Below are positions 1 through 51,379 of a stretch of 51,379 nucleotides of DNA, piece by piece (positions within the stretch are counted from its first letter, which is position 1; each line of letters opens with the position of its first letter). Under the pieces are notes generated by a model, which was not told where the DNA came from, ran no database searches, and saw only the letters and a program-made list of their open reading frames with translations. Source of the DNA: a virus (Duplodnaviria; Caudoviricetes); IMG/VR virus record IMGVR_UViG_3300048834_000363, positions 1 to 51,379 of that record, one strand, 5' to 3'. Position numbers and translations under genes: made by a program.

Positions 1-47
1 CTGTCGGCTTAGGACGGACCTGCTCTATCCAGCTGAGCTACGGGGCC
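1..47. repeat. Left attachment site (direct repeat)
   Basis: ctgtcggcttaggacggacctgctctatccagctgagctacggggcc is identical to 50641..50687; may extend left of the window. Confidence 0.95.
1..47 (-). tRNA. 5' part of a tRNA-Arg(CCT)-like gene; the 3' part would lie outside the window
   Basis: Minus strand GGCCCCG TA GCTC AGCTGGATA GAGC A GGTCC GT CCT AA GCCGA CAG: typical Arg acceptor and D arm with CCT at the anticodon position, but the anticodon stem does not pair canonically. Confidence 0.7.
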
Positions 48-58
48 TGCGCGCAGAA

Positions 59-87
59 TGCGTAGTGAAATCAGCGCGTCGGCGCAA
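59..87 (-). promoter_or_regulatory. Candidate phage-supplied sigma70 promoter for the tRNA at the left att
   Basis: TTGCGC-N17-TACGCA ends 11 nt before tRNA position 1, the same geometry as the host-side TTGCGG-N17-TAGCTC at the right copy; the -10 is weak. Confidence 0.45.
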
Positions 88-122
88 CGCTGGAAGAGAA
101 CGAAAAGAGACGCTCACGGCAT

Positions 123-144
123 GGTTTGCAACGCGGTTTGCAAC
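123..144 (+). promoter_or_regulatory. Putative integrase arm-type sites (2 x GGTTTGCAAC)
   Basis: Direct repeats at 123..132 and 135..144; near-identical GGTTTGCATC occurs twice just inside the other att. Confidence 0.7.
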
Positions 145-182
145 TCTGTTCGCCGACCGTTCGATTTGAGGCTTAAGGAAAC

Positions 183-212
183 GAGAGGGGGCAGCCGAAG
201 CCGCCCCCTCTC
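183..212 (-). terminator. Intrinsic terminator-like hairpin ending the late operon
   Basis: Minus strand GAGAGGGGGCGGC-TTCG-GCTGCCCCCTCTC then GTTTCCTT; a second TTCG hairpin lies at 224..239. Confidence 0.7.
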
Positions 213-246
213 TTCCCCGCACACCGCCCCGAAGGGCGGATTCTGT

Positions 247-600
247 TTACTGGGCAGGCGGCTCGTCTGCCGGCGGCTCGGCCGGAGGTTCAGCCGCCGG
301 GGTGTTCGCCGTGATCGCGGCAGCGATCGCTTCCTGCGTGTTGTTCAGGCTGGTGATGACTTCATCGACCGTGCCTTCGCCGGCCAGCACGCCTTGCAGC
401 TGGCCGTTGATGCCGTTCAGCAGCGCGATGATCGAGCCCGCGACGGTTTGCGTCTCCTGCGCCTCAGCGAGCGCGGTGTTCAGTTTCTCTTGCAGGGACA
501 TTTTCAATTCCTCGATTGCCGCCAGGAGGAGGGCAACACCCGAAGCGCCTGGCTCGCCCGCGGGGTGGATGTGGTGGTGAACTTGGATGGTGATTTCCAT
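247..600 (-). CDS. Small coiled-coil phage protein, last gene of the late operon
   Basis: Protein-like composition with a Pro/Ala tail; follows the upstream gene closely. Confidence 0.7.
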   Translation of the reverse strand: MEITIQVHHHIHPAGEPGASGVALLLAAIEELKMSLQEKLNTALAEAQETQTVAGSIIALLNGINGQLQGVLAGEGTVDEVITSLNNTQEAIAAAITANTPAAEPPAEPPADEPPAQ

Positions 601-605
601 GTGCG

Positions 606-773
606 TCAGGCCTTCTGCTTGGCGCGCACGGACGGCGCTTTGGGGCGCACGCTCGGCATCACCTGCGCCAGCACGCAGCCGGCGAGGCGCTTGGCCTCAG
701 CGGGCGTGCAGACGCCATCCTTCACGACGCGGCCGGCGAGTTTCGCCAGCCGCACCGACGTGCGCTTATCCAT
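606..773 (-). CDS. Small basic hypothetical protein (MDKRTS...)
   Basis: Fills the gap between neighbours when started at ATG 773. Confidence 0.5.
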   Translation of the reverse strand: MDKRTSVRLAKLAGRVVKDGVCTPAEAKRLAGCVLAQVMPSVRPKAPSVRAKQKA

Positions 774-786
774 TGTGATCCTCGTT

Positions 787-1116
787 TTAGTTCGCGCGGG
801 GCGGGGGCCACCGCTCTTTGATTTCCTCGGAGAGCTCATCGAGCCGCTTCATGATGCGCTCTTCCGATTTCTCCATGGCCTTTTCGACGTCGGGCTTTCG
901 CGCATACGTCTCCGCCGCATAGAGCTGGTGTTTGGCCAGCGAGCCCGCGACGTCGTCGGCGCTCTTCTGCGCTTTTTCGGATGCGGTTTTCAAATCGTCG
1001 ATCTCCCGGCGATGACTGAGGTGCAGCCAACCCAATACGATCGTGAAGAGGGTGAGGATTGCACCCCACGCATGGTCGAACGTGAACACCGGCGGCGGGA
1101 CTCCATCTGCGCTCAC
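787..1116 (-). CDS. Single-TM plus coiled-coil protein, holin/antiholin-like
   Basis: TM segment AWGAILTLFTIVLGWL then coiled coil; lysis-cassette position; 4-nt overlap with the upstream gene. Confidence 0.65.
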   Translation of the reverse strand: MSADGVPPPVFTFDHAWGAILTLFTIVLGWLHLSHRREIDDLKTASEKAQKSADDVAGSLAKHQLYAAETYARKPDVEKAMEKSEERIMKRLDELSEEIKERWPPPRAN

Positions 1117-1367
1117 GGCGCGTCGTTTCCGCAGAAGCGATCGAACACGGCGTTGTGCTCGATCGCCTGCGCGATGGTTTCATCGGTGTCTTGGCGTGAC
1201 GGCCTGAACCGCTCCAGCGCGTCACACGGCACGCTGGAGGGTTCGGGCTCGCTGGCGCCTCTAATCCCGGAAATGAGCGTCGGGATGCTCGCGCAGCTTC
1301 CCAGGATCAGCGTCAAGCTCAGCGCGAACGCGAGCGCGAATTTCCTTCGCTTCGAAGACGGCTTCAT
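1113..1367 (-). CDS. Putative o-spanin (Rz1-like lipoprotein)
   Basis: Basic N-terminus, hydrophobic stretch, lipobox LGSC, Pro/Cys-rich; overlaps the upstream TM/coiled-coil gene. Confidence 0.6.
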   Translation of the reverse strand: MKPSSKRRKFALAFALSLTLILGSCASIPTLISGIRGASEPEPSSVPCDALERFRPSRQDTDETIAQAIEHNAVFDRFCGNDAP

Positions 1368-1494
1368 TGTGTTTTCTCACCCTCTCGCGAAAGAGTTCGC
1401 GCTCGATGTCGGAATGCAGCTTCTCGCGCTCGATCCAGCGGACGATTGAGCCCGCCAGATCGACGACGAGAAGCGCAAGCTGTAGCCAGTTCAC
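1261..1494 (-). CDS. Putative i-spanin (Rz-like)
   Basis: N-terminal hydrophobic helix and charged helical tail; overlaps the lipoprotein gene. Confidence 0.55.
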   Translation of the reverse strand: MNWLQLALLVVDLAGSIVRWIEREKLHSDIERELFRERVRKHNEAVFEAKEIRARVRAELDADPGKLREHPDAHFRD

Positions 1495-2147
1495 GACGCT
1501 GCGGCCGGGGCGACCGGCGCGACCGGCGAGGTGGTTTGGAGTTCGACAGGACGCAGCACCACCGGCGCCATGAAAGCGACGTGCTCATTCGCCGGCAGCC
1601 GCATCAAGGACCAGATGCGGCGGCGCTGGGCATCTTCGCCGCCGACTGGCTTCAGCATGCCGCCGAAGAGCGCGATGCTCTGCTCAAGCGCACGCTCCAC
1701 CCATGCTTGAGCGACGGGAAATGAGACCTCGCGCGGCTTGCCGTCCGGGCCGATGGCCGCGCCCTCGACGTAATTCGCCGCGGCCTGCACCGCCCGTTCC
1801 GTCCATTCGGCGATCATCTCAGCACGCTTTGCGTCGGCATTGCGGTTGAGCACCTTGTTGACGGCTGCGGTGATTGCGGCCGTAGCGCCCAGCAGCGCCG
1901 TAGCGAGCAGAGACAGCACGCCCTCCAGAAGGGGCGAAAGGTCCACACGCCCGTCCGGCGCATACGTCGTGAGATCGGCCGATTGCTCGCCGTTGAACTC
2001 CGAGCCAGCCGCCGGCATCGGGGCGACCAGATCAGCGACAACGCCAGTGTTGGCCGCGATAGTTTCAGCGGCGGCCGGGGTGGCGAGCGCAAGCACGCCA
2101 AAGGTTGCCGCCGCCGCGAGCGCGGCGACGATCGATGACAGTTTCAT
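1491..2147 (-). CDS. Membrane protein, holin-like
   Basis: Signal-like N-terminus MKLSSIVAALAAA plus internal TM segment LLEGVLSLLATALLGA; first gene of the lysis-like cluster. Confidence 0.6.
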   Translation of the reverse strand: MKLSSIVAALAAAATFGVLALATPAAAETIAANTGVVADLVAPMPAAGSEFNGEQSADLTTYAPDGRVDLSPLLEGVLSLLATALLGATAAITAAVNKVLNRNADAKRAEMIAEWTERAVQAAANYVEGAAIGPDGKPREVSFPVAQAWVERALEQSIALFGGMLKPVGGEDAQRRRIWSLMRLPANEHVAFMAPVVLRPVELQTTSPVAPVAPAAAS

Positions 2148-2296
2148 ATTAGCTCCGTGGGTTCCAGGCGTGCGGGATTTGCGGCGGCGTCGGCCTGGAT
2201 GCGACACCGTCGACAAGGGGGGCTGCCTTGCCGGGACATTGGGTCAGGTCATTGACCAGCTTGGCTTAGGGGCTGGCGCTGCATTATGGTCAGCCG

Positions 2297-2941
2297 ATGG
2301 TCGACAAAGCTTATTCCGAGCGCCCAAATTTTCGTCCGTTCAGATGGGCGCTCGACGGCGGCGGGCGACGTCTGGTGATTGATCTCATCCGCACGCGCGG
2401 GCTGAAGGTTATGCTTGAAGTTGGGGTCTACGTAGGCGGATCAAGCCTGCAGTGGCTTGAGGCCTGCCCTGATCTGCATGTGATCGGCGTCGATCCGTGG
2501 CCCGCGGATATGGATGTCGGCGGGTATTTTGAACGCAATGCCGACTTCTACCGTGCGCATGTCGACCTGTGCGGCATGAGCGAGGCGGAGTTCATCGCGC
2601 AGATGAAGCGCCCAGACGCCGGATTCCTCGCGACGATTTCCAACCTTTGGGATTATCGAGGCCGCTTCACTCCGGTTCGTGGCTATGCGCCGGCGGCTTT
2701 GCATGAGCTTAAGGCGCGTGGTGCAAAGCCCGACATCGCGTTTCTCGACGCCATGAAAACCGGCGACGAAATGAATGTCATCCGCGAACTATGGCCAGAC
2801 TGCATCATCACAGGCGACGATTGGTGCTGGCGTGACCACGCCGGCAACGCACCCATTCGAGCTCCGGTGCTGGATTTTGCAGAGCGCCACGATCTGCGCC
2901 TCACCGTGGAGCGCGCGACCTGGATGCTGACGCCGCTTTAA
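2297..2941 (+). CDS. Class I SAM-dependent methyltransferase (Methyltransf_24-like), moron
   Basis: Motifs LEVGVYVGGS, IGVDPW, DIAFLDA, ITGDDW; opposite strand to the late operon. Confidence 0.85.
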   Translation: MVDKAYSERPNFRPFRWALDGGGRRLVIDLIRTRGLKVMLEVGVYVGGSSLQWLEACPDLHVIGVDPWPADMDVGGYFERNADFYRAHVDLCGMSEAEFIAQMKRPDAGFLATISNLWDYRGRFTPVRGYAPAALHELKARGAKPDIAFLDAMKTGDEMNVIRELWPDCIITGDDWCWRDHAGNAPIRAPVLDFAERHDLRLTVERATWMLTPL

Positions 2942-5238
2942 GCGGCGACGCGGTAGCGGCCGCGAATGCGGAGGATGGCGCCGCTCCCGCTGGCTTTGTC
3001 CGTAATCGCCAGCTCGCTCGGGCTCACGCCCGATCCAAGCGCCTGGATCGTAATGTAGCTCTGACCAGAGTTCGCGACCGGCACAAGTTGCGTGCGTGAC
3101 GCTGGCCAGTTGAACGCCGTGATGTCCGTCAGCACAAAGTCGCTCGGATTTGCCGACGCAACCGCCGCAAGCGGCAATCCGCCGATCCGCACAGCGCCGG
3201 TTGCCGTGGTATAAGTTGGGGTGAAGTTCAGATTGATCTCGATCTGAACCCATTTGCCAACGCGCTGATAATTGCCGACCTGCGTCGTGTACGACACTGA
3301 CAGGTCGCCAGGCGTGGAGCTCGTCACGGTCGGCGTGAACGTGCCAGCCTGATAGAGCGGTAGCAAGTTGGCGAAGTCGACGTAGTCGGTGGCGCCTGGA
3401 TTGCCCAAGACCTTTACGTTTGAGCCGATCGTTGCGCCGCCAGAAAGCGTGGTCGTGATGGCGGCGCCGTTACCCTTGAACGTGTTGCCGACGATTGCGA
3501 TGTCATCGATCGTAATCGCGCTGGACGCCGTCAGAAGAACGCCGTTGGTGGCGAAGTTTTGGATCAGGGTGCCGTAGATCGTGCCTTCGCCAGTTGAGCC
3601 CGATATAACAACGCCGTTTGTTGCTGTCGGCGTATCGCCGCCATCGAGCGTACTGCCTCCAATCGCCCAGCCTTCTTGCTCTTGTATATAGACGGCGTCG
3701 CCGCCAACCATTTTGACGGTGACATTGGAGAGAACCATGCGCTCTGAGGCATACCCGTAAACGCCTCGCGTATCGCAGCCGAGGATGGTGGTGCCGTCGA
3801 CACTCACGTCGTCGTTCGTGCCCGTGGCGCCCTGAATAGCGACTCCGGTTGTCCCGGTGACGCCATCAGCATCAATTGTACCCCCTGAGACAGAGGCCCC
3901 ATCCGAGCTGTTAGCTATCTCAATGCCGTTTATAGCGAAGCCCTTAATAGAACAATCGCTGGCGATGGCGCTGGGGCAATGATCCAGGCTTACCCCCATT
4001 GAGCCGCCAAACGTCGTGCACCCATCCGCCTTAAAACCAGGCGCATTTCTAACCTCGATGCAGAGATTGGAGCTGTCATTCGGCGAGGTTGGCATGCGCA
4101 CTTCGACATTGCGCACATAGCCGCCCTTGAGCGGGTAGGACGATGACCCGCGAATTTGGATGCCACCTTGCGTGAGGCTCGCAGGCATTGCCGAGCGATC
4201 GACGCGGCCGCCCTCGATGCGAGGGCCGTTCTTTGTGGCGGTGTTCGTGCCGCCGTCCAGGAAGATGCCGATATTGCCAACCGTGCCGCCAATGTCTTTA
4301 TCGATGATGTAAGTATCGTCCGTGTTGGCGCCGAGATAGATTCCGTAACCATCGACGTCGCGCACCTTCGGGCGGATCAGAACGCAACGATCACCATACA
4401 CCGTGATCCCGCCGCAGCTTGTCGTGTTGGCGGCGTTCCCATCGACATAAGCGTCAATAAGCGTCACATCGTCAGCGCTGGCGCCGATGCGGATCGCATC
4501 CTTGCTGGATGTGCCGCTGGCAAACTTCAACTTAGCGCCGCGGTCAAAAATCCAGACCTGGTTGGCCAGCGGTTCCAAATTGTCGGAGATGATATAGGTT
4601 CCGTGCGGGAAATAGATCGTGGCGCCGGACGCGCCTCCCGCTGTGATCGCCGCTGCGATCTCTGCGGTGTCGTCATTGCTGCCATCGCCCAACGCGCCGT
4701 AAGTCGGATTCTTGACGTTGATCCAGTTCGGCCCACCCAACCGCGCCATGGCTCTGGCTACAGTTGTCTCCTCCAACACAGGCGTCATGGCTTCGGACGC
4801 AGGCGAGCCCGAAAACACCAGCAGCCAGCGGCCAGCCCCTGTTGATGCGGCCCCTACAGAGGGGCGTAAAACCGTTGTGCCATTATGTGCGTCCTCGGAT
4901 GCTGGATCATAGCGATAGAACGCAATCTCCGTTTCGAGGAGAAGCGCAATAGCGCCGCTCGGAACGTGCGCTGCAGCATCGATCGCACGCAGGACGGTGG
5001 CAGTCAGCGCGTTGATGAACGTCGGCTGCTCAACCCAAATCGGCCCCGTCGCTTCACGGCACTGGTAGAGCTTCTTTTCGTCGGTTCTGAAGCAATATTG
5101 CCCGACGACTGGCGCTGGATCAGTCGGGAATGCCGTGCCGGAAAAGCAGCTCCGCAACGCCTCATCACGCGCAGCGATTTTCGGCCGGCTGTCCCGGATT
5201 TTTTGGGTTGCAGGAAAATCTTCGAACGTTTGAACCAT
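2938..5238 (-). CDS. Tailspike / receptor-binding protein with a right-handed beta-helix (pectate-lyase-like)
   Basis: NVKNPTYGALGDGSNDDTAEI...IYFPHGTYII entry motif, G/N/D/I-rich coil repeats, C-terminal GTFTPT...GNYQRVGKWV domain. Confidence 0.9.
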   Translation of the reverse strand: MVQTFEDFPATQKIRDSRPKIAARDEALRSCFSGTAFPTDPAPVVGQYCFRTDEKKLYQCREATGPIWVEQPTFINALTATVLRAIDAAAHVPSGAIALLLETEIAFYRYDPASEDAHNGTTVLRPSVGAASTGAGRWLLVFSGSPASEAMTPVLEETTVARAMARLGGPNWINVKNPTYGALGDGSNDDTAEIAAAITAGGASGATIYFPHGTYIISDNLEPLANQVWIFDRGAKLKFASGTSSKDAIRIGASADDVTLIDAYVDGNAANTTSCGGITVYGDRCVLIRPKVRDVDGYGIYLGANTDDTYIIDKDIGGTVGNIGIFLDGGTNTATKNGPRIEGGRVDRSAMPASLTQGGIQIRGSSSYPLKGGYVRNVEVRMPTSPNDSSNLCIEVRNAPGFKADGCTTFGGSMGVSLDHCPSAIASDCSIKGFAINGIEIANSSDGASVSGGTIDADGVTGTTGVAIQGATGTNDDVSVDGTTILGCDTRGVYGYASERMVLSNVTVKMVGGDAVYIQEQEGWAIGGSTLDGGDTPTATNGVVISGSTGEGTIYGTLIQNFATNGVLLTASSAITIDDIAIVGNTFKGNGAAITTTLSGGATIGSNVKVLGNPGATDYVDFANLLPLYQAGTFTPTVTSSTPGDLSVSYTTQVGNYQRVGKWVQIEINLNFTPTYTTATGAVRIGGLPLAAVASANPSDFVLTDITAFNWPASRTQLVPVANSGQSYITIQALGSGVSPSELAITDKASGSGAILRIRGRYRVAA

Positions 5239-5259
5239 CTTGCGTTTGCGTCCTTCAGC

Positions 5260-6726
5260 TCAGTAGCCGGTGGCGATCCACTTGATTTTGCCGTCGACGC
5301 TGTCGTCGAGATCGTCGCCGAAATGGATTGTTGCGAAGAAGCGGCCGGTCTCGATGTCGTCGCGCACAGTCACGCGCGGCACCGTGATGACGCCATCGGC
5401 GGCGACGACTTGGGCGACGACTTCGGGCGGCTGATAGAAGCCGCGGTTGAACGTGACGTACTGCCCGCCTTCGGCGATCTCGGCTTCGCCACGATCGATG
5501 ACGTCAGGCACATCGATGTTCAGCTTGGCGCGCGTGATCGCGAAAATGCGCTCGACGGCCTCGACGGTGAGGCGCATCCAGATCACGGCGCTCTGAAACT
5601 CGTATTCACCGGCCACGAATGGGGCGAAGTCGCCGAAGCCGACAGGCCCGCGGATGTTCCAGCGGGTTTGAAACGCGGCGCCAGCCGATGAGCCCTGGAT
5701 CAGTTCGACGTCAGCGACGGCGCCAGGGAAGGGGCCGATCGACACCTTGTCGAACACTGGCGTGACGCGCGTGCCGCCGGTGACTAGGGGCCGGCGCAGC
5801 TTCACCTCGATGTCGAGGCGCGGCGGCTCAACGTTGTGCAGCTCGCGCCGCACCTCTGGCGCATAGACTTGCAGGTCGATCAGTAGCGGCGGCGGGCCGA
5901 CGCCTGTGATGATCTTGGCCTGCGGAAACGTGAGCTCGATTTCGAGCAGCGGCGCTTCGAGCTCTTGATCGTACCCAACCGATGGCGCCAGCGGCGTCAC
6001 GGCGATGTCGAGGCGCGGCGCCGCGAGCGCCAAGTTCAGCTGCGGCGCGCGCGGCGTCACCGCAATGTTGAGGCGCGGCGGCTGCAGCGCGACGATGCCG
6101 CCCCTGATCGCGTAGGTGTTGGTGATGAACCGCCGCGAAGTGGAGAACGGCGACAGCGTCCAGTCACCGGGATTCTGGCTGCTGGCGTTCAGCGAGCGCC
6201 GCGCCGATGCGAGGCCGAGATTGCCGCCAGTGTCGTCGTATTGGCGGTTGTCGTAATTCGATGGCGTCGATGGCGTGGCTGTGGGATCGCGGATCGCAAC
6301 CGTCGTGATCCATAGAACGTCGTCGGCGCCCCAGGGCGGCGCGCAGTTCGGGGGATTGGCGACTCGGTCGTTTCCGGTGACTGCGGCGCCAGCAGCGATC
6401 TCCCCCGTCGCTTCGCTCAGCCGATAGATGTGCCAGACAGCGCGCGTCGCGATGTTGGTGTTGATGCTGAGCGAAAGCCCGCTCTCGCTGCCGTCGCAAA
6501 TCTTCTTGAAGACGTGCAGGCCGACATAGCTGCTGTACGCTGTGGAATCGACGGGGCTCCATTCGCCCGCGGTGTCGTTATCCCAGGTAACGGTGGCGCC
6601 GCTGCGAACCGCGAAGAAGGCGAGCAGGGTCTGCCCGGCCGTGACCGTCGGAAGCTGAACGCTGCGTGCCAGCAAGTCGCTGTTGGACTGCCCGCGCTTG
6701 ACCTCGACAACAGTGGGGAACGTCAC
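5260..6726 (-). CDS. Tail tip/fibre-associated structural protein, apparently chimeric
   Basis: Beta-rich N-domain, PRLxIxV repeats, C-terminal VTFNRGFYQPPEVV domain of the kind that ends tail-tip proteins. Confidence 0.75.
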   Translation of the reverse strand: MTFPTVVEVKRGQSNSDLLARSVQLPTVTAGQTLLAFFAVRSGATVTWDNDTAGEWSPVDSTAYSSYVGLHVFKKICDGSESGLSLSINTNIATRAVWHIYRLSEATGEIAAGAAVTGNDRVANPPNCAPPWGADDVLWITTVAIRDPTATPSTPSNYDNRQYDDTGGNLGLASARRSLNASSQNPGDWTLSPFSTSRRFITNTYAIRGGIVALQPPRLNIAVTPRAPQLNLALAAPRLDIAVTPLAPSVGYDQELEAPLLEIELTFPQAKIITGVGPPPLLIDLQVYAPEVRRELHNVEPPRLDIEVKLRRPLVTGGTRVTPVFDKVSIGPFPGAVADVELIQGSSAGAAFQTRWNIRGPVGFGDFAPFVAGEYEFQSAVIWMRLTVEAVERIFAITRAKLNIDVPDVIDRGEAEIAEGGQYVTFNRGFYQPPEVVAQVVAADGVITVPRVTVRDDIETGRFFATIHFGDDLDDSVDGKIKWIATGY

Positions 6727-6739
6727 GTCAGCGGCTCAA

Positions 6740-7141
6740 TCAGACGAGCGCCAGCACGCCCGACACGTTCCACTGGATCGTGATGTTGCCGCCATTCGGC
6801 GAGACCGGCAGGCCGGTGACGCCTGTATCGAGGTAAGCGATCAGTGGCGACGTCGCCGGATCGCCGGTATCCTTGAAGAGGATCAAGGCCTCGCAGGGAT
6901 CGCCGCTGACCGTCGGGATCGTGACGTCGGCTGCATCGAACACCCCAGCCGTGAACGTCTTCGACGTGAGCGCCGTCGGGGTGCCGACTGCGCCGGCAAC
7001 GGCATCGTTCCAGAAATCGTGCGCCGAATCGAAGCTGTAATCCGCGGTGTCGATCAGCGCGACCTTGATGGTGTCATTCTCAAGATCGATGTCGCCTTTC
7101 CACAGCAGATTGAGAAAGCTCGTGTAGGGAGCGTTTGCCAC
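6740..7141 (-). CDS. Virion structural protein (fibre-associated family)
   Basis: IDLENDTIKVALI...FDAADVT...LIAYLD...NGGNITIQW pattern seen in small phage virion proteins. Confidence 0.75.
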   Translation of the reverse strand: MANAPYTSFLNLLWKGDIDLENDTIKVALIDTADYSFDSAHDFWNDAVAGAVGTPTALTSKTFTAGVFDAADVTIPTVSGDPCEALILFKDTGDPATSPLIAYLDTGVTGLPVSPNGGNITIQWNVSGVLALV

Positions 7142-7159
7142 GTCGTTCAGTCTCCGGTG

Positions 7160-10100
7160 TCAGATCAATTGCGCCGAGCCGGTGACCGGGTCGGGTTGGC
7201 GGCGTGAGGCCAGCATGCCGCCGCGTGCATCGGCGCTTTGCCAAATCGAAAGCGAGAGCGTGTCGTCGTCGATCCACTCGACCCCAGCGAAGCGGACCTC
7301 GGCGCCGAAGTTTCCTTCCAGCACGAAGGACTCATCCTCGGCCCGCCATGCGAAGCGAAGCCAGGCGCCGGAGCTGTTCGAGAACTCGACCAGCACCTTG
7401 TCGGTGGTTGGCGCTGGCCCGATGAGCCGCACGTCCTGCAGCGACGAAAACGCCACGGGCAGGTCGATGTCGTATTCGAGCGAGCCGGCCACCACGACGC
7501 CGTTCGCCGCCTTCGCCGGGGCGTAGGTGATCGAGCTCGACGCCGTCGGTGTCTCACCCCGGGCGCCGGTCAGAGAATCGTTGAAGCGGAAGCCCTCGAT
7601 CAGCGTCGACGACAGGTCGACATTGAGCGCGATGAACGCATCGATCGCGGCGTCGCCGCCAGCGTCGGCGATCTCAGGGGTCCAGTCGTCGTCGCCGAAA
7701 TCGTCCCAAGTCTCCTCGGTGCCTTCCCAGGTCGGGACGTCATCGACGGAGGCCGAGGCGCGGTACTCCAGCCAGGTGCGCGCACTGAACGAAGCGATCA
7801 GATCGACGCTGGTGTAGTAGTCGCCGCGCGTCTGGCTGTAGCCGGTCCCTTCCTCGCTCAGCAGTTCGAGCACGGTCTCGCCGCCGATATTTGCGACGCT
7901 CAGAGAGTGCAGCACCCCCGGAAAATTCTGCGCCTGGAAGTCTTCGGCGAGCACGTAATTGCGCGTGCCTTCGACAACGGCGGCCACCCACAGCGAAGCG
8001 TTCGTCGAATAGACGCCGCTCCGGTGGACCGTCTTGATCCAGAAGAGCAGGTCGTCGTTTTCGTCGACGATCGGCCAGTTCACGTTGGCGGCGCCGCCGC
8101 TGCCGCGCCAGACGAAGCGGCCTAAGTCGAACGTGTTGCCGCAGCGGATCTCGTACTGCAGCGTCGTGTCGACATATTGGGTCCAGACGAAGCGGATCTG
8201 ATCGCCTTGCTGGTAGCCGACGAAATTGAGCGGCGGCTCCGGATCGTTGAAGGGCGCCGAGAGCGCGACCTCGCGCCAGGCCGTCGTCAAGACGGTGCGG
8301 CGCGGCGACACCACGGGAGTCGCCCTGACCTCGTAATCGACGTCGACCACCGGCAGCGCCGCGATGACGTATTCGCCCAGCAGAACGATGTCGCGCGGCA
8401 CCGTGACCGAGGTCGCGGCGGCGCCGCCCTTGGGGCGATACTCCAGGCGGATGCCGGTGACGGTTACATCAGCCGGCGGCGTCCAGGTTGCGCGGATGGC
8501 GCCGCCGCTGATGCCGTCTTCCGACGTGATCTCGATCGGCTCCGCGTCGAAGTCTTGCACTTCCGCCGCCGGCAGCGCCGCAGGCGGTAGGTAAGCCGGT
8601 TGGTTCGGATCGAGCTCATCGGTCGCCGGGTTCCAAGTGAACACGCTGGCGGCGATCTCTTTCAGCGGTACGCGCACATTGCCGGAATCGTCGTGCGCGA
8701 CGCCCTGGGCTTCGAACGTGCGCGTCTCGCCACCGAAGCGGCGGGCGCTGGTCCATTCCATCCAGTCGCCGTCTTCGACGCGCATATAGGATGGGCCAAG
8801 CGCCACAACGGCGGTGGCTTCGAGCCGGTTCTTGCGGCGCTTGATCTCGGCGATGCGCTGCGCCTGCGTGCCGCTCTGCACAAGCACGAGATCGATCGTT
8901 TCGTCGCGGACTTCGCCGTCCGCGGCGATGTCTTCGAGCGAACGGCGCATCGGCGCCGAGGTCTGTTCGTAAAGCTGGTTCGGGTCAGCGTAGCGCGCGA
9001 TCACGGTGTTGACGCGCTTGTCGCGGCCGACGCGCTCGCGATAGGTCAGATCGATTCCGCGCAGCAGCTGGTCGTCGGTGAACGTGAAGTCCGCCGCCTT
9101 GGCGACGCCGGGGTCGATGCCGATCGTGCCGGCGCGCTCCACGAGCTGACCGCCCATCGCTGCTGCGAAGTGTTCTTCTTCGTCAATCCACGGCGAGTCC
9201 GCGCGGATGACGCCGCCGCAGCGATAGCGCTTCTCCGTACCGCCGGCCTTCAAGGCGACGTCTTCGTCGCAAAGGTTCATCGCCGCGATCTGGTCGGCGG
9301 CGGGATGCTCCTCGAACGACTTGCCGGGCCCAACCATCAGCTGCGGCGGGTCAGCCGCGTAATTCCAGACGCCCCAGATGTAATTGGAGTGGCAGACCTT
9401 CGCGTTATCGGTCCACTCGTAGGTGGTGGGCTGGCCCCAGCGGTGCGCACCGGAACCGCCCGTCACCGTGCTGTCCTTGCGCGGGTCGTAGCATTTCAGC
9501 CCCTTCACCACCCAGCGGAAGCGCGGGCGGCCGTTCGACCAGACCTCGTCGTCGCGGCGATAGCGCGCCACCACGATCGTTTGGCCCGCGAAGGCGGCCG
9601 CGGCTTCCGTCGGCGTCCACTCGCCAGCGGCGACGCCTTCGCTCGTGATGTAGCTTGGGTTCACCGCGCCAGGCGCGCCGAGCTTCCACTGAATGAAGAG
9701 CTTGTTGGGATTATCGCCGGCTTCGTCGATGAAGTCGGGGTTGAGCTGCACGCCCTGAACGGTGAGCGCGTAATATTTGTCGTCGAGATAGAAGCCCTCG
9801 ATCGCGGTGCACTCGTGGTCCGCCAGCACGATGACGAGCGTCTCGAAATCGTTGTCGGGCCCGTCGTTCCAGGCGTTCGCGAGCGAGCCGCCGGTGGCGC
9901 AGCGTCCGAAGATGGCCTCGCGCGGCGTCTCGCCGAGCGACATTTCGAGCACCAGCGCCTGACGCTCCGCCACACTGGAGCGCTTCGGGGCAAAGAGCTC
10001 CTGCAGCGCGAGCTGGAGCCCGACCTGCAGCAGGATGCGGCCAAACGTCGACGCCGCGAGGAATGCGCTTGCCGCCGCGATAGCGCTGCCGATCGTCGAA

Positions 10101-10222
10101 GCGATCGCCGACACCACCGTGATGACGGCGCTGATTGGGTCGGCCGCCGCCGGCGTGCTGGTCAGCAGCGCACACAGCACTGTCGCCAAGAAGAGGCCGA
10201 GGCGCTTCATCAAACGATCCAA
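7160..10222 (-). CDS. Central tail tip / host-specificity protein (J-like, with FN3-like domains)
   Basis: VKGLKCYDPR, WTDNA, NTVIARYADP, QAQRIA motifs; position after the tape measure and baseplate genes. Confidence 0.9.
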   Translation of the reverse strand: MDRLMKRLGLFLATVLCALLTSTPAAADPISAVITVVSAIASTIGSAIAAASAFLAASTFGRILLQVGLQLALQELFAPKRSSVAERQALVLEMSLGETPREAIFGRCATGGSLANAWNDGPDNDFETLVIVLADHECTAIEGFYLDDKYYALTVQGVQLNPDFIDEAGDNPNKLFIQWKLGAPGAVNPSYITSEGVAAGEWTPTEAAAAFAGQTIVVARYRRDDEVWSNGRPRFRWVVKGLKCYDPRKDSTVTGGSGAHRWGQPTTYEWTDNAKVCHSNYIWGVWNYAADPPQLMVGPGKSFEEHPAADQIAAMNLCDEDVALKAGGTEKRYRCGGVIRADSPWIDEEEHFAAAMGGQLVERAGTIGIDPGVAKAADFTFTDDQLLRGIDLTYRERVGRDKRVNTVIARYADPNQLYEQTSAPMRRSLEDIAADGEVRDETIDLVLVQSGTQAQRIAEIKRRKNRLEATAVVALGPSYMRVEDGDWMEWTSARRFGGETRTFEAQGVAHDDSGNVRVPLKEIAASVFTWNPATDELDPNQPAYLPPAALPAAEVQDFDAEPIEITSEDGISGGAIRATWTPPADVTVTGIRLEYRPKGGAAATSVTVPRDIVLLGEYVIAALPVVDVDYEVRATPVVSPRRTVLTTAWREVALSAPFNDPEPPLNFVGYQQGDQIRFVWTQYVDTTLQYEIRCGNTFDLGRFVWRGSGGAANVNWPIVDENDDLLFWIKTVHRSGVYSTNASLWVAAVVEGTRNYVLAEDFQAQNFPGVLHSLSVANIGGETVLELLSEEGTGYSQTRGDYYTSVDLIASFSARTWLEYRASASVDDVPTWEGTEETWDDFGDDDWTPEIADAGGDAAIDAFIALNVDLSSTLIEGFRFNDSLTGARGETPTASSSITYAPAKAANGVVVAGSLEYDIDLPVAFSSLQDVRLIGPAPTTDKVLVEFSNSSGAWLRFAWRAEDESFVLEGNFGAEVRFAGVEWIDDDTLSLSIWQSADARGGMLASRRQPDPVTGSAQLI

Positions 10223-10608
10223 GCGATTTCCATTGCGGTGCGCGGCAGACGCACTAACCCGCGCAGATCGGGCGCAACGACTTCGGCGCCGAGCACGATC
10301 ACGACGGTCGCGCCTCGATCGGTGCGCACCATTCCGAGATCTCCGCGCTGCGCCATCGCGGGGCTTTCGCGCCGCTCCAGCCTTGCATCGATCAGGTCTT
10401 CGAGCGGCGTCTCCTCAAGGATCGCCATAGCCTCGGCTTCCGACGCGTAGTCCGGGATGTCGGCGAGGCCGTCCTTGTCGATCGCCTCGATCAGCCAGCC
10501 ATTGGCGAAGCTGCAGCAATCGTGCGCGCACTTGCCCCACTCGAAGACGCGGCGCTCTCGCGCGCGCAGGTAGGCGAACAACCGTTCGGGCCAGTCGTGG
10601 CGGCGCAT
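10210..10608 (-). CDS. Tail assembly protein, NlpC/P60-like (DUF6950-like)
   Basis: FEWGKCAHDCCSFA and AQRGDLG motifs; no obvious catalytic His. Confidence 0.75.
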   Translation of the reverse strand: MRRHDWPERLFAYLRARERRVFEWGKCAHDCCSFANGWLIEAIDKDGLADIPDYASEAEAMAILEETPLEDLIDARLERRESPAMAQRGDLGMVRTDRGATVVIVLGAEVVAPDLRGLVRLPRTAMEIAWIV

Positions 10609-10610
10609 GA

Positions 10611-11273
10611 TCAGTACGACCTCGACTGCAGGCCGCCGTGGCCGCTGCCGCCGGTTGAGCCGCCGCCGTGCACGCTGCCCGCGGTCTCAGGCTTCTGGCC
10701 CCAACGCAGCGTCTTGCGCGCCACCGTCGAGACGTATTTCAAACCGCCGTCATTGACGCCGCCAAGCACGCGCTGGTCCGCGTTTGAACGGATGCGGGCG
10801 CCGCGCCGGCTCATGTCGCGCCGCGGCCCCTCGATGTGGAATTCGATCGAGGCCTGCCCGCCGACCTTCTCCGTCACGGTGACGTAATCGAGCCGCCCGC
10901 GCATGAAGACCATGGCGCCCAGCAAGATGCTCGGCGCATCGGGGGTGAAGACGAGGCGCCAGATCGTGAACGGCTTGCCGGCGTAATCGACGCTTTCGAT
11001 GGTTGCCGCGATGTCGGGGTCGAGCGCCGACAGCGTGATCGTGACGCCCTCTGCGGCGCCGCCGATCTGCGAGCTGATCGGGACAATAAGCGCTCGCGAG
11101 CCGACGCCCTTGAAGATGTCGGTTTCGGGTTCGCCAGGCAGCAGCATTTTGCCGACGCCGGAGAAGAAGCAATAGCGGTGGTCGTCGTCGATGATCAGCC
11201 GAGCGGCGCCGCCGATGACAGGTCTGCGCCCCGCGAGTGCTGCAATCGCCTCACTCGCCAGCTGCTTCGACAT
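10611..11273 (-). CDS. Minor tail / hub protein
   Basis: Position between the distal tail and NlpC-like genes; ADQR...DGGLKYV...LRWG C-terminal pattern. Confidence 0.75.
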   Translation of the reverse strand: MSKQLASEAIAALAGRRPVIGGAARLIIDDDHRYCFFSGVGKMLLPGEPETDIFKGVGSRALIVPISSQIGGAAEGVTITLSALDPDIAATIESVDYAGKPFTIWRLVFTPDAPSILLGAMVFMRGRLDYVTVTEKVGGQASIEFHIEGPRRDMSRRGARIRSNADQRVLGGVNDGGLKYVSTVARKTLRWGQKPETAGSVHGGGSTGGSGHGGLQSRSY

Positions 11274-11957
11274 CTACTCGAACTCAAGGTTTTGCTTGGC
11301 CTCGAAGGCGACGCGGCGACTCTTGTGTTCGGCGTCGCGATCGCGGCCGGTGACCACCATCCGGCAAGAGGCCTTGATCAGGTTGACGGTCCAATCGGCG
11401 GCGACGTCGGGATGGATGTACGGGCGCACCGTCCAGATGCCGACGCCGCTCGAATTGGCGCTGTAGGATTCCATGCAGCGGTGCAGTGAGCGGAAGTTGT
11501 TCTTCCGGAGCTCGATGTAGTCACCCTCGATCAGCTGGAGGCCGACCGGCAATTGCTGGCCGCTGCCATCGCCGATCGTGATCTCATCGCGCGCCGTGTT
11601 CGCTTCCCATGCCGTCGACGTGCCGTTGAAGGCGCCGCCGCTGACGGCGCGCGTCAAGGCGTTGCCGTTGGCGTCGACGAAGCCGCGCCGATAATTCCAG
11701 GGCAGGGGCCGGCGCACATCGTAGGCGAAGAACTCGCGGCCCGATCCGTCGAGGCTGTCGAGCCAGGCGCGCCAGCGCGAGAACTCGACCTCGGACGCGC
11801 ATTCCGTCGAGAACTTCGCAGCCCAAAGCGTCGGCCCCAGCATGGTGGAGATGAACCGCCCGCCTTGCTCGCCAGAATTCGCTTCCTGCGGTTCGGGCTC
11901 GAAATAGACGGAGCTGATGCGCGTCGATGGAATCGTACGCGGGTACGTGATCGCCAT
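11274..11957 (-). CDS. Distal tail protein-like
   Basis: Directly after the tape measure gene; WRAWLDSLDGSGREFFAYD pattern. Confidence 0.75.
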   Translation of the reverse strand: MAITYPRTIPSTRISSVYFEPEPQEANSGEQGGRFISTMLGPTLWAAKFSTECASEVEFSRWRAWLDSLDGSGREFFAYDVRRPLPWNYRRGFVDANGNALTRAVSGGAFNGTSTAWEANTARDEITIGDGSGQQLPVGLQLIEGDYIELRKNNFRSLHRCMESYSANSSGVGIWTVRPYIHPDVAADWTVNLIKASCRMVVTGRDRDAEHKSRRVAFEAKQNLEFE

Positions 11958-11964
11958 CAGCCGC

Positions 11965-14900
11965 TTACCTCAAAATCTGACGGCGCGAGAATTGGTCATT
12001 CACCAAGGCGCGGACCTGCAGATCGCGGGTCGCCTGATCCTCGGCGAGGATCTGACGCAGCTGGCGCATCTCCTCGCTGGTGCCCGTGAAGTTGATCGTC
12101 TTCTTGTCGACGATCTGGATCGTGGCGCCGCCGAAGCCGCCGTTGGGGATGATCGTGCCGGGTTGCTTCGGGACGAAGAATTCGGGGCCGCCTTCACCGA
12201 CGAGATAGGCCGCGCCGCCCATGACGGGCCCGCCTGCCATCCGGGCGCCGCCGAAGCGCAGAAAGCTTGAAGCGATCGTGCTCAGGATCGTGCTGGAGCC
12301 GCCACCGCCTTGCGTCGCGACCTGGCCCAGCGCGTTCGCTGCAGCAAGCGCCGCCTTCGTGAGCGCGTTCATCGCGAACACTTCGGCGGTGACAGCCGTG
12401 CCCTTGATAGTTGCGTTCGCCGCATCCTTGGCGGCGGAGGCCGCGGCAACGGCGCTGCCTAGGGCAAGCTTGCTCGCGGCATCGGCTGCGGCTGCACTCA
12501 GCACGGTGCCGAGGGCTGACGCGGCATCGGCGGCCGACTTGTCGAGCTCGATCATGCCGCCGCCGAATCCTGGAACGGAGGTCGGTGAGAAGATCGAGGC
12601 AATGGCGCTGCCCAGGCCTTCGCTGCCGGATTGCATGACGCCGCTCAGCACGTCGCGGAAGGCGTTGAAGAGCAGATCGGCGACGTCGTTTAAGGCGCTT
12701 TCCAGCCCAGCGGCGGCGCGCTCACGCAGCCAGTTCTCGAAGAACTCGCCGAGGTCGCCCTCGATCGCTGCACTGACGCCGCCCCGGAACCATTCGCGGA
12801 ACTTGCCTTGCATGTCCGCTTGTTCGAGGGCGGCGACCTCATCGCGGGCGCGTGCGGTGGCGGCCTCTTCCGACAGTCCGAACTGGCGCAGCTCCGCGAT
12901 GCGCTCTTCGAGTTCGAGGCGACGTTCGATCGCACGTTCGGCACGTTCGTCGCCGCGGGCGCGGGCGATGTCGAGATCGTCTTCGAGCGCGCGGCGTTCC
13001 AGCGCCTGCGCACGATCGAGCTCGCGCGCCTCGCGCATGAGCTGCACCCATTCGGTGGCGATGCGCAGCGCCTCCTCTTCGGAGAGCGCCATCTGGTCGA
13101 CCAAGTCGCGGGTGCGGCGTCGGATCTCCAGCTCGTCGCTGAGCTGATCGGCGAGCCCGATATTGTTACGCAGGCGCGCCAGCTCGATCTGATCCTGCGC
13201 CTGAGAGATTTCGAGGCTGCGCAGCGCCTCGGCGTTCATGGCCTCGCGTTCGGCGCGGACCTCGGACTCGGCCTGCACGCGGGCGTCAGCCAGTGCGAGG
13301 CCCGCCGAGACGTAGGCCGTGGTGCGCTTCTCGATCTGCTCCGCGTCTTCCAGGACTCGGATGCGCGCTTCTTCGTGGCGCAAGCGGGCGAGATTCAGTT
13401 CGGCCTGGCGCTGCAGGTCTTCGATGGTCTGCCGGCGGGTGCGAGCGCCGGGGTCCGTTGCTCCAGCGCCAGCGGCACCGCCTGCGCCACCGGCGCCGGC
13501 CTCATCGGAGGGCCGCACCAATTGGCCGCGCTCCAAGCGCTCCAGCACGCCGCGCAGGAAGTCGATGCGCTCCTGCTGACGCTCGATCTCGGCCTGGCCT
13601 TCGCGGTTCAGGCGGTCGTTCTGTTCGAGCCGCAGGTCTTGTTCGGCGGGGTCGCCGAGGGCCCCAAGGATGTTGGCAAGGCTGCGGACGCGCTGCGCAC
13701 GCTGCTCCGCCGCGACCAAGGCTTCGCGGTCCGCGATGGCCTGCTCGATGGTGCGAAGTGTGTTCTCGCGCTGAGCTTCGGAGAGGTCGCGGGCGGCGCG
13801 CTCCTGCACCGACATGCCTTCGGCGACGTCGTCGGTGGAATCGGTCAGATCGTCGAGATAACCGGCAGCGCGGTTCGCCTCATCGGCGACACGGCCCGTT
13901 TCATCGGCGGCGCGGCCGATCTGATCGGCGGCGTCATCGGATGCGACTTCGAGCCCAGCGATGATCTGCAGGGCAGAGTAGAGGCTGTCTTCGGCGCGGC
14001 CGAGCAATTCGGCGCGCGAGGCGAAGACATCGGTCTGCGTCGCCAGATACGCCATGCCGGCGCCGGCAGCCGTCAGCGCGATGCCGAGCGGGCCACCGAA
14101 GAAGGCGAGGCCTCGGCTCAGCGCCGCCGCTGCGCCGCCTGCTGCGGTCATGTTCGCGGTCAGAGCGGCGACAGCGGTGACGGCGCGCGCCACGGCCTGG
14201 CCCGCGAAGGCGCCGCCGATCACGGTCGCCGCGATGATGGCGGCGTCCGCCAGCATCTCGAAATTGTTGGCGGCGTAATCGATGAGGCGCGTCAGCGCGC
14301 GGGTCGAGGAAGAGGTTTGCTCATTGGTGCCGACGAAGCGAGCCGCCTCGGTGCGGAGGCGAGTGAACGAATCCGCCACCGTGAACGTGGTGCGGGCGTA
14401 GGCCTCCTCGATGTCGGCCCCGGCATTGCGGATCGCTTCGAAGACGCGGCGGCTTTCGAGCCGGCCTTCCTGACCGAGCTTGCGCAGGTTGCCGACAGTG
14501 GTTTCGAACTCACGCGCGATCGCTTCCGAGATCGGGCGGGAGTTTTCCAGGATCGAGCGGAGTTCGTCGCCTTGGAGTCGGCCCGAACCTAAACCCTGAC
14601 CGAGCTGGCGGATGGCGCCAGCGCGTTCAGACTGCGATGCGCCAGCCAGCGCCTTCGACACGATCTCGGTGACGGCCAAGACGTCGGCCATCGAGGCGCC
14701 GAGGTCTTCGCTCGATCGATACATCCGCGCGAAGAGGTCGGCGGTGGCCTCGAGGTCGGAACGCGTGCGCGACGCGATGTCGGCAACAAGCTGTTGCGTA
14801 TCGGCGAGATCGCCTGACTTGACGCCAGCGAACGCCAGCGCGTTGCCGACGCGGATCCAGACGTCGCCGAGTTCGGTGACGTCTCGAACAACGACACCGA

Positions 14901-15102
14901 CGCCGATCGCGGCCAAGACGCCGCGCACGTCGTTGGAGAAGTTGTTGAAGTCGCGCGTGATCTGCCGGTTCATTTGCTGGAACCGGCGTTCGACACGCTG
15001 CGCTGCGCGGTCGGCTTCGCCCGACGCCCGCAGCATCTCCTTTTGGAATGAGCGCAAGTCAGCGCTCAGCTGGAGAACCAGCTGCTCGGTGTCACGCGCC
15101 AT
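11965..15102 (-). CDS. Tail tape measure protein
   Basis: 1045 aa, Ala/Glu/Arg-rich helical; QLGQGLGSGRLQGDELRSILE motif; C-terminal GGPV...YLVGEGGPE. Confidence 0.95.
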   Translation of the reverse strand: MARDTEQLVLQLSADLRSFQKEMLRASGEADRAAQRVERRFQQMNRQITRDFNNFSNDVRGVLAAIGVGVVVRDVTELGDVWIRVGNALAFAGVKSGDLADTQQLVADIASRTRSDLEATADLFARMYRSSEDLGASMADVLAVTEIVSKALAGASQSERAGAIRQLGQGLGSGRLQGDELRSILENSRPISEAIAREFETTVGNLRKLGQEGRLESRRVFEAIRNAGADIEEAYARTTFTVADSFTRLRTEAARFVGTNEQTSSSTRALTRLIDYAANNFEMLADAAIIAATVIGGAFAGQAVARAVTAVAALTANMTAAGGAAAALSRGLAFFGGPLGIALTAAGAGMAYLATQTDVFASRAELLGRAEDSLYSALQIIAGLEVASDDAADQIGRAADETGRVADEANRAAGYLDDLTDSTDDVAEGMSVQERAARDLSEAQRENTLRTIEQAIADREALVAAEQRAQRVRSLANILGALGDPAEQDLRLEQNDRLNREGQAEIERQQERIDFLRGVLERLERGQLVRPSDEAGAGGAGGAAGAGATDPGARTRRQTIEDLQRQAELNLARLRHEEARIRVLEDAEQIEKRTTAYVSAGLALADARVQAESEVRAEREAMNAEALRSLEISQAQDQIELARLRNNIGLADQLSDELEIRRRTRDLVDQMALSEEEALRIATEWVQLMREARELDRAQALERRALEDDLDIARARGDERAERAIERRLELEERIAELRQFGLSEEAATARARDEVAALEQADMQGKFREWFRGGVSAAIEGDLGEFFENWLRERAAAGLESALNDVADLLFNAFRDVLSGVMQSGSEGLGSAIASIFSPTSVPGFGGGMIELDKSAADAASALGTVLSAAAADAASKLALGSAVAAASAAKDAANATIKGTAVTAEVFAMNALTKAALAAANALGQVATQGGGGSSTILSTIASSFLRFGGARMAGGPVMGGAAYLVGEGGPEFFVPKQPGTIIPNGGFGGATIQIVDKKTINFTGTSEEMRQLRQILAEDQATRDLQVRALVNDQFSRRQILR

Positions 15103-15125
15103 GGTTTAGGTGATGCCTCTTGGGT

Positions 15126-15359
15126 TCAGTCGAGGTGTTTGAAGCGCTCGACGAGGGCGTCGTGCTCTTCGTTGCTGGGCGGTTCAGGCTTGCCGCCGCC
15201 TTGGGCCTTCACCCAGCCGTCGACGCAGGCCTGGAATTCCCACAGGCTCATTTCGCCTACTTCGGCGGGGGTGAATCCGATTGCTGCGCCGAGTCCGTAT
15301 ATGGCGGCGAAGGCGACTCGGCCGTCGCTTCTGGGCTCTCCGCCGCCGGTGCTTTTCCC
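15126..15359 (-). CDS. Tail assembly chaperone -1 frameshift extension (gpGT-like)
   Basis: Slippery G GGA AAA at 15359..15353; the -1 frame reads ...AIYGLGAAIGFTPAEVGEMSLWEFQACVDGW...HLD-stop; not in the ORF track. Confidence 0.8.
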   Translation of the reverse strand, partial: GKSTGGGEPRSDGRVAFAAIYGLGAAIGFTPAEVGEMSLWEFQACVDGWVKAQGGGKPEPPSNEEHDALVERFKHLD

Positions 15360-15700
15360 ACCGGTTCATCCGGCACGCCCACGATCACCGCGAGCAGGAT
15401 AGCTTGCGCGACAGGGACGTTCTCGCCGAGCGGCTGATCGTCGACGTAGCGCTGCACCATGGAGAGCGCTTTCGTCGCCGGCATGCCGCCGCCGATTAAT
15501 CCAAGCCTGATCGTCTCGCGGATGTCGTTGACGTACCAAGCGCCCGAACAGATGCGCTGGAAGATCGTCGCCGGGCCAGCGTTGCACTTTTCCTGCAGCT
15601 CTTCGAGGCGCGCGATCGGCAGGCGGAAGGTGTATTCACCATCCGCCCACGTAAGATCGACTTTAGCCTTTCGGCTGGGCTTAGGGATCGCTTCGCTCAC
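15257..15700 (-). CDS. Tail assembly chaperone (gene transfer agent gp10-like)
   Basis: WADGEYTFRL...LEELQEKC...IRLGLIGGGM; lies between tail tube and tape measure genes. Confidence 0.85.
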   Translation of the reverse strand: MSEAIPKPSRKAKVDLTWADGEYTFRLPIARLEELQEKCNAGPATIFQRICSGAWYVNDIRETIRLGLIGGGMPATKALSMVQRYVDDQPLGENVPVAQAILLAVIVGVPDEPVGKAPAAESPEATAESPSPPYTDSAQQSDSPPPK

Positions 15701-16146
15701 GTGTTATTCGCGAACGTGATGGCGCCCGTCGATTGCAGCGTGATCGAGCAATTGCACTTCTCGCCGCGGTTGCCGCTGATCTCGAAGTTCGTGCAGTGCC
15801 AGGCGCCGGTGAAAACGCGGCCGCCGCTGGCGCCAGAGATGTCGGTGACGACCTTGACGTTCTTCGGATCGGCCGAGCTGAACCATTCCCAGAACAGGTC
15901 TTGGTCTGGCGCGTTCAAGGTGCCGGCGCCGTTGATCGTGCCGGAGAGCGAGACCTTCTCGCGCTCAACCCACGCCATCAGGTCGGGGTCGTCGCAGTCC
16001 GGCACGTTGACGTCATTGGTCTGCGCGCTGAGCTGGATGCCGCGTTCGGCGTTGATCGAGCAATTGTGCGTAAACGCTTCGGGATCGCCGCCGTCGCCGA
16101 CTTTGATCAGAAGGCTCCTGCCCGGGACTGTAGTGGCCTGCGCCAT
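15697..16146 (-). CDS. Major tail tube protein
   Basis: LLIKVGDGGDPEAF...PDCDDPD...SGTINGAG...LQSTGAITF. Confidence 0.9.
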   Translation of the reverse strand: MAQATTVPGRSLLIKVGDGGDPEAFTHNCSINAERGIQLSAQTNDVNVPDCDDPDLMAWVEREKVSLSGTINGAGTLNAPDQDLFWEWFSSADPKNVKVVTDISGASGGRVFTGAWHCTNFEISGNRGEKCNCSITLQSTGAITFANNT

Positions 16147-16235
16147 TTGCGTGCTCTCCTTGAACGCAAGAAGCCGCCGTCACGGGTTCGCACCCATGCG
16201 GCGGCGGAAGCTGGTTTCGTTTGGGTTGGGGCCGA

Positions 16236-16682
16236 TCAGGCCGGGTCGATCAGGTAGCGAAAGACGATGACGCCGTGCGTCGTTTCACCGTCGGGGTCAG
16301 TGGGGTAGCGTGCGTCGCGGAGCTCGTGCTCTTTGACGACGAAGCCCTCGATCGTCAGCACGGAGTCGAGTGCTTCCTCGATGGCGCTGCCGATCGCCTT
16401 GGCTTCGATGCGGCCGACCGCGCGCGACCAGACGTGCACCGTGACGAACACTTCCCACGCTTTCTCGCAGGTCGTGCTGTCGTCGATGATCTGGTCGTCG
16501 CCGATCGTGATGTAAGGCATGCGTACGCGCCTGCGATACGCCGCCTCGGTCTCGTTTGGTTCGGGTTGCGGGATCGCATCGTAGACACGCGGGCGCTCCG
16601 AACCAAACGCCGCCAGCAATGAGGAGCTGTCGCGGAGCGCCGAGAACACGGCGCGTTGCAGCGCGCCGGCTAAGTCCGCCAC
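16236..16682 (-). CDS. Tail terminator (DUF3168-like)
   Basis: LQRAVFSAL, RVYDAIP, PYITIG, VHVWSR, HGVIVF motifs. Confidence 0.85.
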   Translation of the reverse strand: MADLAGALQRAVFSALRDSSSLLAAFGSERPRVYDAIPQPEPNETEAAYRRRVRMPYITIGDDQIIDDSTTCEKAWEVFVTVHVWSRAVGRIEAKAIGSAIEEALDSVLTIEGFVVKEHELRDARYPTDPDGETTHGVIVFRYLIDPA

Positions 16683-16704
16683 GGCGTCAGCTCCAGGTCA
16701 GAGA

Positions 16705-17199
16705 TTAGGCGCTGCGGCCGATGACGGCGATCCGATAGGTCGCAGAGCCGCCAGCTGCGTTCTCGATCCTGAGATCGTCGGCGGTGGTTGCGGTGATCGC
16801 CCAGCCGGCGGGAGCAAACGCGAATAGGAAGCCGCCCGGCTTGATGACCGCCTTATCGCCGGCAGCGGCGAAGAAGAGCTGCGCCTCAGCAGAAGCGCCG
16901 CCCACGGTCAGGTTCGTCGTGTTGGCCGCGTCTGCCTCGATCAGCACCGCCACGACCTCAGCGACCGTGATGGTGTTGCCGAAGGCGTCGATCAGCGCGC
17001 CAGCCAAGTCGAGGTCTTCAGAGGCCTCCGCAGCCAGCGTTCGCGAGTCGCTGAACGCCAGGTCGGCCTGGGCGTTGCCCGTGCCGTGAGAGAGCGTCTT
17101 GGCGATCGAGAGGGCCAGTTCCGCTTTCGCGCTGCCGAGGTCGGGGCTCGCGGTTTGTGTAAACGCGATCGCCGCGTTGATGCGCGTCGACAAACTCAT
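16705..17199 (-). CDS. Hypothetical virion structural protein
   Basis: Beta-rich, Ala-rich protein inside the neck gene cluster. Confidence 0.7.
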   Translation of the reverse strand: MSLSTRINAAIAFTQTASPDLGSAKAELALSIAKTLSHGTGNAQADLAFSDSRTLAAEASEDLDLAGALIDAFGNTITVAEVVAVLIEADAANTTNLTVGGASAEAQLFFAAAGDKAVIKPGGFLFAFAPAGWAITATTADDLRIENAAGGSATYRIAVIGRSA

Positions 17200-17214
17200 G
17201 TGCTCTGCTCCTGC

Positions 17215-17667
17215 TTAGGCGCCGCGCGATGCGGCGATTGCTTTTCGAAACGCGCGACGCTGCCGCGACTTGAAGGCTTTCTTCTTGGCTCTGTATGCCG
17301 GATAGAAGAACGGTTGCGCAGGCGCGCCGGGGTGCTTGGCACCCTTGAAGATGCCGCCGGCGACGTGCGGCGCGGCGCCGAATTCGACGATATGGGCGTA
17401 ACGCACGCGCGTGTTGCCCGCCGAGATCCGGATCGAGAGCGGCCCGCCTGCGCTGTCGCCCTGGCTGTAGGCGATCTTCTTGGCGTCGCCCCAGTTCCAG
17501 GTGATGGAGTCGCGCAAGTCGCCGCCGTCGACGGCCACAAGCCGCTTCTGCATCGCCACGATGTCTTGCGCGCCTGCCGCGAACTCAGTCCGCAGCTTCT
17601 GCTGCGCCTCCTGCGGAAGCTTCAGCAGCCGGCGCTTCAGCTTCTCCCGTCCGATCCATCTCGTCAT
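17215..17667 (-). CDS. HK97 gp10-like tail completion protein
   Basis: VDGGDLRDSI, YAHIVEFG, PAQPFFYPAY. Confidence 0.9.
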   Translation of the reverse strand: MTRWIGREKLKRRLLKLPQEAQQKLRTEFAAGAQDIVAMQKRLVAVDGGDLRDSITWNWGDAKKIAYSQGDSAGGPLSIRISAGNTRVRYAHIVEFGAAPHVAGGIFKGAKHPGAPAQPFFYPAYRAKKKAFKSRQRRAFRKAIAASRGA

Positions 17668-17854
17668 TGGCGCTTAGAGCCTCGCTGCGCGGCGACACAC
17701 ACCGCTTCGCCGCCCCTGCAGCGATCGCGGCCTCACCACACGCGCGCGTCACGCTGTAGCGGCCACCATCACCACCGGTCGGCGAGTAATTGAACGAACG
17801 CCGCCGATCGATGTCGGGCGTCCACATGAACTCGCTATGAAATTTCACCCACAT
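17585..17854 (-). CDS. Small hypothetical neck-region protein
   Basis: Start overlaps the upstream stop (TGATG); MWVKF...VTRACGEAAIAAGAA. Confidence 0.6.
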   Translation of the reverse strand: MWVKFHSEFMWTPDIDRRRSFNYSPTGGDGGRYSVTRACGEAAIAAGAAKRCVSPRSEALSANDEMDRTGEAEAPAAEASAGGAAEAAD

Positions 17855-18288
17855 CAGTCAGCTGCTCCGGCCTGGCACTGCAGCAGAACGAACTGCGTGT
17901 GCGCATCGATGCTGCCGGCCCAGCGGATGTTGAAGATGCGGGCCTCGTCGCGCGCATCGATGACGCGATCGCCGGGGCGAATCTTCGCGGTCTCGACGTC
18001 GCGGCGCAGCCAGATGTCGAAGGCCTCGACCCCGGCCAGCCTGCCGGCGATCACTTGCTCGCTGCCGCTGGTGGCCTGGATACGCGCGCGGCGAGACTGG
18101 ATCAGCGGCAACCAGGTCGTCTCGTAATTGCCGGCGCCGTCGCCGTCGTCGGAGAGCCACGCGTCGCCTTCTTCCCAGTTTTGCTCGGTGTCATCCCAGT
18201 CGATGTCCTGGCCCGTCGGCAGGCGGCCGCGACGCTCAACGCGCACGCGATCGCGAAGATCGCCGATGCGTTGCACTCCTTTCGCCAT
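17854..18288 (-). CDS. Head closure / head-tail adaptor
   Basis: IGDLRDRVRVER, DGAGNY, IRPGDRV, FNIR; alternative GTG start at 18345. Confidence 0.85.
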   Translation of the reverse strand: MAKGVQRIGDLRDRVRVERRGRLPTGQDIDWDDTEQNWEEGDAWLSDDGDGAGNYETTWLPLIQSRRARIQATSGSEQVIAGRLAGVEAFDIWLRRDVETAKIRPGDRVIDARDEARIFNIRWAGSIDAHTQFVLLQCQAGAAD

Positions 18289-18348
18289 GCGTGATCCGCC
18301 TAACAATGCGACGATAAAAGCGATGAAGCGGGCAAGCGCGGCCACCGT

Positions 18349-18915
18349 TCATGCCCACAGCCTGAACGGCATCAGCAGCGCCTGCACCGTCGGCGGCATC
18401 TCTTCGGGCACGTCGCCCCTATGCTGATAGAGGTGGGCGGTGAGCTGCAGGATGCCCTGCTTGATGGGGCGGGGCAGCGCATCGGCGGCGTAGCCCGCGA
18501 CGTACGCGATCCGCACCGCGCTGGGGCGGTCATAGATGGCGGGCTCGTTGAAGCTCGCCGTCCATAACACCGTGGCGCCATCCAGGAAGTAGGCGCCGGG
18601 ATCGAGCGTCTGCTCGACGTTGTCGGTGTCGAAATACTTGATCGAGCTGATCGACGCCACTGGCCCCGCCGGCAGTTCGAGCGGCGTCAGATGCCAGCCG
18701 GCGAGATCGAGACGCAGCGTCTGCGTCAGCACTGACCGACCAAGCCAACCCGTCGGCGGCTGCAGCCATTCGAACGCGGCGCGGACGTAGCCCTTGATCT
18801 CGGCGTCGTCCTCGGTGTGCTCGACGTGGCAGGCCTTGCGCGCCTCCTCGATCGTGACCGCTTGCTCCAGCAGAGCATCGGTCGTCGCGGTCACGACGGA
18901 GGGAGCGAGGCGCAT
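18349..18915 (-). CDS. Head-tail connector (gp6-like)
   Basis: VTIEEARKAC, AVRIAYVAGY, PIKQGILQLTAHLYQHRG, ALLMPFR. Confidence 0.9.
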   Translation of the reverse strand: MRLAPSVVTATTDALLEQAVTIEEARKACHVEHTEDDAEIKGYVRAAFEWLQPPTGWLGRSVLTQTLRLDLAGWHLTPLELPAGPVASISSIKYFDTDNVEQTLDPGAYFLDGATVLWTASFNEPAIYDRPSAVRIAYVAGYAADALPRPIKQGILQLTAHLYQHRGDVPEEMPPTVQALLMPFRLWA

Positions 18916-18927
18916 GCGGGGAGGGCC

Positions 18928-19191
18928 TTACGGCTTCTCTGTGGTCTTCGCCGCTGGCGCGGTCGGTGCAGCCGGGGGCTTTTCCGGCGGCTTCTCTGTG
19001 GTCTTCGCCGCTGGGGCCGGCGCTTCGGCCTTGCCGTTGAATTGGACGGCGACGCCGCGATTGATGAAGCGCTGTGCGATGTCGTCGCGGAATTCCTTGA
19101 CGTCTCCGCTCTTGAAGCTCGGACCTTTGCCGCGGCCTTCGCTCTCGTACAGAAAATCCTCGGTGAATTTCACGCGCATGTCGCTCTCCAT
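18928..19191 (-). CDS. Small head-region protein with a Pro/Ala/Lys tail
   Basis: MRVKF...AQRFINRGVA; 27-bp internal direct repeat at 18931..18957 and 18988..19014. Confidence 0.7.
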   Translation of the reverse strand: MESDMRVKFTEDFLYESEGRGKGPSFKSGDVKEFRDDIAQRFINRGVAVQFNGKAEAPAPAAKTTEKPPEKPPAAPTAPAAKTTEKP

Positions 19192-19207
19192 TGGCGGTGC
19201 ATAGCGA

Positions 19208-19236
19208 ACGGGGCTGGGTCATGAACCCAGCCCCGT
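19208..19236. terminator. Perfect 12-bp hairpin after the capsid-associated genes
   Basis: ACGGGGCTGGGT-CATGA-ACCCAGCCCCGT; no strong U tract, so it may be an mRNA-stabilising stem. Confidence 0.5.
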
Positions 19237-19260
19237 GAACAATGCATCGTCAGATCAGGT

Positions 19261-19776
19261 TTAGTCCGCGATCGGCGAAAGCATGACGCCGCCGCCGCCG
19301 TACTTCGGACCGTAGAGGATGTAGCTGGCGCTCAGCAGTTGCGCGCCGGCCGAGCCCGTGTCGGCGATGTCGAGACGGATACAGTCGTAACCGTTGTCGG
19401 TGTCGAGGTCTTCGGCCTTGACGTCGATCGCGATGATGCCGGCCTTCTCCGCCGACGTAAGGTCGGTGTAGCTGTCGGCGGCGCTTTGGGTCACTTCGGT
19501 GAAGAGCCCAGGCACCGTCGTCGCATGCAGCTTTTGGCGAACGGTGTCGATCTGCAGCGCCTTGTTGGTGCTGAAAGCGACGCTCGTGCCCTGGAGCAGC
19601 GAGATCGCGGGATCGTCACCGGCGACGCCAGCCTTCTTTTGGATCACGACGAGGCAGCCCTCGTAACCCTTCATGCTGACAGCGAGACCGGTCATGGCGC
19701 CGCCGTTGGAGTCGACGGGCAAGATCGCCGGATGGATGTTAAGCCAGTCCAGCGGATTGGCGTTGAGGTTCAACAT
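19261..19776 (-). CDS. Putative capsid decoration protein
   Basis: Directly after the major capsid gene; VSMKGYEGC...LDTDNGYDCIRL beta-rich pattern. Confidence 0.7.
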   Translation of the reverse strand: MLNLNANPLDWLNIHPAILPVDSNGGAMTGLAVSMKGYEGCLVVIQKKAGVAGDDPAISLLQGTSVAFSTNKALQIDTVRQKLHATTVPGLFTEVTQSAADSYTDLTSAEKAGIIAIDVKAEDLDTDNGYDCIRLDIADTGSAGAQLLSASYILYGPKYGGGGVMLSPIAD

Positions 19777-19872
19777 TTTCGAGTGCCTCCTCAGAGGAAA
19801 TTTTCGGTGGAAAGAGGAAGCGGCGAAGCCGTTTAGACCTCGCCGCTCAGTTCACTCCTTGGGGAGGAGGGG

Positions 19873-21351
19873 TTAGCGCGCGGCGAGCGCCACGAACGGC
19901 GATTGCGTGTGCGAGCCGTTTTGCGCGCTGATCGGGCCCGACCACCACGGCTGACCAGCCAAGCGGAAGGTGAACTTGAACGCCGTGAGGTCTTGGTCAA
20001 ACCACAGGTGGATCGACGTCGACGACTTCACGCCGCCGGCCTTCTTGATCGCGAGGTACTGCTTCAAGTCGACCAGCAGAATGTCGCCGACATCCCCGAC
20101 GGTCTTGCAAACCTGGTGGGGAATGACAGGACGACCGCGCAGGCGACCATATGGCGAGTCAGCGTAACCGCCCGGCGGCAGGTAAGCCGGATATTGGCCG
20201 ACGGTCAGCACATCGAGCTGCGGCTCAGCATCGGGATGGATCAGCCACACCGATGTCGCGCGGCTCGACGCCGGCATGCGCGACCACATCTTGGAGATGT
20301 TGGCGGCGACGATCGTGTCGGCCGTTTGCGGACCGGACTCGATCGCGACCGTCGCCAGCGCCGGCGAATTCATGAAGCCAAGCGGTTGGCCGACGCCGTT
20401 ACCCCACACGATCGCATTGCTGACCTTGAAGTCGATCTTTTCCGGCGCCTTGCGTTGGACGTAGGAGCCCAAGGCCGGCGCATCTTCGAGCAGCTCCTCG
20501 CTGACCGGTACGAGCGCGGCGAGCTTGTGCAGCCGCATCGTGACGTTCTGCAAGACGACCTTCGATTGAGAGATCGCGGCGGCTTCGCCCTCCCAGTAGG
20601 CCTGGATGCCGCCAGAAGCATCCCACGGCGTGGTCATGTCCGATGGGAACGTCATCGAGTTGCTGGACGAATCCAGCACATCGCAACGGCTGAGCAGGCT
20701 GTCTTGGCCGGTGACGCGCTCCATGATGGCGGCGCGATAATCCGGCGGAACGGCGAAGCCGCCATCGGGGCCGGCACCCTCCGTCGAGACGGACGTGGCC
20801 GAAGCCGCCAATAGGCGCGGATCGACGTCTTGGTTGCGCGAGAGCGAAGCACGGGCGACGGCGTGGAAGAATTCGCCTTGATGGCGGAAGCCAAAGGTGC
20901 CGGAGCGTGCAGCGACGGGGCCGCTGACGGAGGCACGCGGACGCGTGTCGTCATCGAGCGGTTCCGGATTCGCGGAGGCGCTGGTGCGGCGGCCGCGCGG
21001 GGCCGCGTTGCGCGCATTGACGCCACGCTCGCGCGCAAGCACGCCGGCGCGGCGGTTGATCTGCTTTTCGAGTGCATCGAATTCATCTTGCAGATCGTCA
21101 AGCTGACGGCCTTCTTCGTCCGTCGGATCGCGGTTCGCGGCCTGCGCCGTGTTCAGGATCGCGCGCGATTGTGCGAGGATCTCTTCCTGGCGCTCGCGAT
21201 GGCCGTTGATGATGTCGTCGGTAAGCTCGACGTCATCGGGCGCGGCGGGATTGCCGTCAGCGAAAACCTTGCCCGCCGAAGCGAAGGCAAAGATCGCCGC
21301 GAGCGTGGACGCGGCCAAGAGCGCCGCGCGGTTGGTCGCGTGCTTAGTCAT
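19873..21351 (-). CDS. Major capsid protein, HK97 fold, with N-terminal delta domain
   Basis: DGGFAVPPDY, WEGEAAAI, VSEELLED, GNGVGQPLG, LRGRPV, PFVAL. Confidence 0.96.
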   Translation of the reverse strand: MTKHATNRAALLAASTLAAIFAFASAGKVFADGNPAAPDDVELTDDIINGHRERQEEILAQSRAILNTAQAANRDPTDEEGRQLDDLQDEFDALEKQINRRAGVLARERGVNARNAAPRGRRTSASANPEPLDDDTRPRASVSGPVAARSGTFGFRHQGEFFHAVARASLSRNQDVDPRLLAASATSVSTEGAGPDGGFAVPPDYRAAIMERVTGQDSLLSRCDVLDSSSNSMTFPSDMTTPWDASGGIQAYWEGEAAAISQSKVVLQNVTMRLHKLAALVPVSEELLEDAPALGSYVQRKAPEKIDFKVSNAIVWGNGVGQPLGFMNSPALATVAIESGPQTADTIVAANISKMWSRMPASSRATSVWLIHPDAEPQLDVLTVGQYPAYLPPGGYADSPYGRLRGRPVIPHQVCKTVGDVGDILLVDLKQYLAIKKAGGVKSSTSIHLWFDQDLTAFKFTFRLAGQPWWSGPISAQNGSHTQSPFVALAAR

Positions 21352-21369
21352 GTGTGCTTGTCTCCAGAC

Positions 21370-21400
21370 AAAGAAAAAGCCGCCCGGTGAGGGGCGGCTT
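21370..21400 (-). terminator. Intrinsic terminator between the protease and capsid genes
   Basis: Minus strand AAGCCGCCC-6 nt loop-GGGCGGCTT followed by TTTCTTT. Confidence 0.6.
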
Positions 21401-21437
21401 GGGTCAGCGCCTTCCGGCGCGGGTTCAGGCGCGGGAC

Positions 21438-22220
21438 TTAGCCGCGACCGGAAGTTCGTTTGCGCCGTGCGTCGGCCATGCGGCCTTCCATCGAGGCGAT
21501 GCCGTCAGCGTAAGAGCGCATGCGCTCACTGCGCGGCGGCTCCGGCAGATTGCGGAAGGGACGCTTCTCTGCGGCGATGCCGTCGAATTCGCGGATGTAA
21601 TTGACGAAGCCGGGAACGGCGCGGGCGGCCGCGCGCTGGAAGTCGACGACCTTGTCAGCGAAGCCGCGGTCGACGGCCTCCTGCGCCGTCATCCAGGTCT
21701 CTGCGCGCATCCAGTCGCGCACCTCGGTCTCGGTGCGCTTCGTGCGCGCCGCGTAAAGCTTCGCGAGCTCTTGGCTCGTCATGTCGACGCGGTCGGCGGT
21801 GGCGCGCAGCTCTTCGGCGTTGCCCATGCCGATCGTCCAGGCGTCGTGGATCATGATCTGCCCGCCATTGGCGACGTGGATCGTGTCGCCGGCCATCGCA
21901 ACAACGGAGGCAGCGGAGGCCGCGATGCCATCGACGTGCGTCGTGACCTTGGCCTTGTGGTCGACGAGCTGGCGATAGATCGCGAGGCCGTCGAAGACGT
22001 CGCCGCCATAGCTGTTGATGTGCACCGTGATCTCGGTGACGTCGCCGCCAAGCGCTTTCAGCTCGTCTGCGATCTTCTTGGCCGTGACGCCGTCACCCCA
22101 CCAGGATTCGCCGATGTCGGAGTAAATGTAGATCTCGGCGGCGGTGGAGCCTTTGAGCTGCACGCGAAAGCCAGGGTTCGCGTCAGCGTAGATGCCGATC
22201 GCGTTGCGGTTCAGGTTCAT
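21438..22220 (-). CDS. ClpP-like head maturation protease
   Basis: INSYGGDVFDG, GIAASAAS (catalytic Ser), MIHDAW (His), ETWMTAQEAVDRGFAD. Confidence 0.95.
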   Translation of the reverse strand: MNLNRNAIGIYADANPGFRVQLKGSTAAEIYIYSDIGESWWGDGVTAKKIADELKALGGDVTEITVHINSYGGDVFDGLAIYRQLVDHKAKVTTHVDGIAASAASVVAMAGDTIHVANGGQIMIHDAWTIGMGNAEELRATADRVDMTSQELAKLYAARTKRTETEVRDWMRAETWMTAQEAVDRGFADKVVDFQRAAARAVPGFVNYIREFDGIAAEKRPFRNLPEPPRSERMRSYADGIASMEGRMADARRKRTSGRG

Positions 22221-22227
22221 GGATTCC

Positions 22228-22473
22228 TCAGTCTGGAAGCAGGCCCTGGAAGACGGCGGCCTTCACGCCGCCGGCGGCTTCGAAGCTTTTGAAAACGGCG
22301 GTGCACTTGCCGCTTGGCACTGAGTCGCCAAGCAGCTCGAGCACGATGACGCCAGTGTCGGGGTCGACGCTGGCGCCGACGATTTTGGCCGATGTCACTG
22401 CATGCTTCTCGCGCCCGAAGACGTGGTCGCGCAGCAGCGTCGGATCGATGCGGACAAGGGCGCGCTTTGCCAT
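22228..22473 (-). CDS. Hypothetical protein between portal and protease (MAKRALVRID...)
   Basis: ATG overlaps the portal stop; protein-like 81 aa. Confidence 0.6.
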   Translation of the reverse strand: MAKRALVRIDPTLLRDHVFGREKHAVTSAKIVGASVDPDTGVIVLELLGDSVPSGKCTAVFKSFEAAGGVKAAVFQGLLPD

Positions 22474-23771
22474 CACCGCACCCGGTTCATGAAGCCGCGC
22501 GCACCGCGTGGCGCCGGCGGTGTCGGCTCGCCTTCCTCGCCGCTGTCGTCGGCGCCATCGTCTGGCGCGTCCTTCTTCGCCGTCGGCTGGTACTGCACCT
22601 GCATGACGCGGACATCGCCCTCGGGGCCAATCGTGCTTTCGTCTTCGAGCTCCAGGATGCGGTTCACGGTGTAGACGCCCATGTTGCGCATCGCCTGATA
22701 GAAGGCGGTGCGCGCCGCGAGATCGCCGCGAACGATCGCGTTCGTGTTCATCTTCGAGAAGAGCCCGCCCCAATTGTCGGAGAGCAACTTGATGTCGGCC
22801 TCTTGCTCCATCGGCACGATGCGCGGCAGCAGGGCGTAGGTCAGGAAGTCCTGGCCTTGGTGCTCGATGTTTGAGAACGTCGCGCGGTCGAGGTCAAACG
22901 CCATGTGCGGCGGGACACCGAACCAGCGGCAGATGTCGAGCACACCGAACTTGCGCAGGTCGATGTATTGGGCATCACGGAACGTTGAGCCCGCGGCCTG
23001 GAATTCCATGTCGTTATCGAGCGGGATCGGCATCTCGAAGTTACGGACGCCGGTAAACTCTTCCTTGATCAGCTTCATCACCGACTTCAGCGCCTCGGGC
23101 GACATCTTGCCCTTGGTCTTGATGAAGCCCGGCGTGCGCATGCCTTGGCGGAAGTACACCGGCAGCAGCTCTTCGAGCGCCAGGTTGGAGCCCATCGAGC
23201 GCGCCGCGACCTCGAGAAGCGAGAGCCCGACGATTCCGTCGGTGCCGAGCCCCTTGATGTGGAGCATGTCTTCCGCCGGCAGGATCACTTCACCGCCGTC
23301 GGCCTGGCGCACCGCGTAGGCGATCTTGCCGTTGCTGAGACGGCCCGGCGTCACGCGATCGGGATCGTCGATCAGCCAGAGTGCGTAGGGACGGCCGGCG
23401 ACATCGCGCTCGATCTCGGCGTAGCCGTTGCCCTGCAGCATGGAATGCACGAGCAGCGTCTGCTTCAGCGTGAACGCGCTCATGTCGCGCGAGGCGCGGC
23501 GATGCAGCAGCCAGCTTGCCTTGTTGTCGGTTGCGATCGAGCGCTTGCCGTCGGACCCTTCGCGGAAGACGCGCCACGGCAGCGTCGCCACCGTGTTCGC
23601 AACAAGCGAGACGCAGCGATAGACCGCGGGGATCTGAAGCGGCTGGCGCCAGTCGTAGAGGCGCACGCCCGGGATCCGCGTTCCCGTCGGCAGCAGCCAG
23701 CCACCGACAGGCTGGTCCTTCGTGCGCCGCGCGCCGAACATTCGGCCGATTGCGCCCCAAATCCCAGCCAT
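22473..23771 (-). CDS. Portal protein (HK97 family)
   Basis: AVYRCVSLVANTVATLP, GNGYAEI, HIKGLG, ICRWFGVPPH, TFSNIEHQ. Confidence 0.96.
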   Translation of the reverse strand: MAGIWGAIGRMFGARRTKDQPVGGWLLPTGTRIPGVRLYDWRQPLQIPAVYRCVSLVANTVATLPWRVFREGSDGKRSIATDNKASWLLHRRASRDMSAFTLKQTLLVHSMLQGNGYAEIERDVAGRPYALWLIDDPDRVTPGRLSNGKIAYAVRQADGGEVILPAEDMLHIKGLGTDGIVGLSLLEVAARSMGSNLALEELLPVYFRQGMRTPGFIKTKGKMSPEALKSVMKLIKEEFTGVRNFEMPIPLDNDMEFQAAGSTFRDAQYIDLRKFGVLDICRWFGVPPHMAFDLDRATFSNIEHQGQDFLTYALLPRIVPMEQEADIKLLSDNWGGLFSKMNTNAIVRGDLAARTAFYQAMRNMGVYTVNRILELEDESTIGPEGDVRVMQVQYQPTAKKDAPDDGADDSGEEGEPTPPAPRGARGFMNRVR

Positions 23772-23779
23772 GATGCGTG

Positions 23780-25400
23780 TCAGCCTTTCAGTGCGGCGCG
23801 GAGCGCGTCGGGGTCGTCGTAAATGCTGCCGGTCGGTTCCGGCTCTTCCTGTGGCGCATGCGATATCGCGTTCGCCATTGTGAGCGCGACGTAGGGGTCG
23901 ATGCGGCCGCGCGCCTTGTTCTTTGCGAGCCGGCGGTTGCCGGTGTGATCGCTTGAAGTCACCGCGTTCGATGCGGCCCAAAACAGAACGGGGTGCATCG
24001 CATGCGCGAAGGCATGCTCCATGACGTCGATTTCCATGAACTCGATCGCCGGGCTCATGTCGCGGAAGCCTTGACCGAATTTCACGAAGCGCAGCGCGCC
24101 CTCGATGGCGTCGTCGTCGCCCTCGACATAATATTCGACGCCTTCGGCATCGAGCGCCGCACGCAGATGCGTGAAGCCCCAGCGGTCGAACGCGATGCCG
24201 CGAATGTCATAGAGACCGTTCAAACGCGCGATCTCCTGCGCGACATATCCGTAATCGATCGCCTTGCCGGGGACCGCGACGAGCTTGCCTTCCTCGATCC
24301 AGCGTCGGTACGGCGCCTGATCGCGCTCGGCGCGATCGTCGAGATTGTGTTCCGGCGTCCAGCAGCGCACCAAGACGCGCTTCTTGATGCCGGGGAACAC
24401 CAGAACCAGCGCCGTTAAGTCGACGCGGCGCGACAAGTCGAGGCCGGCGTAGCAGGGCTGGCCGATCAGCTCTTCCGGATCGAAGTCGTCGCCGCAGGCA
24501 ACCCAATCCTCGCGGAGATGGATTTGTTTAACGAGGTCGTCGACCTGCTGGTTGAGCTGCAGGTTCTTGAAGCCGCTGAGGCGCGACGGATTGCGTTCGG
24601 CCTCACGCGCGGCGGTGCGCATCTCTTCGAGCGATTTGAAGTCGCCCAAAGCTGGGTTCGCCAGATGCCACATCGCTTCATCGAAGGGATCGGCATCCTC
24701 CGGCACCTCGAAGATGGCGACGACCCACGCCGGATCGACGAGCTCCCCGCTTAATAGCTTGCGCGCGAACCGCACCAGCTCCGACATGATCATGTGCGGG
24801 CTGCGCGCCTGCACCGAGATGATGAAGCCGATCGGCTCTTCCCATGCGCCGGTGGCGTTCGAGAGCGAGTCGAACAGGCCCGTCCGCTTCGTGCGGCCAA
24901 GCTCGTCGTAAATCCAAACCGTCGGGCTGATGCCTTCCTCGACGTCGCCGTCGGCGCTCAGCGCTTGATAGAAGCTGCCGAACATCAGGCACACCAGCCG
25001 CTTCTGGCTGGCGATCGGCGTGATGAACTGCGCCAGATCGGCGCTCATCCGCACCATCGCGGCCGCGGCCTTGTAGATCAGCGCGGCCTGGTTCTTCGAG
25101 TTCGCGCCCGAATAGATTTCGGCCTGCGGCACCGCTTCGGGCCCGATTAGATGCACGAGCACGAGCGCCGCGATCAGCGCGGTCTTCCCGTTCTTCTTCG
25201 CCATCGTCCAGAGAACGCGGCGCGTCAGCAGTTTGCCGGCCTCGTCGACGTTGTCATAGACGTCGCGCAGCAGCTTCTTCTGCCACTCACGAAGCCTGAG
25301 CGGTCGGCCCGCGTACTTACCGCCTGGCGTCCTCAGCTTCTCGATGAAGCGGATGACGTAATCGGAGCGCTTTAGTTCGGCCGGCGGTTCGCCTTGCCCA
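23780..25400 (-). CDS. terL: Terminase large subunit (start uncertain)
   Basis: Walker A KKNGKT, Walker B IYDE, LANPALG, GLDLS, RIDPYVA; no canonical start codon near the expected position. Confidence 0.93.
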
Positions 25401-25914
25401 GCAGGCCCGCGAACTCGCCCGCCGGCGCCGGATCGACTGGCGGCAGTTCCTCGTCGTCCTCCGCTTCGGGGTTTGGCGGCGGCGGCGTCCCCGCGCCGAC
25501 CAGGCGCGACCGAGAAACAGCCGTCATGCCGAATTCGGTCAGGTAGCTTTTCATGAGCTCTGCGTGCTGCTTTGCGATCTGAATCCACGGGTTGGGCTGC
25601 TTTCGATCGGTCGGCGTCTTGATCACACGCGGTTCTTTGTTCAGGCGCTCCGTGGCCTCCTCCCACAATCCGTACGCCGCGCAGTAAGCGGCGAATGCAG
25701 AGAGGTCGATTGAAGTCAGGACGCCGATGCGGCGAAGGGGTTCGTAGAGGCGATGCCATTCCGCCTTCGCGCGCGCCGACAGGAACTTTGGCGCCGACTT
25801 CGCGCTGGGCGCGGCATCAGGAATCGGCTCGCCACTGTTCAGCGGCCTCTTCCCAGGATTGCCCTCCAAAATCTTAAGTGCCGTCGGTTTCGGCGGTCTT
25901 CCGCGCTTGGCCAA
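25372..25914 (-). CDS. terS: Terminase small subunit (P27 family)
   Basis: GRPPKPTALKILEGNPGKRPLN, AKAEWHRL, NPWIQI, EFGMTAVSRSR. Confidence 0.93.
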   Translation of the reverse strand: MAKRGRPPKPTALKILEGNPGKRPLNSGEPIPDAAPSAKSAPKFLSARAKAEWHRLYEPLRRIGVLTSIDLSAFAAYCAAYGLWEEATERLNKEPRVIKTPTDRKQPNPWIQIAKQHAELMKSYLTEFGMTAVSRSRLVGAGTPPPPNPEAEDDEELPPVDPAPAGEFAGLLGKANRRPN

Positions 25915-26072
25915 AAAACAAACCCCCGAATTTCGCGAAAATTACTCTTTGAGTGCCCGCGCCGTTCCGGGGATCGAGGCCCTGCAGGTCTTGACCTACC
26001 CCCCATCCCTCAGATCGGCCCACGCTGGGCGAGATTTGACCGATGAGCGGGGTCGAGAGGGCGGGGAGCCGA
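25915..26072. other. Probable cos/packaging site region
   Basis: Non-coding gap between HNH and terS with G-runs and an AT-rich tract, where HK97-like phages carry cos; cut site not identified. Confidence 0.5.
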
Positions 26073-26414
26073 TCAGGCCCATGGATGGTTGGGGTCCGTT
26101 GGCAGGCCAGCCTCGTCGCATCCTGCCCGGTTCGATCGCTCGATCGATTGCTTGATGCTGTCGTGGTGGTGCTTGCAGAGGGACTGCAGGTCGCCGCGCC
26201 AGAACTTGGCCCAGTCACCGGCGTGTCGATCGACGTGGTCGGCGATGACGGCTGCGGTGCGGACGCCTCGGTTCAGGCACATCGCACACCAGGGGTGAGC
26301 CTTGAGCTGGCGGGCTGCTTTGATCCGCCAGTCCTTCGTCTTGTACCAGCTGACCCAGGGCGGGCGCTTAGCGTTGTAGCGCCTGTCGCGCTCGCGTTTG
26401 CCGGGGTCGCTCAT
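26073..26414 (-). CDS. Packaging-associated HNH endonuclease
   Basis: CAMC, ADHVDRH, LQSLCKHHHD; directly upstream of terS. Confidence 0.9.
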   Translation of the reverse strand: MSDPGKRERDRRYNAKRPPWVSWYKTKDWRIKAARQLKAHPWCAMCLNRGVRTAAVIADHVDRHAGDWAKFWRGDLQSLCKHHHDSIKQSIERSNRAGCDEAGLPTDPNHPWA

Positions 26415-26692
26415 GTCTTGCCCCGCTGGTTCCCTGGGCCGTCGAGCGCTCAGTGAGCTGGTGCACGAGCATCCCAAGGGGTCAGGACGATGGGTCGTGC
26501 TGGCTTGGGCAGGGGGAGGGCGCTCACTTCAGGGACACGAACGCTCGACGCCCAGGGTGCTGCTGGTGGGTGCCAGCAACGCGAGAGGTTTGGAACCCCT
26601 TGCTGCAACGAAACCATGGAAGGTCTAGGAGGCGGTATCGACTAAACGCAGTGGCCTCGATGCCTTGATACACAAGGGGTAGGGGCTGGTTC

Positions 26693-27169
26693 TCACGCCG
26701 GAAGGTCTAGGAATTTTTCGAGCGCATAGCTGATCGCTTGCGAATAGTGCTTTCGGGCGTTGGTGTGGCTCAATCCGCAGTCCGCGCCGATGGCCCGCCA
26801 GCCGCCGGGGAGGTCGTACCATTCCTGATGCGCCCGGGCTGAAACGATGCGCCGCCATTGTGGTGGTACACCGTCCAGCAGCGCCAAGGTGGGCAAACAA
26901 TCGTCGATCTGCTTCGCCGTCGGGAAGAAGCGGGGCGGCGTCATCAGGCGGCGGGTGATGTCGGCGGCGGAGAGCTTCGAGTTCTCGTTGCCCTCATCCC
27001 ACCATGTGTGCCGGTACGCCGGCCACAGCGTGTAGGTGCCTTTGGGGCCGTCGCCCGGCAGGCATTGCACGGTCAGACAAGCGATGTGGATGCGGTCGAT
27101 CAGCTGCGCCTTCAGGATGGCGGGATCGATCTGCGCCGGTTTAGCGATGGGGTAGACGGCAGTCCTCAA
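26693..27169 (-). CDS. Putative late transcription regulator (DUF6362-like, C-terminal HTH)
   Basis: PTAKQIDDCL...RRIVSARA...WRAIGADCGLSHTNARKHY; occupies the lambda Q position; TTG start overlaps an upstream TGA. Confidence 0.7.
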   Translation of the reverse strand: MRTAVYPIAKPAQIDPAILKAQLIDRIHIACLTVQCLPGDGPKGTYTLWPAYRHTWWDEGNENSKLSAADITRRLMTPPRFFPTAKQIDDCLPTLALLDGVPPQWRRIVSARAHQEWYDLPGGWRAIGADCGLSHTNARKHYSQAISYALEKFLDLPA

Positions 27170-27433
27170 GGGCGAACCTGCTGGCTGTCGATGACGGTGA
27201 TCTCGCGAAGCAGCGCGCCGTTCGGTGTAGCCACAACCTTTGCCATGGCGGTGAAGCTCTCCCTGCTGCCGAGGTCGAACCCCGATGAATGTAGGCCCGC
27301 GTTCGCCAACCAAGCCCCAGCGGCCCGGGCCGACATAGCCACCCGTTGTCATTGGCCGCGCCATTGGCTGCGCCGGCGGCGCAATCGCTGCCGCCGCCAC
27401 ACCAGCAAACAGTGCGCGTCTCGTGATCTTCAT
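27166..27433 (-). pseudogene. Small gene with an apparent 1-nt insertion in a G4 run
   Basis: MKITRRALFAG...GPTFIG continues as FDLGSRESFTAMAKV...VRP-stop only if one G at 27280..27283 is removed. Confidence 0.5.
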
Positions 27434-27687
27434 AGCGTGTACCTCGATAGCTTGCCATGCTGGATAGTGCGCTGCGCCAGCACCGTACCAGGGCCGGATT
27501 CCACGAAGCGCAGCACATGCACGGTGTAGGCCTTGGCCAAACCGTCGAGGCCGGCCTGTTTGAACACGGCTTTGGCCGCAGCCTTCTCGATGCGGCGCCA
27601 CAGCGCGTCGCTGGTTTGGAGATCGCGGGGATCGACGTGCGCCGGCAGCACGACCTTGACGACGTCCTGTTCGGTGGGGGCGCTCAT
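27430..27687 (-). CDS. Hypothetical protein
   Basis: 4-nt start/stop overlaps on both sides. Confidence 0.7.
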   Translation of the reverse strand: MSAPTEQDVVKVVLPAHVDPRDLQTSDALWRRIEKAAAKAVFKQAGLDGLAKAYTVHVLRFVESGPGTVLAQRTIQHGKLSRYTL

Positions 27688-28091
27688 TCGAGCCCCAGCT
27701 TCTTCAGGACGTCGGCCGCAACGGCTCGATACCGCTTCGTGAGATCCAGCGTGACGGGATCGATCGCCAGCACAGTGCGTCCATCGAGCATGAAGTGAAC
27801 TCCGGGCTTGAAGTTCAGGTGCAGCGAAATGCGATCACGCTCGCAGAGCGAATCCTCGATGACATGGATGGCGCGCCACTTGCAGGTCCAACCGGACTCA
27901 TACGGCCCACGCAGAACGACGTCCCCAGGCGTCTTGCCAGCCTCGATTGCGAAATGCCGCATCGGTGCAGGATGAGCGAAGATCGCGAGATGAACGCCTG
28001 GATCGACAGGCAGTCCGGCTTTTTCCGCCGCATTGATCACCTCAGAAGTGACCTCGACAATGCGCTGGAAGAGGGTGGCTGAATCGATCAT
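27684..28091 (-). CDS. Hypothetical protein
   Basis: 4-nt start/stop overlaps on both sides. Confidence 0.7.
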   Translation of the reverse strand: MIDSATLFQRIVEVTSEVINAAEKAGLPVDPGVHLAIFAHPAPMRHFAIEAGKTPGDVVLRGPYESGWTCKWRAIHVIEDSLCERDRISLHLNFKPGVHFMLDGRTVLAIDPVTLDLTKRYRAVAADVLKKLGLE

Positions 28092-28282
28092 CGTGTTGTC
28101 TTTCGATCATCTTGGTGCATGAGCTCGCGCACCATTTTGCGGACTGAGAGCAGGGCGGCGGCGACGTCGTTCCAGCGCGCCTTGCCGCTTCGGTTCGCGG
28201 CGCCATTGGCCTCACGGGCCAAACGTTCGAGGTCGCAATCGACGTCGTTTGCGGTCTTCTCGGAATCGGTGCGGCGGCTCAT
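28088..28282 (-). CDS. Hypothetical protein
   Basis: 4-nt start/stop overlaps on both sides. Confidence 0.65.
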   Translation of the reverse strand: MSRRTDSEKTANDVDCDLERLAREANGAANRSGKARWNDVAAALLSVRKMVRELMHQDDRKTTR

Positions 28283-28446
28283 CGTTCGCTCTCCGGGCAG
28301 TGTTGACGCAATTCGGCGCGGCTGGGCTCAGCGCTGTCGGCGGCGGCGTATTCGGCTCTAAGACGCGCCTCGCAGCGCTCCTGCCGATCGATGTTCGCCC
28401 AGTACGCCCACCAGGTCAGAACGATTAGGATCACGCCGGCCTTCAC
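28279..28446 (-). CDS. Small membrane protein
   Basis: GTGA overlap start; VILIVLTWWAYW hydrophobic segment. Confidence 0.55.
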   Translation of the reverse strand: MKAGVILIVLTWWAYWANIDRQERCEARLRAEYAAADSAEPSRAELRQHCPESER

Positions 28447-29144
28447 TGAAAAATCTCCGGATGCAGCTCGCGCTCGATCGCTGCGGCCTCGGCCTCGCGA
28501 TTGCCTTCGATGATCGCTTGCATGATGCTCGGTTCGGCCTTTTTCGGCTTTCCGCCGCCACCACGAAGCACCGCAACGGTGCGGTCGTGGATGGCCTGGA
28601 TCTGGGCGCGTTCTTCCTCGGTGGGCGGCGGATATTCGCGCTCCGGCGGTTTTGGCTTCTCGATGGTTTGGAGTGCCGCCAGCAGCGTACGGCGGCGGGC
28701 GAATTCCTTGTCGAGCAGGTCTTGCAGCTCTTTCCACTGCGGCCAGAATTTCGAGGTGCGATGCCAGCCGCCGACGACGTGCAAAGCGATGTCGGCGGGG
28801 TAGCGCCGCAGTTCGGCGACATAGGCGAGCATCTGCAGCTCTTCGCTGCCGTCGTCGCCCTCACGCCTCGCCACGAGCTGCGAGAGCGTGGCCAGGGCTC
28901 GCGTCAACTCGCTCTCCGTCGCCGGTTGGAGCATTTTCTTGGCCTGCGTCACCGCCAGATCGATCTTCGGCGAATCCGTGATCGATACAAAAACCTTCTT
29001 CGTTTGGTGTGGCGCGTTCGAGCTGATCGGCCGCTCTTCGAGCCTCAATCCGCAGCGCTGCTCGAACCAGGCCGCCGCGCGCTGGTCGCGCTCCGCTGGC
29101 GTCAGAAGGGCGGCTTCCTGGGACGTGGCGATCAGGTCTTGCAT
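28443..29144 (-). CDS. Putative replication accessory protein (helicase loader-like)
   Basis: Follows the initiator; AYVAELRRYPADI...SKFWPQWKEL pattern. Confidence 0.65.
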   Translation of the reverse strand: MQDLIATSQEAALLTPAERDQRAAAWFEQRCGLRLEERPISSNAPHQTKKVFVSITDSPKIDLAVTQAKKMLQPATESELTRALATLSQLVARREGDDGSEELQMLAYVAELRRYPADIALHVVGGWHRTSKFWPQWKELQDLLDKEFARRRTLLAALQTIEKPKPPEREYPPPTEEERAQIQAIHDRTVAVLRGGGGKPKKAEPSIMQAIIEGNREAEAAAIERELHPEIFQ

Positions 29145-30096
29145 GGTTGGCCTCCGGGTTGAGGCGACGATCGCGATTAGCGCGCGCCGTTTCGGAAATT
29201 GCGGGATGGGTGAACGAATGCAGCGGTTTCGGCCCCGCTGCGCAGGAAGCGGCGACGGCGCGCACTGCGGGCTCGACGTCGAGTTCCCAGTCGCACGGCT
29301 GGTCGCCATTGGTCGGTTCGCAGAGCGAGCGCAGTGGCGCGATATTGGCGAGCCCTGTCGTGGTGCGGTTGATGCCCGGCAGCGTGTCGACCAGCGCTTT
29401 GACGCGAACAAACCATTCGGTTGCGCTGAGCGCCGCAGGCCCGCCGCCGCTGCTGTCACGCTCAGGACCAGTCACAGGTGGAGCAGGTTTAGCTATATCC
29501 TCTCCTGTCCTGTCACTGTCCTTTCCCTGTAACTGTCTAGCCGTGACATTGGCCTCACCTGTCACGCCACCTGTCACGTTTTCTTCGTGACCGGTTTGCG
29601 TGACGTGTTTAGCGTGAAGCGCCCGCAAATCGGTGGTTTTGATGTTCCACGACGGCGTAACCCCTTGTTCTGAAAGCTCCGAGAACATGCGCTGACGATC
29701 GTCGCGCTCGCGCTTCTTGCGATCGTTTTCGGTGCGGCTCTGTTTTCGGCCTGACCACGACTCCAAAGCGATCTCAGCGACGGTCTTGTGATAGAGCCGC
29801 CCATCGCTGCACTTGATCCAGCCGCGCAGCGCCGCCGCTTTCACCTTGCGCCACTGCGAAACGGCGACGCCGTAGCCCGCATATTCGGACAGCAAAGCGT
29901 CGTCGTCGGGCAGGCTCGCAGCCGGCACTTCCTTCGCATAGCTGTGCCACCACAGCCGCAGCGCCGCGATCTTGGCGTCAGGCTTCGCGCCGATCCACGT
30001 CGCCGACGTGAACAATCGATCGCCGAAAAGCGGCATGAATTCGAAGCCGCGCAGGTCGCAGTCTGGAGGCGTCAAGGGGGCGGGAAGGTCGCTCAC
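28861..30096 (-). CDS. Replication initiator (DUF1376/YdaU family)
   Basis: PLTPPDCDLRGFEFMPL, LPDDDALL, WIKCSDGRLYH; contains internal iteron-like repeats. Confidence 0.85.
   Translation of the reverse strand: MSDLPAPLTPPDCDLRGFEFMPLFGDRLFTSATWIGAKPDAKIAALRLWWHSYAKEVPAASLPDDDALLSEYAGYGVAVSQWRKVKAAALRGWIKCSDGRLYHKTVAEIALESWSGRKQSRTENDRKKRERDDRQRMFSELSEQGVTPSWNIKTTDLRALHAKHVTQTGHEENVTGGVTGEANVTARQLQGKDSDRTGEDIAKPAPPVTGPERDSSGGGPAALSATEWFVRVKALVDTLPGINRTTTGLANIAPLRSLCEPTNGDQPCDWELDVEPAVRAVAASCAAGPKPLHSFTHPAISETARANRDRRLNPEANHARPDRHVPGSRPSDASGARPARGGLVRAALRIEARRAADQLERATPNEEGFCIDHGFAEDRSGGDAGQENAPTGDGERVDASPGHALAARGEA
29454..29604. repeat. Iteron-like GTCAC/GTGAC cluster, probable replication origin
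   Basis: At least 8 GTCAC/GTGAC copies in both orientations, including CACCTGTCACG at 29556..29566 and 29568..29578, in a lower-GC patch inside the initiator gene. Confidence 0.7.
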
Positions 30097-30911
30097 GCGC
30101 TCGCCTTTCCATCGGTTAGGATAGCAGGCGGCTTCGGTTTCCACTTCTCAAAATCGGCCTCGATCTCGGCGTAGTTGCGCGGGTGCTGCGCCTTGAAGTC
30201 GGGCATCTGCGCAGGCACTAAGCGACCGCGATCGCTGGCGTGATGGGTCAACCATTTCAGTGTGAGCCACCGGTGGATCGAAATCTTGAGGTCGGCGAAA
30301 TCCTGCCGCGTCACGTAGCCCTGGCGTTCGGCCAAGATCGCAATCTTTATTGCCCGCACCTTCCAGTCCGTGAGCTGGACCGGCCCTGATGCGCCAGCGA
30401 CGACATCGGGCACATATTCCGGCAACATGTGCCGCTGCGCGGTGCATCGATCGAACCAGTCGCGCATTTTCCAGGGGTCCGAACCGCTCGGCAGATCGGG
30501 CTCAAAGGCGGCGCGGCGAACGCGCCCGAAGCCTTTGACCTCCATCGATAGCTGGCCATGCTTCGTGATTGGCCCAGGCCCAGCGGCGCGGATCACGGTG
30601 ATCCCAAGCGCGGCGCAAATCGTGACGAGACCGTTCTGACACTTCGCCCCCGGCACAAGCACGGCGCGGCAGTCCGGACCAACAGGCTCGGCGCCAAGCC
30701 AGCCGTCGCTTTCGATGGCCTGGCACACCACGGCCGGGTTCAACAACAGCTTGGCCTGGACGCCGATCTGGAAGCCGTCGGGGGCGACGCACAAGACATC
30801 CCAGCCCGCGGTTTCAGGGTACGGAGTCCAGCCCTTGAGGCGCACCCATTCACAGAATTGGGCGCACATGGCGGCTTCGGAATCGTATGGGGTGGCGACG
30901 CTCTTTTTCAT
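30093..30911 (-). CDS. Hypothetical protein with a PD-(D/E)xK-like N-terminus
   Basis: YPETAGWDVLCV...IGVQAKL. Confidence 0.7.
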   Translation of the reverse strand: MKKSVATPYDSEAAMCAQFCEWVRLKGWTPYPETAGWDVLCVAPDGFQIGVQAKLLLNPAVVCQAIESDGWLGAEPVGPDCRAVLVPGAKCQNGLVTICAALGITVIRAAGPGPITKHGQLSMEVKGFGRVRRAAFEPDLPSGSDPWKMRDWFDRCTAQRHMLPEYVPDVVAGASGPVQLTDWKVRAIKIAILAERQGYVTRQDFADLKISIHRWLTLKWLTHHASDRGRLVPAQMPDFKAQHPRNYAEIEADFEKWKPKPPAILTDGKASA

Positions 30912-31241
30912 TCAGCGCGGCCCGCTTTGTTTAGGGGGGGGGGATTTCAAGGCGCCGTCGATTTGGGCGGCCAAGGCGCGGCCTTCGGCGGTGATCTGCA
31001 CGTCGCGACGTTTGCTGCCGCCGCCGCGACAAACGCGCTGCACATAGCCGCGCGACTCCAGCGCATCGGTAAGCCGCGACACCACCGGCGCTGAGGCCTC
31101 AATTCGCCAAGCCAGATGCTTGAACGAAAGGCGGCCATCCTTGGCCGCGTCGAGCGCGCTTATCGCGGCAGCAGCGCGCACGGTCAGCGGGGCGGGAATG
31201 AGCCGCGCCAGCGCGACAAGGGATGCTGTGGCGCCGCTCAT
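30912..31241 (-). CDS. MarR-family winged-helix regulator
   Basis: VVSRLTDALESRGYVQR...KRRDVQITAEGRAL. Confidence 0.8.
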   Translation of the reverse strand: MSGATASLVALARLIPAPLTVRAAAAISALDAAKDGRLSFKHLAWRIEASAPVVSRLTDALESRGYVQRVCRGGGSKRRDVQITAEGRALAAQIDGALKSPPPKQSGPR

Positions 31242-32083
31242 GCCGCGCTCGCTTGCTGCGCCGCCAGCGCCCCCTTGATCTTATCCCTGAGCCGGGCGCG
31301 CGCGGTGTCGCCTTGGTGGCGGGGCTTCTCGCCGCGCGCATCGCTGTCGAGCTGGTCGAGCTCGATCGCCTCGAACTGGGCGATGAAGGGCTTCGCCAGC
31401 GGCAGCTTGGGATATTCCGCGATGATCTCGCACAGCGACTGGATCGCGTTGGCGTGCACGGCCCCGGGGACGTTGTTTGACGTCTCCGTGATGCAGCGCA
31501 GCGCCAGTTTGAGCGTGTCGGCGCTGTAGCGCTTGATGCAGTTCTTGAGCGTGCCGATGGCACTGGTTTCGCCGGGTTTCAGCGACGAATTCTGGATCGG
31601 GTACGGCGCGATCGAGACGCCGGCCTCACGACAGATATTGACCAAGGCGAGCGCCGAGGGATCGCCCGACACAACGGCGGCGCGGAAGGTCGTCAGCGCC
31701 AAGACGCGCACGACGTTGCCGTTGATCGCGGCAAAGGCTGCGGCTTGCTCTGCCTCGGAGGCGTCGGAGATCAGGCAAGGCGCCGCAGTGATGTCGAGCA
31801 GCGCAAGCGCGGTGGCGCGGTGCTGGCCGTCGATGACGGCGTATTGTTGCGGATCGGTGCTGGCGATCGGCGCCACGCGCAACGCCCCGAACTTGAGCCA
31901 AGAAAATTCCGAGGCGATGCGCCGGATCGCGGTGATGCTGTCGCGGCCAAGCGGGCGCTGATAGGCTTCGTTGACGCGCAAATTCGCGATCGGAATCCAG
32001 TCGAAGGTCGGCTTCGGCCCCCGATTGAGCGGGGTGTGCTCAGGCTGGATCATGTCGGCGGCGGTGATGCGGCGGTAGGTCAT
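31238..32083 (-). CDS. ParB-like N-domain protein (DUF6551-like)
   Basis: VNEAYQRPL, YAVIDGQHRATA, EQAAAFAAING. Confidence 0.8.
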   Translation of the reverse strand: MTYRRITAADMIQPEHTPLNRGPKPTFDWIPIANLRVNEAYQRPLGRDSITAIRRIASEFSWLKFGALRVAPIASTDPQQYAVIDGQHRATALALLDITAAPCLISDASEAEQAAAFAAINGNVVRVLALTTFRAAVVSGDPSALALVNICREAGVSIAPYPIQNSSLKPGETSAIGTLKNCIKRYSADTLKLALRCITETSNNVPGAVHANAIQSLCEIIAEYPKLPLAKPFIAQFEAIELDQLDSDARGEKPRHQGDTARARLRDKIKGALAAQQASAA

Positions 32084-32580
32084 CGATAATAACTCGCTGC
32101 GCGGATGAATTGACGGACGATGGAGCCGGGGCGGTGGTAGCGGCCGCCCTGGTAGGCGAGGGCGGTGTGCTCGGCGCAGTAGGGGAGCTTTGCGGCCTTT
32201 GGCCGGCCGCAGCAGAGCTGCTGCTTTGGATCGTATTCACCGATCGGCCACATGCAGGAGGTGCTCGCCGTATCAAGCAGCGCGACGGGCTCGGCCTCAC
32301 CGATCGGCTTCCACGCATCTTCACGGGCGGGAGGCGCCACACCGAACATCGGATCGCCTTCCTCGACGATAGGTGAGGCGTCACGGCGCGGTCGGCCCTT
32401 TGGTTTCGATGGCGGCGTCACACCGAGCGCGATGTTGAGCCGTGCGCAGCGGCCGACGACGGCGAGCTCGGTGATGTGCATGCGGTGCGCGATCTGGCTT
32501 GGGCGCAGACCTTCAGCCGCAAGCGTGCGCAGCTGCTCGATGCGCTCTGGCGTCCAGGATGAGGCGACAACAGCGTTCAT
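32080..32580 (-). CDS. gcrA: GcrA-family cell-cycle regulator homologue
   Basis: WTPERIEQLRTL...SQIA...AVVGRCARL and CMWPIGE...CG...PYCAEHTALAYQ. Confidence 0.88.
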   Translation of the reverse strand: MNAVVASSWTPERIEQLRTLAAEGLRPSQIAHRMHITELAVVGRCARLNIALGVTPPSKPKGRPRRDASPIVEEGDPMFGVAPPAREDAWKPIGEAEPVALLDTASTSCMWPIGEYDPKQQLCCGRPKAAKLPYCAEHTALAYQGGRYHRPGSIVRQFIRAASYYR

Positions 32581-32855
32581 GCCGGCGCCTGCTGTTGCTT
32601 GCGCGGCAAGCCGTTGATCATGTTGCTGCGGATGTCGCAGCGCGCCGATCGCATCGCGGCAACAAAGCTGGCGTCGACGAGCTTGACCTCGACGGTTTCG
32701 CCACGATCGGCCCAGAACGCCTCGATGCGCGCCTTCAAGCGCTTGGCGCCCTCGACGGTGCACCAATCGCGCGGTTCATCTGGATGGCGCACCGCGGCCT
32801 GCACTTCGGCCTCGCGGTCGCCCATGTAGAAACGCTGTGCGCGGTCACGTGGCAT
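32577..32855 (-). CDS. Hypothetical protein
   Basis: GAKRLKARIEAFWADRG...DIRSNMINGLP; ATGA overlap with gcrA. Confidence 0.7.
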   Translation of the reverse strand: MPRDRAQRFYMGDREAEVQAAVRHPDEPRDWCTVEGAKRLKARIEAFWADRGETVEVKLVDASFVAAMRSARCDIRSNMINGLPRKQQQAPA

Positions 32856-33546
32856 CGCTGAACTCCGTCTCCTGATGTGGCTCGACCTCATTCCCCCAGG
32901 CGTCCCAGCCGGGCGCTGCGGTGCGGGCGAACAGTTCGAGGTATGGGCCCGCGACCTGGCGCTCGATGTCGGCGCGGACGCTGGCGGGCTTTTCGGAATG
33001 GCGCCCACGCGGGGCGATGATCAGTGCGCGCGGCGGATCTCGGAAGCGCGGGGCGCCGCGTGTCGCGATGAACAGGATTTCGGGATTGCCGCGCGCGATG
33101 TAGCCGGTGCCCATCGGGAAGTTCTGATCGAGAGAGAGCGTCGGATCGAAGCCGGCCTTGCGAGTCTTCGCCCAGATGCGTGCCGTGTTTTGCTTGAAGC
33201 CCCAGGCTTCGATCACCTGCAGCGCCTGCGGGATCATGTTCAGCACGCCCCAGAAGAAAAGCACGCTGTCGCGCGCGGCGAGCTGGCCGACATCGAGTGC
33301 GCACATCTCGTCGACCGCCATCGTGGGATAGTGGTTGAGCTCGTCGGCGAAGCCGCCCTCGTTATCGAGCAGCGGAGCGGGTGCGACGTAGTCTTGACCG
33401 TCGGGCGATCGACCGCGCCCCTTGCGCGAGTGCGTGCTGAAGCGCCAAGGATTGTCGGCAAGGATCGCGCCATAGCCAGACACGCCGGAGATCCAATCGC
33501 GCTGCACATCACGCGCGCCACGAACGAAGGTGCCGCCGGCAAGCAT
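32845..33546 (-). CDS. MT-A70 family N6-adenine methyltransferase
   Basis: ILADNPW, HYPTM, VIEAWGF, MGTGYIARGNPE, HSEKP, LELFAR, GWDAWGNE. Confidence 0.9.
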   Translation of the reverse strand: MLAGGTFVRGARDVQRDWISGVSGYGAILADNPWRFSTHSRKGRGRSPDGQDYVAPAPLLDNEGGFADELNHYPTMAVDEMCALDVGQLAARDSVLFFWGVLNMIPQALQVIEAWGFKQNTARIWAKTRKAGFDPTLSLDQNFPMGTGYIARGNPEILFIATRGAPRFRDPPRALIIAPRGRHSEKPASVRADIERQVAGPYLELFARTAAPGWDAWGNEVEPHQETEFSDAT

Positions 33547-33637
33547 CAGACCGCGCACTCCAGCATGATCGCATAAACCTCAGCGGCGATGCCGACGAGC
33601 GCGATCGCAATGAAGGCGGCGCCGATAATGAGCCCGA

Positions 33638-33937
33638 TCATGATGCCTGCTCCAGCTTGTGCGCTTCGCGGAAGGCGGCGATTTGTGCGGCGTGGCGTTG
33701 TGCGGCGGCACTCGCTGTCTTGGCCGAGACCCCCAGCGCTTGCGCTGCGCGCTCCGCCGACCATTTGCGCTGCACGATGAGCTTCCAGAACAGCGCATCC
33801 CGCGCCGCCGCGATGTGCTCGCCGTGGCGCGCATCCTTGCGCTTCAGCGAGCGCGTACGGATGCCGTAATGCGCTGCGATCTCGCGCATCTCGACTGAGA
33901 GCGTGTGACCGGGGAGGGCGCCGAAGGGAACGATCAT
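33638..33937 (-). CDS. Small HTH protein resembling the DnaA C-terminal domain
   Basis: EIAAHYGI...IAAARDALFW...SAERAAQALG. Confidence 0.6.
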   Translation of the reverse strand: MIVPFGALPGHTLSVEMREIAAHYGIRTRSLKRKDARHGEHIAAARDALFWKLIVQRKWSAERAAQALGVSAKTASAAAQRHAAQIAAFREAHKLEQAS

Positions 33938-34476
33938 TCACGCCGCGCCCCGCGTGCTGCGAACAGCGGATCGTAGAGCGGCGCATGTTCGGGGAAGAAA
34001 TGGGTGACGCCATGCACGAAGCAGCCGAGCGCGTCGGCCTCGTGATCGTTGGCGGGGGAGAAGCCGCGCCGCTTCGCTGCGGCGATCATGTCGTGCTTCT
34101 GCGCGCGGCCGCTGCCGGCGAATTCCTTTTTGAGCGTGACGGTGACGACCTCGAGAACGGGGATGTCGCGCGCGAAGCAAATCTCTTCACACACCGCTGC
34201 GGCCCCGAAGGCGCGGCGGATTTGGTTCGGGCTTTCGTGCCAGCGGCCGTCGGCGCCCTTGTGCCTCGCGACGTACGGAGCTTCGAAGACAACGAGCGTG
34301 ATGCCGCGCATCAGGCGATCATCGAGCTTGTTGCGCAGCGCATGCATGAAGGCGCCGACTTCGTCGCCGTCGCCGCTGGGCATCGTCCAGGTCTCGGTGA
34401 TGATGCGATGCGGAGGGGCGCCGGCGTCGCCATAAGCGACACCGGTCTTGGTTGCGAAATCCAATCCAAGGATCAT
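33934..34476 (-). CDS. RuvC-like Holliday junction resolvase
   Basis: ILGLDFATKTG, VVFEAP, LKKEFAGSGRAQK, DHEADALG. Confidence 0.88.
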   Translation of the reverse strand: MILGLDFATKTGVAYGDAGAPPHRIITETWTMPSGDGDEVGAFMHALRNKLDDRLMRGITLVVFEAPYVARHKGADGRWHESPNQIRRAFGAAAVCEEICFARDIPVLEVVTVTLKKEFAGSGRAQKHDMIAAAKRRGFSPANDHEADALGCFVHGVTHFFPEHAPLYDPLFAARGARRE

Positions 34477-34501
34477 GTCAGCCCCCGCCGATCAGCCGCG
34501 T

Positions 34502-34897
34502 TTAGTTCAAGCCCGGCGCCGGAGCGCTGGCGCGTTCGGTGAAGACGAGCTCGCCTTGCTCGGCGCGGCCCAAGGCGACACGCATGTCGTCGAACGCCTT
34601 GAGGAATGCGTCGCGTGCTTCGTCTTCCATGCGTTCGAGCTTGATCCACAGCGCGGCGGCGCCGCGATGAATGCCGTGATCTTCTTCCGCCGCCTTCACC
34701 GCCGCGCCGATCTCGCCGCGAATGGACGCGGCTTTCGATTTCAGCGTGTTGATGTTTTTGACGTGGCCGACAAACTTCTCCGGATCGAACTCGGAGATGT
34801 CGTCGTCACGCTCGACGTCGGACGCGCGGCTCGATTGCGCAGCCTTCGCCGTCGGCTTCCTGATCTCGCTCTTCTTGCTGCCTGCTTTCGCCGCCAT
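34502..34897 (-). CDS. GapR/DUF2312-like DNA-binding protein
   Basis: KFVGHVKNINTL...EIGAAVKAAE...WIKLERME...MRVALG pattern; divergent from the family. Confidence 0.6.
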   Translation of the reverse strand: MAAKAGSKKSEIRKPTAKAAQSSRASDVERDDDISEFDPEKFVGHVKNINTLKSKAASIRGEIGAAVKAAEEDHGIHRGAAALWIKLERMEDEARDAFLKAFDDMRVALGRAEQGELVFTERASAPAPGLN

Positions 34898-35171
34898 ACT
34901 CGGCTCCTTTTTGCTTTCGGGGGATGCGCGTGCGGGGACCGCCGTTTTGGAGCGCGCGAAGGCGCTCCCAGGCCGCGCGCAATCGGCCTGTGGTCAGGTC
35001 ACAACCGGATTCGAGCCGGTGGATTTGCCGGCCGTGGTTGAAAATGATGGAGCTCACCGTCGCGGGTGAGATTTTTGGGGTGCGGCTGTTTGCGTACGCA
35101 TGCGCTGCGACGAGAAATTCGCGCACCTCGGGTGACACGGCCTGTGGAAAGGGGATTTCTTGTTCCGACAT
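34806..35171 (-). CDS. Cro-like repressor
   Basis: Divergent from CI; ATVSSIIFNHGRQIHRLESGCDLTTGRL. Confidence 0.75.
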   Translation of the reverse strand: MSEQEIPFPQAVSPEVREFLVAAHAYANSRTPKISPATVSSIIFNHGRQIHRLESGCDLTTGRLRAAWERLRALQNGGPRTRIPRKQKGAEYGGESRQQEERDQEADGEGCAIEPRVRRRA

Positions 35172-35184
35172 GCGCGCATTGGGT

Positions 35185-35238
35185 GCGTCAGATTTGACGG
35201 AGACGTCAAGCCCATTAATGACGCGTCAAAGATTACGC
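35185..35238. promoter_or_regulatory. Lysis/lysogeny switch with operator palindromes and overlapping TTGACG -35 boxes
   Basis: GCGTCAGATTTGACG (35185..35199) and GCGTCAAAGATTACGC (35223..35238); the same motif recurs at 36624..36639. Confidence 0.75.
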
Positions 35239-35262
35239 TCACAGATTTTTTGAGATGGAGCG

Positions 35263-36033
35263 ATGACGTTCGTCATGAAGCTCGATCTTGCGCGCCTCCG
35301 CGAACGCCTTGCCGTCATGGAGGAAAAGGGCGTGAAGCCGCGCCAAATCTCCATGCGCGTTGCTGGCACACCCGATCTGGTGCGTCACATTCTGAAGGGT
35401 AGGCAGTCCAGTACCGACGGAGTGAAATTGCTGCGCCTGGCGAAGGCGTTGGAGGCGTCTGTTGAGTACCTGCACGGCGAATCGGATGAGGTGGGCAAGC
35501 CGCCCGACGTGGAGCTTTTGGCGGAGCGCACGACTGTGCGGCGCAAGTCAGCCCGGCCAAGAGATGTCAGGATACCGTTGGCCGCTGGTGTCGGCCTTCA
35601 TGTGCGCCATGTCGTACAGGCGGGCGCATGGATTGAGGTCGATGAAGCGGCGAGTGAGCGGATCGTTGCCCCGCCAGTATCAGCCAGCTCAGCATTTCCA
35701 GCGGAAATGCAGTGGCTTGAGCTGGTGCGCGGGGACAGCGCTGACCTCTATTATCCAGAGGGCGCCTTCGTTCATGTCGTCGGCGCGATCGATATTGGTT
35801 ATGCACCTCGCGACAAGGATTTTGTTGTCGTTGAACGGCGTCGAGAGCAGGGCGGGCTGATCGAGCGCTCGATAAAGCAAGTCGAAAGGCGCGGTCGAAA
35901 AATCGAACTGTGGCCGCGATCCCGAAATCCGAAATGGCAGCGCCCCCTTGATCTAGGCGATGGCGCTGACGATTCCACAGAGGTGGAGATCGTCGCGCTG
36001 GTGCTTGGGGCGCATTTGCCAGCGCCGCAATAG
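35263..36033 (+). CDS. cI: CI-like repressor (HTH plus S24 peptidase)
   Basis: LRLAKALEASVEYL HTH end, VQAG cleavage site, VRGDS (Ser) and SIKQV (Lys). Confidence 0.9.
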   Translation: MTFVMKLDLARLRERLAVMEEKGVKPRQISMRVAGTPDLVRHILKGRQSSTDGVKLLRLAKALEASVEYLHGESDEVGKPPDVELLAERTTVRRKSARPRDVRIPLAAGVGLHVRHVVQAGAWIEVDEAASERIVAPPVSASSAFPAEMQWLELVRGDSADLYYPEGAFVHVVGAIDIGYAPRDKDFVVVERRREQGGLIERSIKQVERRGRKIELWPRSRNPKWQRPLDLGDGADDSTEVEIVALVLGAHLPAPQ

Positions 36034-36050
36034 TTCACCGGAGGTCAGGA

Positions 36051-36542
36051 ATGGCGGATGTCAGTGTTCTAGCGGGCGACTTCAATGGCGCCGTCCCAGG
36101 GGCTTACGTATTTGGGAGCCTTCATTTGGCGCGTCCTGGCGCGTGGTCAACGACCGACGTGTACGTGATCCGAAACGACGCCGTGACGCTGGAGATCGCT
36201 AGCGAGGAAACCGTAACCAAGGTCGGCGGCGCAATAGGATGGGGCGCGGTGGGCGGCTTGGTCGCCGGCCCAGTTGGGCTCTTGGCTGGTGCGATGCTTG
36301 GCGGAAAAGGCGAGAAGGTCGCGTTTGTTGCGGAATTCATCGACGGCAAGAAGCTGATGGCGATTTGCGACAAGGCGACATGGACGAAGATGCTTGCCGA
36401 TAAATTCAGAGGTCCAGACCCCAAGCTTCCGCCGCGAGAGCAGCGGCGCGGCGCGAGTAGAGGTGGCAGCTTTGCGCTGAACCTGATCGTCGGCTTGGTC
36501 GTGCTTGGTTTTCTTTTTTACGGCTGCGCCAGCCTCGGTTGA
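36051..36542 (+). CDS. Membrane-anchored glycine-zipper protein downstream of cI
   Basis: GGAIGWGAVGGLVAGPVGLLAGAMLGG; C-terminal TM segment. Confidence 0.8.
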   Translation: MADVSVLAGDFNGAVPGAYVFGSLHLARPGAWSTTDVYVIRNDAVTLEIASEETVTKVGGAIGWGAVGGLVAGPVGLLAGAMLGGKGEKVAFVAEFIDGKKLMAICDKATWTKMLADKFRGPDPKLPPREQRRGASRGGSFALNLIVGLVVLGFLFYGCASLG

Positions 36543-36597
36543 TCCGCGCCACGAAAATAAAGTTCCGAGCCGCGTCAACGGTCTAGAAAGAAATCCC

Positions 36598-36645
36598 CAG
36601 GCAGATTTTACGCACCGATTGACGCGTAAAATCTGACGCTATAAC
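36598..36645 (+). promoter_or_regulatory. Early promoter with an operator in its spacer
   Basis: TTGACGC (36619)-N12-GCTATAAC fits the Caulobacter-type sigma70 consensus; operator GCGTAAAATCTGACGC at 36624..36639 and a partial copy at 36598..36613. Confidence 0.8.
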
Positions 36646-36670
36646 GCTTCTCATACCGGAGGGGCGTTAC

Positions 36671-37606
36671 ATGAACACGCATACCGCAGACGAAAACATC
36701 GATCCGACGGCGCCGCTCGCGCCATCTGGTCGGCCCTGGGCTTACGGGCTGCGCACATGCGGGCCAAAAGGCGAGGCCTACAACGGTTTCACCTGGCCGA
36801 CCGAAAAGGGCGCAGTTGTTTCAGCGCCGGATTTTGATCCATCGCCAACCTGCGGCGGCGGCCTGCACCTCAACCCGTGGGGCATGGGCGACTGGTCGCT
36901 GCATTCGTATCACGCGTCCGCCCTGTGGATGGTGGTGCGGTACGACCCCGCGCTGGCGGTCGAACTCGACGGCGGTGAGCGTGGCGGCAAGATCAAGGCC
37001 CCTTGGGCCATCGTTGAGCAGGTCGAAACGCGGGAAAACCTTGCGCGCCTCCTCGGTCCGCTGGCGGTTCGGCGCATCGCTCGCATCAAGGAAATCACCT
37101 GTGACGCTGCGACGACCGGCTACGCCGCGCACGCTGCGACGACCGGCTACGCCGCGCACGCTGCGACGACCGGCTACGCCGCGCACGCTGCGACGACCGG
37201 CGACGCCGCGCACGCTGCGACGACCGGCGACGCCGCGCACGCTGCGACGACCGGCGGCCGCGCGCACGCTGCGACGACCGGCGGCCGCGCGCACGCTGCG
37301 ACGACCGGCGGCCGCGCGCACGCTGCGACGACCGGCGACGCCGCGCACGCTGCGACGACCGGCGGCCGCGCGCACGCTGCGACGACCGGCGACGACGCAA
37401 TCTCGGCAAGTCTCGGAATCGATGCACGGGCCAAGGCTGGCGCGGGCGGCGCAATCATGCTCGCCGAATACGGTTGGCGACCAGCGCTCGGCAAATACGA
37501 GCTCGTCGCCGTGTTCGCCTCCAAGGTGGGCGAGGGCGGCATTGAGCCCGACACCTGGTACAAGCTCGAAGGTGGCAAGCCTGTGGCGATCGAGGTGTCG
37601 CCATGA
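36671..37606 (+). CDS. Phage protein with 9-residue repeats (beta-solenoid-like)
   Basis: CGGGLHL N-domain, ten AATTGxxAH repeats, C-terminal KVGEGGIEPDTWYKL. Confidence 0.85.
   Translation: MNTHTADENIDPTAPLAPSGRPWAYGLRTCGPKGEAYNGFTWPTEKGAVVSAPDFDPSPTCGGGLHLNPWGMGDWSLHSYHASALWMVVRYDPALAVELDGGERGGKIKAPWAIVEQVETRENLARLLGPLAVRRIARIKEITCDAATTGYAAHAATTGYAAHAATTGYAAHAATTGDAAHAATTGDAAHAATTGGRAHAATTGGRAHAATTGGRAHAATTGDAAHAATTGGRAHAATTGDDAISASLGIDARAKAGAGGAIMLAEYGWRPALGKYELVAVFASKVGEGGIEPDTWYKLEGGKPVAIEVSP
37106..37399 (+). repeat. 27-bp tandem repeat, 10 full copies plus 1 partial
   Basis: GCTGCGACGACCGGC(TACGCC/GACGCC/GGCCGC)GCGCAC. Confidence 0.97.
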
Positions 37607-38025
37607 ACGCCGCCGCCGCTCCGCTCACACTCACCCGGCGCTTTGACGGGCCATGGCTTGCGATCCGCCGCGTCAGCGTCGCCGAGATCCATTCCATCGT
37701 TCTGGCGGGCGATCCGCGCGCGCCTGACATCTGGCGCCGCATCGATGCTGATCAGCCTGTGGAGACGGGCCGTGTCGCCGAGGCGCAGCTCACCCCGCTC
37801 GCCGACTTCGGCGTGTTCTGCTCGCTCTATCCGCACAGCCGCGTGCTGTCTGTTTACCGCGCGACGATCTCGCGCGCGCATCGGCCTGGACTGCCATCCG
37901 GCCACGGCGCGCACTGGCCGTGGGAGGGCAAGCGCTGCGACCGCATCAAGATCGAGCGGTCGATGTGGGACCTGGTCGCCGCCGCCGCGAAGGACTGCAA
38001 CACAATCGGTCGGGTGCGGGCCTAA
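37603..38025 (+). CDS. Hypothetical protein
   Basis: ATGA overlap with the upstream gene. Confidence 0.65.
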   Translation: MNAAAAPLTLTRRFDGPWLAIRRVSVAEIHSIVLAGDPRAPDIWRRIDADQPVETGRVAEAQLTPLADFGVFCSLYPHSRVLSVYRATISRAHRPGLPSGHGAHWPWEGKRCDRIKIERSMWDLVAAAAKDCNTIGRVRA

Positions 38026-38240
38026 TGTCGGCGCCCTCACTCCAAGCCACGGTTGCGCTCGACGACGTCGTCGCCTCGATCGATGAGGCCGCTGATCTGA
38101 CCATCGCGCTGCGCATCGCGGTGCGCATGAACACGCAGGCCTCGCGCGCCTTTTCGCGTGAGCTGATGGTGGAGATGGCGAAGCGGCACTCGCAGGTGGT
38201 CGACGAGCTCGTCGCCGTCAACGAAGCGATGGAAGCGTGA
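38025..38240 (+). CDS. Hypothetical protein (MSAPSLQ...)
   Basis: TAATG overlap start; helical. Confidence 0.65.
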   Translation: MSAPSLQATVALDDVVASIDEAADLTIALRIAVRMNTQASRAFSRELMVEMAKRHSQVVDELVAVNEAMEA

Positions 38241-38587
38241 TGCGTAAGCCGACCGACCGCACCGAGGCTTGGTCGCGCTGGCGGCAGCGTGTCGAAGGGC
38301 GCGCGCTGGCGATCACCACAACGCCGGAGTGCGGCTTCTACCGCGCCAAGCGCAAAGGCCAGTACGTCGGCGTGCAGATCGATCTGCTGCAGGAGATCGA
38401 CGAAGAGACTGGCGAGCTCCGCAGCGAAGAGCAGCTGATCGCGATGATCGGCGACGACACGTTCATCGGCGATCGCGTCGACGCGATCTGGGTCGCGTGC
38501 GGCGGCAACCCCATCAGTGAGCAGGAATTCGAGCGGCTGCTGCGCATGCCGGCGGTGTCGGACCTGTCGCGCCAAGTCATCACCTAG
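38240..38587 (+). CDS. Hypothetical protein
   Basis: TGATG overlap; PECGFYR...W..C..NPISEQEFE pattern. Confidence 0.75.
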   Translation: MRKPTDRTEAWSRWRQRVEGRALAITTTPECGFYRAKRKGQYVGVQIDLLQEIDEETGELRSEEQLIAMIGDDTFIGDRVDAIWVACGGNPISEQEFERLLRMPAVSDLSRQVIT

Positions 38588-38597
38588 GAGGAATTAC

Positions 38598-39140
38598 ATG
38601 GGCCTGGACATCACCGCTTATCGTCAGCTGAAGCCCTGCGCCGCACCGGAGGGAGCCGCGACAGGCGATTACGACTACGAACGATTCTTCGCGCCGTTGA
38701 ACAACGACCACTTCCCAGGACGCGCCGCTGGGCTCGACAGTGAGTGGTACGAGTTCTCACGCCTCGATGGGGCCGTTCTTGGTTTCAGAGCCGGAAGCTA
38801 CAGCGGCTACAATAATTGGCGCGAATGGCTCGCAAAGCTCGCCGGGTACCCGGAAGACCCTGCGGAGGATTTGCGGCATCGACATTCTGGCGGGGCGTGG
38901 AAAGCGGACGGCGGGCCGTTCTGGGAGCTGATCTACTTCGCCGACAATGAGGGCACGATCGGCCCCATCGTCAGCGCGAAGCTCGCGAAGGATTTCGCCG
39001 AGTGGGATGAGCGCGCGAAGGCATTCAGCGAAACCATCGACGCAGATGCTGAGAGCCGCGCTTGGTTCTACCGGCAATATCAGACGTGGCGGCATGCGTT
39101 TGAAATGGCGGCCGACAACGGCGCGGTCGACTTCCATTGA
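38598..39140 (+). CDS. Hypothetical phage protein (MGLDITAY...)
   Basis: Strong SD AGGAGG; FRAGSYSGYNNWREWLA, FADNEGTIG. Confidence 0.85.
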   Translation: MGLDITAYRQLKPCAAPEGAATGDYDYERFFAPLNNDHFPGRAAGLDSEWYEFSRLDGAVLGFRAGSYSGYNNWREWLAKLAGYPEDPAEDLRHRHSGGAWKADGGPFWELIYFADNEGTIGPIVSAKLAKDFAEWDERAKAFSETIDADAESRAWFYRQYQTWRHAFEMAADNGAVDFH

Positions 39141-39148
39141 GGCCCGCC

Positions 39149-39913
39149 ATGACCGACACAGCAACCATCGGCCATAACAGCGGGGCGCAATTCGCCGACG
39201 TGCGCCGCGACATCGAGCAGCGCATCGCCGCGTTCCTGAAGGGCGGCGACGTATGGGCGAAGCGCGAGAAGCTCGACGACGCGGACGCCGCGAAGGCGAA
39301 CGACTTCATCACCGGGGTGAAGAAGCTCGCCAGCGACGCGGAGAAGGCGCGCGTCGCCGAGAAGGAGCCGCACTTAGAAGCGGGCCGCGCCGTCGACCGC
39401 GAGTGGAAGCAGATCGCCGAACGCATCGACGCCATCGCGGCGATCGTGAAGCCGAAGCTCGACGCGTACCTGCGCGCCAAGCAGGAGGAGCAGCGCAGGG
39501 CGGAGGCGGAGGCCCGCCGGCTCGCCGCTGAGGCCGAGGCCAACGCCCGCGCGGCGGCGGCTGATGCGGCGGCAGCTGAGACGCCGTCGGCGCAGATCGA
39601 GGCCGAGGCGCGGGCGCGGGCGCATCAGGAGGCGGCGGACGAAGCGGCGCGACAAGCCGAACGCAACGCAGCGCCCGTGCGCGTGGGTTCCGCAACCGGG
39701 CTCGCGCATCAGCGCGGTTTCAAGACGGTGCGCAAGCCCTCGATCAAATCGATGCCGCAGGCGCTCGCGCACTATCGCGACGAACCCGATCTCGAAGCGC
39801 TGATCTTGAAGCTGGCGGCGCGCGATCTGCGCGAAGCGCCGACGCGGCGGGGCGTGAAGCAAATCCCCGCCATCCCCGGAATTGAGTTCGTTGAGACACA
39901 GGAGCTTGCATAG
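39149..39913 (+). CDS. Coiled-coil early protein
   Basis: IGHN start, EKARVAEKEPHLEAGRAVD, Ala/Glu/Arg coil, IPGIEF end. Confidence 0.8.
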   Translation: MTDTATIGHNSGAQFADVRRDIEQRIAAFLKGGDVWAKREKLDDADAAKANDFITGVKKLASDAEKARVAEKEPHLEAGRAVDREWKQIAERIDAIAAIVKPKLDAYLRAKQEEQRRAEAEARRLAAEAEANARAAAADAAAAETPSAQIEAEARARAHQEAADEAARQAERNAAPVRVGSATGLAHQRGFKTVRKPSIKSMPQALAHYRDEPDLEALILKLAARDLREAPTRRGVKQIPAIPGIEFVETQELA

Positions 39914-39917
39914 CTAT

Positions 39918-40017
39918 CGCAGCGCGACGCGCCGCAACACATCACGCCGCAACACATCACGACACAGCGCTCCGCGCCGCTGCTCGTCACGGCACAACAC
40001 CCCGCAACGCAACGCTT
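39918..40017 (+). repeat. Pentamer array 1, 20 x (C-R-Y + NN); candidate guide ncRNA
   Basis: cgcAG cgcGA cgcGC cgcAA cacAT cacGC cgcAA cacAT cacGA cacAG cgcTC cgcGC cgcTG ctcGT cacGG cacAA cacCC cgcAA cgcAA cgcTT. Confidence 0.92.
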
Positions 40018-40035
40018 ACCCAATGGAGAATAGCA

Positions 40036-40602
40036 ATGCCCAAGATCGCAAGCTGCACCCTCAAAGCCATCTCGCCGTATTCGCAATCGCGCGCTCACGA
40101 GTCTCCGAAGAAGGAGAAGGAAACGCACGACGCCTATGAGCAGCGCACTTGGCGCGAGAAGGCGCACTTCGATGCAGATAGCGCAGTTTTCATTCCACCG
40201 ATGTCGCTGAAGATGGCGCTCGACGCGGGGGCGAAGTACCTACAGCTGCAAATTCCCGGCAAGGGCAAGTCGACGTACACGAAACACTTTGCATCCGGTT
40301 GCTTGGTGCTGGAGCCAGCATTCGTCGGCGTCCACAAAGACAATCTGCTCTGCGACCGCATCTATGCGAACGCTGACGGCGTGCGCGGTTCAGGCAAGCG
40401 TGTGTGGAAGTATTTTCCGCGCGTCGACAATTGGAAGGTCGACGTCGACTTCCACGTTTATGACGACGCCATCACCCGCGAGGTGTTCGAGAAGGTGCTC
40501 GGTGAAGCGGGGCGCTTCATCGGCATCGGCAGATTCCGTCCGCAGAACGGTGGGTTTTACGGTCGCTTCGCCGTCGAAAAGGTGAAGCGGCAAGAGGCTT
40601 AG
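40036..40602 (+). CDS. Stand-alone RAMP (Cas7/Csm3-like) protein
   Basis: TLKAISP first strand, FIPPMSLKMAL (compare IPGSSLKG), WKVDVDF, C-terminal Gly-rich loop GIGRFRPQNGGFYGRFAV; SD GGAG. Confidence 0.75.
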   Translation: MPKIASCTLKAISPYSQSRAHESPKKEKETHDAYEQRTWREKAHFDADSAVFIPPMSLKMALDAGAKYLQLQIPGKGKSTYTKHFASGCLVLEPAFVGVHKDNLLCDRIYANADGVRGSGKRVWKYFPRVDNWKVDVDFHVYDDAITREVFEKVLGEAGRFIGIGRFRPQNGGFYGRFAVEKVKRQEA

Positions 40603-40607
40603 ATTGC

Positions 40608-40697
40608 CGCGTCGCATCGCAGCGCGTCGCCTCGCGTCGCCCCGCGCCATTTCGTAGCGCCACGCCCCACGCCGCACCACACCACAGCACAACGTCT
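40608..40697 (+). repeat. Pentamer array 2, 18 x (C-R-Y + NN); candidate guide ncRNA
   Basis: cgcGT cgcAT cgcAG cgcGT cgcCT cgcGT cgcCC cgcGC catTT cgtAG cgcCA cgcCC cacGC cgcAC cacAC cacAG cacAA cgtCT. Confidence 0.92.
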
Positions 40698-40715
40698 ACT
40701 CGCCAGGAATCGTAC

Positions 40716-41219
40716 ATGTTCACCTCAAGCGCAGAAATCGCCGCGACCGCCGAGACATTATCCGATGCGCTTTGCGCGCTCTCGCCTGGCGAAATCGCCA
40801 CGTACACGCAACTGAGCAAGCTCGCCGGTGAGTCGCTATCTGGAGCCTCTTACGTTCTTCGTCGCGCGCTCAAACTTGCCGAGGAGCGCAGTGGCGCGCT
40901 GTTCGAGAACGTCACCGGGCGCGGATACAAGCGCCTGGAGACGACCGCCATTCCTGCCGTCGGGAAGAAAGCTAACGGGCGCATTCGTGGCGTCGCTCGG
41001 CGAACGCGCAAGCGGTTCGAGAGCGTGCGCGCAAACGACATGAACCAGAGCGATCTCGCCACGGTGGCCGCCTATCGCTCGCACTTCGGAATGATCGAAG
41101 GTATGGCGCGCGAGAACAACATCAAATCCCAGGCTCGTCAGATCGCTGCCGCAAGCGTGTCGGTTGCCGACGCGGCAGCGGGGCTGATGGGCTCAGAGAA
41201 AAAGGAGCAGACGAAGTGA
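40716..41219 (+). CDS. Winged-helix plus helical protein, probable partner of the RAMP protein
   Basis: PGEIATYTQLSKLAG (HTH-like) and FENVTGRGYKR (wing-like). Confidence 0.75.
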   Translation: MFTSSAEIAATAETLSDALCALSPGEIATYTQLSKLAGESLSGASYVLRRALKLAEERSGALFENVTGRGYKRLETTAIPAVGKKANGRIRGVARRTRKRFESVRANDMNQSDLATVAAYRSHFGMIEGMARENNIKSQARQIAAASVSVADAAAGLMGSEKKEQTK

Positions 41220-41482
41220 CGACCGAAGCAATTGAACTCCTCCGCACACGCGTGTTGCAGGCGCGCGAGATCGCGAAGGAGGCCATCACCGAATATCACG
41301 CGATGCATGCGCGGATTCAGGAGAAATACAAAATCTGGAGCGAGGCCACCTCGCAGGAAGAGGGCTTCATTTACGCCATACGTGAACTCGGTGGTGAGAT
41401 CGATGATCCGAAGGCTCACGGGTTCTTTCTGAAACCGACGCTCGACGCGCTCTCAGCTGCGCTCACTGAGGAGAAGAACTAA
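41216..41482 (+). CDS. Hypothetical protein
   Basis: GTGA overlap with SD AAGGAG. Confidence 0.7.
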   Translation: MTTEAIELLRTRVLQAREIAKEAITEYHAMHARIQEKYKIWSEATSQEEGFIYAIRELGGEIDDPKAHGFFLKPTLDALSAALTEEKN

Positions 41483-42670
41483 ATGAACGCGCCCGCACCC
41501 CGCGTGATCGACCTCGACCAAGACGGTCAGGAGATCAGCGTCAACCTCGAACAGATGGGCGTCTCCGCCGCCGAGGTGAACCAGCAGATCGCCACCGCCA
41601 AGAAGTACCCGCGCTCGCTTGAGCAATTCCGCAAAGAGCTGATCGGGCAGGTGACGCTGTCGGAGTCCATCGCGCGCAGCTGCATCTATGCGCTGCCACG
41701 CGCCGGCAAGAAGATCGAAGGCCCCTCGATCCGCTTCGCCGAGATGGCCATGGGCGCCTGGGGCAATTGCCGCGCCACCGCCCGCATCGTGGCCGAGACG
41801 GAGAACTTCGTCATCGCGCAAGGCATCTTCATCGACCTGCAGCGCAACGTCGCCGTAGGGATCGAGGTCGGGCGTCGCATCATCGACTCCGAGGGCCGGC
41901 GCTTCAATATCGATATGATCGGAGTCACTGGCGCCGCGGCCTCGTCGATCGCGCTGCGCAACGCCATCCTGCGCGGCATCCCGCGTGCGCTCACCGATGA
42001 AGCCTACGTCAACGCGAAGCGCACCGTCGCCGGCACGCTGGCCACGCTCGCGGATCGGCGCAACCGCGCGCTCGAAGCGTTCAAGCCGTACGGCGTGACG
42101 GAGCAGCAAATCCTCGCCGCGCTGGGCAAGCAAGGCCTGGTCGAGATCGGGCTCGAAGACCTGGTCACGCTCGGGGGCTTCCTCACCGCGATCCAGCAAG
42201 AGGAGCGCGATCCCGAAGAGATTTTCCCGCCGGCCACGAACGCGGCGACGCGCCGTCAATCGGCGCCGCCTCCGGCTGCGGAGAAACCGCAACAACAAAC
42301 CAGTTCCCCCAGCGGCGGGGGCTCCGCAGGCGCCGACGCGCCAAAGGCTGATGGTGGTGACGGGGGCGAAGGCCAAGCCCCGCCTGCGGAGAAGCCGAAG
42401 CCGGAGCCGAAGCCGAGGAAGGCGGCGCGTGAGCCCAGCGAACTCGAACAGTCGATCGCCAACACCTTGGCCGACTGCAAGACGCTGGCCGATTGCGACG
42501 GCGTCCGCTCGCTCTTCCAGCGCGAGCTGATCGATGCGTCCCCGGAAGTGCGCGCCGCCGTCGAGCTGCTGATCGATGACGCCAAGGCCGCGATCCAGAA
42601 GCGCCTCGAAGCCGACGATGATTTCCCCGGCGATCGCCCACCGAACTCAGTGTCGGGGAGCCTGGTCTGA
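41483..42670 (+). CDS. Putative recombination (single-strand annealing-like) protein
   Basis: QIATAKKYPRS, YALPRAGKKIEGPSIRFAE, SIALRNAIL; disordered linker and small C-domain; function inferred from pattern and position. Confidence 0.7.
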   Translation: MNAPAPRVIDLDQDGQEISVNLEQMGVSAAEVNQQIATAKKYPRSLEQFRKELIGQVTLSESIARSCIYALPRAGKKIEGPSIRFAEMAMGAWGNCRATARIVAETENFVIAQGIFIDLQRNVAVGIEVGRRIIDSEGRRFNIDMIGVTGAAASSIALRNAILRGIPRALTDEAYVNAKRTVAGTLATLADRRNRALEAFKPYGVTEQQILAALGKQGLVEIGLEDLVTLGGFLTAIQQEERDPEEIFPPATNAATRRQSAPPPAAEKPQQQTSSPSGGGSAGADAPKADGGDGGEGQAPPAEKPKPEPKPRKAAREPSELEQSIANTLADCKTLADCDGVRSLFQRELIDASPEVRAAVELLIDDAKAAIQKRLEADDDFPGDRPPNSVSGSLV

Positions 42671-42888
42671 TGCAGCGCCGCACCTTCTACCAAGCTGTTG
42701 ACATCAAGATCACGGGACGCCTGCAGCGTGTCGAGGTCAACGCTGACGGCGAGATCAGGCTGTCGGGCTGCGACGGCTGCATGACGCCCGTGCAAGCCGC
42801 AGCCGCCCGCACGCTGCTCGATGAAGCGCTGGCGCATGTCGCCAGCCTCGATGGCGGCGCGCCCTATCCAGAACGCAAGCAGGAGTGA
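42670..42888 (+). CDS. Hypothetical protein
   Basis: TGATG overlap. Confidence 0.6.
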   Translation: MQRRTFYQAVDIKITGRLQRVEVNADGEIRLSGCDGCMTPVQAAAARTLLDEALAHVASLDGGAPYPERKQE

Positions 42889-43118
42889 GCCCAATGCGTT
42901 ACGTGCAAGTCTTATTCAATCCGTGGGATCAGCGCTCCTACACCTACGCCGTGCCTGAAGGCGTCGAGGTGAAGGAGGGCGACAAGGTCGAAGTCGATAC
43001 GCAGCGCGGCATCCGCGAGGTCGAAGTCGTCAGCGTCCTTGACCAGCGCCCCAGCAACACGCCGGCCCACGTCGAGATCAAGCCGTTCATGCACGTGCTG
43101 CCACGAGCGGAGGCCTGA
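42885..43118 (+). CDS. Small SH3-like barrel protein
   Basis: RSYTYAVP...VKEGDKVEV. Confidence 0.7.
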   Translation: MSPMRYVQVLFNPWDQRSYTYAVPEGVEVKEGDKVEVDTQRGIREVEVVSVLDQRPSNTPAHVEIKPFMHVLPRAEA

Positions 43119-43123
43119 TCGCT

Positions 43124-43522
43124 ATGTCCAGAGCAGCGACCCCCGACGACAAAACCATCGGCGCCCGCGTGCGCATGAAACGCATCAGCCTCGGCATGAG
43201 CCAAGAGATGCTGGCCGATTATCTCGGACTCACCTTTCAACAGGTGCAGAAGTACGAGATCGGCAAGAACCGCATCGCGGCGAGCAGGCTGATCGGCATC
43301 GCCAGTGCGCTTGGCTGCTCGATCGACGAGCTGATCGGCGGCATCGGCGCCACATCGAACCAAGCCGCCGACGATCTCCTGCGTACCCCAAACGGGCAGG
43401 CCTTGGCGCTTGCCTTCCGCTCGATCGAAAGCCCCGCGCTGCAGCTCGCCGCGATCGAGGCCGTGCGCGCAATCGCCAAGGGCGCCGGCGCTGCCGACAC
43501 CGCCGCGAAGAAGCGGAGCTGA
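43124..43522 (+). CDS. XRE-family HTH regulator
   Basis: IGARVRMKR...GMSQEMLADYLGLTFQQVQKYEIGKNRI. Confidence 0.92.
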   Translation: MSRAATPDDKTIGARVRMKRISLGMSQEMLADYLGLTFQQVQKYEIGKNRIAASRLIGIASALGCSIDELIGGIGATSNQAADDLLRTPNGQALALAFRSIESPALQLAAIEAVRAIAKGAGAADTAAKKRS

Positions 43523-43526
43523 GCCG

Positions 43527-43835
43527 ATGCACATGGCGGACCAAGATCACTCCGAGGCCACGAACACCCGCGTCGCGCAGGGCGTGGTCTCGCTCATCAA
43601 TGCGGTCGCAATCATCGAGGGCTGCACGCGAGAGAACGCGCTGGCGATGGTGATCGGCGCGACGACGTCGATCATGATGACAATGCAGTTCCGCACCGAA
43701 GGCGCCGCATTCTTCCGGGCCGCAGCGGATTGCATCGAGCGCGGCGATGGCCATGACGACTCGGTGCGTGCGCTGGAGCGCGCGTCGATGGCGTGGATTC
43801 TTGCGCACTTCCCCAGTGAGGGGGCAAGCAATTGA
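43527..43835 (+). CDS. Hypothetical protein
   Basis: Fills the gap; TTGA overlap with the next gene. Confidence 0.6.
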   Translation: MHMADQDHSEATNTRVAQGVVSLINAVAIIEGCTRENALAMVIGATTSIMMTMQFRTEGAAFFRAAADCIERGDGHDDSVRALERASMAWILAHFPSEGASN

Positions 43836-44419
43836 CCCAAGCTTACCCGCTCCAATGGCCGCACGGCTGGCCGCGCACGCCGATCCATCGGCAAGGCCGC
43901 TCGCGCTTCAAGGTCACGCCCGATCGCGCACGTCGCAATCTGCTTGACCAAATCCGCATGCTGGGCGCGCGCAACGCCGTGATCTCGTCGAACGTGCCGA
44001 TCCGGCAAGACGGCCAGCCCTACGCCGATGCGTCGCGGCGCGTCATCACCGACGCTGGGGTCGCCGTCTATTTCGAGCTCGACGGCAAGGCGATGGCGAT
44101 GGCCTGCGATCTCTACCAGACGCCGCACGAGAACATGCACTCGCTGGGTCACGCCATCGAGCATCTGCGCGGGCTCGATCGGCACGGCGGCGGTCACATG
44201 ATCGAGCGCGCCTTCACCGGCTTCACGGCGCTGCCGTCACCGCAGCAACCGCAGCACTGGTACGAAATCCTCGGCGTCTCGCGCGACGCCACGAAGGAAG
44301 AGATCGAAGCCGCGTTCCGCGAGCGCGCCAAGACGGCTCACCCCGACACCGGCGGTTCACACGAAGCGATGGCCGCACTCACCGGCGCCCGACGCGCCGG
44401 CCTCTTGGCGCGCGGCTAA
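43832..44419 (+). CDS. Phage protein with a C-terminal J domain
   Basis: AYPLQWPHGWPRT N-domain; WYEILGVS...AKTAHPDTGGS (HPD motif). Confidence 0.9.
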   Translation: MTQAYPLQWPHGWPRTPIHRQGRSRFKVTPDRARRNLLDQIRMLGARNAVISSNVPIRQDGQPYADASRRVITDAGVAVYFELDGKAMAMACDLYQTPHENMHSLGHAIEHLRGLDRHGGGHMIERAFTGFTALPSPQQPQHWYEILGVSRDATKEEIEAAFRERAKTAHPDTGGSHEAMAALTGARRAGLLARG

Positions 44420-44447
44420 CCGATCAACGCAAAGGACACCGACACAC

Positions 44448-44672
44448 ATGCCCACGCACTACCTCGAAAAGCGCTCGATGCGCATCGCCGGCAAACGCAC
44501 CAGCGTAGCACTTGAACCTGAGTTCTGGCGCTCGATCGAAGCTTCGGCGAAGGCGCAGAAGTGCACGCTGCCCGTGCTGATGGCCAAGCTCGATGCGGCC
44601 AAGCGACCGGGCCAAACGCTCGCCAGCGCATGCCGCTGCCACGCGCTCAACATGGCGGAGGTGAACTTCTGA
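44448..44672 (+). CDS. Ribbon-helix-helix protein
   Basis: KRSMRIAGKRTSVALEPEFW...LASACR. Confidence 0.88.
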   Translation: MPTHYLEKRSMRIAGKRTSVALEPEFWRSIEASAKAQKCTLPVLMAKLDAAKRPGQTLASACRCHALNMAEVNF

Positions 44673-45208
44673 TGCCGGAAGGTTTCGCAACCCTCGCCGC
44701 GTTCGTCGCCTATGGCGGCGTCTCGAACTGGTTGGCCGGCGGACAGAAGCGCTGGCGCAAGCGCCTCGGTCTGCCGGGCCGCAGCATCTACTACATGGGC
44801 TTGCTGGCGATCATCGTCGGCTGGTTCACGTACGGCGGCATCGGCGCGCTCGCCGGGCTCACCTTCCTGCTGTGGCGCTTGCCGGGCTGGTACGGCGCGC
44901 TTGACGCCGGCGTCTCGCCGCTCGCCAAACCAGGCGAAGGCAAAATCTTCGGCCTCGATGTGCGCCCGCTGCGGCTGCGCGACTTCATCGTGATGAGCTC
45001 GCGCGGGCTCCTCGCGTTCCCGCTCTTCGTGTTCGTCGCGTGGCGCGATCAAACCGCGGCGCCGCTCTTCGTGCTGGTCGTCGCCTCGCTCGCCATCGGC
45101 GGCGCGTACGACCTGGCCTGCCGCTACTTCAAGAACAACACCGGCCTTGCCGAAGCCCTGACCGGCTGCGTGTGGGGCATCGCTTTCTTCATGATGCTGG
45201 AGGGCTGA
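44672..45208 (+). CDS. Multi-pass membrane protein
   Basis: TGATG overlap start MPEGF; about 5 hydrophobic segments. Confidence 0.75.
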   Translation: MPEGFATLAAFVAYGGVSNWLAGGQKRWRKRLGLPGRSIYYMGLLAIIVGWFTYGGIGALAGLTFLLWRLPGWYGALDAGVSPLAKPGEGKIFGLDVRPLRLRDFIVMSSRGLLAFPLFVFVAWRDQTAAPLFVLVVASLAIGGAYDLACRYFKNNTGLAEALTGCVWGIAFFMMLEG

Positions 45209-45212
45209 GCCG

Positions 45213-45533
45213 ATGCAGGTGAAGGTTTGGGTGTCCGTCGCCGCCGCTGTTGTGACCTCGCTGCTGCTGTGGGGCGTGATCATCGCGACGACGATCTGGT
45301 CGTGGACCAAGCTCACGAACGCGCAACCCGATGGGCTGCTTGCGCTGCTGCTGCTGGGCGGCGGCGGCGTGATCCTGCTTACCGGCGTTTGGCTGGTCGG
45401 CACGGCCAAGCGCGCGATCGAGACCGAGGCCTTCATGCCGCTGCTGCAGTCCGGTCGTTACGTCGTCGCCGTCGGTGCGCTGGTGCTGTCGGCTGGCGCC
45501 GGCTCGCTTCTGACGATTGAGGTGGCGCGATGA
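45213..45533 (+). CDS. Three-TM membrane protein
   Basis: Three hydrophobic segments; SD GGAGG. Confidence 0.7.
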   Translation: MQVKVWVSVAAAVVTSLLLWGVIIATTIWSWTKLTNAQPDGLLALLLLGGGGVILLTGVWLVGTAKRAIETEAFMPLLQSGRYVVAVGALVLSAGAGSLLTIEVAR

Positions 45534-45603
45534 GCGCTCTGTTCCTCGCGCTGGCTCTGCTCTTTGCGGCGTTTGTTGCGCCGACGGGGAGGCGCTGACG
45601 GCA

Positions 45604-45861
45604 ATGAAGAACAAGATAGGCGACCTGAACAATCACCTTTTCGCGCAGCTCGAGCGGCTGGGCGACGAGGATCTGACGGGCGATGCCCTAGAGGCCGAGT
45701 GCAAGCGCGCCGAAGCCATCGCGGAGATCAGCGAGCAATTGATCCGCAGCGCGAACGTGTCGCTGAATGCGGCCAAGCTCGTCGGCGAATACGGCGCCAG
45801 CGTGCGACAAGGGCTGCCGCTGCTGGAGTCGCCGCGCCATATCGCGAGCGACGACGAATGA
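45604..45861 (+). CDS. Conserved small phage protein (MKNKIGDLNNHLFAQLERL)
   Basis: Pattern commonly found just upstream of this type of HNH gene; SD GGAGG. Confidence 0.8.
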   Translation: MKNKIGDLNNHLFAQLERLGDEDLTGDALEAECKRAEAIAEISEQLIRSANVSLNAAKLVGEYGASVRQGLPLLESPRHIASDDE

Positions 45862-46700
45862 GAGGCAAGGCCATCTCTTACAGCGCCGCCGAAATGGCGT
45901 GGCTCAAAGCGAACCGCTCGCTGGTGATGAGTGATTACGCCGCCGCGTTCAATGCGGAGTTCGGGCGTGACCTCACGCCGGAGAACCTGAAAGCCTTGCG
46001 CGTGCGCATGGGTTGGCGCGTCGGGCGCGCCGCCAGTCGTGCGAAGATGAAGGGCGCCGCCAAAGCGTATTCCGCAGAGGAAATGGCCTGGCTTGAGACC
46101 AACCGCCTGCTGCCAATCGCCGACTACACGGCGCAGTTCAACGCGGCGTTCGGTCGTGATGTCTCGGCTGAGAAGCTTCATGCGTTGCGCAAGCGGCGCC
46201 GCTGGAAAACTGGCCGCACCGGCCAATTCGAGAAAGGCCAAACGTCGCCGAACAAAGGCAAGAAGATGCCGCCCGGTGTCGGCGGCAACCACCCCAATGC
46301 GCAGCGCACGCAGTTCAAGAAAGGCGGCTTGCCGCACAATACGAAGCACGCCGGCCACGAGCGCATGACGAAGGACGGCTACGTCATGATGAGCGTTGAC
46401 GAGACGAACCCGCACACCGGCTTCGAGCGCCGCTACGTGCTGAAACACAAGTGGCTTTGGGAGCAGAAGAACGGCCCGCTCCCGGATGACCATGCCTTGA
46501 AATGCATAGACGGCAACCGAGCGAATGCGGACCCGTCGAACTGGGAAGCGATTCCGCGCGCGATGCTGCCGCTGCTGACGAAGGGCCCGCGTGGCCGTGG
46601 CCTCGATTACGACGCCGCGCCCGATGAGCTGAAGCCCGCGATCATGGCGGTGGCGAAGCTGAAACACACGGCGAAAGCAAAGCGGAAGGCGACGCGATGA
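45858..46700 (+). CDS. HNH endonuclease with a duplicated N-terminal helical repeat
   Basis: FEKGQTSPNKG, TQFKKGGLPHN, KDGY, KHKWLWEQKNGP, DGNRANADPSNW. Confidence 0.88.
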   Translation: MRGKAISYSAAEMAWLKANRSLVMSDYAAAFNAEFGRDLTPENLKALRVRMGWRVGRAASRAKMKGAAKAYSAEEMAWLETNRLLPIADYTAQFNAAFGRDVSAEKLHALRKRRRWKTGRTGQFEKGQTSPNKGKKMPPGVGGNHPNAQRTQFKKGGLPHNTKHAGHERMTKDGYVMMSVDETNPHTGFERRYVLKHKWLWEQKNGPLPDDHALKCIDGNRANADPSNWEAIPRAMLPLLTKGPRGRGLDYDAAPDELKPAIMAVAKLKHTAKAKRKATR

Positions 46701-46960
46701 GTGAGCCCGCCACCTACACAGTCTGGAGCGAACACCTCGATGGTGAGCACGAGGGCGTTGAGTGCGTCGCTTACAGCGCGTTCGGCGCCGTGCTGTTTGC
46801 CGTCGCCATGTTCGCTGATGACGCGGATGCTGGGGCGGAGCAGGGTTACCTTCTGCCGTTCGCCGGAGAGACTTGGTTCGTCAAGTCGCCGAGCGGGGAG
46901 GTCATCGCATTCCGGCAGCGCGATGAGCTCAACACAATCTTCGAACGGGTAGGGACATGA
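46697..46960 (+). CDS. Hypothetical protein
   Basis: ATGA overlaps on both sides. Confidence 0.65.
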   Translation: MSEPATYTVWSEHLDGEHEGVECVAYSAFGAVLFAVAMFADDADAGAEQGYLLPFAGETWFVKSPSGEVIAFRQRDELNTIFERVGT

Positions 46961-47310
46961 ACCTCACACCCCGCCAGCGCGACCTGATGCTCTACGTGCA
47001 GCGCTACGTCGATGAGTTCGGCTGTTCGCCGACGAACCAGGAGATCACGGACGCGCTGCAGCTCAAATCGAAGGCCGGCACACAGCGCATGCTGAACGGG
47101 CTCGAGGAGCGCGGTTGGCTGACCCGCATCCCGCACCGGGCGCGCGCGATCACGATCTTGAAGCGCGTGCCTGATCCAAAGCGCGGCGACGCAGCGCGCG
47201 AAGCTTACCGCAGCACGCTGCAGGAGATCGCTGCCGGCGACGGCGTCTATGGGCAGCAGGCCTGGGAATACAAATCGAAGGCGCGCCAAGTGTTGAAGGA
47301 TTTTCCATGA
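46957..47310 (+). CDS. LexA-type DNA-binding domain protein without a peptidase domain
   Basis: LTPRQRDL...GCSPTNQEI...LKSKAG...LEERGWL.R...RARAI. Confidence 0.88.
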   Translation: MNLTPRQRDLMLYVQRYVDEFGCSPTNQEITDALQLKSKAGTQRMLNGLEERGWLTRIPHRARAITILKRVPDPKRGDAAREAYRSTLQEIAAGDGVYGQQAWEYKSKARQVLKDFP

Positions 47311-47708
47311 TGAACGCACCCGGCCAGACGCCAAACGGAAAGCGCGTGAGCGCGCTCCTCATCGAGCTGGGCTTCGCCGACATCAGCGCGCTGCAAATGA
47401 ACGCAGCGTGCGGCATGATCGCGGAAGCGCTGGAAGAGCTCAAGCGCGCACGCGAGGCGCTGCAGATGGCGCGCCAATTCGCCGAGGCCGAAGCGGAGCT
47501 GCGCGGCGTCGTCGATGAACGCTACGACCCGCCGGCGGCGGTGATGATCGAGAAGATCGACGGCGTGCGTGCTCCAGGCGTCGCAACCAGCGGCTACGTC
47601 GCGATCGCCGGCGAGGAGCGATTGCCTGGCCTGACAAAGGGGCAAACCGACGAGCGCTGGCAAGGCGTGTTCGATCGTATGGACTCGGAAGGGAAGGCGG
47701 ATGGCTGA
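47307..47708 (+). CDS. Hypothetical protein
   Basis: Overlapping starts and stops. Confidence 0.6.
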   Translation: MMNAPGQTPNGKRVSALLIELGFADISALQMNAACGMIAEALEELKRAREALQMARQFAEAEAELRGVVDERYDPPAAVMIEKIDGVRAPGVATSGYVAIAGEERLPGLTKGQTDERWQGVFDRMDSEGKADG

Positions 47709-48213
47709 GCAAACCTCGATCGAATGGGCCGCCAACGCCGACGGCACGTCCGGCGCGACCACGCTGGCCTACCTCGCGGGTGTCATCGACAGCGACGGCT
47801 ACATTTCAATTCAGCGCGTGGTGCGCAAAGGGAAGCGCTATCACTGCGCGATTGTAGGGATCGCTGGAACGCGGCGCGAGCCGCACGATTTGGCCGCATC
47901 GATCTGGGGCGGGAAGATCATTCCTTACACGCCAAAGAATCCGCGCCACCGCACGCAATTTCAATGGCAACGTTCAGGTCGATCGGCTGTGCCGGTGATC
48001 AACGCGGTGCTGCCTTATCTTCTGGTCAAGGTGCAGCAGGCGCTTCTGGCCCTGGAGTGCGAAGCCAACCTCGAAGAAGAACGCGCTGGCGGGGATGATC
48101 CTTTTCCATGGTGCGGGCCGGATTATGATCCGCGCGATCATCGCGACGAGATGCGAGAAGAGATCATCACGCACCTAAACCAGGGGCGGCGCATGCCGTT
48201 CACCAGAGCATGA
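47701..48213 (+). CDS. Single-motif LAGLIDADG endonuclease-like protein
   Basis: LAYLAGVIDSDGYISI...LPYLLVKVQQA. Confidence 0.85.
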   Translation: MAEQTSIEWAANADGTSGATTLAYLAGVIDSDGYISIQRVVRKGKRYHCAIVGIAGTRREPHDLAASIWGGKIIPYTPKNPRHRTQFQWQRSGRSAVPVINAVLPYLLVKVQQALLALECEANLEEERAGGDDPFPWCGPDYDPRDHRDEMREEIITHLNQGRRMPFTRA

Positions 48214-48686
48214 GCGATCGGGTCAACTACCTCACCGTCGCGCAGAACTTCGCGCTCGAAGCGGCGTGCGCGGTGCTGAATGATGCCGGCTTCGACGCTT
48301 ACCTTGTCGGCTCATGCATGGAGCGCGCGACCTATCGAGACGTCGATATTCGCTGCATCCTCAGCGACGACGAGTTCGATCAGCGCTTCAAAGGCCAGCG
48401 CGTGCGGCTGCGGCTGCTGAACGCGGCGCTCTCTGAATGGATCTCGGCGCGCACCGGTTTGCCGATCGACTTTCAGTTTCAGCCGATGACGGAGGCGCAG
48501 AAATACAAAGGCCGCCCGCGCAACCCGATGGGCATCCTGATCGAGTGCGAGCGAACGCGCGACATGAGCGATGCTATCACAATAGCGCAGACGATTTGCG
48601 CGCACGAAGGCGAATACACCGATCACGGTGACCACTTTACATGCGACGATTGCGGGAAGGTCTTGCCGAAGGACGCGCAGCCATGA
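48210..48686 (+). CDS. Minimal nucleotidyltransferase-like protein with a Cys-rich tail
   Basis: YLVGS...RDVDIR and later IDFQ (GS, DxD and third Asp). Confidence 0.75.
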   Translation: MSDRVNYLTVAQNFALEAACAVLNDAGFDAYLVGSCMERATYRDVDIRCILSDDEFDQRFKGQRVRLRLLNAALSEWISARTGLPIDFQFQPMTEAQKYKGRPRNPMGILIECERTRDMSDAITIAQTICAHEGEYTDHGDHFTCDDCGKVLPKDAQP

Positions 48687-49129
48687 CGAAAACGATCGAA
48701 CAGCACTTCACCGACTGGGAATCGCACGTGTTCGGCTACGGATATGGCACCGGCGAGGAGTTCATCATTCCGGCCTTGCGTCAGTTCCTCGAACTGTGCG
48801 CTCGGACTGAGAATGGCGGATACCATCACGAAAAACTCAGCGCGGTGCTGACGCCCACCGTGGCGTGGCTTCTGATCAACATACTCTGCGACGCCGACAT
48901 CATCGAGTACGGCACGTCCCCGCGCGGCGGATGGCTGACGTCGAAGGGCCAGCGCCTAAAAGAGTTCGTTCTCGCGCGCACCGTCGACGAGCTCCTAGAA
49001 CTGACGTGTCGAACGATGGAGGACGACGGCCACGATCACTGCTCGCCAGATTTCTGCAATTGCGGCCCTAACGGCTACGAGCCGAACAAACGCTGCCCAA
49101 ATCCGTTTTGGACCGGCGGCGATGCCTGA
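48683..49129 (+). CDS. Hypothetical protein, Cys-rich C-terminus
   Basis: ATGA overlap; FGYGYGTGE, IEYGTSPRGGWLT. Confidence 0.75.
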   Translation: MTKTIEQHFTDWESHVFGYGYGTGEEFIIPALRQFLELCARTENGGYHHEKLSAVLTPTVAWLLINILCDADIIEYGTSPRGGWLTSKGQRLKEFVLARTVDELLELTCRTMEDDGHDHCSPDFCNCGPNGYEPNKRCPNPFWTGGDA

Positions 49130-49361
49130 GCCCCGCCGCCCCCGCTGCCGCTACGCCTCTGACGCCGAGGTCAAGCGCGCCTTCAAGCTGGCGCGCGAGG
49201 AGGGGCTGAACCCGACCGGCTTCACTTTGCAGCCCGACGGCGGGGTGACAGTGCTTGACTCCAGCGCAGCTGCGGCGCCTGGGTTGGCCGAGGGGGAAAC
49301 TTCAGCCGATGCCGCGCTCGCCGCCTGGAAAAAGACGCATGGAACTCCCGGGCGCCAATAA
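49122..49361 (+). CDS. Probable excisionase / recombination directionality factor
   Basis: Small gene overlapping the integrase start; call rests on position. Confidence 0.55.
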   Translation: MPEPRRPRCRYASDAEVKRAFKLAREEGLNPTGFTLQPDGGVTVLDSSAAAAPGLAEGETSADAALAAWKKTHGTPGRQ

Positions 49362-50553
49362 GGTCTGGAAGCGGCTGGCAGGCGGCCGCTGGGCGCGCCT
49401 CTGGTACGCCTGGCGCGGGCGCGGTGCGCCGCTGCTGGCGCGCTTCGAGGGCGACACGCGCGCCGATGTCGAAGCCCAGGAGGCCAGCGACGAGGGCGCC
49501 AAGAAGCTCGCGCTCGGCTTCGCGAATTCGACCAACCCGAAGATCGACACGCGCACCGTCGGCGGAATCGTCTCGGCATGGAAGGCGAGCCCCGCCTTCA
49601 AGAACCGCTCGGACTCGACGAAGAAGAGCGAGATGAAGCCGGTCGATGATGTGATCGACAGTCCGATCGGCCAGATGCCTGCGTCGCTGCTGACGGCCAA
49701 GCGCGCGCAAGCGAAGATCACGGAATGGCTTGAACACATCGCGGCGACGAATGGACCAGCCGCCGCCGACAAGCGGCAAGACGTGATTTCGAAGGCGCTG
49801 AACTGGGGGAAGAGCAAGGGCCATTGCGCGGCGAACCCGGCCGAGGGGATCAAGAACTTCGCCAACGCCGATCGGTCCGACATCATTTGGCTCAGCGAAG
49901 ACGTGCGGGCGTTCGAGGCGTCGGCGCGTGCGGCGTGGGCGGTGAAGCGCAAGGCGGGAACACCGCAGCCGAACACGCCGCCCCTGATCGTGCTGGCGCT
50001 CATGCTGGCCTGCTACACGGGCCTGCGGCGCGAAGACTTGGTCAACCTGACTTGGCGCGACGTCGGTCCCAACGCGATCACGCTGCGCGCGCGTAAGTCC
50101 GCACGCCGCGCCCGCACCGCCGGCAAGAAGGCGCCGCCGCCGGTGATTATCCCGCGCACGCCGGATCTCAACGCCGTGCTTGAGCTGCTCGATCCTGGTG
50201 AGGAGAAGCGCGCTGAACGGCCCTGGGTGCTGGTGAACACGCGCGGCAAGAAGTGGACGCCTGACGGGCTGTCATCGACGTTCTTCAAGGTGCGCGATGC
50301 CGCGAACGGTGGCGCAGGAATCAACTTCTATCCGACCGAGCCCGACGATGCGGCGCCGATCGCGAAGACCTTACACGATGCGCGGGGGACGTTCGTCACG
50401 CACATGCGCTGCCTCGGCTTCGCCAAGGAAGAGGTCGCGGAGATGGTGGGCTGGACGACGGAAGACGTCGATCGCGTCGCCAAGCGCTATGCCGACGCGG
50501 AGCGGATCGCGCTGGCGTGGCTGGAACGGCTGAAGCGTCGCAGCGGCGGCTGA
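49339..50553 (+). CDS. int: Tyrosine recombinase / integrase
   Basis: YTGLRREDL (Arg), LHDARGT (HxxR), VGW, KRYA (Tyr); adjacent to att. Confidence 0.95.
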   Translation: MELPGANKVWKRLAGGRWARLWYAWRGRGAPLLARFEGDTRADVEAQEASDEGAKKLALGFANSTNPKIDTRTVGGIVSAWKASPAFKNRSDSTKKSEMKPVDDVIDSPIGQMPASLLTAKRAQAKITEWLEHIAATNGPAAADKRQDVISKALNWGKSKGHCAANPAEGIKNFANADRSDIIWLSEDVRAFEASARAAWAVKRKAGTPQPNTPPLIVLALMLACYTGLRREDLVNLTWRDVGPNAITLRARKSARRARTAGKKAPPPVIIPRTPDLNAVLELLDPGEEKRAERPWVLVNTRGKKWTPDGLSSTFFKVRDAANGGAGINFYPTEPDDAAPIAKTLHDARGTFVTHMRCLGFAKEEVAEMVGWTTEDVDRVAKRYADAERIALAWLERLKRRSGG

Positions 50554-50554
50554 C

Positions 50555-50616
50555 GGTTTGCATCAAAACAAAAAGCTGAATGACAACAACGACCGTTTTC
50601 GGGCGCGGTTTGCATC
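50555..50616 (+). promoter_or_regulatory. Putative integrase arm-type sites (2 x GGTTTGCATC)
   Basis: Copies at 50555..50564 and 50607..50616, matching those at 123..144. Confidence 0.7.
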
Positions 50617-50640
50617 TAAGCGATTGATTGCTGCACGGTC

Positions 50641-50687
50641 CTGTCGGCTTAGGACGGACCTGCTCTATCCAGCTGAGCTACGGGGCC
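50641..50687 (-). repeat. Right attachment site; truncated 5' tRNA-Arg-like fragment
   Basis: Identical to 1..47; the minus-strand continuation into the phage shows no T arm or acceptor 3' strand. Confidence 0.95.
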
Positions 50688-50699
50688 ACGCAGGCGCCA

Positions 50700-50728
50700 G
50701 AGCTAGGCAAAAGTGTCGATCCCCGCAA
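50700..50728 (-). promoter_or_regulatory. Candidate native host tRNA promoter
   Basis: TTGCGG-N17-TAGCTC ends 12 nt before tRNA position 1. Confidence 0.5.
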
Positions 50729-50802
50729 CTGGTTCACGCTGGACCCCGGCGCTTCGGCGCAGCATCATGGCGCTCGCTGGGGAGCGGGGGAGAGTGCACG
50801 CC

Positions 50803-51379
50803 ATGGCCCATACCTACGCCAATGCCCGTTCGCGGGCGGCCGCCTGGTTGACCGCGATCTCACACACCCGGGCCGGGGCGTTTCGTTGGGGGGTCGTGAT
50901 CCTCCTGACGCTGATTTGGATCGGCGGCGGTCTATTTTTGTGGCGTGACCAAGGCCTGCTTGAAGCCTTCTATCGGACGCTCAGCGCCGTTTCGATGTGG
51001 GACGAATACTTCGACGCGCGAGAGCCTTTGCGCGAACTCGTGCGCTTCGCCGCTATCGCCGCGCCTGCCGTTGGTCTGTTGTTTGCTTTCTCAGGCCAGC
51101 TCGGCCGCTCTCTCGCGCGAATCTTCAATCTCGGCGCCAGGCGCCATGTCGTCATCGCGGGCGACAGTCCGGCCGCGCTCTCCCTGGCGCTCGATTGCCG
51201 CAAGCACAAGGACGCGGTGATCTTGATCGCGCAGGACTTGCCGGACGAAACCGCGCTTGGCCTGCGTCGCAAAGGCGTGATCGTGCTGGAGGGCGACGCC
51301 ACGCATCTGGAGACGTTGCGCACCGCGCGCGCGCATCACGCGGCGCATGTTGTGGCGTTCGAGCCTGAGGACACCGCGA
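50803..51379 (+). CDS. Host membrane protein with a TrkA-N/RCK domain (3' end outside the window)
   Basis: Translated by hand: TM helices, then HVVIAGDSPAA...VIVLEGDATHLETLRTARAHHA; open to the window edge; SD GGGAG. Confidence 0.85.
   Translation, partial: MAHTYANARSRAAAWLTAISHTRAGAFRWGVVILLTLIWIGGGLFLWRDQGLLEAFYRTLSAVSMWDEYFDAREPLRELVRFAAIAAPAVGLLFAFSGQLGRSLARIFNLGARRHVVIAGDSPAALSLALDCRKHKDAVILIAQDLPDETALGLRRKGVIVLEGDATHLETLRTARAHHAAHVVAFEPEDTA

What the first reader, a model, noticed from the sequence alone, without database searches (positions are those of the whole stretch)
39918..41219. Candidate phage RNA-guided system: lone RAMP protein between two CRY-NN pentamer arrays, plus a winged-helix partner
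Seen: the order is array (20 x 5 nt), 188-aa gene, array (18 x 5 nt), 167-aa gene. In 37 of 38 units the first three bases are C-R-Y (one is CTC) while the last two vary freely. The arrays fill the intergenic gaps from just after a stop codon to just before the next SD, and I saw no such array elsewhere in the window. Knowledge: the protein has the RAMP hallmarks of Cas7/Csm3, which polymerise along RNA with a fixed nucleotide step. Inference: one protomer binds each 5-nt unit through the constant triplet and displays the NN bases as a discontinuous guide, perhaps against rival phages or host promoters. No cas1, cas2, cas6 or CRISPR array is present. I recall a recent report of phage RAMP loci with GGY-NN repeats (VIPR) but cannot verify it here; a CRY triplet would be a different variant.
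Basis: partly seen in the sequence, partly recalled or inferred. Interest (0 to 1): 0.95.

Follow-up and report, generated by a model that had tools for sequence, protein, structure and literature searches.

The report
Phage VIPR system with C-first repeats
This is a phage copy of the recently described VIPR RNA-guided silencing system, built from a small Cas7-like protein, two guide-RNA arrays and a DNA-binding partner, and it differs from the textbook form only in using C-R-Y instead of G-G-Y as the fixed part of each five-base repeat.

Summary
Window 39918-40017 is 20 pentamers and 40608-40697 is 18. In 37 of 38 the first three bases are C-R-Y (22 CGC, 12 CAC, 2 CGT, 1 CAT, 1 CTC), and the last two bases vary. 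In 200 shuffles the longest run was 7 units.

The 188-aa protein is a Vipr. Its only PDB sequence match is 'SUSP1 Vipr protein' (E 9.9e-5 alone, 7.9e-7 as a profile). Its AlphaFold model matches Cas7/Csm3 (Foldseek E 1.6e-8).

Of 80 viral loci with a homologue plus the window, 68 carry same-strand pentamer arrays next to the gene: 35 G-first and 33 C-first.

The 167-aa neighbour has a winged-helix-like N-terminal domain.

The window is a whole 51-kb tailed-phage record.

So this is a VIPR locus as described in 2026 preprints. One of them already reports non-canonical repeats such as CAC/NN. I could not show transcription, RNA binding or a target, and every target search was empty or at chance level.

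The parts
39918..40017 (+). vrRNA array 1: 20 pentamer units C-R-Y/NN (11 CGC, 8 CAC, 1 CTC). It lies between the stop codon of the upstream gene and the ribosome-binding site of vipr.
   Evidence: The RNA strand is inferred from same-strand arrays in 68 of 81 homologous loci and from the parallel tails.
39916..39930 (+). Conserved 5' start motif AT-CGCAG-CGCGA-CGC. It matches the start of array 2 at 14 of 15 positions.
   Evidence: CGCAGC lies at the 5' edge of 17 of 79 distinct C-type arrays and 0 of 57 G-type arrays.
40003..40017 (+). Conserved 3' end of vrRNA 1: CGCAA CGCAA CGCTT. It is the C-first counterpart of the GGCAA GACAA GGTTT end seen in G-type relatives.
   Evidence: 65 of 79 distinct C-type arrays end in CAAC[AG][CT], and 50 of 57 G-type arrays end in CAAG[AG].
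40036..40602 (+). vipr: a 188-aa minimal RAMP (Cas7-like) protein.
   Evidence: The only PDB sequence hit is 36pp_D 'SUSP1 Vipr protein' (E 9.9e-5; 7.9e-7). hhalign against a Felixounavirus Vipr gives probability 95.9%. It matches phrog_4652 at E 1.9e-16. AF2 pLDDT is 89.7. Foldseek finds Cas7/Csm3 at E 1.6e-8.
40348..40425 (+). Predicted thumb: a beta-hairpin at residues 105-130. Its tip (113-121) has lower confidence and carries the invariant G115, R117, G118, S119, G120, K121 and R122.
40522..40566 (+). Glycine-rich loop, residues 163-177 (GIGRFRPQNGGFYGR). It aligns with the SUSP1 G-loop: D177 to R166, W178 to F167, R179 to R168.
   Evidence: The roles of the SUSP1 residues come from 10.64898/2026.04.26.720927, section 5.
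40608..40697 (+). vrRNA array 2: 18 pentamer units (11 CGC, 4 CAC, 2 CGT, 1 CAT). The conserved start motif lies at 40616-40630, and the array ends CACAG CACAA CGTCT.
40716..41219 (+). vap-like accessory gene, 167 aa. Residues 1-75 (40716-40940) form a winged-helix-like domain, followed by long helical hairpins.
   Evidence: AF2 pLDDT 87.8. VIA-align Z 9.1 to 5wy5_B and Z 7.0 to the PurR N-terminus. A homologue lies downstream of vipr on the same strand in 18 of 80 viral loci by tblastn. Pfam, PHROGs and NCBIfam give no family.

Best explanation
The locus is a VIPR (Viral Interference Programmable Repeat) system carried by a tailed phage.

It is most likely transcribed left to right, together with its neighbours. 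The two intergenic arrays would be cut or trimmed out as two vrRNAs of about 90-105 nt. Vipr protomers would bind one per pentamer: they bury the fixed C-R-Y triplet between the thumb, the glycine-rich loop and the RRM face, and they expose the two variable bases.

The resulting helical filament would read double-stranded DNA through a gapped code (two paired bases, one skipped). It would sit on the target as a transcription block, helped in some way by the winged-helix Vap protein. The probable targets are competing mobile elements in the same host.

**Shown here:**
- homology and fold of Vipr;
- the arrays and their statistics;
- conservation of the array-gene-array-vap layout, and of the array ends, across relatives;
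- the phage context.

**Inferred from the SUSP1 work only:** transcription and processing, one protomer per unit, DNA rather than RNA as target, the 1-nt skip, and repression.

**What is particular to this locus:** the first fixed base is C, not G, and the second is any purine.
For: **Vipr homology and fold**
- The single PDB sequence match is SUSP1 Vipr.
- hhalign against the Vipr of Felixounavirus ECP2307 gives probability 95.9%, E 6.2e-9.
- tblastn reaches 126 phage records, mostly Felixounavirus-type Escherichia, Salmonella and Shigella phages.
- The top 50 listed Foldseek matches are all CRISPR Cas7-family subunits.

**Arrays in relatives**
- 68 of 81 loci have 5-periodic arrays next to the gene, all read on the vipr strand with the variable pair in positions 4-5.
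- 8 of 9 further loci from bacterial genome assemblies also have arrays, and 6 of those are C-first.
- The ECP2307 locus shows its GGY/NN arrays on the vipr strand too.

**Array ends**
- C-type arrays end ..CAA-C-R.. and G-type arrays end ..CAA-G-R.. (65 of 79 and 50 of 57). The two classes therefore look like the same RNA with position 1 swapped.

**RNA structure**
- On the + strand both arrays fold no better than shuffles (z +1.08 and +1.03), as expected for a protein-held single strand.

**Self-targeting**
- There is no self-target under the 1-nt skip. The best scores are 20 of 32 and 17 of 26, no better than at other spacings. This matches the discovery paper's report of no self-targeting.

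**Phage context**
- The record encodes a tape-measure protein, major head protein, portal and large terminase.
- The record is the whole 51,379-bp virus entry.
Against: - **No expression data.** No sequencing run could be listed.
- **No promoter or terminator signal** above shuffles.
- **No target found.**
  - Four exact 10-unit patterns in viral contigs gave 0 hits.
  - One of two patterns in metagenome contigs gave 0 hits. The other gave a single hit that fails on extension: 0-1 of 8 flanking bases match, and the codon phase is wrong.
  - Full-length patterns with up to 3 mismatches gave 0 hits in the 5 nearest relatives' records.
- **The triplet is not GGY.** Of the SUSP1 residues that read GGY and can be aligned, two are not conserved (D177 to R166, R138 to F127). 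The way this protein reads its repeat is therefore unknown.
- **No structured 3' tail** of the SUSP1 kind.
- **Vap shows no sequence similarity** to the gene in the vap1 position of ECP2307 (E 29).
- **12 of 81 loci had no array** by my automated criteria, and 1 was mixed.
Confidence: 0.8

Rival explanations
1. The arrays are transcribed from the opposite strand, giving G-Y-G/NN RNAs. The guide would then be antisense to the operon, and the fixed triplet would be read in a different register.
For: The reverse complement of CGC/CAC is GCG/GTG, which keeps a leading G as in GGY. The minus-strand RNA of array 1 folds better than all 200 shuffles (z -3.29).
Against: - Canonical relatives with 50-57% identical proteins have GGC/NN on the vipr strand, in the same intergenic positions.
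- The ends of the two array classes are parallel only in the + orientation.
- Reading the + strand changes one triplet position relative to GGY; reading the minus strand changes two.
- The minus strand of array 2 shows no such folding (z -0.95).
- No minus-strand promoter-like site was found beside either array (39,914-40,035 and 40,603-40,715); the single promoter-like site in 34,500-43,500 is on the + strand at 38,784.
Confidence: 0.07
2. The arrays are mainly cis-acting leaders. Vipr coats its own mRNA just upstream of the vipr and vap ribosome-binding sites and controls their translation. There would be no trans DNA target.
For: Each array ends 18 nt before the next start codon and about 7 nt before the Shine-Dalgarno-like GGAG or AGGAA. 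No target was found.
Against: - NN positions vary freely. Close relatives (81% and 77% protein identity) have different numbers and contents of arrays, which a fixed operator would not need.
- Relatives carry up to five or more arrays in tandem, far from any start codon (L002, L067).
- SUSP1 vrRNAs act in trans on DNA.
- This idea can coexist with the main explanation.
Confidence: 0.05
3. The pentamer tracts are DNA-level sites, such as iterons or bent DNA bound by the winged-helix protein or a replication factor, and are not RNA guides.
For: A DNA-binding-type protein is encoded next door. The locus lies among replication and recombination genes: an exonuclease-like phrog_10477 gene upstream and a replication-protein gene at 28861-30144.
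Against: - The arrays travel with the RAMP gene in 68 of 81 loci. A Vap homologue was detected in only 18 of 80 loci.
- A 3-fixed/2-free period of 5 is the published vrRNA signature.
- Strand asymmetry (C-rich on the gene strand in every C-type locus) is not expected of a DNA site.
Confidence: 0.03

Closest known systems
SUSP1 / Pseudomonas fulva VIPR (type II), bioRxiv 10.64898/2026.04.26.720920 and 10.64898/2026.04.26.720927
   Same: - Phage-borne.
- A small stand-alone RAMP protein with a thumb and a glycine-rich loop, detectably homologous.
- An accessory gene directly downstream.
- Pentamer arrays with three fixed and two free bases, on the gene strand, both upstream and downstream of vipr.
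- Array lengths of 16-20 units lie within the published range of 9-16 and 'up to 30' units.
   Different: - The triplet is C-R-Y, not G-G-Y.
- Only the C-terminal ~75 residues align by sequence.
- The G1-reading Asp177 and the G2-contacting Arg138 are replaced by Arg and Phe.
- There is no pseudoknot or hairpin tail, only a conserved ..CAA-CGCAA-CG end.
- There is one vrRNA on each side, not one plus three.
- Vap is unrelated in sequence to the vap1-position gene (E 29).
- The VIPR type (I-VII) could not be assigned, because the figures and supplementary data were not available.
Non-canonical VIPR array clusters in 'Systematic mapping of the prokaryotic noncoding sequence space with a genomic language model', bioRxiv 10.64898/2026.10.21.760802
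   Same: That preprint reports 21 clusters (6,318 sequences) of 5-nt arrays beside Vipr-like folds whose fixed triplet is not GGY. Its examples are GAC/NN, CAC/NN, WGT/NN and TGH/NN (passages read). I saw CAC/NN and GAC/NN in relatives of this locus (L034, L079, L042, L085).
   Different: The text I could read does not name CGC/NN or a mixed CGC/CAC (C-R-C) array. Its Fig. S10 is an image, so I could not check it. It gives no experiments on these variants.
CRISPR class 1 backbone subunits (Cas7 of type VII, Csm3, Cmr4/6)
   Same: The fold is the same: RRM core, thumb hairpin and glycine-rich loop. Foldseek gives E 1.6e-8 to 1e-5 and TM 0.5-0.63. By analogy it also polymerises along RNA with a fixed step.
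   Different: - Sequence identity in the structural alignments is 10-18%.
- There is no CRISPR repeat-spacer array: Rfam finds nothing in the whole window, and TRF finds no array of CRISPR-like period.
- I did not screen the other ORFs of the window for cas genes.
- The step is 5 nt, not 6.
- The guide is non-contiguous.

Membership tests
VIPR system | Vipr protein homologous to an experimentally characterised Vipr | tested here: met
   phmmer gives E 9.9e-5 and the profile gives 7.9e-7 to PDB 36pp_D 'SUSP1 Vipr protein', with no other significant PDB hit. hhalign to the ECP2307 Vipr gives probability 95.9%. Only the C-terminal 70-85 residues are covered.
VIPR system | Minimal RAMP fold: single RRM core, thumb and glycine-rich loop | tested here: met
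   AF2 pLDDT 89.7. The Foldseek top hits are Cas7-family subunits. The glycine-rich loop is at residues 163-177, with invariant G163, G165, G173 and G176. The thumb hairpin is at residues 105-130.
VIPR system | Tandem 5-nt repeats with three conserved and two hypervariable positions, flanking vipr on its strand | tested here: met
   for the window. 68 of 81 loci overall.
VIPR system | Fixed triplet is GGY (the canonical definition) | tested here: not met
   The triplets are 22 CGC, 12 CAC, 2 CGT, 1 CAT and 1 CTC out of 38. The discovery paper allows 'a related consensus' and lists NNNGG, YNNNG and NNNNG. The October 2026 preprint lists CAC/NN. So this excludes the canonical subclass, not the family.
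VIPR system | Adjacent vap accessory gene with a predicted DNA-interacting fold | tested here: met
   The 167-aa gene lies 113 nt downstream on the same strand. It has a winged-helix-like N-terminal domain. Its support is moderate (Z 9.1; Foldseek best E 0.065). It shows no similarity to the vap1-position gene of ECP2307.
VIPR system | Encoded by a virus or provirus, outside a CRISPR-cas locus | tested here: met
   It is a virus record with tail, head, portal and terminase genes. Rfam gives no match in the window. I did not screen every ORF for cas genes.
VIPR system | Arrays expressed as ~100-nt vrRNAs that co-purify with Vipr | not testable with these tools
   No sequencing run could be listed.
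VIPR system | Targets obey the 1-nt skip rule (NNx) | tested here: inconclusive
   No target was found for either vrRNA. I also compared 163 arrays against 0.55 Mb of held sequence. Skip 1 gave the only hits at 20 of 24, but they reduce to one independent event, between a G-type array of L057/L058 and the L018 group.
VIPR system | Conserved 3' tail after the repeat tract | tested here: inconclusive
   A conserved sequence end (..CAA-CRCAA-CG) is present. No stable structure is predicted (z about +1). The SUSP1 pseudoknot is described for that clade only.
CRISPR-Cas class 1 (Cas7/Csm3) | Association with a CRISPR repeat-spacer array and other cas genes | tested here: not met
   No CRISPR-DR family in Rfam matches. 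TRF finds no such array. The neighbouring genes are phage genes.

The most novel reading that the evidence does not exclude
The C-first triplet may define a guide-loading class that is orthogonal to GGY.

Within one Vipr subfamily (proteins at least 44-50% identical), about half of the loci use C-x-C/NN and half use G-x-C/NN. On the tree the label needs only about 3 switches, and the RNA ends are otherwise parallel.

Satellites and rival phages are reported to carry solo vrRNAs that borrow a phage's Vipr and misdirect it (10.64898/2026.10.15.759431: abstract, plus passages found by term search). A switch of the fixed triplet would make a phage's Vipr deaf to such decoys. If so, repeat-triplet diversity would be the trace of an arms race over guide loading, and C-type and G-type pairs would be ready-made orthogonal tools.

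The words 'orthogonal', 'cross-react' and 'compatib' do not occur in that paper's main text. I ran no wider literature search on this idea.
Probability: 0.25. Interest if true: 0.65.

Novelty: new member of a known kind. Interest (0 to 1): 0.35.

Why it matters
VIPR was described only in 2026, and the experiments so far cover GGY-type systems from enterobacterial and Pseudomonas phages.

This locus, with the 33 C-first loci found around it, shows that a close-knit branch of Vipr proteins reads a different fixed triplet while keeping the same layout and the same RNA ends. That offers a natural pair of specificities for asking how the protein recognises its repeat, and whether different VIPR systems can work side by side without cross-loading.

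For genome annotation it is a reminder that callers built on GG[CT]NN, such as the one described in 10.64898/2026.10.15.759431, would miss about half of this subfamily.

The locus does not change the picture of what VIPR is.

Tried and rejected
**Target search.** Nothing usable came of it.
- Window self-scan at skips 0-3.
- Four exact 10-unit NNx patterns in viral contigs: 0 hits each.
- Two patterns in metagenome contigs: 0 hits, and 1 hit (L091) judged chance. Only 0-1 of 8 flanking guide bases match, and the NN bases fall on codon positions 2-3 of a ThDP-enzyme-like ORF.
- Full-length patterns with up to 3 mismatches in the records of L001, L002, L003, L004 and L010: 0 hits.
- These scans needed exact or near-exact matches. 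The published threshold is 80% of NN bases, so real targets could have been missed.

**All-against-all of 163 arrays** against 0.55 Mb of held sequence. One independent hit at 20 of 24 under skip 1, and none at 20 or more under skips 0 or 2. That is too little to test the skip rule. The first version of the script timed out.

**A single residue as the G/C switch.**
- Position 112 is N or H in 27 of 28 C-type proteins and P in 22 of 22 G-type proteins.
- But the tree gives only 2 independent contrasts (p 0.5).
- In nine further loci from genome assemblies, P112 occurs with CGC or CAC arrays in 3 of 6 C-type loci.
- So it is rejected as the sole determinant. It remains true that a non-P residue was seen only with C-type arrays.

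**Expression.** No RNA holder was listed and no run of any kind could be listed.

**Promoters and terminators.** 1 and 7 sites, against 1.3 and 7.6 in shuffles.

**Rfam.** Nothing in 39000-42000 at E <= 1, and nothing in the whole window. So there are no hammerhead-type spacers of the kind reported for some VIPR types.

**Family libraries.** Pfam and NCBIfam give nothing for Vipr or Vap. Pfam on 15 Vap relatives gives only weak DNA_binding_1 hits in 5 of 15 (best E 0.023).

**Host inference.** The genome-contig scan found only distant relatives (44-59% identity) in metagenome-assembled genomes of several phyla. No tRNA gene is present. Relatives cannot be drawn for a virus record.

**VIPR type (I-VII).** Not assignable, because the defining figures and data files could not be read.

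Full report
**Observation.**
- After the stop codon of the gene ending at 39913 come 20 pentamers (39918-40017). Then follow a Shine-Dalgarno-like GGAG and the ATG of a 188-aa ORF (40036-40602).
- After its stop codon come 18 pentamers (40608-40697), then AGGAA and the ATG of a 167-aa ORF (40716-41219).
- The first three bases of the 38 units are CGC (22), CAC (12), CGT (2), CAT (1) and CTC (1). So 37 of 38 are C-R-Y.
- The last two bases use 14 of the 16 possible dinucleotides (lists).
- No other run longer than 5 units exists on either strand.
- In 200 composition-preserving shuffles the longest run was 7 units.
- A lag-5 periodicity scan of all 51,379 bases picks out only these two tracts above 37 nt.
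- Both tracts begin with the same 15 nt, AT-CGCAG-CGCG[A/T]-CGC (39916-39930 and 40616-40630). They end in ..CAA-CGCAA-CGCTT and ..CAG-CACAA-CGTCT.
- Array 1 contains a perfect three-unit duplication at 39930-39961.

**The protein.**
- Pfam and NCBIfam give nothing. PHROGs gives phrog_4652, of unknown function, at E 1.9e-16.
- Against all PDB chain sequences the only hit is 36pp_D, 'SUSP1 Vipr protein'. E is 9.9e-5 for the single sequence and 7.9e-7 for a 35-sequence profile, and the next best hit is at E 0.85.
- A profile comparison with the Vipr gene of the SUSP1-like Felixounavirus ECP2307 gives probability 95.9% over the C-terminal 72 columns.
- tblastn against 50,697 phage records finds 126 records, mostly Felixounavirus-type coliphages. 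The longest matches are in Pseudomonas phages LESphi2 and Medea1.
- The AlphaFold model is confident (pLDDT 89.7, pTM 0.84). It has the RAMP layout: a beta-alpha-beta core, a beta-hairpin thumb (residues 105-130) and a glycine-rich loop (163-177).
- Foldseek against the PDB returns 150 matches at E <= 1e-3. All of the top 50 listed are CRISPR backbone subunits: type VII Cas7, Csm3, Cmr4/6 and Cas7-11.
- The family is large: 2,876 proteins at E <= 1e-3 among 2,946 length-matched candidates.

**The literature.**
- bioRxiv 10.64898/2026.04.26.720920 (Results and Methods sections 18 and 20 read, plus passages found by term search, which included a Methods section on natural targets and figure legends) describes VIPR. 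It has a stand-alone ancestral RAMP (Vipr), an accessory vap gene, and ~100-nt vrRNAs made of 9-16 GGY/NN pentamers. These recognise double-stranded DNA by pairing NN and skipping one target base, which silences transcription of competing phages and satellites.
- It defines seven types, says that all use GGY/NN 'or a related consensus', and names NNNGG, YNNNG and NNNNG alternatives.
- The companion cryo-EM preprint 10.64898/2026.04.26.720927 (sections 5, 6 and 9 read) shows one protomer per repeat. G1 is read by H17 and D177, G2 by R138 and W178, and Y3 sits in a pocket with R179.
- A third preprint, 10.64898/2026.10.15.759431 (abstract and passages), shows satellites and phages carrying solo vrRNAs that borrow Vipr.
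- A fourth, 10.64898/2026.10.21.760802 (passages and section 33), reports 21 clusters with non-canonical triplets next to Vipr-like folds and names GAC/NN, CAC/NN, WGT/NN and TGH/NN.
- The full-text search for 'vrRNA' returned 6 papers, 4 after merging copies.

**Relatives.** A scan of viral contigs gave 307 confirmed relatives, of which the best 80 were kept.
I took windows with lag-5 identity of at least 0.6 and set the phase by the two least conserved columns.
- Of the 80 loci plus the window, 35 have G-first triplets (mostly GGC, some GKC or GAC), 33 have C-first triplets (CGC, CRC, CKC, CAC), 1 is mixed and 12 have no array that passed my thresholds.
- All arrays are on the vipr strand, upstream and/or downstream of the gene.
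- By eye, several of the 'none' loci do have degenerate arrays, for example L046 with GTC/NN.
- Eight of nine further loci from bacterial genome assemblies (Competibacteraceae, Propionivibrio, Methylococcaceae, Nevskia, two cyanobacteria, Lentimicrobiaceae, Terriglobia) also have arrays, and six are C-first.
- The window's nearest relatives are L001 (81% protein identity), L002 (77%) and L003 (61%). All are C-first, but they differ completely in the number and NN content of their arrays. L001 has three arrays upstream and one downstream. L002 has none upstream and at least five downstream.
- Thus the triplets and ends are conserved while the NN bases turn over, as expected of guides.

**Which strand?** Three observations favour the gene strand.
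- Canonical relatives, and the ECP2307 locus, have GGY/NN on the gene strand.
- C-type arrays end in CAAC[AG][CT] (65 of 79 distinct arrays) where G-type arrays end in CAAG[AG] (50 of 57). The two classes therefore look like one RNA design with only position 1 exchanged.
- The + strand RNAs are, if anything, less structured than shuffles (z +1.08 and +1.03).

The minus strand of array 1 folds unusually well (z -3.29), but that of array 2 does not (z -0.95). I keep the antisense reading as a minor rival.

**How the C is read.**
- In the alignable part, SUSP1 W178 and R179 correspond to F167 and R168. F167 is nearly invariant and R168 is invariant in this subfamily. This fits conserved handling of positions 2 and 3.
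- D177 and R138 correspond to R166 and F127. These replacements occur in both G-type and C-type members, so they do not explain the switch.
- A column-by-column comparison of 22 G-type and 28 C-type proteins pointed to residue 112 at the base of the thumb (P in 22 of 22; N or H in 27 of 28). It also pointed to residues 20, 42, 60, 63, 111 and 172.
- On the tree the G/C label needs only 3 changes, and only 2 independent contrasts exist.
- In the nine genome-derived loci, three C-type systems carry P112.
- I therefore report no determinant. The correlation is largely shared ancestry.

**The partner.**
- The 167-aa protein has no family in Pfam, PHROGs or NCBIfam and only 3 close relatives by word-based search.
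- tblastn finds a homologue (22-57% identity) downstream of vipr, after the array(s), on the same strand in 18 of 80 loci of both array classes.
- Its model (pLDDT 87.8) starts with helix-strand-helix-helix-strand-strand (residues 5-73) and continues with long helices.
- Foldseek has no match at E <= 1e-3. The weak matches are GntR/FadR, PurR, OmpR/ToxR, MarR, ArsR and ScpB winged-helix proteins.
- VIA-align puts a winged-helix domain first (5wy5_B, Z 9.1, rmsd 2.6 over 75 residues). The PurR N-terminus scores Z 7.0.
- The ESM Atlas places it among virus-dominated unnamed clusters.
- It shows no similarity to the gene in the vap1 position of ECP2307.
- 'Winged-helix Vap' is a reasonable label with moderate support.

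**Context.**
- The window is an entire virus record. It encodes a tape-measure protein, tail fibre, major head protein, portal, large terminase, a replication protein and an HNH endonuclease.
- The VIPR locus sits in a rightward operon between an exonuclease-like gene (phrog_10477) and a phrog_3657 gene.
- There are no tRNA genes, no Rfam families and no CRISPR-like array.

**Targets and expression.** These were not established; see the field on what was tried. Nothing in the window matches either guide under any skip rule better than background. That agrees with the published absence of self-targeting, but it is not positive evidence.

**Verdict.**
- The system is a member of the VIPR family.
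- Its C-R-Y triplet departs from the canonical GGY. However, C-first and other non-canonical triplets beside Vipr-like proteins are already in print.
- This is therefore a new member of a known kind.

Noticed in passing
window 37104-37398 (inside ORF 36671-37606, + strand): A 27-nt tandem repeat with 10.9 copies at 95% identity. It encodes a nine-residue repeat AATTG[Y/D/G][A/R]AH in a 311-aa protein. Function unknown.
   Followed up: no
window 39930-39961: A perfect 15-nt (three-unit) duplication inside vrRNA array 1. It suggests that arrays grow by duplication of whole units.
   Followed up: no
L036 and L042 (viral contigs): Sister Vipr proteins (SH-aLRT 96) carry different fixed triplets: CGC/NN in 79 units versus GAC/NN in 56 units. 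This would be a useful natural pair for studying repeat recognition.
   Followed up: partly
L017 about 3620-3670 and repeats downstream: In some G-type relatives each array is followed by a conserved hairpin (GGAACTGGCAGTGGG...CCCACTGCAC). The window's arrays have no such element.
   Followed up: no
L002 3556-4100: The 77%-identical relative has no upstream array but at least five tandem vrRNA-like arrays between vipr and vap. Each ends in ..CAACGCGACG followed by a T-rich stretch.
   Followed up: no
L091 2264-2292: This is the one exact metagenome match to a 10-unit pattern of vrRNA 2. It lies in a ThDP-enzyme-like ORF of an AT-rich organism and fails every extension test, so I judged it chance.
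   Followed up: yes
window 39137-39913 and 41483-42670: The flanking genes are an exonuclease-like gene (phrog_10477, E 8.8e-22) and a phrog_3657 gene (E 6.6e-48). The VIPR locus therefore sits in what looks like the early or recombination region of the phage.
   Followed up: no

What the first reader, a model, noticed from the sequence alone, without database searches (positions are those of the whole stretch)
40036..40602. Minimal Cas7-like protein in a phage early operon
Seen: LKAISP, FIPPMSLKMAL and a C-terminal GIGRFRPQNGGFYGRF in only 188 aa. Knowledge: Csm3/Cmr4-type RAMPs have an N-terminal strand ending in (S/T)P, an IPGSSLKG motif and a terminal GxG...GxG loop. Inference: a compact, possibly ancestral-type RAMP that standard pipelines would call hypothetical. 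An alternative role is an anti-CRISPR decoy subunit.
Basis: partly seen in the sequence, partly recalled or inferred. Interest (0 to 1): 0.75.

Follow-up and report, generated by a model that had tools for sequence, protein, structure and literature searches.

The report
Phage Vipr guide-RNA protein, variant repeats
This small phage gene encodes a Vipr protein, the recently described minimal relative of CRISPR Cas7 that coats a five-base-repeat guide RNA to silence rival mobile DNA, and here its flanking guide arrays use a C-purine-C repeat core where the textbook case has G-G-pyrimidine.

Summary

- **Family:** it is a Vipr protein of a VIPR system (preprints of 2026). A family profile finds only SUSP1 Vipr (PDB 36pp) among solved chains, E 9e-13. 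The predicted fold (pLDDT 97) matches Cas7/Csm3 at Z 11.9.
- **Guide arrays:** both intergenic gaps beside the gene are filled with sense-strand five-base repeats, 20 and 18 units. These are the expected guide (vrRNA) arrays.
- **Accessory gene:** a winged-helix gene follows at 40716-41219, and the same family follows vipr in 60 related loci.
- **Context:** the contig is a temperate tailed phage with no CRISPR array.
- **Variant core:** the fixed core is CRC/NN, not the canonical GGY/NN. A CAC/NN variant is mentioned in one preprint.
- **Protein changes track the core:** among 60 distinct relatives, the first fixed base (G or C) and the middle base track specific thumb and G-loop residues. Sister pairs switch repeatedly.
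- **Open points:** no natural target was found, and expression and the skip rule are untested here.

This is a new member of a known kind. The anti-CRISPR decoy reading has no support.

The parts
39918..40017 (+). vrRNA array 1: 20 five-base units in one register, 19 CRC-NN and one CTC-NN (unit 14). It begins 5 nt after the stop of the upstream gene. The last units (CGCAA CGCAA CGCTT) resemble the constant 3' end seen in relatives. The remaining 18 nt (40018-40035) carry the vipr ribosome-binding site.
   Evidence: A six-unit CRCNN pattern gives 14 matches in the window, all in the two arrays and all on the + strand, against 0.01 expected from 100 shuffles. Not better folded than shuffles (z +1.03).
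40036..40602 (+). vipr: 188-aa minimal RAMP (single RRM core, thumb hairpin about 105-130, glycine-rich loop 163-176).
40608..40697 (+). vrRNA array 2: 18 five-base units in one register, 15 CRC-NN plus CAT-TT, CGT-AG and a final CGT-CT (all 18 fit C-R-Y). It begins 6 nt after the vipr stop. The 18 nt that follow (40698-40715) carry the start region of the next gene.
   Evidence: Not better folded than shuffles (z +1.12).
40716..41219 (+). vap-like accessory gene, 167 aa: N-terminal winged helix (residues about 1-75) and a helical C-terminal half.
   Evidence: Same family found just downstream of vipr in 60 related loci (61 loci counting the window). Model pLDDT 93.4. Residues 1-75 match winged-helix domains (5wy5_B Z 8.6, rmsd 2.8 over 75 aa; PurR 1o57_A Z 7.0), with only weak Foldseek rows (best E 0.13). 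Distant match to the gene after the Vipr homologue of Pseudomonas phage LESphi2 (hhalign probability 89%, E 2.1e-6).

Best explanation
The ORF is the Vipr protein of a phage-borne VIPR (Viral Interference Programmable Repeat) system. The locus reads vrRNA array, vipr, vrRNA array, vap-like winged-helix gene.

The mechanism below is taken from the SUSP1 system and is inferred here, not shown.
- The two intergenic arrays are transcribed with the operon and cut out as guide RNAs.
- One Vipr protomer binds each five-base unit and forms a helical filament.
- The three fixed bases (here C-R-C) are flipped out and held by the thumb and glycine-rich loop of neighbouring protomers.
- The two variable bases of each unit are displayed and pair with double-stranded DNA that carries the same dinucleotides. 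In SUSP1 these are separated by one skipped base.
- Binding blocks transcription of a competing phage, satellite or prophage. The winged-helix accessory protein helps.

What is particular here is the fixed core: CRC instead of GGY. The protein carries the residue set that goes with a C-first core in its relatives (A111, N112, Q170, G172). It also carries R166, which goes with a middle base that may be G.
For: **Shown here**
- Homology to the solved, tested SUSP1 Vipr: it is the only PDB sequence hit, E 9.9e-5, and E 9e-13 over residues 13-183 with the family profile.
- RAMP fold: the top structural matches are all Cas7-type subunits.
- Sense-strand period-5 arrays fill both flanking gaps and lie far above chance.
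- In 89 related loci oriented on vipr, runs of six or more units on the vipr strand numbered 153 for CRCNN and 80 for GGYNN. The reverse-complement forms gave 3 and 1. So the arrays are strand-locked to vipr.
- Variable dinucleotides differ completely between the window and its 81%- and 77%-identical relatives L010 and L011, while the fixed core is kept.
- The accessory gene is conserved in position and has a winged helix.
- Phage context, no CRISPR array, and the record is a virus record.
- Core-to-protein match. I dropped 22 duplicate proteins and 8 with an unclear array, which left 60 distinct classed relatives. All 33 G-first proteins have V111-P112, F127 and R170. Of the 27 C-first proteins, 10 have Y127 and 16 have G172 with a changed 111/112. 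One (L007) differs only by K172.
- Four sister or near-sister pairs switch G to C together with V111L and F127Y.
- F127, R166, F167 and R168 align with SUSP1 R138, D177, W178 and R179. The cryo-EM preprint names those residues as the contacts of the fixed bases (section 5 read).

**From the literature**
- vrRNA, filament, one-base skip rule, silencing and the vap1 effect.
Against: - No natural target was found under the one-base skip rule, so neither the rule nor the function is verified for this system.
  - Local search of the window plus 89 loci gave at most 25 of 40 guide positions, the same as the 0- and 2-base controls.
  - Eight exact-seed scans of viral contigs and two of metagenome contigs gave nothing or seed-only chance hits.
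  - The full records of five relatives gave none at up to 3 mismatches.
- The canonical GGY core is absent from the window.
- There is no structured 3' tail of the SUSP1 pseudoknot kind. Both intergenic RNAs fold no better than shuffles and no Rfam family matches.
- No sigma-70-like promoter was found in 39000-41600, and neither of the 2 terminator-like sites lies on the + strand. How the guides are made is therefore open.
- The covariation counts are not phylogenetically independent. The tree behind the sister pairs is the quick one with SH-aLRT support only.
Confidence: 0.88

Rival explanations
1. A Vipr-like RAMP that binds its CRC/NN arrays but does something other than silence foreign DNA. 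It might target RNA, or regulate its own operon by coating the intergenic RNA, so the arrays would be cis-regulatory sites and not guides.
For: No target was found by any search. The arrays fill the gaps right up to the ribosome-binding sites of vipr and the vap-like gene, so protein coating could affect translation. The fixed core and several contact residues differ from the tested SUSP1 system.
Against: The variable dinucleotides turn over completely between 77-81% identical relatives while the core is kept. That is the pattern of guides, not of a fixed regulatory site. Relatives carry up to 12 tracts per locus, including tracts beyond the accessory gene. The winged-helix partner points to DNA.
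Confidence: 0.07
2. An anti-CRISPR decoy: a Cas7 mimic that poisons host Class 1 effector complexes.
For: Cas7-like fold in a phage. The Foldseek list includes Csm complexes with an Acr bound, which only shows that such conflicts exist.
Against: The gene comes with its own strand-locked guide arrays and a conserved accessory gene. Its only sequence relative with a solved structure is a guide-RNA-binding Vipr. No feature specific to a decoy was found.
Confidence: 0.02
3. An orphan or decaying CRISPR Cas7 picked up by a phage, with the period-5 repeats being unrelated simple sequence.
For: Structural matches to Csm3, Cmr4 and type VII Cas7 at Z 10-12.
Against: No CRISPR array and no cas model hit. 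The family is large and intact: 2876 clusters at E <= 0.001, and 1396 representatives at 50% identity. The arrays recur beside the gene in most related loci: 79 of 90 could be classed.
Confidence: 0.02

Closest known systems
SUSP1 VIPR system (Escherichia phage SUSP1; called type II in preprint 10.64898/2026.04.26.720920; Vipr structure PDB 36pp)
   Same: Homologous minimal RAMP (profile E 9e-13). Guide arrays of five-base units with three fixed and two variable bases on the vipr strand, on both sides of the gene. Followed by a small predicted DNA-binding accessory gene. Phage-borne, with no CRISPR array or cas genes.
   Different: The fixed core is CRC here against GGY. Base-contact residues differ: R138 to F127, D177 to R166, W178 to F167, with R179 kept as R168, and the G-loop has a four-residue insertion. 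The tracts have 18-20 units against the 9-16 stated for SUSP1-type vrRNAs. No pseudoknot tail is detectable. The host phage is temperate (integrase and CI-like repressor), while SUSP1 is described as obligately lytic. About 25-30% identity only over the C-terminal half.
Locus in Pseudomonas phage vB_Pae_LESphi2 (OQ594955.1, P21_9 and P21_8, both annotated 'hypothetical protein')
   Same: Only hit in the phage collection (27% identity over 84% of the query; hhalign probability 99.1%, E 9.4e-19). The gene lies on the repressor's strand downstream of CI. The next gene is distantly related to the window's accessory gene (probability 89%).
   Different: Its roughly 470-nt upstream gap carries canonical GGY-NN tracts, each followed by a longer tail (sequence read). 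Its G-loop reads CDYRP like SUSP1's GDWRP, where the window has GRFRP.
Non-canonical VIPR-like arrays reported in preprint 10.64898/2026.10.21.760802 (passages read)
   Same: That preprint reports 21 period-5 clusters next to Vipr-like folds with other fixed trinucleotides, 'e.g. GAC/NN or CAC/NN'. The window's CRC/NN and the GAC, CTC, GTC and GGT cores I saw in relatives fit that description.
   Different: The passages I read link no motif to protein residues and say the motifs repeat about 10 times. Here there are 18-20 units, and CGC and CAC units are mixed within one tract. Its supplementary figure S10 could not be seen.
CRISPR Class 1 backbone subunits (Csm3/Cmr4 of type III, Cas7 of type VII, Csf2 of type IV)
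   Same: Same fold over the whole 188 residues (Z 9.6-11.9), including the thumb hairpin and glycine-rich loop. It probably works in the same way as a repeating RNA-coating subunit.
   Different: 9-16% identity only. One protomer per 5 nt where Cas7 has one per 6 (recalled). No partner Cas5, Cas10, Cas8 or Cas6, and no CRISPR array in the window.

Membership tests
VIPR system / Vipr protein | Sequence homology to an experimentally characterised Vipr | tested here: met
   SUSP1 Vipr 36pp_D is the only PDB sequence hit: E 9.9e-5, and E 9e-13 over 13-183 against 30-191 with the profile of alignment A1.
VIPR system / Vipr protein | RAMP fold with RRM core, glycine-rich loop and thumb, and no second RRM domain | tested here: met
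   Model pLDDT 97.1. Csm3 Z 11.9, Cmr-beta subunit Z 11.8, type VII Cas7 Z 10.9. Foldseek gives 110 rows at E <= 0.001, and those listed are CRISPR Class 1 effector subunits. At 188 aa, a single beta-alpha-beta core, hairpin 105-130 and loop 163-176 account for the whole chain.
VIPR system / Vipr protein | vipr flanked by tandem five-base repeats (three fixed, two variable bases, at least 4 units) on the same strand | tested here: met
   20 units at 39918-40017 and 18 units at 40608-40697. 14 six-unit matches against 0.01 expected. The strand lock is seen across 89 loci.
VIPR system / Vipr protein | Fixed trinucleotide is GGY (canonical YNNGG unit) | tested here: not met
   No GGYNN run of 6 or more units anywhere in the window. 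The core is CRC. The discovery preprint allows 'a related consensus' and lists NNNGG, YNNNG and NNNNG. A later preprint lists CAC/NN. This excludes the canonical subtype, not the family.
VIPR system / Vipr protein | Adjacent vipr-accessory (vap) gene with a predicted DNA-interacting fold | tested here: met
   The family of ORF 40716-41219 follows vipr in 60 related loci, out of 82 with at least 700 nt of downstream sequence. It has an N-terminal winged helix. The Foldseek support is weak (best E 0.13).
VIPR system / Vipr protein | Minimal locus outside CRISPR-Cas, mostly in viruses or proviruses | tested here: met
   No CRISPR-like repeat. No cas model hit. Terminase, portal, capsid, tape measure, tail fibre, CI-like repressor and integrase lie on the same 51-kb virus record.
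VIPR system / Vipr protein | vrRNAs are expressed and co-purify with Vipr as a filament | not testable with these tools
   No expression or binding data could be obtained here. This needs small-RNA sequencing and pull-down.
VIPR system / Vipr protein | Guides match natural targets under the one-base skip rule | tested here: inconclusive
   No match above chance in any collection searched. The collection scans found exact seeds only, so targets with mismatches would be missed.
VIPR system / Vipr protein | Constant 3' tail after the repeat tract (pseudoknot in the SUSP1 clade) | tested here: inconclusive
   Tracts here and in L010 and L011 end in a recurring CRC-AA CRC-AA/GA CG(C/T) followed by a short pyrimidine-rich stretch. 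No stable fold is predicted (z +1.0 and +1.1) and there is no Rfam match.
VIPR type (I-VII) | Placement in the published Vipr phylogeny together with vap class and array architecture | not testable with these tools
   The type tree, logos and data tables are in supplements that are closed. Only legends were read. The vipr plus winged-helix vap layout and the distant vap match to LESphi2 resemble type II, but I do not assign a type.
CRISPR-Cas Cas7 (Csm3/Cmr4 type) | Encoded in a cas operon next to a CRISPR array | tested here: not met
   The neighbours are phage genes.

The most novel reading that the evidence does not exclude
The fixed trinucleotide of VIPR guides is itself an evolving specificity. 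In this clade the first fixed base flips between G and C, and the middle base narrows from purine to A or T. These changes recur between close relatives, each time with matching substitutions at the thumb (positions 111/112 and 127, the latter the SUSP1 R138 site) and the G-loop (166, the SUSP1 D177 site, and 170/172). This would create mutually orthogonal Vipr-guide pairs. A plausible selective force is inter-phage conflict: a changed scaffold would stop rivals' stand-alone guide RNAs from borrowing or misdirecting the protein, a tactic shown for SUSP1 satellites in 10.64898/2026.10.15.759431 (abstract read; passages). The window would be one such orthogonal CRC-type system.
Probability: 0.35. 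Interest if true: 0.7.

Novelty: new member of a known kind. Interest (0 to 1): 0.5.

Why it matters
VIPR was described only in 2026 and is proposed as the viral ancestor of CRISPR backbone proteins, so every well-resolved locus adds to a thin record. This one shows a clean, complete, minimal operon in a temperate phage of a GC-rich host, with a non-canonical CRC core.

Compared with its relatives, it also gives a testable residue-to-base table for how Vipr reads the fixed bases. If the table holds, it would explain how these systems diversify. It would also offer orthogonal protein-guide pairs for multiplexed programmable repression.

It is also a useful check on the scan: a reader with no tools recognised a RAMP that Pfam, NCBIfam and PADLOC all miss.

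Tried and rejected
- **Natural targets.** None of these searches gave a target.
  - Local scoring of both guides against the window and 89 loci with 0-3 skipped bases found only the arrays themselves at skip 3. Otherwise the best was 25 of 40 and 22 of 36 positions.
  - 152 distinct guides from all loci were scored against the same data. The best-match fractions were the same for skip 0, 1 and 2, and none reached 0.9.
  - Exact gapped seeds in viral contigs gave 0 hits or 7, 2 and 3 hits. Those hits did not extend beyond the seed: 18/26 to 26/40, 20-21/36, and 21/36.
  - Two metagenome scans gave 0.
  - The full records of five relatives gave 0 at up to 3 mismatches.
- **Homo-oligomer.** A prediction of three Vipr copies without RNA returned no verdict. 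I take nothing from it.
- **Sequencing runs.** None was listed for 39700-41300, so there is no statement on expression.
- **Rfam.** No family matched in 38500-42000 at E <= 1, so there is no hammerhead or other known RNA between tracts.
- **Promoters and terminators.** No sigma-70-like promoter was found, and only two minus-strand terminator-like sites, fewer than in shuffles.
- **Arrays on the other strand.** I considered reading the arrays on the minus strand as GYG-NN, which would fit the published 'YNNNG' class. I rejected this because in 89 loci the CRC and GGY forms both lie on the vipr strand and their complements almost never do.
- **D177-to-R166 as the cause of the G-to-C switch.** Rejected, because R166 is shared by the G-first and C-first members of this clade. 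It tracks the middle base instead.
- **Structure comparison with Vipr 36pp.** Not possible. The fold library ends on 2026-04-08 and lists no Vipr.

Full report
**The observation**

The window holds an ORF at 40036-40602 on the + strand (188 aa, ATG, GGAG 9 nt upstream). They mark the conserved positions of a large family.
- A word-indexed search found 2876 clusters at E <= 0.001, all unnamed or 'hypothetical' apart from one evident misnomer.
- An exhaustive search of 50%-identity representatives found 1396 at E <= 0.001 and 305 at E <= 1e-30.
- I picked 100 members from those two lists and aligned them. G163, G173 and G176 are invariant, and P54, G165, R168 and R177 are at least 90% conserved.
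- Curated libraries miss the protein: Pfam none, NCBIfam none, PADLOC none, PHROGs only phrog_4652 'unknown function'.

**What the protein is**

Among all PDB chain sequences the single hit is 'SUSP1 Vipr protein', 36pp_D. The E-value is 9.9e-5 with the single sequence and 9e-13 with the family profile, covering residues 13-183 against 30-191.

The AlphaFold2 model is very confident (pLDDT 97.1, pTM 0.90). Its structural neighbours are Cas7-type RAMPs.
- Csm3 6ae2_B: Z 11.9, rmsd 2.6 over 146 residues.
- A Cmr-beta subunit: Z 11.8.
- Type VII Cas7: Z 10.9.
- Csf2 of type IV: Z about 10.
- Foldseek's best hit is type VII Cas7 8yhe_F at E 6.3e-8.

That fold library ends on 2026-04-08 and shows no Vipr entry, so I could not superpose the model on 36pp.

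**What is in print**

Four papers in the held library deal with VIPR (listings).
- *Discovery preprint, 10.64898/2026.04.26.720920.* I read the Results and Methods sections 18 and 20, plus passages.
  - It describes Vipr as an early-branching minimal RAMP, found mostly in viruses and proviruses.
  - Vipr is flanked by intergenic guide RNAs (vrRNAs) of 9-16 YNNGG units followed by a constant tail, and is accompanied by one accessory gene (vap).
  - The NN bases recognise double-stranded DNA with one skipped base per unit and repress transcription.
- *Cryo-EM preprint, 10.64898/2026.04.26.720927.* I read sections 5 and 6.
  - It shows one protomer per unit.
  - G1 is read by H17 and D177. G2 is held by R138 and W178. 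Y3 sits in a pocket that includes E71, M72, C173 and R179.
- *Competition preprint, 10.64898/2026.10.15.759431.* I read the abstract, outline and passages. It shows satellites that encode stand-alone vrRNAs which redirect the phage's Vipr.
- *Language-model preprint, 10.64898/2026.10.21.760802.* I read passages. It reports 21 period-5 clusters with other fixed trinucleotides, 'e.g. GAC/NN or CAC/NN', next to Vipr-like folds.
- Supplements of all four were closed. They may hold type assignments and motif logos that bear on what follows.

**The locus**

Both gaps beside the gene are filled with five-base repeats on the + strand.
- 39918-40017: 20 units, 19 CRC-NN and one CTC-NN.
- 40608-40697: 18 units, 15 CRC-NN plus CAT-TT, CGT-AG and CGT-CT.

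A six-unit CRCNN pattern matches 14 times in the window. All matches lie in these two arrays, against 0.01 expected from shuffles. There is no GGYNN run in the window.

The arrays start 5-6 nt after the preceding stop codon and run up to the ribosome-binding region of the next gene. Neither intergenic RNA folds better than its shuffles (z +1.03 and +1.12). No Rfam family matches. No sigma-70-like promoter or + strand terminator was found. I therefore infer that the guides are cut from the operon transcript. This is not shown.

The next gene, 40716-41219 (167 aa), belongs to a family that follows vipr in 60 related loci (single-linkage BLASTP clustering). Direct tblastn with the window protein found only 4.
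- The model, built from 34 of the 62 clustered ORFs, has pLDDT 93.4.
- It shows a winged helix at residues 1-75 and a helical C-terminal half.
- The winged helix matches 5wy5_B at Z 8.6 over 75 residues and PurR at Z 7.0.
- Foldseek gives only weak winged-helix rows, best E 0.13.

This fits the published description of DNA-binding vap genes.

The contig is a temperate tailed phage.
- Minus strand: large terminase, portal, major head, tape measure, tail fibre and replication genes.
- Plus strand: a CI-like repressor at 35263-36033 and an integrase at 49255-50553. vipr lies between them.

The record is a 51-kb virus record. TRF finds no CRISPR-like array. So 'phage' is confirmed. 'Early operon' is plausible by analogy with the repressor-to-integrase arm of lambdoid phages (recalled), but it is untested.

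**Related loci**

I fetched 9 loci from genomes and 80 from viral contigs, all oriented on vipr.
- Runs of six or more units on the vipr strand numbered 153 for CRCNN and 80 for GGYNN. The reverse-complement forms gave 3 and 1. So the guides are sense to vipr, and the CRC reading is the right one, not GYG on the other strand.
- De novo motif calling found further cores: GAC (for example L008, L024, L039, L087), CTC (L006, L007, L053, L078, L082), GTC (L086) and GGT (L088).
- Of 90 loci including the window, 44 are G-first, 35 are C-first and 11 could not be classed.
- The nearest relatives, L010 (81% identity) and L011 (77%), keep the CRC core but share none of the window's NN series.
- Their tracts end in the same CRC-AA CRC-AA/GA CG(C/T) motif and a short pyrimidine-rich stretch. 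I take this as the constant 3' end of this clade.

**Protein changes that go with the core**

I removed identical proteins (90 to 68) and then 8 with an unclear array. That left 60.
- All 33 G-first proteins carry V111-P112, F127 and R170.
- Of the 27 C-first proteins, 10 carry Y127.
- Another 16 carry G172 with a changed 111/112. The window is one of these, with A111, N112, F127, Q170 and G172.
- One, L007 with a CTC core, differs only by K172.
- A quick maximum-likelihood tree (SH-aLRT support only; the careful search did not finish) places G-first and C-first loci as sisters or near-sisters four times: L015/L055, L024/L019, L065/L005 and L062/L045.
- In each pair the C-first member has L111 and Y127, and the G-first member has V111 and F127.
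- R166 goes with a middle base that includes G (39 of 40). Another residue at 166 goes with A-only or T-only cores (14 of 15). Six A/T-only loci keep R.
- By the HMM alignments, F127, R166, F167 and R168 correspond to SUSP1 R138, D177, W178 and R179. Those are the published contacts of the fixed bases.
- These counts are not phylogenetically independent, so they are a lead and not a proof.
- I found no statement linking alternative cores to residues in the four papers (term searches). Their supplements were not visible.

**A named comparator**

The only hit in the phage collection is Pseudomonas phage vB_Pae_LESphi2 (27% identity; hhalign probability 99.1%).
- Its gene P21_9 is annotated 'hypothetical' and lies downstream of CI on the same strand.
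- It is preceded by a gap of about 470 nt with canonical GGY-NN tracts (sequence read).
- It is followed by a gene distantly related to the window's accessory gene (probability 89%, E 2.1e-6).

**Targets**

I found none. The searches are listed under Tried and rejected. The collection scans accept exact patterns only, so a target with a few mismatches would escape. The one-base skip rule is therefore carried over from SUSP1 and is not verified for a CRC-type system.

**Verdict**

The gene is a Vipr, and the locus is a complete minimal VIPR system of a temperate phage. It fails the canonical GGY feature. It fits the family on homology, fold, array architecture, strand, accessory gene and genomic setting. 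It also fits the non-canonical class already mentioned in print. I rate it a new member of a known kind, of moderate interest. The interest comes mainly from the residue-to-core pattern, which is directly testable.

Noticed in passing
window 37104-37398, inside ORF 36671-37606 (+): A 27-nt tandem repeat, 10.9 copies at 95% match. It encodes nonapeptide repeats of the form AATTG-x-x-AH in a 311-aa protein whose only PHROG hits have unknown function.
   Followed up: no
L008, L024, L025, L039, L057, L065, L068, L085, L087 (GAC); L006, L007, L053, L078, L082 (CTC); L086 (GTC); L088 (GGT): Vipr relatives 44-55% identical to the window carry arrays with yet other fixed trinucleotides, all on the vipr strand. 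The cores differ between close relatives on the tree.
   Followed up: partly
L099 (OQ594955.1, Pseudomonas phage vB_Pae_LESphi2), locus 1914-3456: An unannotated VIPR-like locus in a named prophage of a cystic-fibrosis Pseudomonas aeruginosa strain. GGY-NN tracts lie in the gap after CI and a 'sigma factor' gene, followed by a Vipr homologue (P21_9) and a vap-like gene (P21_8), both called hypothetical.
   Followed up: partly
L059, L060, L061, L079 (about 3200-4480 or the equivalent); L016 4560-6075: Some relatives carry many tracts: up to 12 CAC-NN tracts of 6-10 units, three before and nine after the accessory gene, with tracts often spaced about 15 nt apart. These are much larger guide repertoires than the window's two.
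   Followed up: no
window 41952-41996 (+) and 33673-33707 (-): Weak CRCNN-like runs (6 of 9 and 6 of 7 units) inside coding regions. Probably chance in GC-rich coding sequence, not extra guides.
   Followed up: no
window 39137-39913 and 41483-42670 (+): The genes on either side of the VIPR module hit phrog_10477 ('exonuclease', E 8.8e-22) and phrog_3657 (unknown, E 6.6e-48). Each recurs in only 1 of 89 related loci. The VIPR module therefore moves between phage backgrounds as a unit of arrays, vipr and vap.
   Followed up: partly
window 45564-46700 and 47701-48213 (+): Two HNH endonuclease-family genes (phrog_1891 and phrog_5046) lie between the regulatory region and the integrase.
   Followed up: no
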